Positions 1-58,227 of a DNA stretch of 58,227 nucleotides are shown piece after piece. The notes under the pieces are model-generated. The model had not been told where the DNA came from, did not search any database, and saw only the letters and a program-made list of their open reading frames with translations. The stretch's first letter is position 1. Every line of letters starts with the position of its first letter. The stretch covers positions 1 to 58,227 of the IMG/VR virus record IMGVR_UViG_3300027708_003611; one strand, 5' to 3'. This stretch comes from a virus (Duplodnaviria; Caudoviricetes). The translations under genes and the position numbers were made by a program.

Positions 1-9
1 AATAAGAAA

Positions 10-738
10 ATGTTTAATTTATTCCCACAGAAGAAGTCAGTTGATGAGATACTAGAAGACTCAAAGCCTAAGATTAATATAACTGCAGAATGGAATGAGC
101 TTTTAAAGGAAGTTTTGCAGTTAAGACCTTTGAAAGAAGAGAATACTGAACTAATAGTAAGATTACAAATTGTTCAGAATGACTATAAAAAGTGTACTGA
201 ACAAAGAGATGAATATAAACATCAGCTCAATGCAGCTAATAAGGAGATTGAAAAGCTAAAGAAAGATATTGTAGATTATGTTTTTGAGAAGGATGATAAA
301 ATTAACAATCTTCAGAAAGAGCTCAATCATATGAAAGCTGTTGCAGAGGGTGCAATTAGTTTATGTGATCTGTCTGATAAGACTGATTATGATTTGTATA
401 AAGCTCAAAAGCATCCTATGTACCCTCTTCACTGGATGGGACTCGATCCATTAATCCATGAACAAGCAAAGGACCTTACTATTGAAGAGACTATAGATAA
501 GGTTAGAAAGAAGACACCTTGGGTTGAAGAGCCTATTAATTGGGGAGGTTATGATGGAGCAGCTTCAGCATACCCAGAGCAGTATTCAAAATGGTTAAAT
601 GAACAAAAAGATAAAACTACTGTTAAACTAGAAGAGTCTTGGGAAGAAGCAGCATCTGATTTAGCTTTGAGAGTTGTGAAGCTTGAAAAGCAAATAAAAG
701 AGCTTACACTTATTAAACTATGCCAGAAGCCATCTTAA
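10..738 (+). CDS. hypothetical coiled-coil protein
   Basis: 242 aa ORF, heptad-like K/E/L-rich stretches; no recognised motif. Confidence 0.6.
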   Translation: MFNLFPQKKSVDEILEDSKPKINITAEWNELLKEVLQLRPLKEENTELIVRLQIVQNDYKKCTEQRDEYKHQLNAANKEIEKLKKDIVDYVFEKDDKINNLQKELNHMKAVAEGAISLCDLSDKTDYDLYKAQKHPMYPLHWMGLDPLIHEQAKDLTIEETIDKVRKKTPWVEEPINWGGYDGAASAYPEQYSKWLNEQKDKTTVKLEESWEEAASDLALRVVKLEKQIKELTLIKLCQKPS

Positions 739-950
739 AGTTTAATCTCCCTGAGGAGCAAAGTGATTTTGATACAGCAAATAATGGCGGAAAGTATTAT
801 TTGGTTCTTTGGGATTTAGATCAGTATCTTAGAAACTTTATCAAATACCCATCTGAAGGAGAAGATCCAATTCTTACTGATACTATGGCAAAGGTAAGAG
901 ATGAACTGCACAGCTTAATGAAATCTTATCATATTGATTTTAATATATGA
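720..950 (+). CDS. hypothetical phage protein
   Basis: 76 aa ORF overlapping the previous gene. Confidence 0.6.
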   Translation: MPEAILKFNLPEEQSDFDTANNGGKYYLVLWDLDQYLRNFIKYPSEGEDPILTDTMAKVRDELHSLMKSYHIDFNI

Positions 951-1063
951 AATTTTATATAACAGAGTTTAAAGTAAAGCCAGACTTTTATTATGTTATG
1001 GATACAAGATGTAATAAGCTAAGAAAATTTATTGAGTGGCTTTGGTTTAGAATTGAATACTAA
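947..1063 (+). CDS. small hypothetical protein (38 aa, not in ORF track)
   Basis: ATGA overlap with upstream stop; MKFYITEFKVKPDFYYVMDTRCNKLRKFIEWLWFRIEY; stop 1 nt before the cysC ATG. Confidence 0.4.
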   Translation: MKFYITEFKVKPDFYYVMDTRCNKLRKFIEWLWFRIEY

Positions 1064-1064
1064 T

Positions 1065-1607
1065 ATGAAGCCTACTGTTGTATGGATTACAGGGCTATCT
1101 GGAGCTGGTAAGACAACTTTAGCTAATGCTTTATATGAAAAGTGTAAAGATCAATACAGAGTAGGTATTATAGATGGAGATATAATTAGATCTCAATATG
1201 ATAAACCAAAAGGTTTTGATATAAAAAGCAGAGAAAGAATAGTATCAGAAGCAGTATACATAGCAAAAAATATATTAACCTTTCAAAAGGCTAATCTTGT
1301 TATTGTTGCTATGATTTCACCTCTTCAATATATGAGAGACAATGCTCGTAATATTTTAATAAAATACTGTGATGCAAGATTCATTGAAGTTTATATTAAT
1401 ACACCTCTCGGTCTATGTGAAGTGAGAGATTCAAAAGGTCTTTATAAGAAGGCTCGAGCAGGGGAGATTAAAGAATTTACTGGTATTAGTTCACCTTATG
1501 AGCCTGCATTGAATGCAGAAATTATAATACCTGCTGTTTACCCTGTTGATTATTCAGTAAAAGAAATCTATAATAAGATACATGAAAAAAGTACTACAAC
1601 CAACTAA
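1065..1607 (+). CDS. cysC: adenylyl-sulfate (APS) kinase
   Basis: WITGLSGAGKTT P-loop, DGD.IR, ISP, RDSKGLYKKARAGEIKEFTGISSPYE signature; ATG at 1065 preferred over TTG 1032. Confidence 0.93.
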   Translation: MKPTVVWITGLSGAGKTTLANALYEKCKDQYRVGIIDGDIIRSQYDKPKGFDIKSRERIVSEAVYIAKNILTFQKANLVIVAMISPLQYMRDNARNILIKYCDARFIEVYINTPLGLCEVRDSKGLYKKARAGEIKEFTGISSPYEPALNAEIIIPAVYPVDYSVKEIYNKIHEKSTTTN

Positions 1608-2001
1608 TGATGTTTATATTCAGTTTACTGAAGAAGAGCTAAGCTCTATTGGAGCAGGCCCTGGAACTAAATTTGAAACTAAAATACACGATGACGGTTC
1701 TATTGAGCTTCGTCCTTATGCTAAAGTGGAGATTGATATCTCGGATTGGCCCAAAGAGGTTCTTGAGACGATTATTGAGAAGTCTTGTGAAGAAGATATT
1801 TCCGCTAACGATATTATTAATAATATGTTGAAAGATTCTTTAAACAAGTATCCGACAGATGAAGTTTTTTATAGTAAAACTACAAAAAGTTGCTGTGAAA
1901 ACAATACTTTAAATAGCATTTGTGGTACATCTAGTCACGATGTAGTGCTTCCTACAGCTTTTAATTCAAATTACACAGCATCGTCAGGAGATATTCTATG
2001 A
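1582..2001 (+). CDS. hypothetical protein, N-terminus AbrB/MazE-like
   Basis: YIQFTEEELSSIG.GPGTKF....DDGSIELRP resembles a swapped-hairpin pattern. Confidence 0.4.
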   Translation: MKKVLQPTNDVYIQFTEEELSSIGAGPGTKFETKIHDDGSIELRPYAKVEIDISDWPKEVLETIIEKSCEEDISANDIINNMLKDSLNKYPTDEVFYSKTTKSCCENNTLNSICGTSSHDVVLPTAFNSNYTASSGDIL

Positions 2002-2297
2002 ATTTTTCAAACCCTTTAGAAATAATTTTAACAGTTATTCTTATTTTTGGTTCTCTTTATATAATTGAACGAGTTATTGCAGGAGCATTTAAGACTGTTA
2101 TTTTTGCACTTGTTATTGTAGTTGTACTAGGAACATATACATATAAGAATCATTTTAAAGTACAACCTCTTCCAAAGATTGAATGGCAAGATTTTACAGA
2201 CTTTAGTCGTTTTGAAAAAAAATACGGGATATATGCTAAACAAACTGTAAAAGATATTAAAGAAGATTTTAAGCAATCTAAAAAGAATTTAAAATAA
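1998..2297 (+). CDS. hypothetical membrane protein
   Basis: two N-terminal hydrophobic segments. Confidence 0.6.
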   Translation: MNFSNPLEIILTVILIFGSLYIIERVIAGAFKTVIFALVIVVVLGTYTYKNHFKVQPLPKIEWQDFTDFSRFEKKYGIYAKQTVKDIKEDFKQSKKNLK

Positions 2298-2300
2298 ATC

Positions 2301-2329
2301 TTGCCTGCAATTTAAATTGCTCTTACTAT
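2301..2329 (+). promoter_or_regulatory. sigma70-like early promoter
   Basis: TTGCCT-N17-TACTAT, 9 nt before ATG 2339. Confidence 0.55.
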
Positions 2330-2338
2330 TAATAGGTA

Positions 2339-2611
2339 ATGAAAATACTACCTAAAACAATTAACTCAAAAGGGTTTACATATACACAAATTATTCGCGA
2401 TGGTAAGAAAGCAATTTACCGTCAAGATAAAGAAGGATATACATCACCTTCTTTTGAAGTTATTAAAATCGGGAGTCATAATGGCTATGAACTAAACAAT
2501 ACAAAAATACCTGCAGCTGAAACCTACCCAAGCACTTCGCTTTGGGGTATCCAAGGATGGACATTTCGAAACATTGACGATGCAAAAAAGAAATTTAAAA
2601 AAGTTTCCTAA
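2339..2611 (+). CDS. hypothetical phage protein
   Basis: 90 aa ORF, ETYPSTSLWGIQGWT motif. Confidence 0.65.
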   Translation: MKILPKTINSKGFTYTQIIRDGKKAIYRQDKEGYTSPSFEVIKIGSHNGYELNNTKIPAAETYPSTSLWGIQGWTFRNIDDAKKKFKKVS

Positions 2612-2618
2612 ATTCTTC

Positions 2619-2646
2619 TTGCATTCCTAATTTAATTCGCCATAAT
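2619..2646 (+). promoter_or_regulatory. sigma70-like early promoter
   Basis: TTGCAT-N16-CATAAT upstream of ATG 2657. Confidence 0.5.
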
Positions 2647-2656
2647 CAATAACGAA

Positions 2657-3727
2657 ATGAACACACAACTACTTCAAGACTTTGAGTCAAGGACCACAGT
2701 CATTAATCAGCAAATCGACGAGTATTGCAAAACACCAGTTCAGCTCGGTGAGGTACGTAAGTCAGGTCAAAGTTTTTACTACGGACAGACCCCTGTAGCA
2801 GAAACTGCACTCAAAGATCTTCTTAATATTTTTTCAATTAAGGAGAAGCTTGTTGAAGAAATTAAGGACGACAAGGATCAGTGGGAACCTCTTCAGCATT
2901 GCTTAGCAAATATTAAGAAAGATCGTTCTACTATTACTGCTGTCCGTCACGGAGAAACAAATGGTGGTACTATTGTACGTTTTATTGATTCAGCTATTGA
3001 AGAAGAGCGTCCTCTAGAGCTTAACAAAGGTATTGAGCTGATGCATTCTTATCTTTCTGACAAGAACGACGACATTAAGCTTCAGGGGCTTTATTTTAAT
3101 CCTCAGACTCTTCAAATTGAGACTCAAATTCGTCATCTTGAAAACAAGATTGATACTTTTGGAGACGGTCAAGATCTTTGGGACTCAGGTTTTGGTTTTA
3201 ATTACGGAGAAGGTAAAACCCAGATTCTTCCTTACTTTCTTCGTTTGATTTGTACAAACGGAATGACAGCAACGCATATGGTTAATCAGCGTTACTTTCA
3301 AAGTCGTGAACTTAAGCAGAACTCGTTCACTAAGCTTATTAATAAGGTTCTTGATGAAGATCTTACAGGAACAGTTCGTGCTAATTGCGGACGTCTTAAG
3401 AATACTAACGCATCACTTCGTGAGTTCTATAATGCTCGTAATATCCTTATGGGTCGCTCGGCTGAGCTTGCTAAGACTTATTTTGATGATGGTGAGATTA
3501 AGGAAGCATATCGTGAGGAAAAGCTTCGTTATAAGAACAAGCGCTGGTTGGCTTCTGCTAACTCTAACGTGAATGCTTACGATTTCTTTAATCGTTTGAC
3601 TCATTGCACCTCACACGCATCACTTGATGATACTACTCGTCTTCAGCTCAATCACGGAGCTTCAGAGATCTTCTTTAAAGGGCCTGATTTTGCCTATCGT
3701 GCACCAGATCCATTTGCAAAGAAGTAA
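2657..3727 (+). CDS. DUF932-like protein
   Basis: RLICTNGM motif and C-terminal NAYDFFNRLTHCTSH; CGT/CTT/AAG-rich codon usage. Confidence 0.65.
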   Translation: MNTQLLQDFESRTTVINQQIDEYCKTPVQLGEVRKSGQSFYYGQTPVAETALKDLLNIFSIKEKLVEEIKDDKDQWEPLQHCLANIKKDRSTITAVRHGETNGGTIVRFIDSAIEEERPLELNKGIELMHSYLSDKNDDIKLQGLYFNPQTLQIETQIRHLENKIDTFGDGQDLWDSGFGFNYGEGKTQILPYFLRLICTNGMTATHMVNQRYFQSRELKQNSFTKLINKVLDEDLTGTVRANCGRLKNTNASLREFYNARNILMGRSAELAKTYFDDGEIKEAYREEKLRYKNKRWLASANSNVNAYDFFNRLTHCTSHASLDDTTRLQLNHGASEIFFKGPDFAYRAPDPFAKK

Positions 3728-3747
3728 TAACTAACATATATAATAAT

Positions 3748-3972
3748 ATGTCTGTAAACGTAATAGTAAAAGTTCGCTCCGGAGAACCTATCGATCGTGC
3801 TCTTAAAAGATTAAAAGGACGAATTGAACAAGAAGGTATTATTGAAGATGTGCGTCGTAAGCGAGCTTTCGAAACTCCTGCTCAAGTTCAAAAACGTAAA
3901 GCTAAAAAACTTACAAAAGCTTGGAAGTTTATGAAAGCTGAAGCTCGAGTAAACCGGGAGCGTAATAACTAA
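3748..3972 (+). CDS. rpsU: phage-encoded 30S ribosomal protein bS21
   Basis: VKVRSGEPIDRALKRLK...EGIIEDVRRKRAFETPA matches the bS21 consensus (GE.ID.ALKR.K ... R..FEKP). Confidence 0.9.
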   Translation: MSVNVIVKVRSGEPIDRALKRLKGRIEQEGIIEDVRRKRAFETPAQVQKRKAKKLTKAWKFMKAEARVNRERNN

Positions 3973-3978
3973 TAATTT

Positions 3979-4114
3979 CTAGACGATTTAAGCGTTCAGT
4001 ATACACTCAATGACGAGGCTCTGGAAAAAGCGGTTGTCCCTTGAAGCTTTTAGGGATTGTCAGAGCCAAGTACTGATACAGTATGCTTATTCAGTAGCGT
4101 TATAAATCGTCTAG
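3979..4114 (+). ncRNA. putative structured RNA (rod with central bubble, 6S-like)
   Basis: ctagacgattta 3979-3990 pairs perfectly with taaatcgtctag 4103-4114 (extends to ~18 bp with G-U pairs and a bulge); inner stems ggctctg/cagagcc and tccct/aggga; fills almost the whole intergenic gap. Confidence 0.6.
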
Positions 4115-4121
4115 CTCTTTT

Positions 4122-4625
4122 ATGAATAAGACATATATTGATTGGAATCAAATTTATAGAGATATTGACAACCTTTCAATGCTTGTTGCATTAAAAAAGA
4201 AACCTGATGCTATTGTGGCAATCGGTAGAGGTGGTTTAATACCAGCTACTATTTTAAGCTATAATCTTAACATTAAAGTAATTCAAAATTTTCAAATTGA
4301 ATCATATGAAGGAGAAACCAATACTGGTGTTCATAAATTATGGCAAAGTCCTGAATTTCATTTTGTAGAAGCTTTTAGCGGTAAAAATATTCTCGTAGTA
4401 GATGATTTAGCAGATAGTGGTAATACACTACGTCTTGTTAAGCGGTTCTTTGAGTACAAGAACATCAATCTCCTGTTTGCTACTCTTTACACTAAAAAGG
4501 GTACAGCATTCACTCCCGACGTTAGTCTTCGTGAGTATAGTACTGAGGAATGGATTGTTTTTCCGTGGGAAGAGATGAATAGTGCTTGCACTCCATGTAA
4601 TAAGCAGCTATATTTTAATATCTAA
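4122..4625 (+). CDS. type I purine phosphoribosyltransferase (Gpt-like)
   Basis: AIGRGGLIPA, VVDDLADSGNT PRPP motif, WIVFPWE. Confidence 0.88.
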   Translation: MNKTYIDWNQIYRDIDNLSMLVALKKKPDAIVAIGRGGLIPATILSYNLNIKVIQNFQIESYEGETNTGVHKLWQSPEFHFVEAFSGKNILVVDDLADSGNTLRLVKRFFEYKNINLLFATLYTKKGTAFTPDVSLREYSTEEWIVFPWEEMNSACTPCNKQLYFNI

Positions 4626-4673
4626 CATGATCTGTAGTGAATTCATTATAAGCGATCGAATATGACTTTTTAC

Positions 4674-4764
4674 ACTGGGTTAGTGTAAATGGAAGCACCG
4701 ACAGCCTTATAAACTGTGTTCGCCAGATTAGCGACGAGCGTGGGTTCGATTCCCACACCCAGTA
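4674..4764 (+). tRNA. tRNA-Ile(UAU), long variable arm
   Basis: acceptor actgggt/acccagt, anticodon arm acagc-CTTATAA-actgt, variable stem tcgc..gcga, T-arm gtggg-TTCGATT-cccac; no encoded CCA. Confidence 0.8.
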
Positions 4765-4777
4765 TTAATTTTAAAAT

Positions 4778-5053
4778 ATGCCTACTATAAGAATACCTAC
4801 ACCTTTAAGAAGATTAACAGATGGTCATGAAGAATGGACTGTATGTAATAGTCCAACTTTGAATGGCTGTTTAAACCATTTATGTAATTCATTTCCATCT
4901 ATTAAGGAAAGAATTTTTGACGAAAATAATGAAATAAGAAGATTTATTAATATTTTTGTTAATGATGAAGATATTCGTTTTCTACAAGATCTTAATACAC
5001 CTATTAAATTGAATGATGTTATCTCTATTGTGCCAGCTATAGCAGGAGGCTAG
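4778..5053 (+). CDS. MoaD/ThiS/CysO-family ubiquitin-like sulfur carrier
   Basis: IRIPTPLR, RRFINIFVNDEDIR, C-terminal IVPAIAGG di-glycine. Confidence 0.9.
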   Translation: MPTIRIPTPLRRLTDGHEEWTVCNSPTLNGCLNHLCNSFPSIKERIFDENNEIRRFINIFVNDEDIRFLQDLNTPIKLNDVISIVPAIAGG

Positions 5054-5060
5054 ATTATGA

Positions 5061-5135
5061 TCCCAAGTAGCTCAACGGTAGAGCAGCGAGCTGTTAACTC
5101 GCATGTTGTTGGTTCGAATCCAGCCTTGGGAGCCA
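5061..5135 (+). tRNA. tRNA-Asn(GUU)
   Basis: tcccaag/cttggga acceptor, gcgag-CTGTTAA-ctcgc, TTCGAAT, encoded CCA. Confidence 0.95.
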
Positions 5136-5151
5136 CTCAACCAGTGCGCCT

Positions 5152-5200
5152 GTCCCGAAAATTAAAAATCTTGCGTCCTTTTTAATTTTCGGGACTTTTT
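5152..5200 (+). terminator. long hairpin / intrinsic terminator
   Basis: 17-bp perfect inverted repeat gtcccgaaaattaaaaa / tttttaattttcgggac followed by T5. Confidence 0.7.
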
Positions 5201-5225
5201 AGCACATTTTTTATAATTAAAATAT

Positions 5226-5825
5226 ATGAATAAATACTTTGATTGCGGTACTCACGAGTTTGAGGGATTTAAAAAAATTACTGATATTCTTAAAGCAGAT
5301 AAAACATGGCAATGCTATTGTTTAGAAGCAAATCCCATAACTTACGTTAAATCTAAAAGTATTTTAGCTAAATTAGTATCTAGCTATAATATTGAACATT
5401 ATAATGTAGCTGTTACTGATTTTAATGGGTATACAAACGTTAATTGTGCTTACAAAATAAAAGACGGTAACGATCCATCTGATTTGTTTAGTTTCACAGA
5501 TGATGCGTCAAATATTCTATCCAACCCTCCTAGAGAGTTTGGTTATGTAAATATGCCGTTTATTGTACATGCAATCGATTTTGCAAAATTTTTAACATCA
5601 AGATGTGTTAAAGAAGATTATATTGCTGTTAAATTAGATATTGAAGGATGCGAATTTGGTGTAATCGATAAACTAATTGAAACAGGTACTATAGAATATA
5701 TTAATGAATTATTTGTAGAGTATCATGAGAGATTTTTTGATATTCCTGATTTTTACGCAGCTAAAAGAAAAAAATACGAAGAGTATTTTGCTGAGCATAA
5801 TATAAAGCATACTATTTGGGAATAA
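5226..5825 (+). CDS. FkbM-family methyltransferase
   Basis: FDCG, EANP, VKLDIEGCEF, LFVEYH motifs. Confidence 0.8.
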   Translation: MNKYFDCGTHEFEGFKKITDILKADKTWQCYCLEANPITYVKSKSILAKLVSSYNIEHYNVAVTDFNGYTNVNCAYKIKDGNDPSDLFSFTDDASNILSNPPREFGYVNMPFIVHAIDFAKFLTSRCVKEDYIAVKLDIEGCEFGVIDKLIETGTIEYINELFVEYHERFFDIPDFYAAKRKKYEEYFAEHNIKHTIWE

Positions 5826-5826
5826 T

Positions 5827-6354
5827 ATGAATGTTGGTAAGCATACGTACGGTTTAGAACACATACGTACAAAAAATTGGGGCGAAAAAGCAGAGCTTCA
5901 TATTGGTGCTTTTTGTAGTATAGCAGAAGGACTAGTAGTATATTTAGGAGGTAATCATCGCACAGAATGGGTGTCTACGTTTCCGTTTCATACCTGGAAT
6001 TTACCTGGGTATGATCCTGCTACCTCACATACTGCTAACGGCGATGTTATTATAGGTAACGATGTATGGATAGGGGCTAATGCAACAATTATGTCAGGTA
6101 TCACTATCGGGGACGGTGCTGTAATTGGTGCTAATAGTAATATTACAAAAAATGTTGATCCTTATACTATTGTTGGTGGTAATCCTGCAAAATTAATCCG
6201 CAAAAGGTTTACAGATGAACAAATAAAAAAACTTTTAAAGTTAGCCTGGTGGAATAAAACAGATGACGTAATAAAACATCTTACACCTTACTTGCTTTCT
6301 ACTAATATTGAAGAGCTTTTTATTTTTGTACAAGAAAGAGGATTTAAATTTTAA
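5827..6354 (+). CDS. CatB/Vat-like hexapeptide O-acetyltransferase
   Basis: IGAFCSIA, GNH, IGNDVWIG, IGDGAVIGA, VGGNPAK.IRKRF, WWN. Confidence 0.9.
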   Translation: MNVGKHTYGLEHIRTKNWGEKAELHIGAFCSIAEGLVVYLGGNHRTEWVSTFPFHTWNLPGYDPATSHTANGDVIIGNDVWIGANATIMSGITIGDGAVIGANSNITKNVDPYTIVGGNPAKLIRKRFTDEQIKKLLKLAWWNKTDDVIKHLTPYLLSTNIEELFIFVQERGFKF

Positions 6355-6624
6355 ATGAAAGAAATTATTAAAGAAATATCAGGAGCGATAATGACTATAT
6401 CGTTTATGCTTTGTTATGTACCACAAATACATAAAATTATTAAGCATGAAAGTTCAAAAGATATTTCACCGTGGATGATTATACTTGGTATGTTGGGTTA
6501 TATTTTTGGTATGGTATATATGTATGCAAATATTTTTGGTATTTGGTGGTTTTTGAATTATTTTACTGGCATCGTTACGTCTTCGGTATTATTATATTAC
6601 TGGTATAAGCACAAAAATGATTAA
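6355..6624 (+). CDS. PQ-loop / SemiSWEET-like membrane protein
   Basis: YVPQIHK...SSKDIS with three hydrophobic helices in 89 aa. Confidence 0.75.
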   Translation: MKEIIKEISGAIMTISFMLCYVPQIHKIIKHESSKDISPWMIILGMLGYIFGMVYMYANIFGIWWFLNYFTGIVTSSVLLYYWYKHKND

Positions 6625-6778
6625 ACTAAATCCCATTCGTATTTTTTTACAAAATGTGTTTTTTCGTATTTGGAACAGTTTTATTCCAAATTTTATATTT
6701 ATTTGCTTGCTTATTTACGTAATTTGGTCTTTAATAGCGTAGTAATGAATAAAAAGATATTAAACAAATAACAATTTC

Positions 6779-6854
6779 GGGCTTGTAGCTCAATGGTCAG
6801 AGCAGTCGGCTCATAACTGATTGGTTGTAGGTTCGAATCCTACCGGGCCCACCA
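6779..6854 (+). tRNA. tRNA with CAU anticodon, probably Ile2 (lysidine); Met not excluded
   Basis: gggcttg/cgggccc acceptor, CTCATAA loop, discriminator A + CCA; lacks the fMet GGG/CCC anticodon stem. Confidence 0.85.
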
Positions 6855-6867
6855 AATAAAAAAAATT

Positions 6868-7038
6868 ATGAATGAAATAATAACATCAACTGAAGCAAAA
6901 GTATTTCAACTCTGTATTGATTTAGAAGAAATGAAAACTCGTAAGAAAGCATCTGCGAAAAGCTTTAACGAAGAGATTAAGAGGATACAAGCTGAAATTA
7001 AAGATTTAATTAATCCACCTGAAGAAGAGCTTCCTTAA
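6868..7038 (+). CDS. small coiled-coil hypothetical protein (56 aa, not in ORF track)
   Basis: MNEIITSTEAKVFQLCIDLEEMKTRKKASAKSFNEEIKRIQAEIKDLINPPEEELP fills the gap between two tRNAs. Confidence 0.6.
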   Translation: MNEIITSTEAKVFQLCIDLEEMKTRKKASAKSFNEEIKRIQAEIKDLINPPEEELP

Positions 7039-7045
7039 CGAATAT

Positions 7046-7121
7046 GCCTGTGTAGTCCAACGGCAGAGACAAGCGACTTAAAATCGCTCCAGTATCGGTT
7101 CGAATCCGATCACAGGTACCA
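7046..7121 (+). tRNA. tRNA-Leu(UAA), short variable loop
   Basis: gcctgtg/cacaggt, agcga-CTTAAAA-tcgct, TTCGAAT, CCA; 76 nt. Confidence 0.9.
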
Positions 7122-7130
7122 ATTTTAAAA

Positions 7131-7343
7131 ATGAAACAACATTCTGATTACGCATTTTGGATAAAATTTAAAGGTCACGAATTTGTCTGCAATGTAGAAG
7201 GTACAAACGTAGCTATCGAGAGTAAAGGTATTATAGAAGAAACAGAATACGAAGTTCTTCGTAATTATCTTGAAGATGAGGGCTTTATACAAGAAATTGA
7301 TCGCCAAAAAGGCATTTTAAATCTTTTTAATAAGCACTCGTAG
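7131..7343 (+). CDS. hypothetical protein
   Basis: 70 aa ORF; last 10 nt overlap tRNA-Arg. Confidence 0.55.
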   Translation: MKQHSDYAFWIKFKGHEFVCNVEGTNVAIESKGIIEETEYEVLRNYLEDEGFIQEIDRQKGILNLFNKHS

Positions 7344-7409
7344 CTCAGTGGATAGAGCAGGGGTTTTCTAAACCCTTGGTCGCAGGTTCAATCCCTGCCG
7401 GGTGTACCA
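7334..7409 (+). tRNA. tRNA-Arg(UCU)
   Basis: gcactcg/cgggtgt, ggggt-TTTCTAA-accct, GTTCAAT, CCA. Confidence 0.9.
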
Positions 7410-7418
7410 CAAATTTAT

Positions 7419-7492
7419 GGAGTTGTAGCTCAGTTGGTTAGAGCATCTGACTGTCACTTAGAAGGTCGCGGGTTCGAGCCCCGTCAACTCCG
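7419..7492 (+). tRNA. tRNA-Asp(GUC)
   Basis: ggagttg/caactcc, CTGTCAC loop, TTCGAGC, discriminator G, no encoded CCA. Confidence 0.93.
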
Positions 7493-7497
7493 GAAAA

Positions 7498-7569
<72 letters not shown>

Positions 7570-7579
7570 CTTCTTTTAC

Positions 7580-8218
7580 CTACCACCCCGCTGCTTCTGA
7601 GATGTTAGGAAAGTTTTGTCTAAATATATTTTTAATATCATTAGCTATAACCCTATGCTCTTTTTGCGTATCATCTTTACATCTTATCTCAAGATAATGA
7701 AGCCAAGAACGGACTGTCCCATTCATGTAGAGCGTTGTAGATGTGTTAAGAGGAAGAATCATTCTCGCACACTCTTTTGCAATACCACTATTAATAAGAT
7801 TATTATAAAGAAGTAGATTATCTTGCTGCATTTTAGCAAGTTGTATAGCAACATCAGGAAATAAACTAACTATCTCGTCACTAATTTGACGATTTGTTTT
7901 ACCTTGTTTTCTCCACTCAATTTCTTCTAATTCTGTGGCAGTAGAATATCGTTGACTAAATTCTTGAAAAGAAAAACTACGATGTCGAAGAATTTGTGCT
8001 GCAATAGCTCTACTAGTTTTAATTTCAAATGTCATCGAGACCATTTCAAATGGACTCCAATGTTTATGTAAAATTAAATATTTTAATAGCTTTGGAGCTG
8101 TTTCAGTATTAAGTTGATTAGCTGGATTACTAACTCTAGCGCAGTATGTAATTAAATCTTCTGCGCTAGAAATTCCATCGATAACTGGTTTAGTTATCGA
8201 AACAATTTTTACTGACAC
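7580..8218 (-). CDS. thyX: FAD-dependent thymidylate synthase
   Basis: HWSPFE, QILRHRSFSFQEFSQRY, ARMILP, TQKEHR. Confidence 0.95.
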   Translation of the reverse strand: MSVKIVSITKPVIDGISSAEDLITYCARVSNPANQLNTETAPKLLKYLILHKHWSPFEMVSMTFEIKTSRAIAAQILRHRSFSFQEFSQRYSTATELEEIEWRKQGKTNRQISDEIVSLFPDVAIQLAKMQQDNLLLYNNLINSGIAKECARMILPLNTSTTLYMNGTVRSWLHYLEIRCKDDTQKEHRVIANDIKNIFRQNFPNISEAAGW

Positions 8219-8220
8219 TT

Positions 8221-8409
8221 TTACTTAGCTGCCTTACGACTGTTCTTTTCTTCTTGAATACGCTTACGTTCTTCGCGACCGTACTTAATAATCTCCTGAA
8301 GAGATTTGCGCGCGCGCGCACCTGCTGCGTTATTACCTTCATAGAATTTACCTGCTTCTATAGTAAATGTATTAACGAGTTCTGTTAGGGTGGATGATGT
8401 ATTTGGCAT
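8221..8409 (-). CDS. histone H1-like (Hc1-family) nucleoid protein
   Basis: KFYEGNNAAGARARKSL..I.K....RK.I matches the Hc1 N-terminal motif GNKAA..RARK. Confidence 0.75.
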   Translation of the reverse strand: MPNTSSTLTELVNTFTIEAGKFYEGNNAAGARARKSLQEIIKYGREERKRIQEEKNSRKAAK

Positions 8410-8497
8410 AATAAGATTATTTAAATAAGTATAAATAATATATCAACAGTAAAAAATACTGGTAAAATAATAAATTAATAATAATATATAGCTTGTA

Positions 8498-8680
8498 ATG
8501 AACGAAAGTGAAAAAAGTTGGGAAGAACACCTCTTTAACGAAGAGGTTGAAACACATGTTAAAAAGTCATTGCAGTACTTGCTAGATGAAGGCGTAATTG
8601 TTAAAATTAACGACAAATACCGTTTAAAAACAAAAAAAGAAATTGATAAAGAGTTGCAGAATATATTAAATTCTAAATGA
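8498..8680 (+). CDS. hypothetical protein (winged-helix-like)
   Basis: LQYLLDEGVIVK...KYRL. Confidence 0.5.
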   Translation: MNESEKSWEEHLFNEEVETHVKKSLQYLLDEGVIVKINDKYRLKTKKEIDKELQNILNSK

Positions 8681-8901
8681 ACGATATAACTAAGTATATC
8701 TATAAAGAATCAGATGAATGTGAAAAATTTTACGCTGATTTTGAAAACTACGAAACAGGTACCGTAAATACACAAGGTTATGAAAACGGTGATATGGTAC
8801 TATGGGTATGGAAAGATATAAAATATAGAGGGGTACTGAGACAGCAAGGTAGTCCTATAGATGGTTTATTTGAGCTTACTTCTGTTAAAGTACGTTCTTA
8901 A
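8677..8901 (+). CDS. hypothetical protein
   Basis: 74 aa, ATGA overlap. Confidence 0.55.
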   Translation: MNDITKYIYKESDECEKFYADFENYETGTVNTQGYENGDMVLWVWKDIKYRGVLRQQGSPIDGLFELTSVKVRS

Positions 8902-9089
8902 AAAATAATAGATACAGCATTATCTAAACCGGGTGGTTTCTGAGGCGTTATACGTATATCTTCGGTATTTACTATACCTTTGAGTGTAATATTTTTGTAC
9001 CTAAAACACTTTAAATGATTTTCGTCTTCTTGTAAAGAGAAGCAACTAGTAAAAAGTAAAGTGGATAAAATACAAATATATTTTAACAT
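8898..9089 (-). CDS. hypothetical lipoprotein-like peptide
   Basis: signal-like N-terminus with LFTSC lipobox. Confidence 0.4.
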   Translation of the reverse strand: MLKYICILSTLLFTSCFSLQEDENHLKCFRYKNITLKGIVNTEDIRITPQKPPGLDNAVSIIF

Positions 9090-9103
9090 ATCACTAATAA
9101 ATT

Positions 9104-10285
9104 ATGTCTAAAATTAAAAAAAAATCTACACCTATAGATAATGTTAAAGTAAATAAAATTGTACCGCATTATTTACCTACCGGTAATAGCAAATATTACG
9201 AGGCTTCACAGAGTCAAAATCATTTTCCTGTTGGAGTATATTTTGAAAATAAGTTTAATACTGCGCCTTGTACATACGAGGTAGATAAGGAAATATCTAA
9301 AGATATTGTACCGTTTTTAGAAGAAAATGGCGAGCTCATTTACGAACACATACATGTACCTTCTAATAAGCCTGGTTCAGCTGTTTATGATACAGGTAAT
9401 TTTTGGGATGAATCTGAAATAACAGAGAATAAGGTATTTGCATATAAAGATACGGTTGTTTATCTGCGAACCGCTACATCTCGCAGAATCAAAAAAGAAG
9501 ATAGTCATTACACTATATGTATAACGTATAAACCTGGCAATTCAAACCATATTGAGGACTTTGATAGATTTTTTATTAAAGAAGAAATTAAAAACGTTAT
9601 CTTTACAATTATGAAAGATGATCACGGAGGTATTCGTTTTGATCCTTTTGAAGTTACTATACCAGATGATTATAGTATTAAAGAGTGTTATGAACCGGAG
9701 TTTGAGTCTATACACAATACAATTGTCAGTAATTTAAATCAAAACGATTCAGGTCTTTATCTATTTCATGGGGACCCAGGTACTGGCAAGACAACATATA
9801 TTAAATATCTCTCATCTCTTATTAAGCGTGATCTTATCTATGTACCAACGAGCTTTGTAGACTGTATTGCTGATCCTTCTTTTCTTCCTGCTTTATTACA
9901 TAAGAAGCATTCAGTTCTTATTATAGAAGATGCAGAAAAGGCTCTTCTTGCTCGAGAGCCTGGTGATAGTTCCTCATCCTTAGTTTCTACTATTTTAAAT
10001 TTAACAGACGGTATTATGGCGAATGTGTTTAAACTTTCTATTATTGCTACTTATAATTCCCCGCGTCAAACTATTGATAAGGCTCTTCTTCGTAAAGGAC
10101 GTTTAAAAATGGAGTATAGATTTGATAAGCTTTCTATTGAAACAGCTCAAAAAATTATGAATAGTGTAAAACCTGATTATAAAGTTACAGAGCCAATGTC
10201 GTTAGCTGAAATATACAATATAAATGTTACTGATCATTGTAATACAAAAGATTTAGTAGAAGAAAAAAGAATGGGTTTCTTTTAA
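9104..10285 (+). CDS. AAA+ ATPase
   Basis: GDPGTGKT, IIEDAE, ILNLTDG, IDKALLRKGR. Confidence 0.9.
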   Translation: MSKIKKKSTPIDNVKVNKIVPHYLPTGNSKYYEASQSQNHFPVGVYFENKFNTAPCTYEVDKEISKDIVPFLEENGELIYEHIHVPSNKPGSAVYDTGNFWDESEITENKVFAYKDTVVYLRTATSRRIKKEDSHYTICITYKPGNSNHIEDFDRFFIKEEIKNVIFTIMKDDHGGIRFDPFEVTIPDDYSIKECYEPEFESIHNTIVSNLNQNDSGLYLFHGDPGTGKTTYIKYLSSLIKRDLIYVPTSFVDCIADPSFLPALLHKKHSVLIIEDAEKALLAREPGDSSSSLVSTILNLTDGIMANVFKLSIIATYNSPRQTIDKALLRKGRLKMEYRFDKLSIETAQKIMNSVKPDYKVTEPMSLAEIYNINVTDHCNTKDLVEEKRMGFF

Positions 10286-10292
10286 GAAAGAG

Positions 10293-10320
10293 TTGCAAAT
10301 AATAAAACAGCTGCTAATAT
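10293..10320 (+). promoter_or_regulatory. sigma70-like early promoter
   Basis: TTGCAA-N16-TAATAT upstream of ATG 10331. Confidence 0.5.
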
Positions 10321-10330
10321 AAAACTCGTT

Positions 10331-10567
10331 ATGACAACCAACACAACAATGACAGTAAAAAATATCGGTGAAATTGCCGATTTTAGCATTCCAACAATGG
10401 CTCCTCGCTCCATCAAGGAGAACATTATTGAGAATTATCTTAACCCTTCAAAGTACGAGTTTCTCGGCTTTGTTGATCGCTCTAACGACGTTCTTCTTCG
10501 CGCGCGTTTTCACAACGTTCGGGATAATAAGGGTCGTTTTGCTCGTGTTAGGGGAAATCGTCGCTAA
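10331..10567 (+). CDS. small basic hypothetical protein
   Basis: 78 aa, C-terminal RDNKGRF; own promoter and terminator. Confidence 0.65.
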   Translation: MTTNTTMTVKNIGEIADFSIPTMAPRSIKENIIENYLNPSKYEFLGFVDRSNDVLLRARFHNVRDNKGRFARVRGNRR

Positions 10568-10592
10568 TTTTATATATTAGCAATAAAAGAAG

Positions 10593-10624
10593 ACGGCCGA
10601 TTGTAAAAGATCGGCCGTTTTTTT
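10593..10624. terminator. intrinsic terminator between convergent genes
   Basis: acggccgat-loop-atcggccgt followed by a T run, A-rich tract upstream. Confidence 0.8.
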
Positions 10625-10802
10625 ATTCTAAAATACTATTAATAATAGAATCAAAAGATTCTTTTTTAAGAAAGTGTTTAATTACTTTTTCGGGCATTTC
10701 TTTAGCTGTTTTTTTAGCAGCACCAGTTACACCCTTTTTACCCTTTTTAGCACTCATGACAGCGCCAAAGAATTTGCGTTGTTTTTCTGATTTAGCTGGC
10801 AT
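10623..10802 (-). CDS. DUF3008-like small basic protein (59 aa, not in ORF track)
   Basis: MPAKSEKQRKFFGAVMSAKKG...AKEMPEKVIKHF; TAAATA just upstream. Confidence 0.75.
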   Translation of the reverse strand: MPAKSEKQRKFFGAVMSAKKGKKGVTGAAKKTAKEMPEKVIKHFLKKESFDSIINSILE

Positions 10803-10834
10803 ATTATATATTTATTAATAAACTCTTAAAGAAT

Positions 10835-11371
10835 ATGATGGCAACAAAAAAGAAAGCTATTAAACGTCCTCGTCGTCCAGTAGCAGTTTGTATACTTACA
10901 GATCAAACATTTAAGGTGAGTATAGCTATGCTTGAACGACAAGCTAAAAAATACAAATTCCCTACCGTTCAGGATTATCTTCAATATTACGTATGTAAAG
11001 ATGCTATTAAATCTTTAAAAGAAGGATATACTGATATCGAGATTCGTAATAAACATAATTGTAAAAATAAAATAGATCTACCGATGAAATACCTTAAGGG
11101 GTATGCTCCTAGAATTAAAAACCGTGCTAGAATTAAAAGAAGAGAGCAAAGAAAAGCACTTAATGAATTTATTAATGATACAACACCTGGTAAATATATG
11201 CTTAAGCCTAAGGAAGAAGCTAAGTTTTTAGATATGACTAATCCTGAGCACGTTCGATCATTAACAAGTTTTTCTTGCGCGCGACCTCATATTTTTCTTG
11301 ATAACGACAGAAACTGTAATGGTTGTAATATATATAATCTATGCTGTTGCCCAATTAAGAGACGAAAATAA
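10835..11371 (+). CDS. basic hypothetical protein with C-terminal Cys cluster
   Basis: CARP...CNGC....CCC. Confidence 0.65.
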   Translation: MMATKKKAIKRPRRPVAVCILTDQTFKVSIAMLERQAKKYKFPTVQDYLQYYVCKDAIKSLKEGYTDIEIRNKHNCKNKIDLPMKYLKGYAPRIKNRARIKRREQRKALNEFINDTTPGKYMLKPKEEAKFLDMTNPEHVRSLTSFSCARPHIFLDNDRNCNGCNIYNLCCCPIKRRK

Positions 11372-12189
11372 TGCTTAATAAACTTCCAGAATTAACCATA
11401 TTTAACTGTATAACATTTTTAAGTATTACGCACAAATATCTTATTAATAATGCCCCTAGTGCACCTATCTCAGTAACAGGGTTACTCAATCTTTATAAAG
11501 AAAAATTTGATAAAGAAAAATGGGCCGCAATAACCGCTAAAAAACAAAACACAACACCAGATACTATTTTAAGTATTTGGGATTTAAACAATTTGTATTC
11601 TACTACAAAGGGTACGATGCTTCATAATTATATTGAAAATTATTATAATAATAAAATTATACAATATAATAAAGATCAAGTAGAGAGAGAATTGGGTACC
11701 GAAGAACATCTTAAATTAAGAGAAGAAATACAAATTCTTATTAAACAATTTAACAATTTTTATAACGATCATCAACATATCTTACCGATAAAGAGTGAGT
11801 TACCAGTAGGAGACATTAACGGTACTAAGATTTGTGGTATGCTTGATATGTTAGCTTTTAATACAAAAAATAATACTTACGAAATTTACGATTATAAAAC
11901 TAATAAAGAAATTAGATCGAATAACAAATACGGTAAATATATGTTATCTCCTCTTGAGCATCTTTTTGAATGTGAACGTAATACATATAGTCTTCAATTA
12001 AGTATTTACAAATATTTTATTGAAAAATATACATCAATAAAAATTGATAAGCTTAATGTTATATGGTTTAATCAAAAAAATGATAATTATGAAATGATAC
12101 CGTTAGACTATCTAAACGAGGAAGTAGAGTTAATTTTAAATGATTTTTTAATCAACAAACTTACACAATTGAAAGTAGACAAAAAGTGA
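11371..12189 (+). CDS. PD-(D/E)XK (Cas4/RecB-like) nuclease
   Basis: GTMLHNYIE, GMLDML, IYDYKT, YSLQLSIY. Confidence 0.85.
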   Translation: MLNKLPELTIFNCITFLSITHKYLINNAPSAPISVTGLLNLYKEKFDKEKWAAITAKKQNTTPDTILSIWDLNNLYSTTKGTMLHNYIENYYNNKIIQYNKDQVERELGTEEHLKLREEIQILIKQFNNFYNDHQHILPIKSELPVGDINGTKICGMLDMLAFNTKNNTYEIYDYKTNKEIRSNNKYGKYMLSPLEHLFECERNTYSLQLSIYKYFIEKYTSIKIDKLNVIWFNQKNDNYEMIPLDYLNEEVELILNDFLINKLTQLKVDKK

Positions 12190-12522
12190 TATAATAAAAA
12201 TAAAAGGTATTGTTAAAAAATAACCAAATATTATACACGATATAAACGTTAACCACATACATAAACATATAGGACAGGTTATTACTTTAAGTAAAAACAG
12301 TGTTAAATTGCTTTTTGTACTATCTTTATAGGTAACGTATAAAAACTGTGGAAAACTTAATGTGTTAGTAAGTTTATAGTTAGTTATTGTTTGTTTATTT
12401 ACATTAAAAAGAATGCAATATTCTACAAAAGCGTTGGTTTTAAACCAAATAAAGAGAATACTTACAATAAAGGCTATTAAATTACAAAAAACAAGCATAA
12501 CTACTATAAATATATTATACAA
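12148..12522 (-). CDS. membrane protein with CxxC
   Basis: hydrophobic segments, ITCPICLCMW. Confidence 0.55.
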   Translation of the reverse strand: MYNIFIVVMLVFCNLIAFIVSILFIWFKTNAFVEYCILFNVNKQTITNYKLTNTLSFPQFLYVTYKDSTKSNLTLFLLKVITCPICLCMWLTFISCIIFGYFLTIPFIFIISLFVYFQLCKFVD

Positions 12523-12527
12523 TAATT

Positions 12528-12989
12528 ATGAAATTTGATTTACTTTTCAACCAAGTGTTTTTAACTGAAGCAGACAATATTAATATGCTTAGTGAAGACG
12601 ATCGCTCTAGTGTGGCTACTGCTGATACTGATATACCTGAAGTCGATCCTACACACAGTGATGTTGAAGGTGTACCTACTCCTGATAACTACGGTGTTGA
12701 AGACGCTCCAGTTATTACTCCCGCTGGTAATGCTGAAACACTTCTTAATTACGCTGAAAAAATTGAGCAATTTATTAAGGAGCTTAATGATCCTAGTGAA
12801 GGTTCTTTAAATAAGCTTATTACAGATTTAGATTATAAAGGTAGTTTGTTTGATGGAATTACTAGAACATTATCTGCTGATATTATTAATGCAGCAAAAC
12901 AATTATCTGAAATATCTCAAGCTCTTAACGGTTTTGCAATTAATTCAAAAAAGCGCGCTAAAGATTTAGCTATTAATCAAGGACAGTAA
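12528..12989 (+). CDS. acidic hypothetical protein, possible head internal protein
   Basis: TATAAATA upstream; N-terminal MKFDLLFNQVFLTE. Confidence 0.6.
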   Translation: MKFDLLFNQVFLTEADNINMLSEDDRSSVATADTDIPEVDPTHSDVEGVPTPDNYGVEDAPVITPAGNAETLLNYAEKIEQFIKELNDPSEGSLNKLITDLDYKGSLFDGITRTLSADIINAAKQLSEISQALNGFAINSKKRAKDLAINQGQ

Positions 12990-13031
12990 TAAAAGCTTTA
13001 TTTTTATAAAAGTATAGCGTATAATATATAG

Positions 13032-14042
13032 GTGGAAGGACTACCTATAGATTACGTAATACAGAACGTTTATAGTTACTGTAAACGTCCAACATATAAA
13101 AAGTATCAGGGTACTTATAACGCTGAGTGCTGTATTTGTAATGAAGGTTCGTCAGCGGGTAGTAAGAGAAGATTGTTTTATTTTCCGGCTGAACATTATT
13201 TCTACTGTTTTAATTGTAGTAAGTCATGGAATGAGATTAACTGGTTACAGGAAGTAACGAAAAAAACATATCATGAAATTTTAAAAGATTCTAAACAATT
13301 TGATAATTCTGTTAATTTAGTAACAATGCTATCAAGTCAAGAAAATAAAAAAGAATATAATATACCGACTATTCCTGAAGATAGTGTAGACCTATTAGAT
13401 ACACAACAATGTGATTATTATAAGGGGACAAGTCAATATAAACTTATTTCTAAAGCATTAGAATATTGCTGTAATAGAAGGCTGTTTACATCTATAAACA
13501 GACCGAAATCGTTTTATATATCTTTTAATGATTATGTTCATAAAAACAGACTTATTATACCCTTTTATTCAGAGTCGAGTAAAATAGAATCTTATCAAAG
13601 TAGAAGCTTAACTGGGGATGATTATCCAAAATATCTTACAAAGTATGGAGATAAATGCTTATATGGGGAAAATAATATAGATAATTCTATACCATATATT
13701 TTTATTTTTGAAGGCCCGATTGATGCTATGTTTGTAAAAAACGGTGTAGCTGTAGGCGGTAGTTCGATAACTAATAAACAAGAAACATTTTTAAACAAAT
13801 GTCTTGGTCAAGAAATTATTTACGTCTATGATAACGATAAAGACAATAAAGAAATGGACAAAAAGATTAAACATCTTATTGATCAAAATAAAAAAATATT
13901 TATATGGCCTAAGGAATTACAAAAATTTAAAGATATAAACGAAATATGTAGTCAATTAAAAATTGATGAATTTCCCTACAAGTTTATTGTAGATAATAGT
14001 TTTAGCGGTATAGAAGCTAGACTTAAATTTAAAGCGATCTAA
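13032..14042 (+). CDS. DNA primase (T4 gp61-like)
   Basis: zinc ribbon CCIC..CFNC, RLIIPF, FEGPIDAMF, YDND, KDINE. Confidence 0.92.
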   Translation: MEGLPIDYVIQNVYSYCKRPTYKKYQGTYNAECCICNEGSSAGSKRRLFYFPAEHYFYCFNCSKSWNEINWLQEVTKKTYHEILKDSKQFDNSVNLVTMLSSQENKKEYNIPTIPEDSVDLLDTQQCDYYKGTSQYKLISKALEYCCNRRLFTSINRPKSFYISFNDYVHKNRLIIPFYSESSKIESYQSRSLTGDDYPKYLTKYGDKCLYGENNIDNSIPYIFIFEGPIDAMFVKNGVAVGGSSITNKQETFLNKCLGQEIIYVYDNDKDNKEMDKKIKHLIDQNKKIFIWPKELQKFKDINEICSQLKIDEFPYKFIVDNSFSGIEARLKFKAI

Positions 14043-14265
14043 TACAAAAATTAACAGCCTTTAAGAATTTATCTCTATAATTTCTAATAGGTAAAGATTG
14101 TTCATCTTCATTTTCTTCAAGTGTTTGAAGACGTTGAAATTCTTTTTTTAAAGCAATATGAAACTCTTCACTAAATTGAATTTGCTTTGGGTAGCGAACT
14201 CTTGTAATAAGTTTCATTGTTGTAGGATAAAAACTTTCAACTATATTATTAAATTTATTGTTCAT
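14029..14265 (-). CDS. hypothetical protein
   Basis: 78 aa, begins 1 nt after the upstream stop. Confidence 0.55.
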   Translation of the reverse strand: MNNKFNNIVESFYPTTMKLITRVRYPKQIQFSEEFHIALKKEFQRLQTLEENEDEQSLPIRNYRDKFLKAVNFCIRSL

Positions 14266-14266
14266 G

Positions 14267-16240
14267 TTATCTTGGTCCAGCGTTTAAGAAGTTTCCGGCT
14301 CCAGCAAAATTTAAACCTTGTTGTGCTGCAGCTCCCAAGCTATTCATTCTCTGCATAACACCGGGAGATTCTTTTTGATAATCACATAAACGTTTAATAT
14401 TATCAATTAATCTTTTTGCTTCATTTGCGGCTCTAGCTTCTTTTATTAAAGATATTTCTTTTAAATTATAAATTGTATCAGGCTTGGTATCTTTTATATT
14501 ATCTACTTCGTAAAGTAAGTTACTTATATATGTTTGTAAACTAAAACTCTGATTAAGCTGTGTAGGTGCTGGTAGAGCTAATTGTTTTGAAGGCTCAGGT
14601 AAGGCTAATTTTTCAGGTGGTTCAGGCAATTTAAGTTGTTTATTAGCAGGCGCAGTTAGCACTACTTTCCACTGTTGCGCTGATTGTTGAGGGTTAATTT
14701 CTACTATTTGACCGTCTGGACGAATAGCTAATGGATATTTACCACCGTATGTTAATTTAGGATACTCACTGTATCCAAGCTCCGGTGTTAGTACTTCTCC
14801 TCGCTCTGGAGAAAGAGCTGTAGATGAAGGAGGTATAGGAGCACCTGGTTCTGGATTATCAGCTTTAGTAGGTAAGATTCCCTTAGTTACAAAATCTATA
14901 AATCCTTGATCAACTGCTGTGTCTTTTATCCAACTAAATTTAGAAACATCGACCGCTCTCTTAACAGCAGCAGCTATTTCTTTTGATATATCAACAACAT
15001 TAGCTTCAGTTATTAAATCTCCAAATATATTATTAAATATATTATAACATTCAGGTAAGCTAGGTTTTAAATTGCTTAAACCAGGTATTAATACTTCCCA
15101 GTTATCAGGTGTTACGCCGTGTTCAACTCTAAGTAAAGCACCATCGTAGCGAACAGCTAATGGAAATTGCTCTACCTGAACAAGTGTTTGATCTATCTTT
15201 CGCCACATTTGAGGCGGTACCCCGCTTTTTATTACCGCTAAAGTTAAATCTGGAAAAACAGCTAAGAAATTTAAATCTTTTGTTATAATTAAATCCCAAT
15301 CTTTACCAACGGTTACAATTTGAGCGTCAGGGCGAAGTTCTAAAGTACCGTCAGGGCGAAGTGCTAGTGGATATTTATCTCCCTCTGGTAGTTCAGGTGT
15401 ATTACCACCAGGTAATTGAGGTTGGTTTGGTCTACCGGGTAGTTGAGGAGGAGTACCGGGCCCTGGTTGAGGTGTACCTGACTCTGTAGTAGGGTGTATT
15501 AAGGCATCATATAACTCTCTAGCATATATAGCAATAAGAATTATATCTCTTATATGTAAATTACCTTCAACTAATTCAGCAAAATCTGATGTAATGGGTA
15601 AATTACCAGAAGCATACTGAGCTGTTTTATTAAAAATATTATACAATAAAGTTGTAAATGGTTGAGATGGATTTTTAAGAGCTAACACTCTTTTTACAAT
15701 ATCTGTACGCTTTTTTACAATATCCTGTACAGCGGGTAAAATGCATAAATTTTCTATAGTTGTATAAGCTGTACTTGCTAATTTATTTGTATCTGCGGTT
15801 CTTTTAGCTTCAGATGCTATAATACTTTTATTTACAGGGCTATAAATACTATAATCTAAATCGCTATTTTTCCATTCAGTAATAACTTTTAAACACTCAC
15901 TTTTGTTCGCTCCGGTATTAATATACGACTCTACGGCATTTATAAATGTAATAACATCGCTTGCATTAATACCTTTTGTATCTGTACTACGAATTCGTCT
16001 AAATAGATCAACTAATGGTGCAAGCTTAACATCATACTCATTAGGTGAAGGTGCAGGGTTTGAGCTTATACCAACATTAAGAGCTTTAAATAATGGCTCT
16101 CCTGGTTTAGGTAAACCTGTAGATAATTGAATAGATTGATTTTTATTATTATAAGCAGCAATTACTTCTTTATACCAAGAAGGTACTATACCTTCAGCTT
16201 CAATAAGTAAATTGTTTACAATATTATCAAAATTAAACAT
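14267..16240 (-). CDS. large Pro-rich protein with internal repeats, probable virion/internal protein
   Basis: late promoter upstream; repeated (KY/QF)PLA.R.DG; P/Q-rich linkers. Confidence 0.65.
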   Translation of the reverse strand: MFNFDNIVNNLLIEAEGIVPSWYKEVIAAYNNKNQSIQLSTGLPKPGEPLFKALNVGISSNPAPSPNEYDVKLAPLVDLFRRIRSTDTKGINASDVITFINAVESYINTGANKSECLKVITEWKNSDLDYSIYSPVNKSIIASEAKRTADTNKLASTAYTTIENLCILPAVQDIVKKRTDIVKRVLALKNPSQPFTTLLYNIFNKTAQYASGNLPITSDFAELVEGNLHIRDIILIAIYARELYDALIHPTTESGTPQPGPGTPPQLPGRPNQPQLPGGNTPELPEGDKYPLALRPDGTLELRPDAQIVTVGKDWDLIITKDLNFLAVFPDLTLAVIKSGVPPQMWRKIDQTLVQVEQFPLAVRYDGALLRVEHGVTPDNWEVLIPGLSNLKPSLPECYNIFNNIFGDLITEANVVDISKEIAAAVKRAVDVSKFSWIKDTAVDQGFIDFVTKGILPTKADNPEPGAPIPPSSTALSPERGEVLTPELGYSEYPKLTYGGKYPLAIRPDGQIVEINPQQSAQQWKVVLTAPANKQLKLPEPPEKLALPEPSKQLALPAPTQLNQSFSLQTYISNLLYEVDNIKDTKPDTIYNLKEISLIKEARAANEAKRLIDNIKRLCDYQKESPGVMQRMNSLGAAAQQGLNFAGAGNFLNAGPR

Positions 16241-16263
16241 AACTGTATATTATTTATACAGTT
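16241..16263 (-). promoter_or_regulatory. gp55-type late promoter (TATAAATA) within a 9-bp hairpin
   Basis: minus strand aactgtata-aataa-tatacagtt-ATG. Confidence 0.65.
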
Positions 16264-16264
16264 T

Positions 16265-16897
16265 TTAAGGCATAGTAATTAAAGAGGGTGTATCTTCACC
16301 GTAAGCATTACCGTTTTCTTGAATATAGAGTTTAATTTGATGTATTCTTGTATCTGGAGGACCTTCTAAAGCTATTAATGGAGGACAATCTTCCTTAGGA
16401 AGAAAAGCTGATTTTCCTTTTTCATATGATGAAACAATAGCTTTAAAGATGTTATCAATTTCCTGACGATAGATTGGGTCGATATCTCTTCCTTTACGTT
16501 TCTCTAAAGGTATTTCAGGTCTTAAAGGTAGATAAAAGACTACATCATAACTTTTAAGAGTTTCAGTCGCCAGAAACTTACTATCGATAATAAAATTATC
16601 GCTAACTTTCTGGTTAGCATTTAACCAAAGACTGTAAACGATATTATCTAATACACAACGATCAAATACTATGTGTTTTTCTTCAGAAACACTAGCAAGT
16701 TGAATTTCATCAATTAACGCATTAAGAATACATTTTTGACTCTTCTCATCACCCTTTTTATTAAGCTTAATTTTTTTCTCAGCAATAATATCTCTGTAGG
16801 TTTTTTCTGGTCGCTTATACATCGGCCATGTTTTAAGAAATTCATTAATGAGGGTTGTTTTTCCATTACACTGGGTACCTATGAAGGCAATTTTCAT
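16265..16897 (-). CDS. P-loop NMP kinase-like protein (AAA_28/thymidylate-kinase-like)
   Basis: GTQCNGKTT, FDRCVLD; directly downstream of queE. Confidence 0.75.
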   Translation of the reverse strand: MKIAFIGTQCNGKTTLINEFLKTWPMYKRPEKTYRDIIAEKKIKLNKKGDEKSQKCILNALIDEIQLASVSEEKHIVFDRCVLDNIVYSLWLNANQKVSDNFIIDSKFLATETLKSYDVVFYLPLRPEIPLEKRKGRDIDPIYRQEIDNIFKAIVSSYEKGKSAFLPKEDCPPLIALEGPPDTRIHQIKLYIQENGNAYGEDTPSLITMP

Positions 16898-16898
16898 A

Positions 16899-17663
16899 TT
16901 ATACTTTAAGTGCCTTGTTCCAAATTAACAACTGTAATCTAGGACTAAAATTAACGTGCATAGCTTTAGCATATTCAGCTACAGCAGGTGCTTTTTCAAC
17001 GTGTTCTTCCCTAGACCCACAACAGGGCATAAACCATATACGATTTAAAGGTATATTAATTCCTTCTTCATCTTTTACATACTTGCGCCAAATCTCATCA
17101 ATATCCTCTGATCGGTTAATAACAAATTTAAACCCTGAGCCTTCAGCTACGTGCCATTTAAGAACATCAGGCTTGTATGTTTTTTCCTCTGGATCACCAT
17201 TTGATGTAAGCTTTGGTGATGTCGTAAAAGTAACTAAATATTGCTCCCATTCAGATGACGGAATGAGTGTAGCGTTAGTCTCAAAATCAATACGTGGTAC
17301 AAAATTATAACGTTCTTGAAATGCTGCAATAAATTTAAGAAGTTGCTTTTCTTGAATTAACGGTTCACCACCTGTAAGTTTTAAGATTGCATTGTTACGC
17401 AGATATTCAATGTAATTATTATCTTCCATGAGTTTAAATATTTCATCAAACGTCATTTTATTCTTCACGGACCAAGAAATAAATGAATCACATCCATTAG
17501 GTGAGTCTTCTGAAGCAAACCCTTTACAAGTAAGATTACACATTGACATGCGCATAAAAACAGAAGGTACACCTACGTATTCTCCCTCTCCTTCAATAGT
17601 ATAAAATATTTTATCGTCAGATAAAAATAATGTTTCTGTGTCAGTTGATATCATATTATTCAA
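16899..17663 (-). CDS. queE: 7-carboxy-7-deazaguanine synthase (radical SAM)
   Basis: FYTIEGEG..G.P.VF.R, CNLTC...CDS, TGGEP, ETN, SPK, SPRLQ. Confidence 0.9.
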   Translation of the reverse strand: MNNMISTDTETLFLSDDKIFYTIEGEGEYVGVPSVFMRMSMCNLTCKGFASEDSPNGCDSFISWSVKNKMTFDEIFKLMEDNNYIEYLRNNAILKLTGGEPLIQEKQLLKFIAAFQERYNFVPRIDFETNATLIPSSEWEQYLVTFTTSPKLTSNGDPEEKTYKPDVLKWHVAEGSGFKFVINRSEDIDEIWRKYVKDEEGINIPLNRIWFMPCCGSREEHVEKAPAVAEYAKAMHVNFSPRLQLLIWNKALKV

Positions 17664-18108
17664 AATAAATTGCTGAGTTATTCTCGTGTTCGAACACTTC
17701 TACTTTTTCAACCCAACAGCGACCGTTTGTTTCGAGTTTAATAAAATCATTAGCAGTATTATAGCACCATTCAGCAGTCTTTTCAATACCTACTGCTTCC
17801 ATAATTCTAAGCTGACAACCTCTTTGATTGTTAAGCTCCTGCCAAAAAGGAAGAAGCGGATCGTCTTGTGCTATACATAGAGTATGATCAAACTGTTCAG
17901 TAAGTTTTTTCTTTAAAGATTTAAGGTTACCAAAATCTACAATCCAGTTTTTATCATCAAGTTCTTTACCTGCAAAATAAAATTTTGCTTTAAGCTGATA
18001 ACCGTGAATAAATTGACAATGACTATGTACAGCTCTCCATTGTCGAAAAGCACATGATCCTAATTCAATTAATTTAGTACTCTGCCAAGTAGGTTGTTTA
18101 ATTCTCAT
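17656..18108 (-). CDS. queD: 6-carboxy-5,6,7,8-tetrahydropterin synthase
   Basis: SHCQFIHGY, VDFG.LK, FDHT, VEVFEH. Confidence 0.9.
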   Translation of the reverse strand: MRIKQPTWQSTKLIELGSCAFRQWRAVHSHCQFIHGYQLKAKFYFAGKELDDKNWIVDFGNLKSLKKKLTEQFDHTLCIAQDDPLLPFWQELNNQRGCQLRIMEAVGIEKTAEWCYNTANDFIKLETNGRCWVEKVEVFEHENNSAIYFE

Positions 18109-18407
18109 ACTTGTTCTAATTTTATTGTCTTTATATTCTTTTTAAAATTTTTAAGTAAATCTTGAGACCAATCGTCTTCATAATTTTCTTCTTTATAGAA
18201 ACAAATTTTATTTAATTCTATATCATTATTACAATAATGTTTTAATTCTTTTGCTAAGGCAAGCATTTCTGTATAATCGTTTGTTTCCCATTCTGCACCT
18301 ATATTAACAGAAGTAGAAAAAAGAAGTGCCTCAATAAGTCGATTAATTTTATTCTTATCAAGGTTTAAATTAACAGAGCTCGTATTATTTAATGTTGTAT
18401 TGCTCAT
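18105..18407 (-). CDS. hypothetical protein, first gene of the queD-queE-kinase operon
   Basis: TTGAAC-N16-TATTAT-N6-ATG upstream; ATGA overlap with queD. Confidence 0.6.
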   Translation of the reverse strand: MSNTTLNNTSSVNLNLDKNKINRLIEALLFSTSVNIGAEWETNDYTEMLALAKELKHYCNNDIELNKICFYKEENYEDDWSQDLLKNFKKNIKTIKLEQV

Positions 18408-18441
18408 ACAACTATAATACTATACTTTGAGTATAGTTCAA

Positions 18442-19848
18442 CTATTTAGCAAGATATTGCTTGAGTTCATTAATGCCTTTTGGACCGATAAAAATTTTAG
18501 CAAGTTCAGTATAAAATTTACCCGTATCTTTTAAATCGTAAGCGTTTTTTGCTGTTCGATAAAAATCAAACACTCTATTTTTTTCTATATCTAACTCCAT
18601 TTTTGCCTTAGCAACAGCATCTATATTATTAGGATCAATACTATCAATTACTTTGTCACACTCTTCAAGATGCTGTTGTACAGCTTGCTTAATACTATTA
18701 AAAGTTTTATCAAAATTCTTACCTTCATAGGCAAGTTTTAGCTCTGGTGTTTCATTAAACGCGTCTTGAAATAGAACATTAATAATTTCATCAATTGTTT
18801 TATATTGCTTTTCTGTTTCAACAACTTTACTAACTCTTTTTAAAGCAGAAAACGAATCCGAAGAGTGTAGTATTATATCTATTTTATCCTTAAAAATAGA
18901 TTTTAAATTTTTAAGAAAATCTGATCCTGCGTGCAACTCTTCACGCTGACGAGCAAATTCTGGGTCAACAAACTTAGCTATAGCTCCGTTTTTAATGTTT
19001 CTAACAATAACTCCTTCAAGTTTATCACTGCCAAGGCTTGATGGCACTTGAGTAACCTGGTTAATAAGTGAATTACTATACTTAGATAATAGAGAGCGTA
19101 GCTCTTCATCAGCTAAAGCTCTATTTTTTACAGTATCTGCATCGCGTTTTTTATTTAAAAACAATTCTTTATTAATAGATAAAAATGTTTTAATTTTGTT
19201 TTTTAAATTGTTTGAATTAAGATTAACATCAAGTACTGTTTTAATATAAATTTTCCATCCGTCTTTATTATCAAAAAAAGTTTTAAATTGCTTTAATATA
19301 TTCATACCAACTTTAGTGTTGGTAATATTAATACCTTTTTTATCGTTAGGACTATTCAAGAACAGAAAAAATAAATAAATAGCACCGCGTCCAATTTTTT
19401 CTTTCTTGTATTGAAGTACATTTGCTTTTTCGTCACCAGAAAACAACTCACCAAAAATTTGTAAACCTGTAAAATTTGAGTTTAACTGTTTTAATTCGCT
19501 GTTATTTTTTCTTACAATCTGTTCGTACCAATCTTGAAACGAATTATCTTCGAGATAATTAAAAAGCTTAGCAAAAACTATATTATGAGGATATACTTTA
19601 GCTAATTCTTCAAAATGCTTAGTATCGACTTGAGGTTCTTGTGTTTTTGATTTAACAAACATCTGACCACTTTCATCTAAACCAAATGAAACGTTATAAC
19701 CGTCTACTTTTTCAGTAACATCCCACTCTTCATCTTCTGAAAGGAAAAAATCAATAGCTTGTACCGGTGTCATTTTAATAAGATGCGGTATAGAAGGCAT
19801 TTTTATAGCTTCTTTTACTAACATGTAATTACTAAATGATAAATTCAT
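18442..19848 (-). CDS. ATP-dependent RNA-ligase-like covalent nucleotidyltransferase
   Basis: motif I EKVDG, III FGELF, IV EGVIV, V AKF. Confidence 0.7.
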   Translation of the reverse strand: MNLSFSNYMLVKEAIKMPSIPHLIKMTPVQAIDFFLSEDEEWDVTEKVDGYNVSFGLDESGQMFVKSKTQEPQVDTKHFEELAKVYPHNIVFAKLFNYLEDNSFQDWYEQIVRKNNSELKQLNSNFTGLQIFGELFSGDEKANVLQYKKEKIGRGAIYLFFLFLNSPNDKKGINITNTKVGMNILKQFKTFFDNKDGWKIYIKTVLDVNLNSNNLKNKIKTFLSINKELFLNKKRDADTVKNRALADEELRSLLSKYSNSLINQVTQVPSSLGSDKLEGVIVRNIKNGAIAKFVDPEFARQREELHAGSDFLKNLKSIFKDKIDIILHSSDSFSALKRVSKVVETEKQYKTIDEIINVLFQDAFNETPELKLAYEGKNFDKTFNSIKQAVQQHLEECDKVIDSIDPNNIDAVAKAKMELDIEKNRVFDFYRTAKNAYDLKDTGKFYTELAKIFIGPKGINELKQYLAK

Positions 19849-21023
19849 ATTTTAACGTTTTTAGATTCTAGTTCTTTTATTTTTATTTGATTAATTCCGG
19901 GTACATGTGCTAAGAAAAACTTAATACCAGTAGCTGCACTATCAGGTTTTACTTGATTTGGTACTTTTTGTTTTAAACCGTCTATATATTTGTCAAAAAT
20001 GTGCTGTTTTCTTGTAGAGTCTTCTAAACTTGATACAAATTCAATCATTTTTACAAAATGTTTGATACTTCTGGTATCTTTAAAGCCAAGAAGCTTAGTA
20101 ATTATATTCATAGCGTTGTAAGGAATTACCTGCGGTATACCATTTTTAGACATATCAACGATTTTACTAATTCTATCGTAAGTTATACCACCTTTAGAAT
20201 AACTAGAGGGTTTTCCGTCTTTTAAAAATATAACTCTATATGTAAAACCGTCACCAGTTAATGAAGGTTTTATTTGAAAATCTAATTTAAATTTATTTCC
20301 GTTTTTTTCTTTAAAATTTTTATAAATTAATGAATTTTCAACTTCTTTGCGTATTAAATCTTCAACGTTTTTATCAACAGGGTGAGTGGCGATGATAGCA
20401 GATTCAAGTAAATCTCGTTGAGCACCGTTAATTCCGTGAGCTGTATCAGCTGCACTACTGAATTGTTTATGAGCGAAGAAATCTCCCTTCTTTGTCATAT
20501 TAACAATGTCAATTTGAATTATTTGTTCAGAATCCGTTAACACTACTGCTGTGAAAACTTCATTAGTAGCTTGTTCAGCAGCGTATTTTTTAGGATTATC
20601 ATCCATAAGTGTACGAGCTATCATTTCAGCAGTTACTCCTTCCTTATATTTTACGTCTAAATCAATATCGCCAAATACTTTCTTGTTGTTTAGTGCATGT
20701 TTTACAGTTTCGATATCTTCGATTTCATCAACAATTTCGTTTATATGTTTTTTACCAGAAGCTACAGCAAAAAGTCGTGATGAACCTAATATATATTGCG
20801 GTTCATCTTCTTCGATTAAATTATGAGTTAATAATATTTGACGAATTTTATCAATTTCAGATAAAACTGCCTTATTGGGCTGAGCTGGAGCGTAAAACAA
20901 ATTAGAGTTTCCAGATAACTCTCTTAATTTTTGAGTTTGATTAATAGCTGATTGACCACCTTCAACTAAAAGAGATGAAATGTGTTTTTTATTAAAAAAA
21001 TTACTAAAGGACTCCTGTAACAT
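19845..21023 (-). CDS. Pol-beta-superfamily nucleotidyltransferase-like protein
   Basis: LGSS, GDIDLDV, QIDIV: GS + DxD + third Asp. Confidence 0.65.
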   Translation of the reverse strand: MLQESFSNFFNKKHISSLLVEGGQSAINQTQKLRELSGNSNLFYAPAQPNKAVLSEIDKIRQILLTHNLIEEDEPQYILGSSRLFAVASGKKHINEIVDEIEDIETVKHALNNKKVFGDIDLDVKYKEGVTAEMIARTLMDDNPKKYAAEQATNEVFTAVVLTDSEQIIQIDIVNMTKKGDFFAHKQFSSAADTAHGINGAQRDLLESAIIATHPVDKNVEDLIRKEVENSLIYKNFKEKNGNKFKLDFQIKPSLTGDGFTYRVIFLKDGKPSSYSKGGITYDRISKIVDMSKNGIPQVIPYNAMNIITKLLGFKDTRSIKHFVKMIEFVSSLEDSTRKQHIFDKYIDGLKQKVPNQVKPDSAATGIKFFLAHVPGINQIKIKELESKNVKI

Positions 21024-21031
21024 ACATAGTG

Positions 21032-21421
21032 TTACTTGGCAGGTGTAGAGGGAGTATTAACGTGATTAATATAACCTGTAATGATCTTCTGATGATTGGG
21101 ATCAGCTAGTACTTTAGTGACGTCTGCTGCAGACTTAGTATCTGCTAAAGCATTTATAGTGGTAGCAGTTTGAGGAGAAGTTAAGCTAAAAGGAGTAGCT
21201 GTATTAGGAGCTGTTCCAGGCTTTGGAGGTTGCTGTTGATTAGTAGGATTACCAACATTAGCAGGGTTAGCAGAAGAAGTTGCTGTAGCAGGGTTAGCTG
21301 TATTTGTTACATTTGTATTAGTAGTTGGAGCTGTAGTACTATTAATAGATGGTGCGCTTTGAGGGGTAACAGGTCCGAGCTCTGTTAACATTGTATTTAA
21401 AAGGGATTCAAATTTAGACAT
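21032..21421 (-). CDS. T/P/N-rich low-complexity late protein
   Basis: TAAATA upstream; MSKFESLLNTMLTE then a mucin-like stretch. Confidence 0.65.
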   Translation of the reverse strand: MSKFESLLNTMLTELGPVTPQSAPSINSTTAPTTNTNVTNTANPATATSSANPANVGNPTNQQQPPKPGTAPNTATPFSLTSPQTATTINALADTKSAADVTKVLADPNHQKIITGYINHVNTPSTPAK

Positions 21422-21496
21422 ATATTGTATTTAATCTTAAACTCTATATTTTTATAGAACATTTGTAAGGTGCCGTAAAGGCTTTTAATTCATTTA

Positions 21497-22012
21497 TTAT
21501 AAGTTGTCTGAAAAATCTACTGTTCCTGAAGAAAAAGTTTTACTTTTTTTATAATTTTTAATAAAAGTGTATAACATGTTTTTATTAGCAAACTTATCAA
21601 TATTTTGATTGTTTATTTTATTTTTATTAATTGCACTTAAAACAGACATTTCAATATCCGGAGAATTAAATGATGTACATTCACACCACGGCGATGGAAA
21701 TACATTAAGTACTTTTTTTAATTTAATATTTGTAAACGGTATGCCTTTGGTAATGGGATAAACAACCAGAGCTTTATTATACTTACTAGGGCACTCCTTA
21801 AGAGCTGCACAAAATTTTTCTAAACAATAATGATAAAAAAATCTAGTTACATCTGTTGAACCTTTACCATTAACTTTTAATGGTATATTGTATTTTTTAC
21901 ATACAAAAAGTGTTTCTCTTATAGCTTGTATTAAAAGCGGTTCAAAGTCAATAGCACACACTCTACTACCGTGAAATTCTTTATAATTCATATTACTGAA
22001 GCATTGTTTCAA
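21497..22012 (-). CDS. hypothetical protein
   Basis: 171 aa ORF in a minus-strand operon. Confidence 0.6.
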   Translation of the reverse strand: MKQCFSNMNYKEFHGSRVCAIDFEPLLIQAIRETLFVCKKYNIPLKVNGKGSTDVTRFFYHYCLEKFCAALKECPSKYNKALVVYPITKGIPFTNIKLKKVLNVFPSPWCECTSFNSPDIEMSVLSAINKNKINNQNIDKFANKNMLYTFIKNYKKSKTFSSGTVDFSDNL

Positions 22013-22604
22013 TTTGTTCTAATGTAAGTCCGTCATGTAATGCTTCTTCTGTTATTTGATGTAACTGATTAAAAACATTTTTTATCTTTTCTTCGTATTC
22101 TAAAACTTGTAAATGGTTATTTTTATTGTAATTTAACTTATTTTGATTTTCAAGTAATGAAGTTTGATTAATAAGATCTAATTTTGAACCGAGATACTTT
22201 TTAATTTTTAAAATGTTTCTAACATAAGGAGAATAAGCAACTTTTTCTTGTTCAGTTAAAGGTTCTTTAATTTTATTACCGTTATTATCGATTATACCTA
22301 ACTTAAAGGCAATAAAATTTTCATAATTCTTGTTTAATTCTTTTATTAAAAATTGATTTTGTATGTTTTGTTGTAATGTTTCACCAAACATAGAATTAAA
22401 ATTAATACCGTGCATATGAATTTTATCAAACGGGTTTAAATGACAGCCTCTACCGTAATTTGGAGAACCGCAATATGAGCACTTTTTTGGATCATCCGGG
22501 TGAAAGTGAACTCCGTTTGGTGCATATTTACACCCCTTACCGTAGCTTGTTGAACCACAATACAAACAGCGATTAACTTTTTTAGCTACTAGATTCTTAT
22601 TCAT
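21993..22604 (-). CDS. hypothetical protein with two tandem Cys/His zinc-finger-like repeats
   Basis: CLYCGS..YG.GC...P...H.H twice; AFKLGIIDNNG segment. Confidence 0.7.
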   Translation of the reverse strand: MNKNLVAKKVNRCLYCGSTSYGKGCKYAPNGVHFHPDDPKKCSYCGSPNYGRGCHLNPFDKIHMHGINFNSMFGETLQQNIQNQFLIKELNKNYENFIAFKLGIIDNNGNKIKEPLTEQEKVAYSPYVRNILKIKKYLGSKLDLINQTSLLENQNKLNYNKNNHLQVLEYEEKIKNVFNQLHQITEEALHDGLTLEQIETMLQ

Positions 22605-23023
22605 TTCTTTATATTTAATAGATTTTTTGGAGGTCTACCGATTCTTAAATTTAAAATACCGTTATAATAATCATCTTTTAACAAGACTTCTCTACCTATT
22701 TGTTCTTTGACTTCCTCGTAAGCCAATTCCCATTTTGAGCCGCAAGTTTTAAGTATCTCAAACTTAAAATTCTCTTTTCCAATTTTAATGATATCATTAT
22801 TTAAATCAACTGAAGAACTTGTATAAAACTTCCAATCCGACTCTTTAAACTCAATTCTTTTGTTTTTTTTACCTTTTAGCGGTTTCCGCTTAAATTTTGA
22901 AATACATTGTTTTTTACCAATATATTTCTTGTTATTTGTAATATTTGTTATTAGGTAAATAAAACCAAATATTTTTTCGTTTATTTCAACATCTTTCCAC
23001 AGAACCCAGTGACCTGTATCCAT
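22601..23023 (-). CDS. GIY-YIG endonuclease
   Basis: GFIYLITN...KKYIGKK, YYN. Confidence 0.8.
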   Translation of the reverse strand: MDTGHWVLWKDVEINEKIFGFIYLITNITNNKKYIGKKQCISKFKRKPLKGKKNKRIEFKESDWKFYTSSSVDLNNDIIKIGKENFKFEILKTCGSKWELAYEEVKEQIGREVLLKDDYYNGILNLRIGRPPKNLLNIKK

Positions 23024-23262
23024 TATTTTTTACGTTTGCGACGTTTTGATTTAGATTTACTACCGTAAATTGAGTTTGAAATCCTACTTCTTGTAATAAC
23101 TTTAGAACCTAAAGGTTTAGCTACTCTAATGTCTTTATTGGCATATGTATCTGCTGAAAGCTGTGAAGCTGTGGATGTGACACCGGCTCCAAGTACACTA
23201 CCTGCACCACCAGCTACATTCATATTTTCATTTAAAATGCTGTTAACAATGCTATCAAACAT
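23023..23262 (-). CDS. small late protein with basic C-terminus
   Basis: start reassigned to ATG 23262 (MFDSIVNSILNE) after TATAAATA; avoids overlap with uvsY. Confidence 0.6.
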   Translation of the reverse strand: MFDSIVNSILNENMNVAGGAGSVLGAGVTSTASQLSADTYANKDIRVAKPLGSKVITRSRISNSIYGSKSKSKRRKRKK

Positions 23263-23316
23263 ATTCACATTAATATTTATAGTTGTTTTATTGCAATTAA
23301 TAGCTAAAATGGGGTT

Positions 23317-23739
23317 ATGGATGTAACCCCTGAAGAAATTAAAGAATCTCTTTTTGAAAAATATAACGAAGAGATTAAAAAGTATGTAGCTGTAGACGAG
23401 TTCAATATGAAGCAAATTCAAATGGATTTACCCGGTGCTCGTCATTATTGGGTAGGACGTTTAATGTTTCATAAACAAGAAATTTTAAAACTTGTAAAAT
23501 TACGTAAACAAGCAGTTATTAAACTTTCAGATAAAATTCAAGCTGAGTTACCCGTAGGTACTAGTATCAGGACTAGGGAAATGGCAGCTGATAATCATCC
23601 AACTATTCAGAAAATAGATGAATTAATTGCTGAAAATGAAATGCTAGTTGAGTATCTAGGTAAAATTGAATCAAACTTTAGAAGTATAAGTTATGATATT
23701 AAAAATTTAATTGAAATTGTAAAGCTTGAAACAACATAA
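23317..23739 (+). CDS. uvsY: recombination mediator UvsY-like
   Basis: helical 140 aa, C-terminal YDIKNLIE, immediately upstream of uvsW as in T4-like phages. Confidence 0.7.
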   Translation: MDVTPEEIKESLFEKYNEEIKKYVAVDEFNMKQIQMDLPGARHYWVGRLMFHKQEILKLVKLRKQAVIKLSDKIQAELPVGTSIRTREMAADNHPTIQKIDELIAENEMLVEYLGKIESNFRSISYDIKNLIEIVKLETT

Positions 23740-25196
23740 TGATAAATGTTACTATAGATTTTGATTCCGGTAGAAAGAAAGGTATTTTAATAACAGATTA
23801 TATTTCTAATATACGCGAATATTTTTCTGTAGAAGATAAAAATCAAGCTTTTAAAAGACGATTTAGTGTTGGTTATAGACCACCGTCAAGACAGTATGCA
23901 ATCACTCCTCAAGGAAGATTTGAACCTAGACTAGTTTATACTATCTTAGAATATTTACAAACATTAGAAGTACCGCTTAATATTCAAATAACAGATAAGT
24001 TTAAAGATTTTATACATACTCCACATTTATGGGATGAGGACAAAGATATAGTTACTTTAGGTATGTCTCTGAGAGACTATCAGTATGAAACTGTTAAAGC
24101 TGCTTTAAAGAATAAAAATGGTGTAATAATTTTACCTACTTCTGCCGGTAAGACATTTGTTATGGCAACAATTGTTAGATCTATTCAATTACAACAAAAT
24201 AAACTAAAAACACTAATACTAGTACCCGACATTCAATTAGTTACACAATCTTATTCAGATTTTATTGAGTATGGAATACCGAAAAACGAAATAACTAAAT
24301 GGACAGGAAGTTATGAGCCTGATTTTAACGCTTCTATTATAATAGCTAATATACAAATTCTTCAATCTGAAAAACAAGACTTATCTTTACTTAAAGATGT
24401 AGAATTACTAATCATAGACGAAGTTCATAAACTTAAACACGGTAATAAGGTAAATAAAATAGTAGATCAGATAACAGCAAAATATCGCTTCGGTCTTACA
24501 GGTACAATGCCCGATAATAAAATAGATGAATGGAATATTCTGGGTAAACTCGGAAGAGTAATTTACAAAAAACAATCAATTGATCTTAGAGAACTAAATT
24601 ACATATCTCAAGTTCATGTTGCCATACTAAAAGTTACATATAGTAATCTTCCTAAATTTACTAAATCAAACGGAGCATCACCTACAGCAGGATACGAGGA
24701 AGAAATACAATTTTTACAAACAAATATTTTTAGAAACAGCTTAATTACAAAAATAATAAACGGTGTTAATAAAAACACACTTATTATGGTTGATAGAATA
24801 GCACATGGTGAAGAATTATTAAGAGTGCTTTCTAGTAATACAAAGAAGAAAGTATATTTTGTTCACGGAGATATTGAAATAGAGGAAAGAGAAAATATAC
24901 GTAAACTTATGGAAAAAGAAGACAATATAATCTGTATAGCTATATCTAAAATTTTTAGTACAGGTATTAATATTAAAAATCTTCATAATATAGTTTTTGC
25001 GGCTATAGGTAAAGCTAAGATAAAAATTATACAATCTATAGGCAGAAGCCTACGTAAGCACACCAGTAAGAAGAGAGCAACTATTTTTGATATTGGTGAT
25101 AATTTACGGTATGGTAACGCTCATTTAGACGAACGTATAAGATTATACGATAACGAACAAATACCTTACACTATTACAGACATAAATCAAAGTTGA
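23739..25196 (+). CDS. uvsW: SF2 DNA helicase UvsW
   Basis: LRDYQ, PTSAGKT, DEVH, GLTGT, FSTGINIKNLH, QSIGRSLR. Confidence 0.92.
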   Translation: MINVTIDFDSGRKKGILITDYISNIREYFSVEDKNQAFKRRFSVGYRPPSRQYAITPQGRFEPRLVYTILEYLQTLEVPLNIQITDKFKDFIHTPHLWDEDKDIVTLGMSLRDYQYETVKAALKNKNGVIILPTSAGKTFVMATIVRSIQLQQNKLKTLILVPDIQLVTQSYSDFIEYGIPKNEITKWTGSYEPDFNASIIIANIQILQSEKQDLSLLKDVELLIIDEVHKLKHGNKVNKIVDQITAKYRFGLTGTMPDNKIDEWNILGKLGRVIYKKQSIDLRELNYISQVHVAILKVTYSNLPKFTKSNGASPTAGYEEEIQFLQTNIFRNSLITKIINGVNKNTLIMVDRIAHGEELLRVLSSNTKKKVYFVHGDIEIEERENIRKLMEKEDNIICIAISKIFSTGINIKNLHNIVFAAIGKAKIKIIQSIGRSLRKHTSKKRATIFDIGDNLRYGNAHLDERIRLYDNEQIPYTITDINQS

Positions 25197-25232
25197 TTAT
25201 TAAAAATATTAATATATTATAACTAGTAGTTT

Positions 25233-25802
25233 ATGGCCACCAAAAAAAATAATGATGAAGATTTTTACATGGATGATTTATCTTTAGAAATAGATGATAT
25301 AAAACCAAAAAAAGACCCTAAGAAGAGAGTAAGACGTACAAAGGAAGAATTAAAACCTAATTATGTAGACCCTATTTATATGGAGGTATGTATTAAAAAG
25401 TATTACGAAACAGGTGTACTTGACAACGAATTAGCTGATATGATTCAGAAAATCGGTACACGGCTAGGCTACGCGCAAAATTTTATTAACTATTCTTATA
25501 AAAGTGAAATGATTGGTGATGCAGTAATTAAAATGATTACTGCTTTAACACGTCATAGGTTTAAATGTGATAGTGGTTATAATCCTTTTTCCTATTTTAC
25601 AAAAGTAGCGTATAGAGCGTTTCAGAACAGAATAAAGAAAGAAAAGAAAGAGCATGACACTATTCATCGATATCAAAACGAAGTATATAGTTTATTAGAG
25701 GAATCAGGTCAGCTGCCCTCGAGAAAAAATTCTCACTTAGAAGACGATAGTAATAGTTCCCTCTACGACGAAAGCCTTTCTACTGAAAGCAGTAATGATT
25801 AA
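25233..25802 (+). CDS. late transcription sigma factor (T4 gp55-like)
   Basis: NFINYSY..EMIGDA, NPFSYFT....AF..RIKKEKK. Confidence 0.9.
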   Translation: MATKKNNDEDFYMDDLSLEIDDIKPKKDPKKRVRRTKEELKPNYVDPIYMEVCIKKYYETGVLDNELADMIQKIGTRLGYAQNFINYSYKSEMIGDAVIKMITALTRHRFKCDSGYNPFSYFTKVAYRAFQNRIKKEKKEHDTIHRYQNEVYSLLEESGQLPSRKNSHLEDDSNSSLYDESLSTESSND

Positions 25803-26853
25803 TTTTTCTAGCAACAAAGTAGCCTGTATTAGTGATTTACATCTAGGTGTACATCAAGATTCAGCTGTCTGGCATGATATAGCCATTAACTTTGCTCACT
25901 GGCTTAATAATACGTTAAGAGATAAAAATATTAATGACATTATTATTGCCGGTGATATATTTCACAATAGACACGAAATAGGTGTTAATACTATTCACGC
26001 TACACATAAATTTTTCGATATATTAAAAGATTATAACATTATAGCTATAACCGGTAATCATGATTGTTTTTATAAAGATAAGTCTGATGTTAATTCTATA
26101 TCTATTCTTAATAATAAAAATATAACCGTATATCAAGACTTAAGAACTTATTTTATTAATAATAAATCATTTACATTCTGCCCTTGGGGCACTACACTTG
26201 ACAGTATACCTAAAAGTGATGTAGTAATAGGTCATTTTGAAATTACAAATTTCAAAATGAATCAACATAAGATATGTGATCACGGCTTTGATACTGAGAA
26301 ATTAATTGATAAAGGTAAAATTATTATTACGGGTCATTTTCACTACCGTGAGCATAGAAAATACTCAAACAATAGAAGTATTCTTTATCTTGGTTCACCA
26401 TACGAACTAGATTTTGGTGATAGAGATCAAGTGAAGGGTATATCTATTCTTGATACTGATACTCTTGAAATTGAATTAATTGAAAATAATATAACACCTA
26501 AGCATAAAAAAGTTAAAATTTCAGAACTTACAGATGGTTCTGTTAAGTTAGAAGATTTATCATTAATAGTTTCTAATAACTTTATAGATCTTAGTATTGA
26601 TAAAAATCTTAACTCACAAGCATTAGATTTAATTTTATCAAAATTTAATCAATGTAAACCGCTACATGTAAGAACAAATTTTAATATTTTTGAAAATATT
26701 CAATTATCAGCTACAGATATGGAAAACTTCAGTTTTGATATTGAATCTTCGTTACATGAATTTGTAAACTTACTTGAAACTAAAGTAAACAAAAAAGATA
26801 TTTTAGATAAATGTTTAGATCTCTACAAACAATCTTTAATTACAAATGAATAA
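25795..26853 (+). CDS. recombination endonuclease subunit (gp47/Mre11-like)
   Basis: SDLHLG, GDIFH, GNHD, GHFH, YLGSPYE. Confidence 0.92.
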   Translation: MINFSSNKVACISDLHLGVHQDSAVWHDIAINFAHWLNNTLRDKNINDIIIAGDIFHNRHEIGVNTIHATHKFFDILKDYNIIAITGNHDCFYKDKSDVNSISILNNKNITVYQDLRTYFINNKSFTFCPWGTTLDSIPKSDVVIGHFEITNFKMNQHKICDHGFDTEKLIDKGKIIITGHFHYREHRKYSNNRSILYLGSPYELDFGDRDQVKGISILDTDTLEIELIENNITPKHKKVKISELTDGSVKLEDLSLIVSNNFIDLSIDKNLNSQALDLILSKFNQCKPLHVRTNFNIFENIQLSATDMENFSFDIESSLHEFVNLLETKVNKKDILDKCLDLYKQSLITNE

Positions 26854-27658
26854 AATAGGAATTGGAATTATAACTTGCGATAGACCCAAATATTTAACAG
26901 AGTTGTTAAATACACTTAACACTCAAGCTTCTAATATTAATGAGGTAATAATTGTTGATGATGGTGAGACTTCATCTGTTGAAAACATTAACAAAACAAA
27001 TTGGAACGTTTACAAAACTACAGGTAAAATCGGTGTCGGTAAATCAAAAAATATTGCATTTGATTATCTTTTAAAAAAAGACTGTGAATATTTATTTTTA
27101 TTAGAAGATGATATTATTATAAAAGATACAAATATTTTTCAAAAATATATAGAAGCATCTAATTTATCAGGTATACAGCATTTTAATTTTGCATTTCACG
27201 GTAATGATAACTATTTACCAAATGGAGCGCCCGCTATAAGACTAAAAGTAGAATATAGTAAAGATATAGCTGTCTGCTTCTACCCGAATGTATATGGTGC
27301 TTTTAGTTTTTACACTAAAAAGTGCTTAGAAACTGTTGGATTAATGGACCCGATATACTATAACGCTATGGAACACGTTGATCATACATTTTTTATAGCT
27401 CAGGCAGGCATGACATCACCATTTAGATGGTTTGCTGATATAGCTGATAGTAACAAGTATATTGAAGAATTAGATAAGAATCATTCTGGTAGTGAAATTA
27501 GACGAGATGAAAAATGGGCATCTAATTTTCAAAAAGCAGTAGCAATATTTGCAAATAAATCTAAAATTAATGTAACAGGTCCTACAGATGTCTTTTGGAC
27601 TAAAGAACAAACTATTGATATTGTAAAACAAATAAGAAAGAAATATAGAAAAAAATGA
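26846..27658 (+). CDS. GT2-family glycosyltransferase
   Basis: IITCDRP, IVDDG, LLEDD, EHVD. Confidence 0.8.
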   Translation: MNKIGIGIITCDRPKYLTELLNTLNTQASNINEVIIVDDGETSSVENINKTNWNVYKTTGKIGVGKSKNIAFDYLLKKDCEYLFLLEDDIIIKDTNIFQKYIEASNLSGIQHFNFAFHGNDNYLPNGAPAIRLKVEYSKDIAVCFYPNVYGAFSFYTKKCLETVGLMDPIYYNAMEHVDHTFFIAQAGMTSPFRWFADIADSNKYIEELDKNHSGSEIRRDEKWASNFQKAVAIFANKSKINVTGPTDVFWTKEQTIDIVKQIRKKYRKK

Positions 27659-27766
27659 ATGAAGCACTTATACATAAAACATATAATATATTTTTAGATA
27701 ATCTACCTCACTGTGATAATCTCACACAAGAACATCTTAAAGTAGTTTCCCGTGATGAAAAATAAT

Positions 27767-28558
27767 ATGGAAAAAGGTAAAATTGGTATAGGTATTGTAA
27801 CATACAATTCAGAAGATTATTTTAAATCTCTTTATAAATCTATTCCACTTAATAAAATTAATGAATTAGTAGTTGTTAATGGTGGTGATCATTATAAAGA
27901 AGACTACAAGTGTCATTGGATTCAACATAGCGTTAATTGTTACCCTGCTATTTGTAGAAACGACGCTATTAATTTTTTAATGAATAGAGGCTGTGAACAT
28001 ATTTTTCTTATTGAAGATGATATGATTATTAAAGATTTTAGTATTTTTGAAAAATATATTAAAGCATCAGAAATTTCTGGATTGAAATATTTTTCCTATG
28101 TTAGTACTTCTTGGGAATCTGGAAAACCAGGTAGCAGAACCCCTAGACTCACTATAGAATATACACCAGAAATAAGTATTTCATTTTATAAAAATATGTG
28201 CAATGAATTTACGTATCATCATTATACAGCTTTTGAGAGTACTGGTCTGTATGACACACAATTTAGAGATCCATTTGATATTGATATGGCGTATAGAGAG
28301 TCTAAAGAAGGTCATGCAGCTCCCTTTTGGTGGTTTGCAGATGTAACAGGGTCAGATGTTTTGATTGAGAATAATCCCGTTGCCGTTAGTCGCTTACAAT
28401 CTGCAAATCGCTCAGACGGTTCTAGAGAACAAAGAATTCAAGAACAATGGTCAAAATTTGTTGATAAACACGGACATCATGTAACACAAATCCCTGATTT
28501 GTCTAAAGATAAAACTCTTCAACAGCTTATTATGAGAAGTAAAAATTACGGAAAATGA
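27767..28558 (+). CDS. GT2-family glycosyltransferase (paralog of upstream gene)
   Basis: IGIVTYN, LIEDD, shared IF.KYI.AS..SG..F and WFAD motifs; ATG 27767 preferred. Confidence 0.78.
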   Translation: MEKGKIGIGIVTYNSEDYFKSLYKSIPLNKINELVVVNGGDHYKEDYKCHWIQHSVNCYPAICRNDAINFLMNRGCEHIFLIEDDMIIKDFSIFEKYIKASEISGLKYFSYVSTSWESGKPGSRTPRLTIEYTPEISISFYKNMCNEFTYHHYTAFESTGLYDTQFRDPFDIDMAYRESKEGHAAPFWWFADVTGSDVLIENNPVAVSRLQSANRSDGSREQRIQEQWSKFVDKHGHHVTQIPDLSKDKTLQQLIMRSKNYGK

Positions 28559-30201
28559 AAATATCTATTGGTATAAACGGGTTTAAGAATTTAAGTCTTC
28601 TTAATAAGAGAGAGTTATTCTGTATTGAAAGCTTATTAAAGATAAAAAAAGACAATATTAATTTATATAATATTTGTTTTGAGAATGAAAATGTTAACTA
28701 CGATGGTTTTACCACTCTCAATAATCTTAAAGTAAAATCAAACACTCTAATACATGAATATTTTCAACACGAAGGATTAACAAACGAATATAATGCTAGA
28801 AAAAACGAGATAGATAATAACAATAAAGCTTTACCATCTGTAAAAGAAATATTTGATGTACTAGCTAGTACAGACTGTGATTATTTTTTGTTTTTAAACA
28901 ACGACATTATTGTTTCAAATAGACTCTTAAAAGAAATTGACGATTCTGAAGCTTACGTTATTAGCCGTATGCATATATATGATATTGAATCTTTAAACGA
29001 AACACCTAAAATTGAATCATATTCTGTACACGGTTTTGATGTGTTTCTTATAAAAAAAGATATTTGGTTACAAATAAGAAATAGTTTTGAAGATCTTATC
29101 TTAGGACGCTTTTATTGGGATACGTATTATGCAACAATGCTTGCTACCCTCGTTAAAACGAAATTTATTAATAAACTACCCCCTGTATGTTTTCATATAG
29201 AACATAACAGCACATCAAGTCAAGATACAATTGAAAATTATTATAATGAAGATGTGTTTAAGCGTAATACTTTAATTGGTCAACTATGGTTTAGTTATGT
29301 ACAGCAAGTATTAATGAAGCGACCTACAGTAAACAACTGTAAGTGGTATCAACCTTTTTCTAATGAAATCGAACTAGAACAAAAATGTTTTAATCCGTTT
29401 CCTGAGACAACGATAACTTTTAATAATAGTTTTACAAGGTATAAGGATGTACCTAACGACGGGTACGATATTTTTATACCCGTCGCACCAAAAGATGAAT
29501 GTAAGATACCTTATTTACTCGAAAGCATTTACAAGTATCAGACATTTAATAAAATATACATTGTATCTCCAAACAAGATAGAATCATTTAAAGACAGTAA
29601 AGTTAATTTTTACTTAGATAAAGATATATTACCTAATATAAATAGAAATAGTTTTTCATATAGACCGAACTGGATGTACCAGCAAATGTTAAAACTTTTT
29701 CAAAATATAACTGAAAAAGATTATTATCTAGTCCTAGATAGTGATACTGTTTTATTAAAATCATTAGCGACATTTGATAAAAATCAACCAATTTGGCATT
29801 ACGGTTGGAAACAAAATCATTTTCCTTATTTTTTATATCTTAAAAAAATTTTTAATATATCTAAAGCGTTAGATCATACAGGCATTGGAGATATTGGTTT
29901 TTTTAATAAAACTATTATTAATTCGTTTTTAAGTTATTGTAGTTGCTCTTCTTCAGAAGAATTAATTAATAAAATACAAAGTAATATGAATTTACTATAT
30001 CATTTTTCTGAATATGAAATGTATTGTAATTTTACAAAAACATATTACCCTAATTTATACCAGTACAAACAAATAAAACAGTATAACACTGGTAAAGATT
30101 CTAACATCGGTCAAACATGGAATGATAGTGAAATTATCAAAACTATTAACAATGCAAAACAAACAGACTCTGATTTACTTTTAATGCATACTTGGAATTA
30201 A
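28555..30201 (+). CDS. two-domain GT-A-like protein (C-terminal DUF6492-like)
   Basis: FLNNDII; W..QQ.LKL, LDSDTV, FSEYE.Y. Confidence 0.65.
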   Translation: MKISIGINGFKNLSLLNKRELFCIESLLKIKKDNINLYNICFENENVNYDGFTTLNNLKVKSNTLIHEYFQHEGLTNEYNARKNEIDNNNKALPSVKEIFDVLASTDCDYFLFLNNDIIVSNRLLKEIDDSEAYVISRMHIYDIESLNETPKIESYSVHGFDVFLIKKDIWLQIRNSFEDLILGRFYWDTYYATMLATLVKTKFINKLPPVCFHIEHNSTSSQDTIENYYNEDVFKRNTLIGQLWFSYVQQVLMKRPTVNNCKWYQPFSNEIELEQKCFNPFPETTITFNNSFTRYKDVPNDGYDIFIPVAPKDECKIPYLLESIYKYQTFNKIYIVSPNKIESFKDSKVNFYLDKDILPNINRNSFSYRPNWMYQQMLKLFQNITEKDYYLVLDSDTVLLKSLATFDKNQPIWHYGWKQNHFPYFLYLKKIFNISKALDHTGIGDIGFFNKTIINSFLSYCSCSSSEELINKIQSNMNLLYHFSEYEMYCNFTKTYYPNLYQYKQIKQYNTGKDSNIGQTWNDSEIIKTINNAKQTDSDLLLMHTWN

Positions 30202-30202
30202 T

Positions 30203-30940
30203 ATGAATAAAAAAATTATTTTAAATTTAGATGTATGGGGAGGTTTAGGAGATAATTTACAAATGTCTACTATACCAAGACGTTTTTTTGAAAAATTTGG
30301 CTACAAAGGAGTTTATATTTCTAATAGTATTCCTTGGCGTAATAACGAAATAAAAAACCTCGTTTGGGATAAAAATCCCTATATAGCTGGTTTTACCAAT
30401 AAAAAAGGTATTAATATCGCTGATAACAATCTTATTAGATACGACGGCTCTACTCATTGGATAGCTCTCATGGAAAAAATATTTAAATTTGAAGCACCGT
30501 ACGGGAAAATACCTGAACTGTATTATGATTTTAATAAAGAAGATATCTTTAATGTTAAAAATAAGATAATTGTTGACATTACCTGTAGTAACGAAAATAA
30601 TACAATGGATAAAATTTATCATCGTCAAAATATGAAAAAATATTTTGACAGTTTTAAAGAGCAATTAACAGTTGTTAAATTTAATAATTTAAAAAACGAT
30701 AAAACATTTACAGATTATACTAAAGAAATTATTAACAAACCGGTAGAGTATATTGAAATAAACAATATTAATGAATACTGTGAAATAATACGTAACTGTA
30801 AAAAATATATTTGCTCTCTTTCAGGAAATCATTGTCTAGCTGCAGCTATAAGAAATAATTTAACTTGTTTTATACCTGAAATATATTATAATATGAAATA
30901 TTTTGTCTTTGAAGGTGACTTTGAGTACATAAAAATTTAA
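30203..30940 (+). CDS. putative GT-B glycosyltransferase (GT9-like)
   Basis: WGGLGDNL; SG..CLAAA. Confidence 0.55.
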   Translation: MNKKIILNLDVWGGLGDNLQMSTIPRRFFEKFGYKGVYISNSIPWRNNEIKNLVWDKNPYIAGFTNKKGINIADNNLIRYDGSTHWIALMEKIFKFEAPYGKIPELYYDFNKEDIFNVKNKIIVDITCSNENNTMDKIYHRQNMKKYFDSFKEQLTVVKFNNLKNDKTFTDYTKEIINKPVEYIEINNINEYCEIIRNCKKYICSLSGNHCLAAAIRNNLTCFIPEIYYNMKYFVFEGDFEYIKI

Positions 30941-30944
30941 TAAA

Positions 30945-31808
30945 ATGAAAGCTATATACGTACATATTGATTATAAAAAATTACCTTACGGTCACGAATT
31001 TACCCCTGTTCAGTGGGTATTTGAACAGATTCCTTCTTACGCTCAAGTCAGCATAAATCAAACTAAAAAGTATTTAAACACAGAGCCAATTATTTTATCT
31101 AATGATTATATTGATAATCATATGAAAGAAGAGTCAATTGAATTTTATAGAAAGTGTAAGGAGTATTTTACCTATCTTGTTTGGTGTCCTTTTTGGTATA
31201 CTTCTCTTTTTAGATTATTTGTACTTTATACATATTGTAAGAAAAACAATATAGATAAGTTTATTCACCTTGAATACGACAATCTTATATATTCTGATTT
31301 TAAACATTTAGACTGTTTATCACCGTCAATTTACTTTACTCGAGTTGGATATCAGCAAAGCTCAGCAGGGTTTGTTTATTGCAATAGTTTAGAACATTTT
31401 ACAAAATTTAATAAATGCTTAGATCAGTTATTAAGAAAAGGGCATAGTTATGTTATACAGGCAACTAAATATCCGCATTTATCGGAAATGCAATTAATTG
31501 ATATTATCTACAATTACAAACCAGGTACGATAGATTATTTACCAATTCTACCATTTAAGCCAGGAAATGATAATTTTGATAACTTAGGTACATTATTTGA
31601 TGGAGCATCTTACGGTCAATACGTAGGAGGTACAAATCACAACCACCCGCCAGGATATGCTGAAAGAGCTCACTATATTGGGGACGCTATAATTGATAAA
31701 AAGATAGAAGTTGTTTTTGATAAAAAACCTTATACGATTTATAACGGAATAAAAATACCTATTTGTAATTTACATATACATTCTAAGAAATTACATTTAT
31801 ATGTTTAA
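30945..31808 (+). CDS. putative glycosyltransferase
   Basis: RLFVL, HLEYDNLIY, SEM, FDGASYGQYVGG, NLHIHSK. Confidence 0.55.
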   Translation: MKAIYVHIDYKKLPYGHEFTPVQWVFEQIPSYAQVSINQTKKYLNTEPIILSNDYIDNHMKEESIEFYRKCKEYFTYLVWCPFWYTSLFRLFVLYTYCKKNNIDKFIHLEYDNLIYSDFKHLDCLSPSIYFTRVGYQQSSAGFVYCNSLEHFTKFNKCLDQLLRKGHSYVIQATKYPHLSEMQLIDIIYNYKPGTIDYLPILPFKPGNDNFDNLGTLFDGASYGQYVGGTNHNHPPGYAERAHYIGDAIIDKKIEVVFDKKPYTIYNGIKIPICNLHIHSKKLHLYV

Positions 31809-31811
31809 AAT

Positions 31812-32498
31812 ATGTTAAGGCTCTTACAAATAGAAGGTACACGTCTTGGAAATCATATATTTCAAAATGTTGGATTAGCTTTATTAGCTAAAAAATACGA
31901 TTATAAAGTACATGAATATTATAGTGTAGAAGAATGTAAAACTCTTAATTTTAATTTTTACTCTGGTACAAAAATAAATAAAACGTTTATTCATTATAAA
32001 GATGAACATCTTATACCCTTATTACAATATAATGGGGATTTAAATCACGGTATTTTATATGAAGGTTTTTTTCAAAATTTAGATTTTATAAAATTATATA
32101 AACAAGATATTAAGTATTTATTTAAATTAGATAAACATGAAAATAATGATTTGTTTATTCATATAAGATTAGATGATGCAACACGCTTTAACCCTGGCAT
32201 AGAGTATTATCGGAAATGTATATCAAAATTAACATACGATAAAATTTATATAGCTAGTGACTCACCAAATAGTGATTTTATTCAAACACTTATAAAAGAG
32301 TATAATATGAATCTTTATGAAGATTCAGCAATTAACACGATTAATTTTGGCAGGAAATGTAATAATATTATTATTAGTAATGGTACATTTAGCTGGTGGA
32401 TAGCATTTTTAAGTAATGCTAAAAACATTTTTTATCCTACCAAACATTGTACAAGCTTTCACCCCTTTATATATTTACCAGAATGGAACGGAATATAG
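31812..32498 (+). CDS. GT11 alpha-1,2-fucosyltransferase-like
   Basis: RLGNHIFQ, GFFQ, HIR.DD, YY, ASD, SNGTFSWW.AFL. Confidence 0.82.
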   Translation: MLRLLQIEGTRLGNHIFQNVGLALLAKKYDYKVHEYYSVEECKTLNFNFYSGTKINKTFIHYKDEHLIPLLQYNGDLNHGILYEGFFQNLDFIKLYKQDIKYLFKLDKHENNDLFIHIRLDDATRFNPGIEYYRKCISKLTYDKIYIASDSPNSDFIQTLIKEYNMNLYEDSAINTINFGRKCNNIIISNGTFSWWIAFLSNAKNIFYPTKHCTSFHPFIYLPEWNGI

Positions 32499-33208
32499 TC
32501 ATTTATCAGCCCTGGGGCGGTTTAGGGGATAATTTAGCGCATTCTATTATACCGGAGTTATGCTTTCAAAATAATATAAAATGTTATCTATCTAAACAGA
32601 ATGCCTGTAGAAACAACGATATTAATAACTTTGTATGGGAATTAAACCCGTATATTGAAAAAGAAAAGATAGATTTTACAGACTTAACGTGGTTAGATAG
32701 ATGTAAACAATTTGAAAATACGTCTGTTAACCACATACAAGTTTTACAAAAAGTATACGGGTTTAATACTGTTTATGAATATCCTAAAATTTATTATACA
32801 CCAAAGTATATAGAAGAATATAAAGATAAAATTTTAATTAATTTTACAACACATAGTATTCAACACGAATATGATCTTCAAAAGATCAAAAACGCCGTAA
32901 CAAGTCTTGGTATTAAAAAACAAGATATAATTTATATTACTCATACTAAAGTAGATTATAGTAAAGATTTTTGTAAAAATGAAAATATACCTACAATAGA
33001 TATTAATGATTTAAAAACATTTTCAGATGCTATAGCTTCTGCTAAACAGTTTATTGCACTATTTTCAGGTCAATCAGTTTTAGCATCAACAATAAAACAT
33101 CAAACAGGTAGTGATGTTAAAATAGATATTATTACTCCTACAAAATACTTACCGCATAAAAGCTACACCTATACATTTTCTAATACAAATTACATTGAAA
33201 TAATTTGA
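32483..33208 (+). CDS. putative GT-B glycosyltransferase (paralog of 30203)
   Basis: WGGLGDNL, RN..I...VW..NPYI, SG.S.LAS; ATG 32483 preferred. Confidence 0.55.
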   Translation: MERNIVIYQPWGGLGDNLAHSIIPELCFQNNIKCYLSKQNACRNNDINNFVWELNPYIEKEKIDFTDLTWLDRCKQFENTSVNHIQVLQKVYGFNTVYEYPKIYYTPKYIEEYKDKILINFTTHSIQHEYDLQKIKNAVTSLGIKKQDIIYITHTKVDYSKDFCKNENIPTIDINDLKTFSDAIASAKQFIALFSGQSVLASTIKHQTGSDVKIDIITPTKYLPHKSYTYTFSNTNYIEII

Positions 33209-33241
33209 TTTTTTGTTACATTATAATATAATACGTAATAT

Positions 33242-33856
33242 ATGATAGATAATTATGAAACAGATGAATGTGGTATTATTCATCAACAAAATTTTAATGT
33301 TATTACCTATGATGTAGATTATATTAAAAATAGTTATTATAAGTATCCTAAAACTCTAAGTATGGGGTACCTTAGACTTGGATACTTAATAGGCAGTATA
33401 GGACATATACCTACATCTATTTTAGATGTAGGGTACGGGTCAGGTGATTTTTTAAAAGTGTGTAAAGAAATTATACCCGAGTGTTACGGATATGATATCA
33501 CTACACTTCCTCCACCTGAAGGTACTAAACAAGTAACATCCTTAATAGACAGACACTATGATGTTGTTTCATTTTTTGATGTATTAGAACATTTTGAAGA
33601 TATTTACGAAATATGTAGTATTAAATGTAATTACGTTTATATAAGTTTACCTTGGTGTCACTATCATTCAGACGAATGGTTTTCTAACTGGAAGCATAGA
33701 AAACCAAATGAACATTTACACCACTTTAATGATAAGTCTTTAATATCTTTTTTTAAAAAGATAGGTTTTAGTTGTTTAAATTTTTCTGAAATAGAAGATA
33801 CTATACGTAAAGGAGAAAATAAAAATATACTTACAGCGGTGTTTAAAAAACAATAA
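33242..33856 (+). CDS. class I SAM-dependent methyltransferase
   Basis: ILDVGYGSG.F, YDVVSFFDVLEH, EHLHHF. Confidence 0.85.
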   Translation: MIDNYETDECGIIHQQNFNVITYDVDYIKNSYYKYPKTLSMGYLRLGYLIGSIGHIPTSILDVGYGSGDFLKVCKEIIPECYGYDITTLPPPEGTKQVTSLIDRHYDVVSFFDVLEHFEDIYEICSIKCNYVYISLPWCHYHSDEWFSNWKHRKPNEHLHHFNDKSLISFFKKIGFSCLNFSEIEDTIRKGENKNILTAVFKKQ

Positions 33857-33862
33857 ATTATT

Positions 33863-34354
33863 ATGAATAAAAATATATTTAAATATAACAACAATCTTTA
33901 TCCTTCTTATATTAAGAAAGGAAATGCATGCTCGTTTATACTACCTCTTGCACAACATTTTTGTACTGGAGAAGGAATAGATATTGGCGGTTTTAATAAG
34001 TGGACATTACCTGGTGCTAAGCCGATTAATATTGTTATTGACGATGAATATGATGCATTTAATTTACCTAAAAGAAAATACGACTATATTTTTAGTAGTC
34101 ACACTCTCGAACATTTAGCAGATTATGTTGGAGCTTTAGAATATTGAAAAAAGCATCTTAAAAAAGGTGGTGTTTTATTTTTATACTTACCACACCCTGA
34201 CATGGAATACTGGAACTCACAAAACAATAGAAAACATTATCATTTATTTTACCCGTCTCATATTAAAGATGTTTTACATAAATTAAAATATAAAGATATT
34301 ATTCATAGCGAAAGAGATTTGTATTGGGCTTTTTCAGTTGTAGCTTTTAATTAA
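33863..34354 (+). pseudogene. SAM methyltransferase interrupted by an in-frame TGA at 34145-34147
   Basis: GIDIGG, YIFSSHTLEH..DY..ALEY*KKHLKKGGVLFLYLPH; frame continues 68 codons to TAA 34352-34354. Confidence 0.75.
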
Positions 34355-34357
34355 AAA

Positions 34358-35188
34358 ATGAATATTATTTCAGGTGAAGAGTTTCAAAGTTTAACTGAAG
34401 TAAGTTTTTTTAGTGAAAATAACTGCATTATTGATGATCAAATTAAAAATAAACAACAAAACCTCTTACGTATAGCAGATACATCAGTAGAAATAATTAA
34501 ACAATTTAAAACGATTTTTGTTTATTCTCATTTTGTTCATGACTTTATGAACAAATTTTTACCATACTTACAAAAAGGTACTATTATTGTTACACATAAT
34601 TCTGACCATGATATTAACGAACAACATTTAAAATATCTTGAATCTACAAATATTAAAAAATGGTTTTGTCAAAACAGATATATAAATCATCCTAAACTAT
34701 ATTCATTACCAATAGGTATTGCTAACGGTCAATGGCCTCATGGCAATCAACAGCTTATTAACAATATTCGTAGTGAAAATAATATTAAAAATAATTTAGT
34801 GTTTAAAAATTTTGATTCAGGTACAAATTTTTCTAAGCAATTTTCTAAGCGCAGTATATGCGATCAAGTTACAAGAAAAAACGGTATTCTTATGCGGAGT
34901 AAAAAGCCTAATAATGAATATTGGAGAGACATATCTAAGAGTTATTTTACAATTTGTCCACACGGAAATGGAGTAGATAGTCATCGAATTTGGGAATGTC
35001 TATATCTACAGTCTGTTCCTATTGTTGAAGATCATGAATGTTTTAGTCAATTTAAACATTTACCTATTATTTTTACAAAAGACTGGAATAAAATTACAAT
35101 TGAATATTTAAATAGACAGTTATTACACTGTAGTAAAATTAACTGGAATATAAAAGAATTATATACACAAAATTGGAAACTTGTTTAG
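34358..35188 (+). CDS. exostosin/GT47-like glycosyltransferase
   Basis: THNSD, LPIG, CPHGNGVDSHRIWECLYLQSVPIV. Confidence 0.75.
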   Translation: MNIISGEEFQSLTEVSFFSENNCIIDDQIKNKQQNLLRIADTSVEIIKQFKTIFVYSHFVHDFMNKFLPYLQKGTIIVTHNSDHDINEQHLKYLESTNIKKWFCQNRYINHPKLYSLPIGIANGQWPHGNQQLINNIRSENNIKNNLVFKNFDSGTNFSKQFSKRSICDQVTRKNGILMRSKKPNNEYWRDISKSYFTICPHGNGVDSHRIWECLYLQSVPIVEDHECFSQFKHLPIIFTKDWNKITIEYLNRQLLHCSKINWNIKELYTQNWKLV

Positions 35189-35222
35189 TTGATTCTTAAC
35201 ATATTTTTATTATACTAAACTA

Positions 35223-37016
35223 GTGCGGTTAATTAATTTTAAAACATTAACAATTAAGAATTTTCTTTCTGTAGGTAATACACCCGCTGTAGTTAATTTT
35301 CAGCCTGGTGTAAACGTAATTACTGGTATTAATTACGATAAAGAAGATTCAAAAAACGGTGTAGGTAAATCTACTATTATAGACGCCTTATATTTTGCTT
35401 TGTTTGGAACAACAATTAGAGAAATTAATAAAGATCTTATTACAAACTCTTTTACTAAAAAAATTTGTGAAGTTAAATTAGAATTACAAATTATTAACAA
35501 CGGTAATACAAATACATATCAAATTGTTAGAACACTATCTCCTACTAAGTGTTTTTTATCTAAAAATGGTGTAGATATAACACACTCTACAATGGCGAAA
35601 ACAAATGAGTTTATACAAAAACTTTTACGCTCTACAGGAAAAATATTTCAAAATTCCGTTATAATGACAATTAATAACACTGTACCGTTTATGGCACAGA
35701 GTAAAATTGATAAACGCAAATTTATTGAAAGCGTTTTAAATCTTGAAGCGTTCTCTGATATGCTCTCTCTAACAAGAGATGAATATAACAATCTTAAAAA
35801 AGATTATGAAATTATATATTCAAAAAATGAAGTTATAGAAAAAAATTATAACACTAATAAGCAGCAATTAGATCAATTTGAAGAGAATAAAAATAGTAGA
35901 ATACAGACAATTGCAGATAAAATTGCTCTTAATATAGTAAAAATAGATAGTTTAAAAGAACAAATAGTTGTGCTACCTAAAAACGTAGACGACCTTTTAA
36001 TTAAAAAAATAGATATTCTTAACAACGAACTTAATGATATTCAAGATAATCGTAGAGATGCTGATAATACATTAACAACAATACGTACTAACATTAGTAT
36101 GCTTGAAAAACAGCTTAAAGATCTTGAAAATGTTGGATCGAGCTGTACAACATGTAAGCGACCTTTTCCAGAAGACGACATTAAACATAAGGAACAAAAT
36201 AAAAAAGAAATTAATGATCAGCTAAGTTTACTCTTACAGGATAGACAAACTGCTATTAATATTGTTGATTCATTTAAAGATAAAGAAACAAATAAAAAAT
36301 TAGAAATAAAAACTTTTGAATCTAAGAAAGAAGGTCTTAACAAAATTAAAACTAATAATATTAATTTACAAACAAAAATTACCTTACTAACTGATAATAA
36401 CGATGAATCTTTAAAAGAACAGCAAAGTATAGCTTACGAAACAAATTTTATTTTAGAACAAAGTGTCTCTGAGCTCGAAAATGAATGCAATATTAATAAG
36501 GCTGAGATAAACAATTTAGATCATCAACTTTCCGTTCTTGAATGTGTAAAGTTTGTAGTTTCAGAAGAAGGAGTAAAATCTTATATTGTTAAAAAAATAT
36601 TACAGATTCTTAATTCTCGTCTTGGTTATTATCTTGAAGCTTTGCACGCTAATTGTCTTTGTCAATTTAATGAATATTTTGATGAAACAATCACTGATGA
36701 AAAAGGCGAAGAAAAGTCATATTTTAATTTTTCAGGTGGAGAACGTAAGCGTATAGATTTAGCATGCTTATTTGCGTTTTTAGATATTAGAAGAATGCAG
36801 GGAGACGTACACTTTAGTACCATATTTTATGATGAATTACTCGATTCTTCTTTAGATGATAAAGGTGTTGAGTTAGTATTAAGAATACTACGGGAAAGAA
36901 CAGAAAAATATAACGAAAATTGTTATATTATTACTCATCGTGGTACAGCAATAACTGCTAAAGTTGACAATACAATTTTCCTGGAAAAAAAGAATAATTT
37001 TACTTATATATTATAA
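35223..37016 (+). CDS. recombination ATPase subunit (gp46/Rad50-like)
   Basis: KNFLSVGN, NGVGKST, CTTC zinc hook, FSGGE, DELLDSSLD, ITH. Confidence 0.93.
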   Translation: MRLINFKTLTIKNFLSVGNTPAVVNFQPGVNVITGINYDKEDSKNGVGKSTIIDALYFALFGTTIREINKDLITNSFTKKICEVKLELQIINNGNTNTYQIVRTLSPTKCFLSKNGVDITHSTMAKTNEFIQKLLRSTGKIFQNSVIMTINNTVPFMAQSKIDKRKFIESVLNLEAFSDMLSLTRDEYNNLKKDYEIIYSKNEVIEKNYNTNKQQLDQFEENKNSRIQTIADKIALNIVKIDSLKEQIVVLPKNVDDLLIKKIDILNNELNDIQDNRRDADNTLTTIRTNISMLEKQLKDLENVGSSCTTCKRPFPEDDIKHKEQNKKEINDQLSLLLQDRQTAINIVDSFKDKETNKKLEIKTFESKKEGLNKIKTNNINLQTKITLLTDNNDESLKEQQSIAYETNFILEQSVSELENECNINKAEINNLDHQLSVLECVKFVVSEEGVKSYIVKKILQILNSRLGYYLEALHANCLCQFNEYFDETITDEKGEEKSYFNFSGGERKRIDLACLFAFLDIRRMQGDVHFSTIFYDELLDSSLDDKGVELVLRILRERTEKYNENCYIITHRGTAITAKVDNTIFLEKKNNFTYIL

Positions 37017-37021
37017 ACCCT

Positions 37022-38269
37022 ATGCAATTATCATTTTTAACTAATCACTCCGGTATAGCACATAACATGGGTGCACCATTAGGACTACCACCAGGGCTAC
37101 CTAATACGTGTCAAGTCTTGCCATTACCTCCAAACACCGAATTACCTCCTCCTGAAATACCGGGACAAGGTTTACCAAGAGCCATTAACTATTTAGCTGA
37201 CTATGGCGGCTGTAGCTGGTATCGCTGTATGGCTCCAAACATGATGCTTAATCTCTATAATAAAGCCGTTATTTCCGAGCTTACTACAATGGTATTAGAT
37301 CCAAGGTTTTATCAAGGCATCTCTGCTGTAAAAATTCAACGTCAAGCTACACCTATTCAGAGAGAATTTGTTAAGATGCTTAAAGAAATTTCTAAGCAAG
37401 TTGGTTTTAGACTTATTTACGAAATTGATGATATTGTCTTTCGTGAAGATATACCTGATTTTAATCGCAATAAAGACGCTTTTACATCAGATGAAATTCG
37501 CGGTAGCATATTAGATATTATGGGTATGTGTGATGAAATTACTGTTACATGTGATTTCATGCGTGATTACTTTATTGATAAAACTGGTAATAAAAATACT
37601 ACAGTTATACCTAATTACCTTTCCAGAGGGTGGTTTGATCGTTTTTACAATCTCAATAGTCTTATCAAGAATTACGATAAAAATAAAAAGAAGCCAGTTA
37701 TATCAATCTTTGCCTCCGGTACACATGTCGATGTTACTAACAGAACTGGTCAACGAGATGATTTTTCTGCTATAGTCGATGCTGTTATTAAAACACGTAC
37801 TATGTTTAAGTGGCAGTTTTACGGTTGCTACCCACTCCCACTTAAACCACTTATTGACGCTGGTCAAATTGTATATAAAGAGTGGGCACAGCTTCCAGAC
37901 TTTCCTAGCGTAATGGCTAACTCAGGTACACAGCTTTGTTTTGCTGCTCTTGAAGACAATAATTTTAATCGTGCTAAGAGTAATATTAAACTTATTGAGT
38001 CAGGTGCAATTGGATTACCCTGTATTTGTCCTGATATGGTTACGTATAAAGACGCCACTCTTAAATACAAGACCGGAGATGAGTTTATCGATCAAATCAA
38101 ATATGCTCTTAAGGATCAAGATAGATATACAAAACTTTGCAAGCGTTCTAGAGAGCATGCAGAGAGGTTTTGGCTCGAAGATGAAAGAAATCTCAATAAA
38201 CATCTCGAAGCTTACACTACACCGTTTGGTTCACCAGATAGAAAATATCTTAAAGAGTGTAATTTATAA
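37022..38269 (+). CDS. GT-B glycosyltransferase
   Basis: GCSWYR, YEIDD, VIPN, FNRAKSNIKLIE.GA.GLP. Confidence 0.75.
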   Translation: MQLSFLTNHSGIAHNMGAPLGLPPGLPNTCQVLPLPPNTELPPPEIPGQGLPRAINYLADYGGCSWYRCMAPNMMLNLYNKAVISELTTMVLDPRFYQGISAVKIQRQATPIQREFVKMLKEISKQVGFRLIYEIDDIVFREDIPDFNRNKDAFTSDEIRGSILDIMGMCDEITVTCDFMRDYFIDKTGNKNTTVIPNYLSRGWFDRFYNLNSLIKNYDKNKKKPVISIFASGTHVDVTNRTGQRDDFSAIVDAVIKTRTMFKWQFYGCYPLPLKPLIDAGQIVYKEWAQLPDFPSVMANSGTQLCFAALEDNNFNRAKSNIKLIESGAIGLPCICPDMVTYKDATLKYKTGDEFIDQIKYALKDQDRYTKLCKRSREHAERFWLEDERNLNKHLEAYTTPFGSPDRKYLKECNL

Positions 38270-38308
38270 TTTGCTTGATAAACAATTACCAGTATATAGA
38301 ATATAGGT

Positions 38309-40852
38309 GTGTATAGAAACGCTTACTATAATTCTAGAGAAGGTGTGGTACACCTCCGTACTTGGACGGAAGAGGGAGATAGAATAGATACAGATTTTCC
38401 GTTTACTCCTTATCTATATACAGAAAAAGATGGAGCTGCTGATGCTATATCTATTTTTAAAACACCCTTAAAGAAGTATTATTTTAAAAATTCTTTTGAT
38501 CGTAATAGATTTGTTACTGATACAAAAACAAACCGACTCTTCGGTAACCTACCCGTTGATCAACAATTCCTTATTGATTCTTTTAAAGAAGAAGTACATA
38601 AAGAAGAGTTTAGTAAGTTTCCGTTAAAAGTATATTTTATTGATATTGAAACTTACTCACCTAATGAGTTTCCAGTTCCTACTAAAGCTAAAGACCCTGT
38701 AACATTAATCACTATACTTGATACTATTACAGGTAAGATTCATACCTGGGGATTAAAGAAAGATTACAAACCTACATTGAGCAATGTTACATATTATAAA
38801 TGTAAAGATGAATGTGAGTTATTTGAAAAGTTTATAGATTTTTGGAAAAAGGACCCTCCAGATATTCTTACAGGGTGGAATACTGAACATTTTGATATCC
38901 CGTATATTATTAACCGTGCTAAAAAATTACTTGGTGAAGAATTTATTCGTCAATTATCCCCGGTAAGAGAAATTAACTATAGAGAAAATTTTCAAAAATT
39001 TGGTAAAGACATTGGACGTTGGTATATATCCGGTGTTAGTTGTCTTGATTATATGGAAATTTACAAAACATATTCAAAAGGTGATAGAGAGTCCTACTCT
39101 TTAAATTACATTGCTGAATATGAACTTAATGAAGGTAAATTAGCAATTAACGCAACAAATTTGTCTACACTAGCTGATACAGACTGGGATAATTTTGTTG
39201 ATTATAATATTCAGGATGTTGATCTTCTTCGTAAACTTGAAGATAAATTAAATTATCTTAAAATTATTCGTTTACTTGCATACAAAGGCTGTACAAACTT
39301 TGAAAGAGCTTTAGGTAAAGTATCAATCGTAACAGGTGCGATGTCACTACAAGCCTTAAAACAAGGATATATTATTCCTACGTTTAAGAATGATGTAACG
39401 AGAGAAGCTTTAGAAGGCGGATACGTGAGAGAACCTGTTAGAGGCCTCAAAGAATCGATTGTAAGCTTTGACGTTAATTCTCTATACCCAAACACAATTA
39501 TAACTCTTAATATCTCTCCAGAAACAAAATTAGGAAAGATTGTTACAGGAGATCTAGAAGTAGATAATGAGTTAGAAATAAAGCTCGCTAATGGTAAGCT
39601 TTCAACAATCAGTACAGATAAGTTTCGAAAATTTATAAAAGAAGAAAAGATAGCCGTATCTAAAGCAGGTGTATTATATTCACAAAAATTTAAAGGTGTT
39701 TGTCCTAACTTAATTAATAGTATCTACGATGAACGTGTGTATGCACGTAATCGAATGATAGAGCTCAAAAAATCTAAGAAAAAAGATAAAGATACAATTG
39801 ATTCAATTCAATATTTTGATACACTACAATACACACTAAAAATTCTTCTTAATTCCATTTACGGTACATTTGCTAATAAACATTCAGCGTTTATGGATAT
39901 TGATAACGCTTCATCTATTACTTTAACGGGACAAGCAGTAGCTAAGGCTGGAGGCAATATTATTGATCAATACGCAAAAGATATTTTCAATGTTAATGAA
40001 ACATTAATCTTAAGCGGTGATACTGATTCTTTATATATAACCATACAGCCTATTTTAGATAAGCTTGGCATTAATTTAGCTAAAGAATGTATCATAGTAC
40101 CTGAAGTACATACTATTGTAGATTCTATTGATAAACATCTAAGTATTAAAATTCTCGAATGGGCAAAAGAAGAATTAAATTCTATCGACCCACGATTTGT
40201 CTTCAAGCGCGAAGCTATAGCTGATGTAGGTTCTTTTTTACAAAAGAAACGTTACATCCTTCGTATTCTTGATGAAGAAGGTGTTACTACAAATAAATTT
40301 AAATATGTCGGAGTAGAGCTTGCTAGATCTACAACTCCAAAAGAAGTTAAAGCTATTATTCAAAAAACAATTGAAACAGCATTTCTTACAAAAGATGTAA
40401 AAAAGACAAATGAAATCTATAGAGAGGCTTATGATCTTTTTAGAAATTTAAGTATATCAGAAGCTTCGTTTAGAAGATCTGTTAAAGAGCCAGAAAAATA
40501 TGCTGAAGGAGCTTCTTTAAACAAATTTAATAAAGGTACCCCGGGCCATGTTAAAGCCGCTCTTGCTTATAATTTACTTTTAGAAAAATTTAATTTACAG
40601 AATAAATACGAATTAATCAGACCAGGTCAAAAAGTTAAGTATTTTTATGCTAGTAAAAACCCTTACGGTTTAGAAGCAGTAGCGTTTATTACTGAGTATC
40701 CAAAAGAATTTAGTGAAATAAAAATTGATTATGATAAAATGTTTGAAAAAATTGTAGCACCACCAATAGAGAGTGTTTACGAAGCTATTGGATGGTATTT
40801 ACCAATTATAGGTAAAGAAGTTCAAACAGATTTATTTGAATTATTTTCTTGA
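38309..40852 (+). CDS. family B DNA polymerase (gp43-like)
   Basis: DIET, GWN..FD, YNIQDV, DVNSLYP, KILLNSIYG, GDTDS, KKRY. Confidence 0.96.
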   Translation: MYRNAYYNSREGVVHLRTWTEEGDRIDTDFPFTPYLYTEKDGAADAISIFKTPLKKYYFKNSFDRNRFVTDTKTNRLFGNLPVDQQFLIDSFKEEVHKEEFSKFPLKVYFIDIETYSPNEFPVPTKAKDPVTLITILDTITGKIHTWGLKKDYKPTLSNVTYYKCKDECELFEKFIDFWKKDPPDILTGWNTEHFDIPYIINRAKKLLGEEFIRQLSPVREINYRENFQKFGKDIGRWYISGVSCLDYMEIYKTYSKGDRESYSLNYIAEYELNEGKLAINATNLSTLADTDWDNFVDYNIQDVDLLRKLEDKLNYLKIIRLLAYKGCTNFERALGKVSIVTGAMSLQALKQGYIIPTFKNDVTREALEGGYVREPVRGLKESIVSFDVNSLYPNTIITLNISPETKLGKIVTGDLEVDNELEIKLANGKLSTISTDKFRKFIKEEKIAVSKAGVLYSQKFKGVCPNLINSIYDERVYARNRMIELKKSKKKDKDTIDSIQYFDTLQYTLKILLNSIYGTFANKHSAFMDIDNASSITLTGQAVAKAGGNIIDQYAKDIFNVNETLILSGDTDSLYITIQPILDKLGINLAKECIIVPEVHTIVDSIDKHLSIKILEWAKEELNSIDPRFVFKREAIADVGSFLQKKRYILRILDEEGVTTNKFKYVGVELARSTTPKEVKAIIQKTIETAFLTKDVKKTNEIYREAYDLFRNLSISEASFRRSVKEPEKYAEGASLNKFNKGTPGHVKAALAYNLLLEKFNLQNKYELIRPGQKVKYFYASKNPYGLEAVAFITEYPKEFSEIKIDYDKMFEKIVAPPIESVYEAIGWYLPIIGKEVQTDLFELFS

Positions 40853-41079
40853 ACTCTTATTTCTTTAATAAAAAGTTTAATAATTTCAGCTCCTTTAAAT
40901 TTTAAAAAACGCTCTGATTTTATTTTGAAATGTTTTAAAGCTTTGTCTATACAATCGCTTTTTGTAGTGGAGGCTGTATTCCAAATATATATCGGGCCCA
41001 CTTTTATTACATGAACCATTCTTTTATAAACAAAATACTTGATATTATCTGCATTTGACATTATTATTGTACAATATTT

Positions 41080-41925
41080 ATGCTTATAAGTCACGAAACA
41101 CCTATCAGTCTTCTAGAAACATCTAGAGGTTATAACGATTATGATTATTGTTTAGTACACTTATTACCTGAACAACCAGAATATCTTAAATTTTATAAGG
41201 AATCTGTTGATATGGGTAGACATGTATTGCTTGATAATAGTATTTTTGAACTTGGAACTTCCTACAACCCTAAAGAGTTTGCTTTTTGGGTTAAAGAGCT
41301 TTGTCCAACCGAGTATATTATACCTGATGTATTAGAAAGTGCTGAAGGCACTATTGAAAGTTTTAAAAAGTTTAGTAGTGACTATTCTCTTCCAGGTAGA
41401 AAGATTGGTGTGGTTCAAGGTAAGACATATAAGGAAATTGCTGATTGTTACAACTATATTGCACCTCGTGTCGATAAAATAGCTATATCTTTTGATTATT
41501 CGTTTTATCTTAATGAATGGAATACACGGGATGATTATATGAAGGATACTGATCCACTACCTATTTGGGCTCAAGGACTTGAGTTAAATAAGTGGGTACG
41601 GTATACCCTTGGTAGAGCAGCATTATTATACCGTCTTTATAATGATAAGATATTACTACCTAATAAAAAGCATCACCTTTTAGGTTGTGCAACTCCTTGG
41701 GAGTTTATACTCTATAATAATGCACCCTTTAAGAAAGATATTACAACAATTGATACATCTAACCCTATTGTAGCAGCTATTCTTTATAAAAAGTACAATC
41801 CTGTTTACGGTTTACATGAAAAATGGTCAGTAAAGCTTGTTGATTATATCGGAGCTAATATAACCCGTGAACAGCTCGAATTAGCTTTTTATAATACATC
41901 GCTCTTTAGAAAGTTCTGTTCATGA
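41080..41925 (+). CDS. DpdA/TGT-like 7-deazaguanine transglycosylase (probably DpdA3 type)
   Basis: LLDNS, PDV, VVQG, HHLLG, TIDTSNP TGT-barrel motifs; first gene of a block ending in queF. Confidence 0.7.
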   Translation: MLISHETPISLLETSRGYNDYDYCLVHLLPEQPEYLKFYKESVDMGRHVLLDNSIFELGTSYNPKEFAFWVKELCPTEYIIPDVLESAEGTIESFKKFSSDYSLPGRKIGVVQGKTYKEIADCYNYIAPRVDKIAISFDYSFYLNEWNTRDDYMKDTDPLPIWAQGLELNKWVRYTLGRAALLYRLYNDKILLPNKKHHLLGCATPWEFILYNNAPFKKDITTIDTSNPIVAAILYKKYNPVYGLHEKWSVKLVDYIGANITREQLELAFYNTSLFRKFCS

Positions 41926-42461
41926 AAAAATGGATAGCGTTTTTTAGTCAGACAGGATCAGAAATTTATAGAGTTTCTAAAAAACTCAATAAAGTACCAG
42001 ATCTTATTATTACTAATAAACAGGATTTAACGGGTATTAATTCATCTCTTTTAGAAGAGTACGGGTCAGTAATATTTCAGATTAATAAAAACCCTTCAGC
42101 TGGAGAATATTTACATTTTATTTCTGATAATTCTCTTGTAACACTTCACGGTTGGTTAAGAATTATTCCACCTATTGTTTGTGAACGTCATGAAATATAT
42201 AATCTTCACCCTGCTAATCTTATACATAATCCAGAATTAAAAGGTAAGGACCCTCAAAAGATGGCTTATGAACAAAAACTTGTTTTTTCAGGTAATACAA
42301 TTCATCGTTGTATAGCAGAACTTGATGCTGGGGAAATATTTGAACATAGTTATATTTCTATTGAAGGATTAACTTTAGATAAAACTATTAAAACATTACA
42401 TGATGATGCTACGAATTTATGGTTTACTTTTTTGAATAAGCATTTAATATATAGTGCATGA
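41922..42461 (+). CDS. PurN-like formyltransferase (DpdN-like)
   Basis: FFSQTGS, LHGWLRI, YNLHP, G.TIH....LDAG. Confidence 0.8.
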   Translation: MKKWIAFFSQTGSEIYRVSKKLNKVPDLIITNKQDLTGINSSLLEEYGSVIFQINKNPSAGEYLHFISDNSLVTLHGWLRIIPPIVCERHEIYNLHPANLIHNPELKGKDPQKMAYEQKLVFSGNTIHRCIAELDAGEIFEHSYISIEGLTLDKTIKTLHDDATNLWFTFLNKHLIYSA

Positions 42462-43015
42462 AGATAGCTATTTCAGGAGCTCATAGTCAAGGTAAAACTA
42501 CTCTTGTAAAGTATTTACAAGATATAAATGTACTTACTGATTTTAAGTTTAAAACTTCTTTAACAAGAGGTATGCAGAAAGCGGGGTATAATATTAATGA
42601 AGACGGTGATGAAGTAACTCAGCTTGCAATTATGACTAAACATCTTCAACGTCTTAACGAAAAAGGTGATAGGATTTACGACCGTTGTGCTTTAGATGGT
42701 TATGCTTATTCAATGGCTTTAATAAAAGATCTTAAAGTGTTAGATATTATTAGAGATTTGTTTTTGGTAATGATTGATAGATACGATATCATTTTCTATG
42801 TTGAGCCGGAATTACCTCTTATAGAGGATGGTCAACGAACGGTTAATAAAGATTTTTTCGATAGTGTAGTGCAATCTTTTGATTGTATTATTAAATCATA
42901 TGCAATACCTGTTGTAAGGCTTAGTGGCTCTGTTGAAGAACGTGCTAGACAATTCTTTGTAGCTTTACAAGATAAAGAGGTAGAAATACACAACAACGAT
43001 TTTTACGAATTATGA
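42458..43015 (+). CDS. P-loop NMP kinase-like protein (AAA_28)
   Basis: GAHSQGKTT, YDRCALD, DGQR, GSVEER. Confidence 0.75.
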   Translation: MKIAISGAHSQGKTTLVKYLQDINVLTDFKFKTSLTRGMQKAGYNINEDGDEVTQLAIMTKHLQRLNEKGDRIYDRCALDGYAYSMALIKDLKVLDIIRDLFLVMIDRYDIIFYVEPELPLIEDGQRTVNKDFFDSVVQSFDCIIKSYAIPVVRLSGSVEERARQFFVALQDKEVEIHNNDFYEL

Positions 43016-43923
43016 GTACAACTAACATGAATGACATTGCATCGAAGTCTTTAGGATCTTCGGCTTCGTATGCAGTATACACCGATACGTTTGATCCATC
43101 ATTGCTTAACCCAATGCCTCGTTCTCTTGCACGAGACGATTGGAATATTAAAGCAGATAGTTTTGTTGGGTACGATACCTGGCATTGTCACGAAGCTACA
43201 TTCCTTCTTAATAGTGGAGTACCAGTAGCAGGTACCCTCAAGTATGTTTATTCATGCGATTCAGAGTTCATGGTAGAGTCAAAGTCTGCTAAGCTTTACT
43301 GTAATTCATTTGATATGTGTAAGATGGGAGAAACATACGCTCAAGCTATTGACAATTATGAGAATCAGATTCGTACAGATCTTGAGAACGTTCTTAAGAC
43401 ACCTGTTTCAGTTAAATTTTTCCGCTCCGGAGCTGATACTAGCGCCGCTGATCCTGTTTACGGTTATGTAGATCTTACTGATAAGATTCATTTTAGTACA
43501 GAAATTACAGATTACGCTTCAAAGGAAGAGCATCTTAAATTCTACTCTCTTACAGACGGTGAAGAGATTGTTGAGTGTAAGTATTTTACAAACGCTTTGA
43601 GATCGCGTTGCAGACATACAAAGCAGAAAGATACAGGTACGGCCTATATTCGCATTGTAACGAAGGGTTGTGAAGTTAACCCTGTTTCACTCTTCAAGCA
43701 AGTTGTTTCTTTGAGAGAAGTAAATGAGTTTCATGAATTTTGTGCTGAAAAGCTTTATACAAGCATTATGGGTCATCCAGCTGTAATTGACTGTGCTGTA
43801 ACTCTTCTTTACGCTCGTCGTGGATCTCTTGATATTAATCCTACAAGAGCCAGTAGAGTAGAGCTTCTACCATCTGCTCTTATTAACCATACCCTTTATA
43901 CAAAAAAAGCAATGGGTCAGTAA
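43012..43923 (+). CDS. queF: NADPH-dependent preQ0 reductase, bimodular
   Basis: ESKSAKLY.NSF, catalytic C/D in RSRC..T.Q.DTG, EFHE.C.E, YARRG.LDINP.R. Confidence 0.9.
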   Translation: MSTTNMNDIASKSLGSSASYAVYTDTFDPSLLNPMPRSLARDDWNIKADSFVGYDTWHCHEATFLLNSGVPVAGTLKYVYSCDSEFMVESKSAKLYCNSFDMCKMGETYAQAIDNYENQIRTDLENVLKTPVSVKFFRSGADTSAADPVYGYVDLTDKIHFSTEITDYASKEEHLKFYSLTDGEEIVECKYFTNALRSRCRHTKQKDTGTAYIRIVTKGCEVNPVSLFKQVVSLREVNEFHEFCAEKLYTSIMGHPAVIDCAVTLLYARRGSLDINPTRASRVELLPSALINHTLYTKKAMGQ

Positions 43924-43969
43924 ATTAACCCTAGCACAAACTATAAATCTATAATAATATATTAACGAT

Positions 43970-44359
43970 ATGAGCGAAACCACAAACACAATAGCAGTAT
44001 TCTTCGACTCTGTAGGACGTACAATCCTTGGAGAACGCATTGATGCTGATACATCAGATAAGGTTCTTACCATTAAGAACCCAGCCGTAGTACACATTAT
44101 GCCTAATCAGCAGACTGGTCAACTATCGTTACAGATTCTTCCTCTGTTCTTCAGAGAGTTTCTTGCCGATAAGACTGAGCCTACTGTTTGGAAGTATAAT
44201 CGTGAGCTTATTACCGAATGTAAAGATGTTGCATTTGATTTTAAGCTTCAGGCTCAGTACCAGCAAATCTTTAACCCTAGCCCGATTATCACACCGACTA
44301 ATCCGGGTGTAGCTCCTGCTGGAGCTGGTGATGTTGTTCGTCTTTTTGACGAAGAATAA
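43970..44359 (+). CDS. hypothetical phage protein (Sm-like pattern)
   Basis: G..ILG....LTIKNPA; C-terminal IITP. Confidence 0.6.
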   Translation: MSETTNTIAVFFDSVGRTILGERIDADTSDKVLTIKNPAVVHIMPNQQTGQLSLQILPLFFREFLADKTEPTVWKYNRELITECKDVAFDFKLQAQYQQIFNPSPIITPTNPGVAPAGAGDVVRLFDEE

Positions 44360-44394
44360 TTTGCTTTAATAGAAGCAGCATCTAATATTTCGGT

Positions 44395-45492
44395 ATGGCT
44401 AAAAACGAACTCTCTTATTTAAAAGACATTTTTAAATCAGTCGACGACTTAAACCCCGACTCCGCAGTATTAGATGCTGCTACTCTATCAACTGCTGACG
44501 ACTGGATTGATACCGGTTCGTATGCATTAAACGCTATTATCTCAGGATCCATGTATAAGGGAATTCCAGGAGGCCGTATTACAGGTTTTGCTGGACCTTC
44601 GATGGCTGGTAAGACTCTTATTATGAATAAGGTTATGGCTAATGCTCAAAAGAAAGGCTATATACCTGTAATTTGGGATTCTGAGGTAGCTGTTGATAAG
44701 AAAAGTGCTGAAGGAGCTGGCATGGATACATCTCGTGTTAAGTACTACCCTGTTGAGACGATTGAAGATTGCCGTAATCAAATGAGTGCATTTCTCGATA
44801 ACGTTATTAAGGCGAATAATCCTGATCTTAAGTTTATCGTAGCAATTGACTCTCTTGGAAATCTTGCAAGTGCTAAGGAAATTAAAGATGCTACAGCTGG
44901 TAAAGATTCAGCAGATGTAGGACAAAGAGCAAAAGCTATTAAATCGATGATGCGTACACTTACCTATAAAGCTGCTAAAGCAAAGGTACCAATTTTATTT
45001 AGTAATCACATTTATGAAGGAATGGAAATGTTCCCTACTCTTGTTAAAACTCAGAGTGGTGGCAAGGGACCGATTTATCTTGCTTCGGTTCTTGTACAAC
45101 TTAGTACGAAGAACGAAAAAGCTAGTGACAACCCTAATGAACAATCTGTGGCTATTGCTCATAATATTTCAGGTGTAACGCTTGGCGCTATGACAGTGAA
45201 AAACCGTTTTGTACCATCTTATCTTAAGACTGAACTTTATTTAAACTTTAAAACAGGTCTTGATAAACATGCTGGTCTTTTTGAAATTGCAGAAGCGTTC
45301 GGTGTTATTGAAAAACCTGGACGTACAGTAATGTATAAAGGTGAAAGTCTTGGTTATAGAAAAGATCTTGAAAAAGATCCTAAATTCTGGGAAAAGATTA
45401 TGCCTGAATTAGAAAAAGTTTTACAAGAAAAACTTTGCTATGGCACTAGTTCTACAGTAGATATTGAAGAAGAAGTCGATAATATCGAATAA
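44395..45492 (+). CDS. uvsX: RecA-like recombinase UvsX
   Basis: DTGSYALNAIISG, GPSMAGKT, DSE, IDSLGNL, NH.Y, SGG.G, KNRF. Confidence 0.93.
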   Translation: MAKNELSYLKDIFKSVDDLNPDSAVLDAATLSTADDWIDTGSYALNAIISGSMYKGIPGGRITGFAGPSMAGKTLIMNKVMANAQKKGYIPVIWDSEVAVDKKSAEGAGMDTSRVKYYPVETIEDCRNQMSAFLDNVIKANNPDLKFIVAIDSLGNLASAKEIKDATAGKDSADVGQRAKAIKSMMRTLTYKAAKAKVPILFSNHIYEGMEMFPTLVKTQSGGKGPIYLASVLVQLSTKNEKASDNPNEQSVAIAHNISGVTLGAMTVKNRFVPSYLKTELYLNFKTGLDKHAGLFEIAEAFGVIEKPGRTVMYKGESLGYRKDLEKDPKFWEKIMPELEKVLQEKLCYGTSSTVDIEEEVDNIE

Positions 45493-46847
45493 TGTCTAAT
45501 CCAGAACCTGGTAAGCTTGATCTCGATTATTACGAGAACATTATTCTTTTTAACTCTCTTTTAAGTCAGGAGTATTTAGCAACAATTATAGAACATGCTG
45601 ATCCCGCTTATTTCAATGATAAGAGTATCCAGACTGTGTTTAAAACAATTGCATTTTTCTTTTCTGAGAGAGGTACCGTACCAACAGCAACTGAAATTAA
45701 GTCAAGATTAACTTCTGAAGAGGAACGAAAAGCGTTTAACGATATTGCTAACCGGTTTAAAGAAATTGATACGAAGTTTAATAAAGAAGAGTTACTTAGT
45801 AATACAGAGAGGTTTCTTAAAGAAAGATGTTTATATAAAACTATTTTAGAAACTGCTGAAAAGTATGCTCAAGGTAAAGCAGACCCCGCTGATGCACTTA
45901 AAGAGTTTGAAAAGGCTTATACTATTAATCTTACTGAAAATTCCGGTCATTGGTATTTTGAGGATGTAGATAACCATATTAAAGAACTCACTACTATATA
46001 TAACCCTATTCCAACAGGTTGGAAATTTTTAGATGAAAAATTAGAAGGTGGGTTGTTTCCTAAAACACTCACCTGTCTTGTTGGTCAGGTAAATATCGGT
46101 AAGAGTATTTTTTTAGGTAATATTGCTACTAATTTTGTTTTAAAAAATAAAAACGTACTTCTTATTTCTTTAGAAATGTCAGAGTATATGTATGCAAAAA
46201 GGATTAGTGCACAGATGACACAAATACCTCACAATCAACTTAAAGTCTTTACAGATGAACTTAAACAACAAGTTAAGCATATTGAAAAGCAAATCGATAG
46301 TAAGCTTATTATTAAAGAATATCCCCCAAAGACAGTTACCGTAAGACATATTGATGCTTATATTACTAAGCTTGGCCATAAAGGTTTCAAACCTGAAGTT
46401 GTAGTTATTGACTATATTAACCTTCTTAAATCTTCTACAAAGAATTTAAACTCTTACGAAACTGTAAAAGAAATAGCTGAGCAACTTCGAGCTCTATCTT
46501 TTAAATATAATATTCCGTTTGTTACAGCTTCTCAACTTAATCGTGGTTCCTTTAATACATCATCACCTGGTATGGAAGGTATATCTGAGAGTATTGGATT
46601 AGCAGCAACTTGTGACGTTATTTGTTCGCTATGGCAAGAAGAAGAAGATAAAGAGCTCGGTATTATTAACCTCGGTATGCAAAAGAATCGATTTGGCGCT
46701 AACTATGGTAGTTGTGCGTTCAAAGTAAAATATGAAACGCTAACTCTTAATGAAGTTAATCCTGATCATTTTAGTACTGAAACACCACAACAAGCTATTG
46801 CAGATGCTCAAAATACTTTAGATAAACTTTCCATTACAGAAACTTGA
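45492..46847 (+). CDS. DnaB-like replicative helicase (gp41-like)
   Basis: GQVNIGKS, SLEM, IKEYP, IDYINL, TASQLNR, SESIGL, KNRFG. Confidence 0.93.
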   Translation: MSNPEPGKLDLDYYENIILFNSLLSQEYLATIIEHADPAYFNDKSIQTVFKTIAFFFSERGTVPTATEIKSRLTSEEERKAFNDIANRFKEIDTKFNKEELLSNTERFLKERCLYKTILETAEKYAQGKADPADALKEFEKAYTINLTENSGHWYFEDVDNHIKELTTIYNPIPTGWKFLDEKLEGGLFPKTLTCLVGQVNIGKSIFLGNIATNFVLKNKNVLLISLEMSEYMYAKRISAQMTQIPHNQLKVFTDELKQQVKHIEKQIDSKLIIKEYPPKTVTVRHIDAYITKLGHKGFKPEVVVIDYINLLKSSTKNLNSYETVKEIAEQLRALSFKYNIPFVTASQLNRGSFNTSSPGMEGISESIGLAATCDVICSLWQEEEDKELGIINLGMQKNRFGANYGSCAFKVKYETLTLNEVNPDHFSTETPQQAIADAQNTLDKLSITET

Positions 46848-46882
46848 TTAATATACATAAATGCAGTAAATAATCTGCATAC

Positions 46883-47197
46883 ATGTTTAACGAAAAAGTA
46901 TTAGATGATTTTTTATCAAAAAACGACCCTTTAAAACAAATATGTACAAAGGAATATATACAAGGTGTGTTTAAATTTGGTTCTTTATTATCAATTTTAC
47001 ATAATAAAAAAATAAACCCGTCAACTGTTTTTGTTACAATATTAGAAAATAAAGAAATTAGAGACTTATTTGTCGAAGTTACTCACTCTGATAATGCAAA
47101 AGATGCCTTACTTGGCCTCTTGCAACTTTACCCGCCGCTATTAAAATCAAAGAATACAAAACGATTATTCAAGAAATCAATAACGAGTAAAAAGTGA
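46883..47197 (+). CDS. hypothetical protein
   Basis: 104 aa; hairpin-embedded TAAATA upstream. Confidence 0.6.
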   Translation: MFNEKVLDDFLSKNDPLKQICTKEYIQGVFKFGSLLSILHNKKINPSTVFVTILENKEIRDLFVEVTHSDNAKDALLGLLQLYPPLLKSKNTKRLFKKSITSKK

Positions 47198-47862
47198 CTG
47201 AAACAGAAAAAAGAATATACAATAAACATTTAGCAATATCTCGCTCTTTACGCAATAAACCTTTTAAACTTAAAGGAGATTTTACTGATTTTGAAAATAA
47301 TCCAAAATACGTGTCGTTAAAAAGACTATCCGTATTTTTCAGCAGATATCCTAATATAGATATAGATACATATTTTATAGCTCCGTATAAAATATATAAA
47401 GACGTAGACCATTTTGATTTAAATTACTTTGCTTCACCGAGAGCTATAAAAACTTACACAATTTACAAACAACAACAAGAAATGCTATCTCCCGATAAAC
47501 AAATATCTGATGTAAAGAACTCATTATTTTTTATTGTAAAATTTTGTATTACGAATAAAGTACAACTTCATGATTATCCTAGTTTTAAGTTTACCGGTAT
47601 GTCTCCTGAATGGGTATATCATTTAAAAAATAAAAAAATAAATCCATACTCTCTTATGGAGTTTACAGGTATTTTTCCTTATATAAATGAGATGCCTTTT
47701 GATGAAAGAGAATTACTATTAGGTAATTTTGGTAAAACATACCCCGACTTTAAATCTCGTTATAATAGTTCTAACGAACTTAAATCATTTTTAAGTAAAG
47801 CATTTATAACATTAAAACTTTTTATAGATAAGAGCTTGAATTCTTCAAACTCGTATGTATAA
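47194..47862 (+). CDS. hypothetical protein, possibly gp59-like helicase loader (synteny only)
   Basis: size and position directly upstream of gp32. Confidence 0.4.
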   Translation: MTETEKRIYNKHLAISRSLRNKPFKLKGDFTDFENNPKYVSLKRLSVFFSRYPNIDIDTYFIAPYKIYKDVDHFDLNYFASPRAIKTYTIYKQQQEMLSPDKQISDVKNSLFFIVKFCITNKVQLHDYPSFKFTGMSPEWVYHLKNKKINPYSLMEFTGIFPYINEMPFDERELLLGNFGKTYPDFKSRYNSSNELKSFLSKAFITLKLFIDKSLNSSNSYV

Positions 47863-47894
47863 TACAAACAAATAAACAACCAAACAAACTCATT

Positions 47895-48779
47895 ATGACA
47901 TTAACAAAAAATATATTCGCAGAAATTAAAGCTTCACTCTCTAATAAGAATGATAATTCTTATAAAGATATTATGAAGTTCGAATCTGGTAAGACATACA
48001 CCGTTCGTCTTGTACCGAACATCACTGAACCTAAGAAGACAATCTATAACTACAAGCATCACTCTTGGAAGAGTCATTCTAATGGACAGTTTTTTACATC
48101 TCTTTGCCCTTCTACTTACGGTGAGAATTGCCCTATTGATTCATATGTTATGAAAACATATAATAACGGTACTGATGAAGAGAAGAAGAAGCTCGGTGAT
48201 ATTTCACGTAAGGAAAGCTGGATGGTTAATGCTTACGTTATCTCAGATCCTACTAATCCTGAGAACGAAGGCAAGGTTAAGGTTATTCGTTACGGTAAGG
48301 AGCTCGCTAAGATTATTCAAAGTGCTATTGACGGTGATGATGCTTCTGAGTTTGGTGCTGAGAAAGTATTTGATGTAGCTAATGGTAGCACTCTTCGTAT
48401 TAAGTGTGAGCCCCGTACTGGTAATGCTGGTAATCGGTTATCAGTGACTTACTCCTCATCTAAGTTTTTGTCTACCTCTAAACTTGAACTTAATGATAAT
48501 CAACTTCGTGCAATTTACGAAGGTGTACATGATCTTGAAAAGTTTAATAAAGCTAAGACATCTGCCGAGCTTCAACGTGGACTCGATCAACATTTCTTCT
48601 GTATTGAAGATGTAACAACCGAAGAGGCTGTTGACGAAGATACTGTACCGGAACCTGTAAAGCAAGTATCTACAAAGAAGGACCCTATTAATGAAATTTT
48701 TCAGGGCGTAGATGAAGCTAAGGTCCCTGCTGAAGATGATACTGATGCCAAGCTTAAGGAGTTACTTGCCGGTCTTTAA
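47895..48779 (+). CDS. single-stranded DNA-binding protein (gp32-like)
   Basis: VRLVP, H..., CP....CP, YVISDP.NPENEGKV...RYGK, Y.SSKF, acidic tail. Confidence 0.9.
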   Translation: MTLTKNIFAEIKASLSNKNDNSYKDIMKFESGKTYTVRLVPNITEPKKTIYNYKHHSWKSHSNGQFFTSLCPSTYGENCPIDSYVMKTYNNGTDEEKKKLGDISRKESWMVNAYVISDPTNPENEGKVKVIRYGKELAKIIQSAIDGDDASEFGAEKVFDVANGSTLRIKCEPRTGNAGNRLSVTYSSSKFLSTSKLELNDNQLRAIYEGVHDLEKFNKAKTSAELQRGLDQHFFCIEDVTTEEAVDEDTVPEPVKQVSTKKDPINEIFQGVDEAKVPAEDDTDAKLKELLAGL

Positions 48780-48799
48780 TTTTAATTTATAATAATTTT

Positions 48800-49633
48800 A
48801 TGCCAAGAATAAAAACTAACGCCGATATTCCCGATATTCAGAATACTATAGACGGGTTTCCTAAGAAGTACATTCCAAAAGTAGGTACTCGTGATGCAAC
48901 ACTTCCCGTTAAAATTATTCGTAAAGACGGTACTACTAATGAAGGCTCAGGTAAGTTTTCAATGTATACTGACCTTACTTCTGAGAATAAAGGTACGAAC
49001 ATGAGTCGTTATCGTATTCTTATTGAAGAAGTAGTAAAGAAAGACGGTTATTATGTTCATGAGGTTATTAAGGATCTTCTTCACGAGTGTAAGGCTAGAT
49101 TAAAATCTGATAATGCCTATGTTAAGATTAAGTTTGATTATTTCCTTAAGCGTAAGGCACCTGTCTCCGGTATTGAGTCTCACATGGATTATCGCGGTAA
49201 TATGGAGGGACGTCTTATTGACGGTAAGGAGAGACTCTATCTTACAGTTCACGTTATGTACGCTTCTCTTTGCCCGTGCTCTAAAGAGATTAGTGATTAC
49301 GGAGCTCATAATCAACGCTCAGTAGCTGACGTTACTGTTGAGATTGATGAATCAAAGGGTATTATGTGGATTGAAGATATTATTGATATTGTTGAAAATG
49401 CTTCTTCTGCTCCTATTATTAACGCTCTTAAGCGTGTTGATGAAGCTTATCAAACTGAGCTTATGTACGAGAACCCGGTCTTTGTTGAAGATATGGTTCG
49501 TAAGATAGCAGTTGAGCTTGATAAGGAGCTCGATAACCGTATTAAGGATTATTCTGTAGTAGTTAATCACTTTGAGTCAATTCATACTGCAGTTGCAGTT
49601 GCTGTTATTAACGCTGGTCGCGAATTAAAGTAA
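48800..49633 (+). CDS. folE2: GTP cyclohydrolase IB
   Basis: PDIQ, KGTNMSR, LCPCSKEIS.YGAHNQRS, LKRVDE, NPVFVED.VR, ESIH. Confidence 0.93.
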   Translation: MPRIKTNADIPDIQNTIDGFPKKYIPKVGTRDATLPVKIIRKDGTTNEGSGKFSMYTDLTSENKGTNMSRYRILIEEVVKKDGYYVHEVIKDLLHECKARLKSDNAYVKIKFDYFLKRKAPVSGIESHMDYRGNMEGRLIDGKERLYLTVHVMYASLCPCSKEISDYGAHNQRSVADVTVEIDESKGIMWIEDIIDIVENASSAPIINALKRVDEAYQTELMYENPVFVEDMVRKIAVELDKELDNRIKDYSVVVNHFESIHTAVAVAVINAGRELK

Positions 49634-49634
49634 T

Positions 49635-50075
49635 ATGGCTGTATCAGAAGAACAACTTGCAGCAGCCATAATGGCTAAAATAACCGGTAATACTCTTAAA
49701 AAAGTAGACGAAAGTACACTTGTACCGGTTGGTATGGGTCCTGCTAATAAAGTAGACCCTATGAAGTTTGTTTCTTCTAATAACAACGTTATTATTACTC
49801 AGCAACAACAAAAAGAAATTGAAGAGCGTAATAGAGAAGCTGAAAGGTTGTACCCTTTACCTTCTCAGCCTTTAACACCACCATTACCTTCTCTTCCTAG
49901 TGTTACCTCTGCACCTGTACTGCAGCAAGAATACGATCCTCAATTATTTTTACCCTTAACGTATGATATACCTGTAGCTAAAGCAGCTACTACTGAATTA
50001 ATTGATACGCTTAAATCAGTTAATAATAACCTTAGTAAGCTTGCAAATTTATTTGAAGAGTGGCTAACACGCTAA
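49635..50075 (+). CDS. hypothetical protein
   Basis: 146 aa, Pro-rich centre. Confidence 0.6.
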   Translation: MAVSEEQLAAAIMAKITGNTLKKVDESTLVPVGMGPANKVDPMKFVSSNNNVIITQQQQKEIEERNREAERLYPLPSQPLTPPLPSLPSVTSAPVLQQEYDPQLFLPLTYDIPVAKAATTELIDTLKSVNNNLSKLANLFEEWLTR

Positions 50076-50797
50076 ACATTAATAAAGAAAGCTTTGTACA
50101 AAAGTTTTTACAGCCAATTAGTAAAATAGCTGATAATATATCATTAATACCTAATGATAATGAGTTGTATGCTGTATGTTCATCTCAAGACGGTAGTATT
50201 GTTTTACTTGCTACTCTTAAACATAATAGTTTATTAGATAACATTGTAAAAATTAATTTACCAGATGTTAAAAAATTTGTTAGGTTATTAGATTGTGTTG
50301 ATGATAATGACGTAGTTATATCTTTAGAAAATAATCATTTAAAGTATAATACTGTTAATTTTAAATTTAACTATTATTTGCTTGAAGATAGTTATATGCA
50401 AAGATGTCCAATAAACCCTGATAAAATTAAATTATTAAAATACGATTCGGAGTTTATATTATCTAATATTAAGTTTAATGAAATATTAAAAGGTAGTTCT
50501 ATAGCTACTGATTCTGATAAACTTTATTTTTTTACTAAAAATGATGAAGTATATGCTGAATTAAATGACTATAATCGTCAAAATATTAACAATATTACAT
50601 ATCTTGTGACAGATAAGTTCAGTGGTGAACCGATTAAAAATGCGTTACCTTTAAATCTTGAAAACGTAAGAATGTTAGCTGGTCTTCGAACTGAAAATAT
50701 TACTGTAAAAATTAATAATTCCTTAAAGGTTACATTATTTGAAATAGAAGATAAGCATGTTTCTATAAAATTTATTATATCCGCTCTTGTAAAATAA
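50060..50797 (+). CDS. sliding clamp (gp45/PCNA-like)
   Basis: 245 aa two-domain size, D.KKF..LL pattern, replication context. Confidence 0.6.
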   Translation: MANTLNINKESFVQKFLQPISKIADNISLIPNDNELYAVCSSQDGSIVLLATLKHNSLLDNIVKINLPDVKKFVRLLDCVDDNDVVISLENNHLKYNTVNFKFNYYLLEDSYMQRCPINPDKIKLLKYDSEFILSNIKFNEILKGSSIATDSDKLYFFTKNDEVYAELNDYNRQNINNITYLVTDKFSGEPIKNALPLNLENVRMLAGLRTENITVKINNSLKVTLFEIEDKHVSIKFIISALVK

Positions 50798-50821
50798 CAA
50801 ATACGAGATAAATCTTTATAT

Positions 50822-51139
50822 ATGTCTAACAAATTAACAACCTTAGGTTATACAGTTAAGAGATTACGTGATAGTGGTTACTATACACATAAAATATTTA
50901 CAGAGTATAATGATTCTGATCCTCGAGCTTGGACAATTGTAATTGACCCGGGTGTATCGTCTATTTTTTGTACGTGTGTTGTTAATGATCCGTATATTGG
51001 GGAATCGTATTTTGAATTATTTGATGGTGGTCAATTTATACCGGGACGTCTTAAAATTAAAACTTCTTCTTATGAAGTTTTAATTGAGCATCTTGTTAAG
51101 TACGGTATTAATAATAAAGCTTCAGGTTATAATAGTTGA
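50822..51139 (+). CDS. hypothetical protein
   Basis: 105 aa. Confidence 0.6.
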   Translation: MSNKLTTLGYTVKRLRDSGYYTHKIFTEYNDSDPRAWTIVIDPGVSSIFCTCVVNDPYIGESYFELFDGGQFIPGRLKIKTSSYEVLIEHLVKYGINNKASGYNS

Positions 51140-51179
51140 TATATATCTACATCTGTAGATGAATAAATAATATATATAT

Positions 51180-51560
51180 ATGGCTACCGGTGATCAAGAT
51201 AAAAAAAAGGCAGCCTCTAAAAAAATATCAAAAAAAATAAAAACAAACACACTTAATTTAAGTGGTGTTGATATTGATGATACTTTTAAAAAGGTAGTAG
51301 AGTCAAATTTGTTAATTGAAGATGTAATTAAACAAGCATTTCTTAGATTTTATGACACTGCTTCTATAAAACATTCTAAGGTTAAAGATCTCGAACAACT
51401 TGATCATTTAACTGAAGAGTATCTTCAATCATATATGATTCTTGGTTACGATCTAAACGGAGAAAAAGTTTCTATTATACACGCTATTAATCCACACGAT
51501 AGAGACGCATTAGTAGAACATTTAAGAACAACTCTTTTAAATTTTATTGGTGACCGATAA
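51180..51560 (+). CDS. hypothetical late protein upstream of terminase
   Basis: ATAAATA upstream; 126 aa. Confidence 0.6.
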   Translation: MATGDQDKKKAASKKISKKIKTNTLNLSGVDIDDTFKKVVESNLLIEDVIKQAFLRFYDTASIKHSKVKDLEQLDHLTEEYLQSYMILGYDLNGEKVSIIHAINPHDRDALVEHLRTTLLNFIGDR

Positions 51561-51573
51561 ATAAGGTTACTTC

Positions 51574-53325
51574 ATGAACGATGAGATATTAGAGAAACCC
51601 ATTGACGATAATCAATTTTATCGTGGTGATAAAAACATCCCTAAAGAGGATGCTCAATTTGAATGGACCCCGAAAATGGTTCGGGAAATTAAAAAATGCA
51701 AAGAGAGTATTATTCATTTTGCTGAGAGTCATTTTTATATTGTAGAAGCCGATCGAGGTAAACAAAAAATAGAACTTTATAAAGCACAAAAGCGCGCTCT
51801 CAAGAGTCTTGCTGATAATCGATTTGTCTGTGTACTAGCCTCTCGTCAAGTAGGTAAGACAACTATTACTACTATATACGCTCTTTGGAATACATGTTTT
51901 TTTGATGATAAGCGTGTTATTATTGTAGCTAATAAAGAATCAACAGCTATTAATATTTTTAAAAAAATACGTTTAGCTTATGAAATGTTACCAAACTATC
52001 TTAAACCTGGTGTTAAAGAATATGGTAAAACAGGTTGTACGTTTGCAAATGGATCTAGTATAGGTATTAGTACTACTACGTCGACAGCAGCAAGAGGTGA
52101 TACTGCAAATATTCTCTGTATTGACGAAGCTGCGTTTATCGATCAAAACTTTATGGAAGAATTTTGGAAATCAGTTATTCCTATTATTTCATCAGGTAAG
52201 ACAACAAAAATTTTTATGGTTAGTACCCCTAACGGTACTAATAATAAATTTTACGAGATATATTCAGGAGCTGAAAAAGAAGTTAACGGGTGGCATGCCG
52301 AAAGAATTGATTGGTGGGATGTACCAGGTAGAGGTGAAAAATGGCGTAAGCAAATGGCATCTGCGTTAGGCTCTGATGAAGCATTTCAACAAGAGTTTGG
52401 AAATACATTTCTTGATCCGGGTAATTCAGCTGTTGGTGCTTCTGTTATTGAAAGATTTAAAGAAAAAAAGAAACCAATAATATGGACTTGTGATGAAGGA
52501 CATTATAAAGTTTTTGAAGCACCGGATCCATCTAAATTATATGTAATAGGCGTCGATGTAGGTGAAGGTATTGGTAGAGCAGCAACAGTATCTCAAGTAC
52601 TAGATATAACCGATTTAAAAGAAATAAAAGAAGTAGCGGTATACGGTACTAATATTATTGAACCGTATCATTACGCTAATAATTTAGTTAATCTCGCCTG
52701 TCAATGGGGTAACCCACCACTACTAGTCGAGAGAAATAATTGCGGTGCACAAATTATCGATACCCTATTTCATAAACACTTTTATGAAAAAATAGTTAGT
52801 TGCTCAAAACTTGCTAACACCGGCTCTTTTTCTAATACAAGACATTTAGGTATATTAAGTCATAACAATCTGAGGTTTGCTGGAGTTGCTAATATGCGTT
52901 ACTGGATTAACTTTTTACAGGTTGTTCATATTAATGATATGGATACGATTAAAGAGCTTGAAACGTTTATTAGATACCCAAACGGAACGTATAGAAAAAA
53001 GAATGATAACTTCTATGATGATAGAGTTATGTCCCTTGTTTGGGGATTATTTGCGCTTGAACCTGAAATATGCGAACAATATTTTCAAGTAGATGAGTAT
53101 GATGAGCAAAATAAACCATTAAAAATTTCTAGCTTAGATTACAATGAAATTGATCCTAAGCTTTATGTATTAAAAGATTTAAGTACAGGTATATCAACAA
53201 ATATAGGAGGAGAGATAAAAGAAAAATACGAACCTTTATTATCTGAAGCAGAATATAATAAAGCAATGGACAATTCTGACTACTGGGATCTAATAAATAA
53301 TGGTTGGATGAACATTCACAATTAA
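51574..53325 (+). CDS. terminase large subunit (gp17-like)
   Basis: SRQVGKTT, IDEAAF, STPNG, F.QEF, GVDVGEG, ERNN, DDRVM. Confidence 0.95.
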   Translation: MNDEILEKPIDDNQFYRGDKNIPKEDAQFEWTPKMVREIKKCKESIIHFAESHFYIVEADRGKQKIELYKAQKRALKSLADNRFVCVLASRQVGKTTITTIYALWNTCFFDDKRVIIVANKESTAINIFKKIRLAYEMLPNYLKPGVKEYGKTGCTFANGSSIGISTTTSTAARGDTANILCIDEAAFIDQNFMEEFWKSVIPIISSGKTTKIFMVSTPNGTNNKFYEIYSGAEKEVNGWHAERIDWWDVPGRGEKWRKQMASALGSDEAFQQEFGNTFLDPGNSAVGASVIERFKEKKKPIIWTCDEGHYKVFEAPDPSKLYVIGVDVGEGIGRAATVSQVLDITDLKEIKEVAVYGTNIIEPYHYANNLVNLACQWGNPPLLVERNNCGAQIIDTLFHKHFYEKIVSCSKLANTGSFSNTRHLGILSHNNLRFAGVANMRYWINFLQVVHINDMDTIKELETFIRYPNGTYRKKNDNFYDDRVMSLVWGLFALEPEICEQYFQVDEYDEQNKPLKISSLDYNEIDPKLYVLKDLSTGISTNIGGEIKEKYEPLLSEAEYNKAMDNSDYWDLINNGWMNIHN

Positions 53326-53900
53326 TGACAACTAACCCTACTCAACAGTCTATTCTTAATAGAGCAAGTGACGATAAATTTTTACTTGTTTTAAATTTAC
53401 CTAAATACTTAAAACAACAATCTCTAACAGATAATTCAATTGATATTGAGCCGTTACAATTAAGTGTACATGGCACTATTGTACCCGCTATACAAGTACC
53501 ACCTGTTGAATTACGTTTTGGAGGTCAATCACATCATGTATCTAGCTACAGCCGCCCAAGTTATCCTCCTCTTGATATTAATTTTATGGTTGATAATAAT
53601 TTTAAGAATTATTGGCTGTTATGGAAATGGTTATCTATAATGAATGACCCGTTAGGTAGTTATTACGCAGGTACGCCTACTAATGCTCAAAGTGACATAT
53701 CTTCAGGTGTAAATACAGAGTATCAAACTGATTTTTCTATTTTTGGTTTAGATGAATATAATAATCAAGTGATAGAATTTATCTATCATAACGCATTTAT
53801 AACTAACTTAGGAGCAATTAATTACGAGTATAGAAATAATAATTTTATTGAATCAACAGCACAGTTTCAATTTAGTCAACTTGAAATAAATTTATTATAA
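53325..53900 (+). CDS. tail completion / tube terminator (gp3-like, tube fold)
   Basis: L.INFMVD.NF.NY..L.KW, F.YHNAF.T.LG.I.Y; TAATG overlap start. Confidence 0.65.
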   Translation: MTTNPTQQSILNRASDDKFLLVLNLPKYLKQQSLTDNSIDIEPLQLSVHGTIVPAIQVPPVELRFGGQSHHVSSYSRPSYPPLDINFMVDNNFKNYWLLWKWLSIMNDPLGSYYAGTPTNAQSDISSGVNTEYQTDFSIFGLDEYNNQVIEFIYHNAFITNLGAINYEYRNNNFIESTAQFQFSQLEINLL

Positions 53901-53942
53901 CTTAAAAAAATAATCTACTAGAGCATAAATAATAATACACAT

Positions 53943-56309
53943 ATGGCACTTACAATACAATCTCCAGGAGTACAGATCATCGAAACAGATTTGTCTCAGA
54001 CAATAGCAATACCAGGAGGTACATCCGTTTTAGTACCTGGTTTTGCAGCTCAAGGTCCAACCGACGAAATTTTACAGATTACATCAATTTCTGAATTTGA
54101 ACAAATTTTCGGTCTACCTGCTTCTCCAGCAGAACGTTATTTTTACTACTCTAGCGCCGCTGTTCTTAATTCTAACGGTAATCTTTTAGCAACACGTCTT
54201 CCTTACGGTTCTGGAGCTGGGGCCGGGTTTGCTCCTCAATATAGCGGTCTTTTCTATCCTGCTGCTTCTGCAGGAACAGCTGTATATTATACATCATCAA
54301 CTCCTATAACAGGGGGTGTTTTACAGCTCTCTGCTAATACAACAGCGCAAGCATTTTTAGCTTTTGAAACTTTAAGTTCTGTTAATATTAATACAGCTGT
54401 ATTAAGTTCCTACTCTACAACTACTATAGGAGGAAGTTCATTATGGACATTCGCATACGTTAATCAAACTTTCTTAAGTGCTTCTAATTCACAGATTGTT
54501 TTCGGTGCTCCTACTCACGTTACCTTTAGTGAAGACGTTTATAATAACCTACTTCATAATAACTTTGTATGGAAGACAACTTTACCTACTTATACAGGCT
54601 CTACACCAACGTTTAGCTTTACTCCTAATACAGGATCCGTATTTACAATAGTAAATGGTGTTAATACACTTGAAGGTGGTTTAGTTATACTAAATCAAGC
54701 ACAAACTACTATTGATGAAGCTTTTCAAGGTTATTACGTTAATATTTCTGACAATAGCGGTTTTGGTCTCAACGTACCATTTACTCAAGCAAATGCAATT
54801 ATTAGCTTATCAGGTAATGACTTATATAGTCAGCTTCCTACATCAAATCTTTCATTCGCTCTTACCGGAGCAGCTGGAACATTCGGTTCACTCTCTGAAC
54901 AAATTGAGTCTATACCAAACTTTAGTTTTGGTAATCCGTTCTATAACGATTCGCTTGTTGTTACAGTATTCAAGCTTCGTAATTCTTCATATCAACCTAA
55001 CGTCTTAACAAATGCTCTAGCAGAAGCCTTCGTTGGTTCTTTAGACTCAACAAAGAAAGATATTGCTCGTGTTGGTGGTATACCTAAGACAGCCTATATT
55101 GGTGATATTCTTAATAATAACTCTTCTAATATTAATGTTAATATTAATCCTGTAATATCAAGAGCTAATTACCATACAAGCAACGGTTCACCAAATCCAA
55201 CTACTAACGTAAGAGTAGCTGCTAATGCTCTATATCCATTAGGTATTTATTCCCCTACTTACGATCAAGTTAATGCCAATACAATTGGAGACGTTAATGC
55301 AAAACTTAATAGAGTTTTAACATTAATTGATTCACCTGATAAATCAAAGTTAGATCTCGTACTTGATGCAGGTCTTTCAACAATATTTGCTAATACATCT
55401 GGTGGCTCGATCGCTACATTTAATGATCAGCTAGTAGCTGATACAGCATCATTAAGCTCACAACCGACTTCCAGCACTATTCAGTACTGGCAAACAATCT
55501 TTAATACATTCAATAACTTCGTACAGAATACACGTAAGGATTGTATGTATATTGCTGACCCGCTTAGACAAATATTTGTTAACGGGACTAATCTTAAAAC
55601 ACTTGAAGTAAGAACTAATAATTTTACACAAAATATTTACACTCCATTACAGCAGCTATTTACTGGTATTGATACTAACTATTCAGCTACTTATGCTAAC
55701 TGGGTTAAAGTTTACGATAGCTTCAGTGATAATTTTGCATGGGTACCTGCTTCCGGTTACGTAGCTGGTATTTACGCTAATAATGACACACTCACTCAAC
55801 CTTGGATTGCTCCAGCAGGACTTAACCGCGGTATAATTAGAAACATTGTTGATATTGGATTTAATCCAAATCAAAAACAGCGTGATTATCTTTATACCCT
55901 ATCGATGAACCCGATTTGCCTGTTCCCTGGAGATGGATATGTAGTATTCGGTCAAAAGACATTACAAGCTAAACCATCTGCTTTTGATAGAGTTAATGTT
56001 CGTCGCTTATTCTTAACACTTGAGCGCGCCGTACAAAGAGCCGTTAAATACTTTGTATTCGAACCTAACACTACATTCACACGTACAAGATTAGTTAATA
56101 CAATTAAGCCAATCTTTTCATTAGCTCAAAATACTGAAGGGTTATATGATTACAAGATCGTTTGCGATACTCGTAATAATACACCTGACACTATTGATCG
56201 TAATCAGCTTAACGTTGATATCTACATTAAACCAACCCGCGCAGCAGAGTTTATCTTAGTAAACTTCATAGCTACACGAACAAGTCAAGATTTCAACGAA
56301 TTAATCTAA
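53943..56309 (+). CDS. contractile tail sheath (gp18-like)
   Basis: SPGV...E.DL, PW.APAG.NRG, GQKTL..K.SAFDR.NVRRLF, FEPN, KP.R.AEFI..NF.AT. Confidence 0.95.
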   Translation: MALTIQSPGVQIIETDLSQTIAIPGGTSVLVPGFAAQGPTDEILQITSISEFEQIFGLPASPAERYFYYSSAAVLNSNGNLLATRLPYGSGAGAGFAPQYSGLFYPAASAGTAVYYTSSTPITGGVLQLSANTTAQAFLAFETLSSVNINTAVLSSYSTTTIGGSSLWTFAYVNQTFLSASNSQIVFGAPTHVTFSEDVYNNLLHNNFVWKTTLPTYTGSTPTFSFTPNTGSVFTIVNGVNTLEGGLVILNQAQTTIDEAFQGYYVNISDNSGFGLNVPFTQANAIISLSGNDLYSQLPTSNLSFALTGAAGTFGSLSEQIESIPNFSFGNPFYNDSLVVTVFKLRNSSYQPNVLTNALAEAFVGSLDSTKKDIARVGGIPKTAYIGDILNNNSSNINVNINPVISRANYHTSNGSPNPTTNVRVAANALYPLGIYSPTYDQVNANTIGDVNAKLNRVLTLIDSPDKSKLDLVLDAGLSTIFANTSGGSIATFNDQLVADTASLSSQPTSSTIQYWQTIFNTFNNFVQNTRKDCMYIADPLRQIFVNGTNLKTLEVRTNNFTQNIYTPLQQLFTGIDTNYSATYANWVKVYDSFSDNFAWVPASGYVAGIYANNDTLTQPWIAPAGLNRGIIRNIVDIGFNPNQKQRDYLYTLSMNPICLFPGDGYVVFGQKTLQAKPSAFDRVNVRRLFLTLERAVQRAVKYFVFEPNTTFTRTRLVNTIKPIFSLAQNTEGLYDYKIVCDTRNNTPDTIDRNQLNVDIYIKPTRAAEFILVNFIATRTSQDFNELI

Positions 56310-56327
56310 CAACAATAAAATAAAATT

Positions 56328-56885
56328 ATGTCACAAAATATATCAGACTTCTACACATCAGTAAAGAGTAACGACTTTGCACGTCAATTTCAATTTCGAG
56401 TACAGCAATTAGCTAATATTTCTTTTACAGAAACTAATTTAGTTTATCTTGAAACTGCTAATTTACCCGGACGAACAATTGCTAATATACCTGTACCTTT
56501 TATGGGATTACAGTTCAACGTACCTGGTACAGCTAGTTACCCTGGATCTGACGCTTGGGCCGTAACATTTCGTTGCGATCAAAGCTACAATATACGTACA
56601 GCTCTTGAAGATGCTACTATTGCAACATTTGATGACAGCTCCTCAACCGGTAATTACAATATTGCCAGAACACCTAGTAATATTATTCTCGACTTACTTG
56701 ATAAAGGTATGGATACAGTTCGTCAGTATACTCTCTACGGTGCTTACGTACAGTCAATTGGAGATATAGCTTATAATATCGGAGATAACGGTTCAATTGT
56801 AACAGTACCTACTACTCTTGCTTATCAATACTGGAGAGTTACCGGCGGTGCTCAGGGTGCTACTGCAGCATTATATGCTGATTAA
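56328..56885 (+). CDS. tail tube protein (gp19-like)
   Basis: AR..QF, ANLPG, VPFMG, W.VTF, Y.L.GAY, LAYQYW; follows sheath. Confidence 0.85.
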   Translation: MSQNISDFYTSVKSNDFARQFQFRVQQLANISFTETNLVYLETANLPGRTIANIPVPFMGLQFNVPGTASYPGSDAWAVTFRCDQSYNIRTALEDATIATFDDSSSTGNYNIARTPSNIILDLLDKGMDTVRQYTLYGAYVQSIGDIAYNIGDNGSIVTVPTTLAYQYWRVTGGAQGATAALYAD

Positions 56886-56917
56886 TTCTAATTAACAGCA
56901 ATAAATAATATTGCTGT

Positions 56918-58227
56918 ATGGAATTTACTCAACAAATACCGTTTTTTTTAGAAAATTTTTTAAGTAAACCAGCCAGTGCGTTACCGAAAGGTGCGCAGTG
57001 GCTTTTACTTTTTAGTAGTGATAGTGATAGTAATGGTTCGCCGAGTTATTCAGAAGTTTTACCAGTTCAAGCTATAAAAAAAGGTATTAGTTACGAACCT
57101 GAAAGTTGGGATATAGATAAAGCAATAGAAATAACACTTCAAAGCGATTATCAGGATATTAAAGGTTGTCTATTTGTACAAGCTGTACAAATACCTGGTG
57201 AATCAAACGTTGTTAACCCCGAAGGTATACAGCAAAACGGTTTTATACGATCTCAAATTGGTGGAGGTAGAGATGCATACAGTGGTATGCAAATAGTATT
57301 TTTAGAAACTAATATAAGTTTTGTTGATAATGTTATTAGACCTTGGGTTATTGCTACATCTCATCTAGGTATGATTGCACGAAAAGGAGCTGATAATTAC
57401 CGCTGTAGAATTACAGCATATAAATTGGGGCTTTTAGGTAATAACGAACCTCCAACAGTTGTACAAAAATATACTTTTTACGGTGCTTGCCCGATATCTA
57501 TTGAAGGAGAAGAATATAACTACTCACCAGCAAGTAGTCCTATAAATCGTTCAACAACTTTTACATATCATTATTATAGCTTAGAGTCTGTAAAAAGTTT
57601 AAATAATAACAAATTACCTAATTCAACAATAAGTATTAGTACTACAACACCTGAAATAAATCAACCTACAATAGTACCAAGTACTATAACACCTGAAATA
57701 AATCAACCTACAATAGTACCAAGTACTATAACACCTGAAATAAATCAACCTACAATAGCACCAAGTCCTCCAATACCTGAAAACTCTGCACCGTTTATAG
57801 CACCAAGTACTATAACACCTGAAATAAATCAACCTACAATAGCACCAAGTCCTCCAATACCTGAAAACTCTGCACCGTCTATAGCACCAAGTCTTCCAAT
57901 ACCTGAAAACTCTGCACCGTTTATAGCACCAAGTCTTCCAATACCTGAAAACTCTGCACCGTTTATAGCACCAAGTACTACAACACCTGAAATAAATCAA
58001 CCTACAATAGTACCAAGTCTTCCAATACCTGAAGATCCTACACCACTTATAGCACCGAACCTTCCAATACCTGAAGATCCTGCATTGATTATAGCACCGA
58101 ACCTTCCAATACCTGAAGATCCTACACCACTTATAGTACCAAGTCTTCCAATACCTGAAGATCCTACACCACTTATAGTACCAAGTCTTCCAATACCTGA
58201 AGATCCTACACCACTTATAGTACCAAG
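56918..58227 (+). CDS. tube-fold baseplate/tail protein (gp54-like) with C-terminal P/T/S/I repeats; runs off the window end (not in ORF track)
   Basis: MEFTQQIPFF...VQIPGE...FLETN..F...IRPW...YTFYGACP.SI...Y.Y; open to 58227. Confidence 0.75.
   Translation, partial: MEFTQQIPFFLENFLSKPASALPKGAQWLLLFSSDSDSNGSPSYSEVLPVQAIKKGISYEPESWDIDKAIEITLQSDYQDIKGCLFVQAVQIPGESNVVNPEGIQQNGFIRSQIGGGRDAYSGMQIVFLETNISFVDNVIRPWVIATSHLGMIARKGADNYRCRITAYKLGLLGNNEPPTVVQKYTFYGACPISIEGEEYNYSPASSPINRSTTFTYHYYSLESVKSLNNNKLPNSTISISTTTPEINQPTIVPSTITPEINQPTIVPSTITPEINQPTIAPSPPIPENSAPFIAPSTITPEINQPTIAPSPPIPENSAPSIAPSLPIPENSAPFIAPSLPIPENSAPFIAPSTTTPEINQPTIVPSLPIPEDPTPLIAPNLPIPEDPALIIAPNLPIPEDPTPLIVPSLPIPEDPTPLIVPSLPIPEDPTPLIVP
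57638..58227 (+). repeat. 42-bp in-frame tandem repeat, ~14 copies, three sub-types
   Basis: units encode STITPEINQPTIVP, S(P/L)PIPENSAPFIAP and SLPIPEDPTPLIVP. Confidence 0.92.

Follow-up and report, generated by a model that had tools for sequence, protein, structure and literature searches.

What would a Pol-beta-fold nucleotidyltransferase (NTase) and an RNA ligase do together in a late-type transcription unit of an uncultured T4-like phage, and could the two enzymes enter the host with the phage DNA? These questions are raised by three tightly spaced minus-strand genes in the window, the whole 58,227-nt stretch of DNA analysed here (G000). The record is 24% complete and holds no head module, and it was compared with two near-complete relatives (G001 and G002) and with a numbered series of syntenic or related loci (L numbers). 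The three ORFs were found as described in the initial annotation, the last two overlapping by 4 nt (ATGA). A small T/P/A/N-rich protein of 129 aa comes first (21032-21421), followed after 8 nt by the NTase of 392 aa (19845-21023) and then by the Rnl2/REL1-type ATP-dependent RNA ligase of 468 aa (18442-19848). Our preferred reading, held tentatively and a little short of an even chance, is that the pair represents a split bifunctional add-and-seal RNA-repair enzyme that is packaged in the phage head, processed by a gp21-type protease, and ejected with the DNA. From the initial annotation this keeps the NTase-ligase pairing, late-type expression, and N-terminal leader, and it drops CCA rebuilding and the analogy to T4 Rnl1.

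The last protein is predicted to be an Rnl2/REL1-like ATP-dependent RNA ligase. It had been flagged as a KxDG ligase-fold protein, and the assignment is confirmed by a match to PF09414 at 37.4 bits (cut-off 27; E 3.6e-9; model positions 1-171), or 33.6 bits in a six-frame search, and by the retention of motifs I, III, IV, and V (K47-x-D49-G50, E134, E278-G279, and K292). It also matches phrog_548. All 23 aligned rows keep K47, D49, E134, E278, and G279 unchanged, and each also has the motif V lysine, offset by one or two columns in a distant group. The AF2 model has a pLDDT of 83.6, with residues 1-11 disordered, and a Foldseek search with it recovered the REL1/Rnl2 adenylyltransferase fold. 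The nearest structures are REL1 (1xdn, E 5.1e-5), T4 Rnl2 (2hvq, E 6.2e-5), and the Naegleria nick-sealing ligase (5cot), which together span E 5e-5 to 7e-4, and all 15 matches at E <= 0.001 are RNA ligases. Like REL1, T4 Rnl2, and the Naegleria ligase, which are its best fold matches, the window protein belongs to PF09414 and has the motif I-V residues, but identity is about 12-15%, and the C-terminal part (approximately residues 300-468, some 170 helical residues) matches no listed structure. A phmmer search of the ligase against PDB sequences returned nothing.

The middle protein belongs to an undescribed, probably Pol-beta-fold family, represented by 57 sequences at 50% identity, that is unrecognised by Pfam and PHROGs: at E <= 1 the protein hits no Pfam model, it has no PHROG family, and an hmmsearch of its profile against PDB sequences gave nothing meaningful. 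The GS/DxD/D signature on which it was originally called is present as G80-S81, D119-x-D121, and D172. Across 37 divergent aligned members, G80, S81, and D121 never vary, and conservation of D119 and D172 is at least 90%. In the AF2 model (pLDDT 72, with residues 1-22 below 50), the catalytic carboxylates sit on predicted strands 120-124 and 167-175; the spacing from GS to DxD is long, at 38 residues. Each of the best 50 matches in VIA-align is a Pol-beta-fold enzyme or close kin; the top one has Z 7.9 (rmsd 3.6, 120 residues aligned), below the caution line of 8 set by the tool. Foldseek returned nothing in the PDB at E <= 0.001, and its weak sub-threshold list is headed by the CCA-adding enzyme 3wfp (E 0.012). 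Against BFVD, Foldseek found only uncharacterised phage proteins, for example from Agrobacterium phage Atu_ph07. A reading of the NTase as a cyclic-nucleotide synthase was set aside because CD-NTases score lower in VIA (Z 5.4-6.9) and because fusion to a ligase suits end-joining better than signalling.

In VIA the NTase aligns over the greatest length (102-120 residues, Z 6.9-7.9) with Pol mu, TdT, Pol beta, Pol lambda, and ASFV Pol X, and DNA is therefore a possible substrate. The pair might then act on breaks in DNA or in DNA/RNA hybrids, repairing the genome of the phage as it enters or is packaged, through family-X-like gap filling or ribonucleotide addition followed by Rnl2-like sealing. 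Rnl2-type ligases do join nicks with an RNA 3' strand, and the Atlas leads, at TM < 0.5, comprise family X polymerase clusters as well as a giant-virus cluster in which an NAD-dependent DNA ligase domain is fused to Pol X domains. A nucleotide-adding domain and a ligase are also combined in one protein or operon in bacterial LigD, with its primase-type polymerase and DNA ligase, and in viral Pol X plus ligase systems, although the folds are other ones and the ligase here is of the RNA-ligase type. We consider DNA repair unlikely: the ligase is closer to RNA ligases than to DNA ligases in Foldseek (5e-5 versus 3e-3) and matches the Pfam RNA_ligase model, Pfam finds neither a helix-hairpin-helix nor an 8-kDa family X domain in the NTase, and G001 already encodes a PF01068 DNA ligase. 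A replicative DNA ligase role was likewise set aside, given this separate ligase in G001 and the late promoters on the unit.

Conservation of the gene pair, a check named in the initial annotation, is extensive. The ligase lies directly downstream in every one of the 22 viral loci where the NTase was found, corresponding to about 15 distinct sequences (L008-L012 are near-identical, as are L018, L019, L021, and L022). NTase and ligase form a single ORF in all 17 loci examined, 14 of them complete at 824-870 aa and three running off the contig end. Both domains are also present in all 11 family representatives of at least 774 aa (of the 57) and in P0003. The pair is adjacent or fused wherever its context can be seen, with the catalytic residues kept in both proteins, and the window carries the split form of a gene that is fused elsewhere. 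In L041, from a more distant lineage, the two are adjacent ORFs. When the NTase, the ligase, the fused G001 protein, and a 657-aa window protein described below were compared by tblastn with 50,697 GenBank phage records, no match was found, and neither the NTase gene nor the ligase gene appears to have a known cultured carrier.

In the proposed reaction, a broken RNA that is missing bases would first be extended at its 3'-OH by the NTase, by one or a few nucleotides, and the ligase would next join the 3'-OH/5'-phosphate nick, as proposed for RlaP and its RNA ligases. In the editosome, a terminal uridylyl transferase adds nucleotides and a REL ligase then seals. In the accessible text of the RlaP papers, RlaP is described as a Pol-beta-fold NTase that adds one or two NMPs to an RNA 3'-OH and is genetically coupled to RNA ligases, the proposed logic being that nucleotides are restored at a damaged RNA 3'-OH before sealing (PMC12776372; PMC7824862). 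This is the closest known logic, but the RlaP model itself does not match: at E <= 10, PF10127 has no hit in the window, G001, or G002 but does hit the control genomes. The pair described here also differs from RlaP systems in being mostly one polypeptide, in its 38-residue GS-to-DxD spacing, and in a cleavable-looking leader. In line with the initial annotation, no clear Pnk was found in the window, where AAA_33 matches fall below the cut-off. No end-healing enzyme was found, so the pair alone could not seal breaks ending in a 2',3'-cyclic phosphate or a 5'-OH.

The function originally suggested was different, namely a CCA-adding enzyme acting on CCA-less phage tRNAs, paired with a Rnl1-like ligase mending PrrC-type anticodon cuts. 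The tRNAs in question do exist, the encoded CCA being missing in three of the seven window tRNAs (Ile-UAU, Asp, and Lys) and present in the other four, and CCA-adding enzymes occur among the NTase fold matches (3h37 and 4wby at Z 5.8-5.9 in VIA, in addition to 3wfp). However, host CCA-adding enzymes normally complete such tRNAs, so the missing CCA is no evidence for CCA rebuilding. The class II CCA/poly(A) polymerase model PF01743 is absent from the window and from G001 and G002, the NTase lacks any Pfam hit, and poly(A), poly(U), and family X polymerases outscore the CCA enzymes in VIA. Its fusion to a ligase puts the NTase where a break is to be sealed, which favours action at an internal break and not at a tRNA 3' end. 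The comparison with T4 Rnl1 fares no better, as Rnl1 ranks 31-32 among the ligase Foldseek matches (E 6.8e-3), the Rnl1 family is absent from the Pfam scan, and the Pnk needed to heal PrrC-type ends is not found in the window. We regard this combination of CCA addition and Rnl1-like repair as very unlikely.

A late-promoter-like TAAATA (TTAAATA as a 7-mer) lies on the minus strand at 21428-21433, 6 nt before the ATG of the small protein. With 103 occurrences in the window, the hexamer means nothing by itself. TTAAATA is one base off ATAAATA, the sequence that precedes the terminase, sheath, and other late ORFs in the window, where ATAAATA is depleted overall (25 observed versus 58.5 +/- 7.4 expected). 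In all seven syntenic loci (L002, L003, L006, L007, L013, L014, and L015), ATAAATA is placed 5-6 nt ahead of the start codon of the small-gene ortholog, and it directly precedes the fused gene in L004, L008, L016, and L020. The promoter named in the initial annotation is weak as a 7-mer in the window itself, and late-type expression is supported by the promoters on the unit in relatives. The late promoters lie 3-11 nt from the ATG, which suggests near-leaderless late mRNAs. On the 3' side of the ligase, the minus-strand gap at 18408-18441 contains a sigma-70-like promoter for the next gene (TTGAAC-16-TATTAT at 18441-18414), and TTGATT-17-TATTAT is likewise placed, as judged by eye, in L003, L006, L007, L013, and L014. 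This gap marks the end of the late unit.

All three proteins had been said to begin with an F..L-x-E-like motif. This is correct for the small protein, with a 14-residue leader (F4, L7, L8, and L12-T-E14), and for the NTase, with a leader at residues 1-21 (F6 and L19-V-E21) and a core beginning at G22. The ligase departs from it at the end, having F5 and V11-K-E13, i.e. V-x-E and not L/I-x-E. The leaders are disordered in the NTase and ligase AF2 models. Ligase residues 1-13 match what in the fused forms is the linker between the two domains, and E13 there is at least 90% conserved. The N-terminus of the unit and the linker each carry a conserved hydrophobic-x-Glu site beside a disordered segment. 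Across the NTase family, all 44 members that have an N-terminal extension carry [LIVMF]-x-E immediately ahead of the conserved core, against a background of 2.3% per position; in 7 of 51 members the start Met is exactly at the core and there is no extension.

Leaders of this kind are not confined to the enzymes. Six window ORFs have one (12528, 14267, 18442, 19845, 21032, and 23023), including a 657-aa protein (14267-16240, minus strand; F4, I7, V8, L12, and E14) with a perfect TATAAATA 10 nt upstream, a 153-aa acidic protein (12528-12989, plus strand; pI 4.2) with a similar leader and TATAAATA 15 nt upstream, and a 79-aa basic protein (23023-23262, minus strand; pI 10.8) whose 12-residue leader ends in L-N-E and which has TATAAATA 11 nt upstream. 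The 657-aa protein has no known family, and Pfam scans gave no clear family for other leader-bearing proteins. The 129-aa protein is of low complexity (T 19%, P 12%, A 12%, N 12%) and has no family in Pfam or PHROG scans; small Q/P/T/N-rich proteins with the same N-terminus lie 5' of the NTase-ligase in L002, L003, L006, L007, L013, L014, L015, and L041. Over the window, the leader pattern is found in 7 of 26 late-promoter ORFs and 16 of 323 others (Fisher p 6e-4), and at 23 of 349 N-termini versus 26 of 946 internal Met sites. Looser patterns have weak specificity (12 of 349 N-termini versus 14 of 972 internal Met sites).

The accessible text on T4 describes a gp21 protease that cleaves after L/I-X-E and a capsid targeting sequence (CTS) of 10 residues in which positions 4 and 7 are required for targeting (PMC9026906). 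A gp21-type prohead protease (PF03420; phrog_207) is encoded in 4 of 4 related records; for the window we infer it from these relatives, because the record is 24% complete and has no head module. As with the T4 internal proteins and Alt, the proteins here are unrelated late products with a common short N-terminal leader, in which positions 4 and 7 are hydrophobic or aromatic and the end is hydrophobic-x-Glu (PMC9026906; PMC3012670, as far as their accessible text goes). The leader here, at 12-21 residues or longer, is unlike the T4 CTS in length, and a PHROG scan found no sequence homology to T4 internal proteins in the window leader proteins. The candidate cargo also differs in being an RNA-ligase enzyme; the listings of a literature search turned up no RNA-ligase enzyme as packaged head cargo. 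The initial idea of a shared packaging leader, here one that ends in a gp21-type cleavage motif, gains support from the 44 junctions, from the three further leader-bearing late proteins and the late-ORF enrichment, and from the protease in relatives, though the junction Glu could be part of the fold instead of a cleavage site. From these features we infer packaging and injection of the NTase-ligase.

The same add-and-seal enzyme may instead be cytoplasmic, made late and never packaged, with its N-terminus serving as a flexible tail or a partner-binding peptide or arising as a by-product of near-leaderless starts. The enzyme evidently works without a leader, since both genes are leaderless in L041 and seven family members start at the core, and packaging cannot be essential to it. 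With promoters 3-11 nt from the ATG, the RNA itself may constrain the first codons, and the loose leader patterns are enriched only about 2.5-fold at N-termini. We nonetheless think a purely cytoplasmic enzyme rather unlikely, as nucleotide constraint leaves unexplained a junction motif present in 44 of 44 members at a variable distance from the start, the same motif in the linker inside the fused proteins, and the enrichment of leaders among late-promoter ORFs. Another function for the aromatic N-terminal motifs would be as sliding-clamp (gp45) binding peptides tethering the enzyme to DNA. Some fused forms start with hydrophobic-x-x-aromatic-aromatic followed by a Lys-rich stretch, a start that may resemble clamp-binding boxes. 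But a similar leader is present on small low-complexity, acidic, and basic late proteins without an enzymatic domain, the genes have late promoters, and a conserved Glu junction would be needless for clamp binding, making this role hardly credible.

Under the preferred reading, in which the enzyme is head cargo, the leader would work like the T4 capsid targeting sequence and bring the enzyme into the prohead core, with the T/P/N-rich protein and the other leader-bearing late proteins entering alongside. A gp21-type protease would cleave after the Glu, and in fused forms within the linker too. The mature enzymes would then be ejected with the DNA, providing repair capacity before, or without, phage translation. 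Known phage RNA repair, by T4 Pnk and Rnl1 or by RlaP and its ligases, is a cytoplasmic answer to anticodon nucleases, and its weak point is that the enzymes must be translated by the machinery under attack. A pre-packaged repair enzyme would remove this dependence and would extend T4-type head cargo beyond anti-restriction proteins and Alt. It is conceivable, if on the doubtful side, that the injected NTase-ligase frees the phage from translating repair enzymes and reverses the damage that abortive-infection nucleases inflict on tRNA or other RNA; it would then be the first injected RNA-repair counter-defence. Regardless of packaging, the locus defines an NTase family tied to RNA ligase by gene fusion, and it offers a candidate for the targeting leader of uncultured T4-like phages, which could be used to predict their ejected proteins.

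The fused forms also resemble the polyvalent proteins of phages, multi-domain effectors proposed to accompany the DNA into the host, in placing several unrelated catalytic domains in a single late-encoded polypeptide. They differ in having no zincin peptidase or MuF domain, and processing here would be by the prohead protease. In the accessible text of a study of polyvalent proteins, 2H phosphoesterase domains were not seen associated with RNA ligases (PMC5512222). Longer relatives (956-1397 aa) add a third part, which matches a cytidylyltransferase-like model in six of the seven scanned (P0031, P0040, P0041, P0044, P0048, and P0052, but not P0047), the match being clear only in P0048.

Here we examined three minus-strand ORFs, found where the initial annotation had placed them: a 129-aa protein (21032–21421; Thr 19%, Pro 12%, Ala 12%, Asn 12%), a 392-aa nucleotidyltransferase (NTase; 19845–21023), and a 468-aa RNA ligase (18442–19848). 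The first two are separated by 8 nt, the NTase and ligase ORFs overlap by 4 nt (a shared ATGA), and every motif named for the three proteins is present in the sequence. TAAATA lies at 21433–21428 (minus strand), 6 nt ahead of the first ATG. The unit ends after the ligase, as had been proposed, since the following gene has a sigma-70-like promoter there, which keeps this position in relatives. The block upstream (21497–23023) encodes a GIY-YIG-like protein (22601–23023), a protein with repeated Cys-rich zinc-ribbon motifs (21993–22604; phrog_2086), and a family-less 171-aa protein, and this order is kept ahead of small leader-bearing proteins in many related loci (L003, L006, L007, L013–L015, L041).

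The decisive comparative result is gene fusion. The ligase lies directly downstream of the NTase in all 22 viral loci found via the NTase (about 15 distinct sequences), so the suggested co-occurrence of the two genes stands firmly. In 17 of 17 loci with ORFs listed, both form one ORF (14 complete, 824–870 aa; three run off the contig). Both domains were also found in all 11 NTase-family representatives of at least 774 aa, plus P0003. The split form occurs in the window and in P0002 and P0007, an approximately 52%-identical pair on other contigs. In a distant lineage (236-kb contig), the two ORFs lie side by side, both leaderless. Seven of the representatives of at least 774 aa (956–1397 aa) carry extra sequence past the ligase, which in six (not P0047) matches a cytidylyltransferase-like model; the match is significant in P0048 and weak in the five others. 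These three-part relatives (P0031, P0040, P0041, P0044, P0048, and P0052; 1081–1397 aa) continue past the HIGH-motif cytidylyltransferase-like domain into more unmatched sequence, an architecture similar to that of polyvalent proteins.

The NTase matched no Pfam or PHROG family, and no PDB relative was found by sequence. An exhaustive profile search gave 57 cluster representatives. Across the 37 that were aligned, G80, S81, G118, D121, D193, and G200 never vary, and conservation reaches at least 90% at D119 and D172. This pattern is the Pol-beta signature; the spacing from GS to DxD, 38 residues, is unusually long. The AlphaFold model (pLDDT 72) had no Foldseek match at E ≤ 0.001. In a Foldseek-independent structure search, the best 50 matches were all Pol-beta-fold enzymes or their kin, led by Pol mu (Z 7.9, rmsd 3.6, 120 residues aligned) and followed by CutA, TdT, TUT1, and Pol beta. 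A CCA-adding enzyme had been suggested, and its model PF01743 found no match at E ≤ 10 in the window and two near-complete relatives; the RlaP model PF10127 likewise gave nothing at this threshold in the same set. We filed the NTase in the Pol-beta superfamily, in no named family; it is a member of an undescribed one.

The ligase matches Pfam RNA_ligase PF09414 (37.4 bits against a cut-off of 27) and phrog_548. In an alignment of 23 relatives, K47, D49, E134, E278, and G279 are invariant and the motif V lysine is found in every row. The first structural matches of its AlphaFold model (pLDDT 83.6) are REL1 (5.1e-5), T4 Rnl2 (6.2e-5), and a Naegleria nick-sealing ligase, with DNA ligases lower at about 3e-3. 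T4 Rnl1, the analogy first drawn, ranks only 31st; the ligase is Rnl2-like, not Rnl1-like. Its helical C-terminal third had no counterpart among the structures listed in the model search.

RlaP with RNA ligases is the nearest precedent for such a pair. The cited passages describe RlaP as extending damaged RNA by one or two NMPs and propose that it replaces bases lost to nucleases such as RloC, ahead of ligation (PMC12776372; PMC7824862). By analogy, the NTase part would add nucleotides to a 3'-OH and the ligase part would then seal the break. As had been noted for the window, no Pnk-type end-healing enzyme was found there, nor in the complete relative G001, so the pair alone would be limited to 3'-OH/5'-phosphate breaks. 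G001 (195,888 bases) encodes three ligases (9613–10149(-), 26187–26747(+), 163693–164031(+)): an additional PF09414 RNA ligase, a DNA ligase matching PF01068, and the NTase–ligase fusion; the first two argue for a specialised role of the fused enzyme. The ligase domain points to RNA as the substrate. The longest structural alignments of the NTase are to family X DNA polymerases, and an Atlas lead is a giant-virus cluster with Pol X domains fused to an NAD-dependent DNA ligase domain (TM < 0.5). We take the NTase–ligase to be a putative RlaP-like add-and-seal enzyme of uncertain substrate, and this reading takes the place of both CCA rebuilding and Rnl1-type repair. The original observation is nevertheless real and better founded than could be known from the window, because the genes are fused elsewhere, the NTase family is undescribed, and the leader occurs on other late proteins. 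The window has seven tRNAs; as reported, no CCA is encoded in tRNA-Ile (UAU), Asp, or Lys; the remaining four have one. The tRNA-Ile (UAU) call (4674–4764) is 91 nt, well above the usual length, which may reflect an intron or insertion.

TAAATA occurs 103 times in this AT-rich DNA and is alone worthless as promoter evidence. The 7-mer ATAAATA is strongly depleted, more than two-fold (25 observed, 58.5 ± 7.4 expected), and nine of the 25 sites fall 6–15 nt ahead of an ORF start, including those of the terminase, the sheath, and three leader-bearing ORFs. In 7/7 syntenic loci, the orthologous small gene has an exact ATAAATA 5–6 nt ahead of its ATG, and the motif stands directly ahead of the fused gene in L004, L008, L016, and L020. 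Because the motif is placed alike in relatives, late expression is well supported for the gene family; it is less so for the window copy, whose own site, TTAAATA, deviates by a single base. For the window genes, the perfect TATAAATA upstream, at 23281–23274, is another possible promoter. Late promoters of the form (N)ATAAATA were noted in the window at 12505–12527, 16241–16258, 23263–23281, 51163–51179, 51557–51573, 53925–53942, and 56901–56917. In the window and L002–L023, these promoters end just 3–15 nt ahead of the start codon with no Shine-Dalgarno visible, which suggests that late mRNAs of this phage group are leaderless or near-leaderless.

Among 51 NTase members showing the conserved core start, seven begin with Met exactly at the core. 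The other 44 have N-terminal extensions of widely differing lengths, and in every one [LIVMF]-x-E forms the last three residues ahead of the core (background 2.3% per position). The AlphaFold models show disorder in the window NTase leader (residues 1–22, pLDDT < 50) and in ligase residues 1–13, which are homologous to the linker between the two domains of the fused proteins; the linker Glu (ligase E13) is conserved in at least 90% and followed by Ala or Gly. A pattern built from two leaders detected a third, independent protein, a 657-aa ORF (14267–16240) with a perfect TATAAATA 10 nt upstream (3/349 ORF N-termini against 0/1034 internal Met sites). ORFs behind ATAAATA sites include two more leader ORFs (12528–12989 and 23023–23262) and several in G001. 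A broader pattern marked 7/26 late-promoter ORFs against 16/323 others (Fisher p 6e-4) and 23/349 N-termini against 26/946 internal Met sites (p 0.002); a looser one did not discriminate (12/349 against 14/972). At 23023–23421, a mechanical ORF list gives a 132-aa ORF with a TTG start; from the perfect TATAAATA at 23281–23274 and the leader-like beginning of the protein, the true start is more likely the ATG at 23262 (79 aa). Just upstream is a terminator-like hairpin (23330–23311).

A gp21-family prohead protease (phrog_207) is encoded in 4/4 related records tested. The G001 capsid protein has an L-T-E-Ala site near residue 60, the position at which the T4 capsid protein is cleaved. The leaders of this group closely resemble the T4 targeting leader, with hydrophobic or aromatic residues at positions 4 and 7 and a hydrophobic-x-Glu end. 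According to the cited excerpts, T4 gp21 cleaves after L/I-X-E, and a 10-residue leader directs otherwise unrelated internal proteins into the prohead core, residues 4 and 7 serving targeting and residues 8 and 10 processing (PMC9026906, PMC3012670). Since the distant lineage has a leaderless NTase and ligase, the leader is dispensable for the enzyme. Head packaging of the NTase–ligase is a good hypothesis by analogy, with about an even chance of being right. Our literature search turned up neither a packaged RNA ligase nor an NTase–ligase fusion of this kind.

The IMG/VR record (58,227 bases; estimated completeness 24%; G+C about 30%) has gene content that marks it as a T4-like phage: a gp55-type late sigma factor (25233–25802), SbcD-like (25795–26853) and SbcC-like (35223–37016) nucleases, T4-type DNA polymerase (38309–40852), large terminase (51574–53325), tail sheath (53943–56309), primase and helicase, and QueD, QueE, and GTP cyclohydrolase. 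Compared with its counterparts in cultured cyanophages, pelagiphages, and rhizobiophages, the polymerase shows just about 32% identity. The 7-deazaguanine pathway genes and two AAA_28 P-loop kinases, both "thymidylate kinase" in PHROGs, occupy 16265–18108 and 42458–43923; L041 has a similar kinase two genes past its ligase. The SbcD-like and SbcC-like genes, neighbours in T4, are set apart here (25795–37016) by an approximately 8-kb island of 26–28% G+C, with at least three glycosyltransferase-like genes, one methyltransferase-like gene, and several family-less ORFs.
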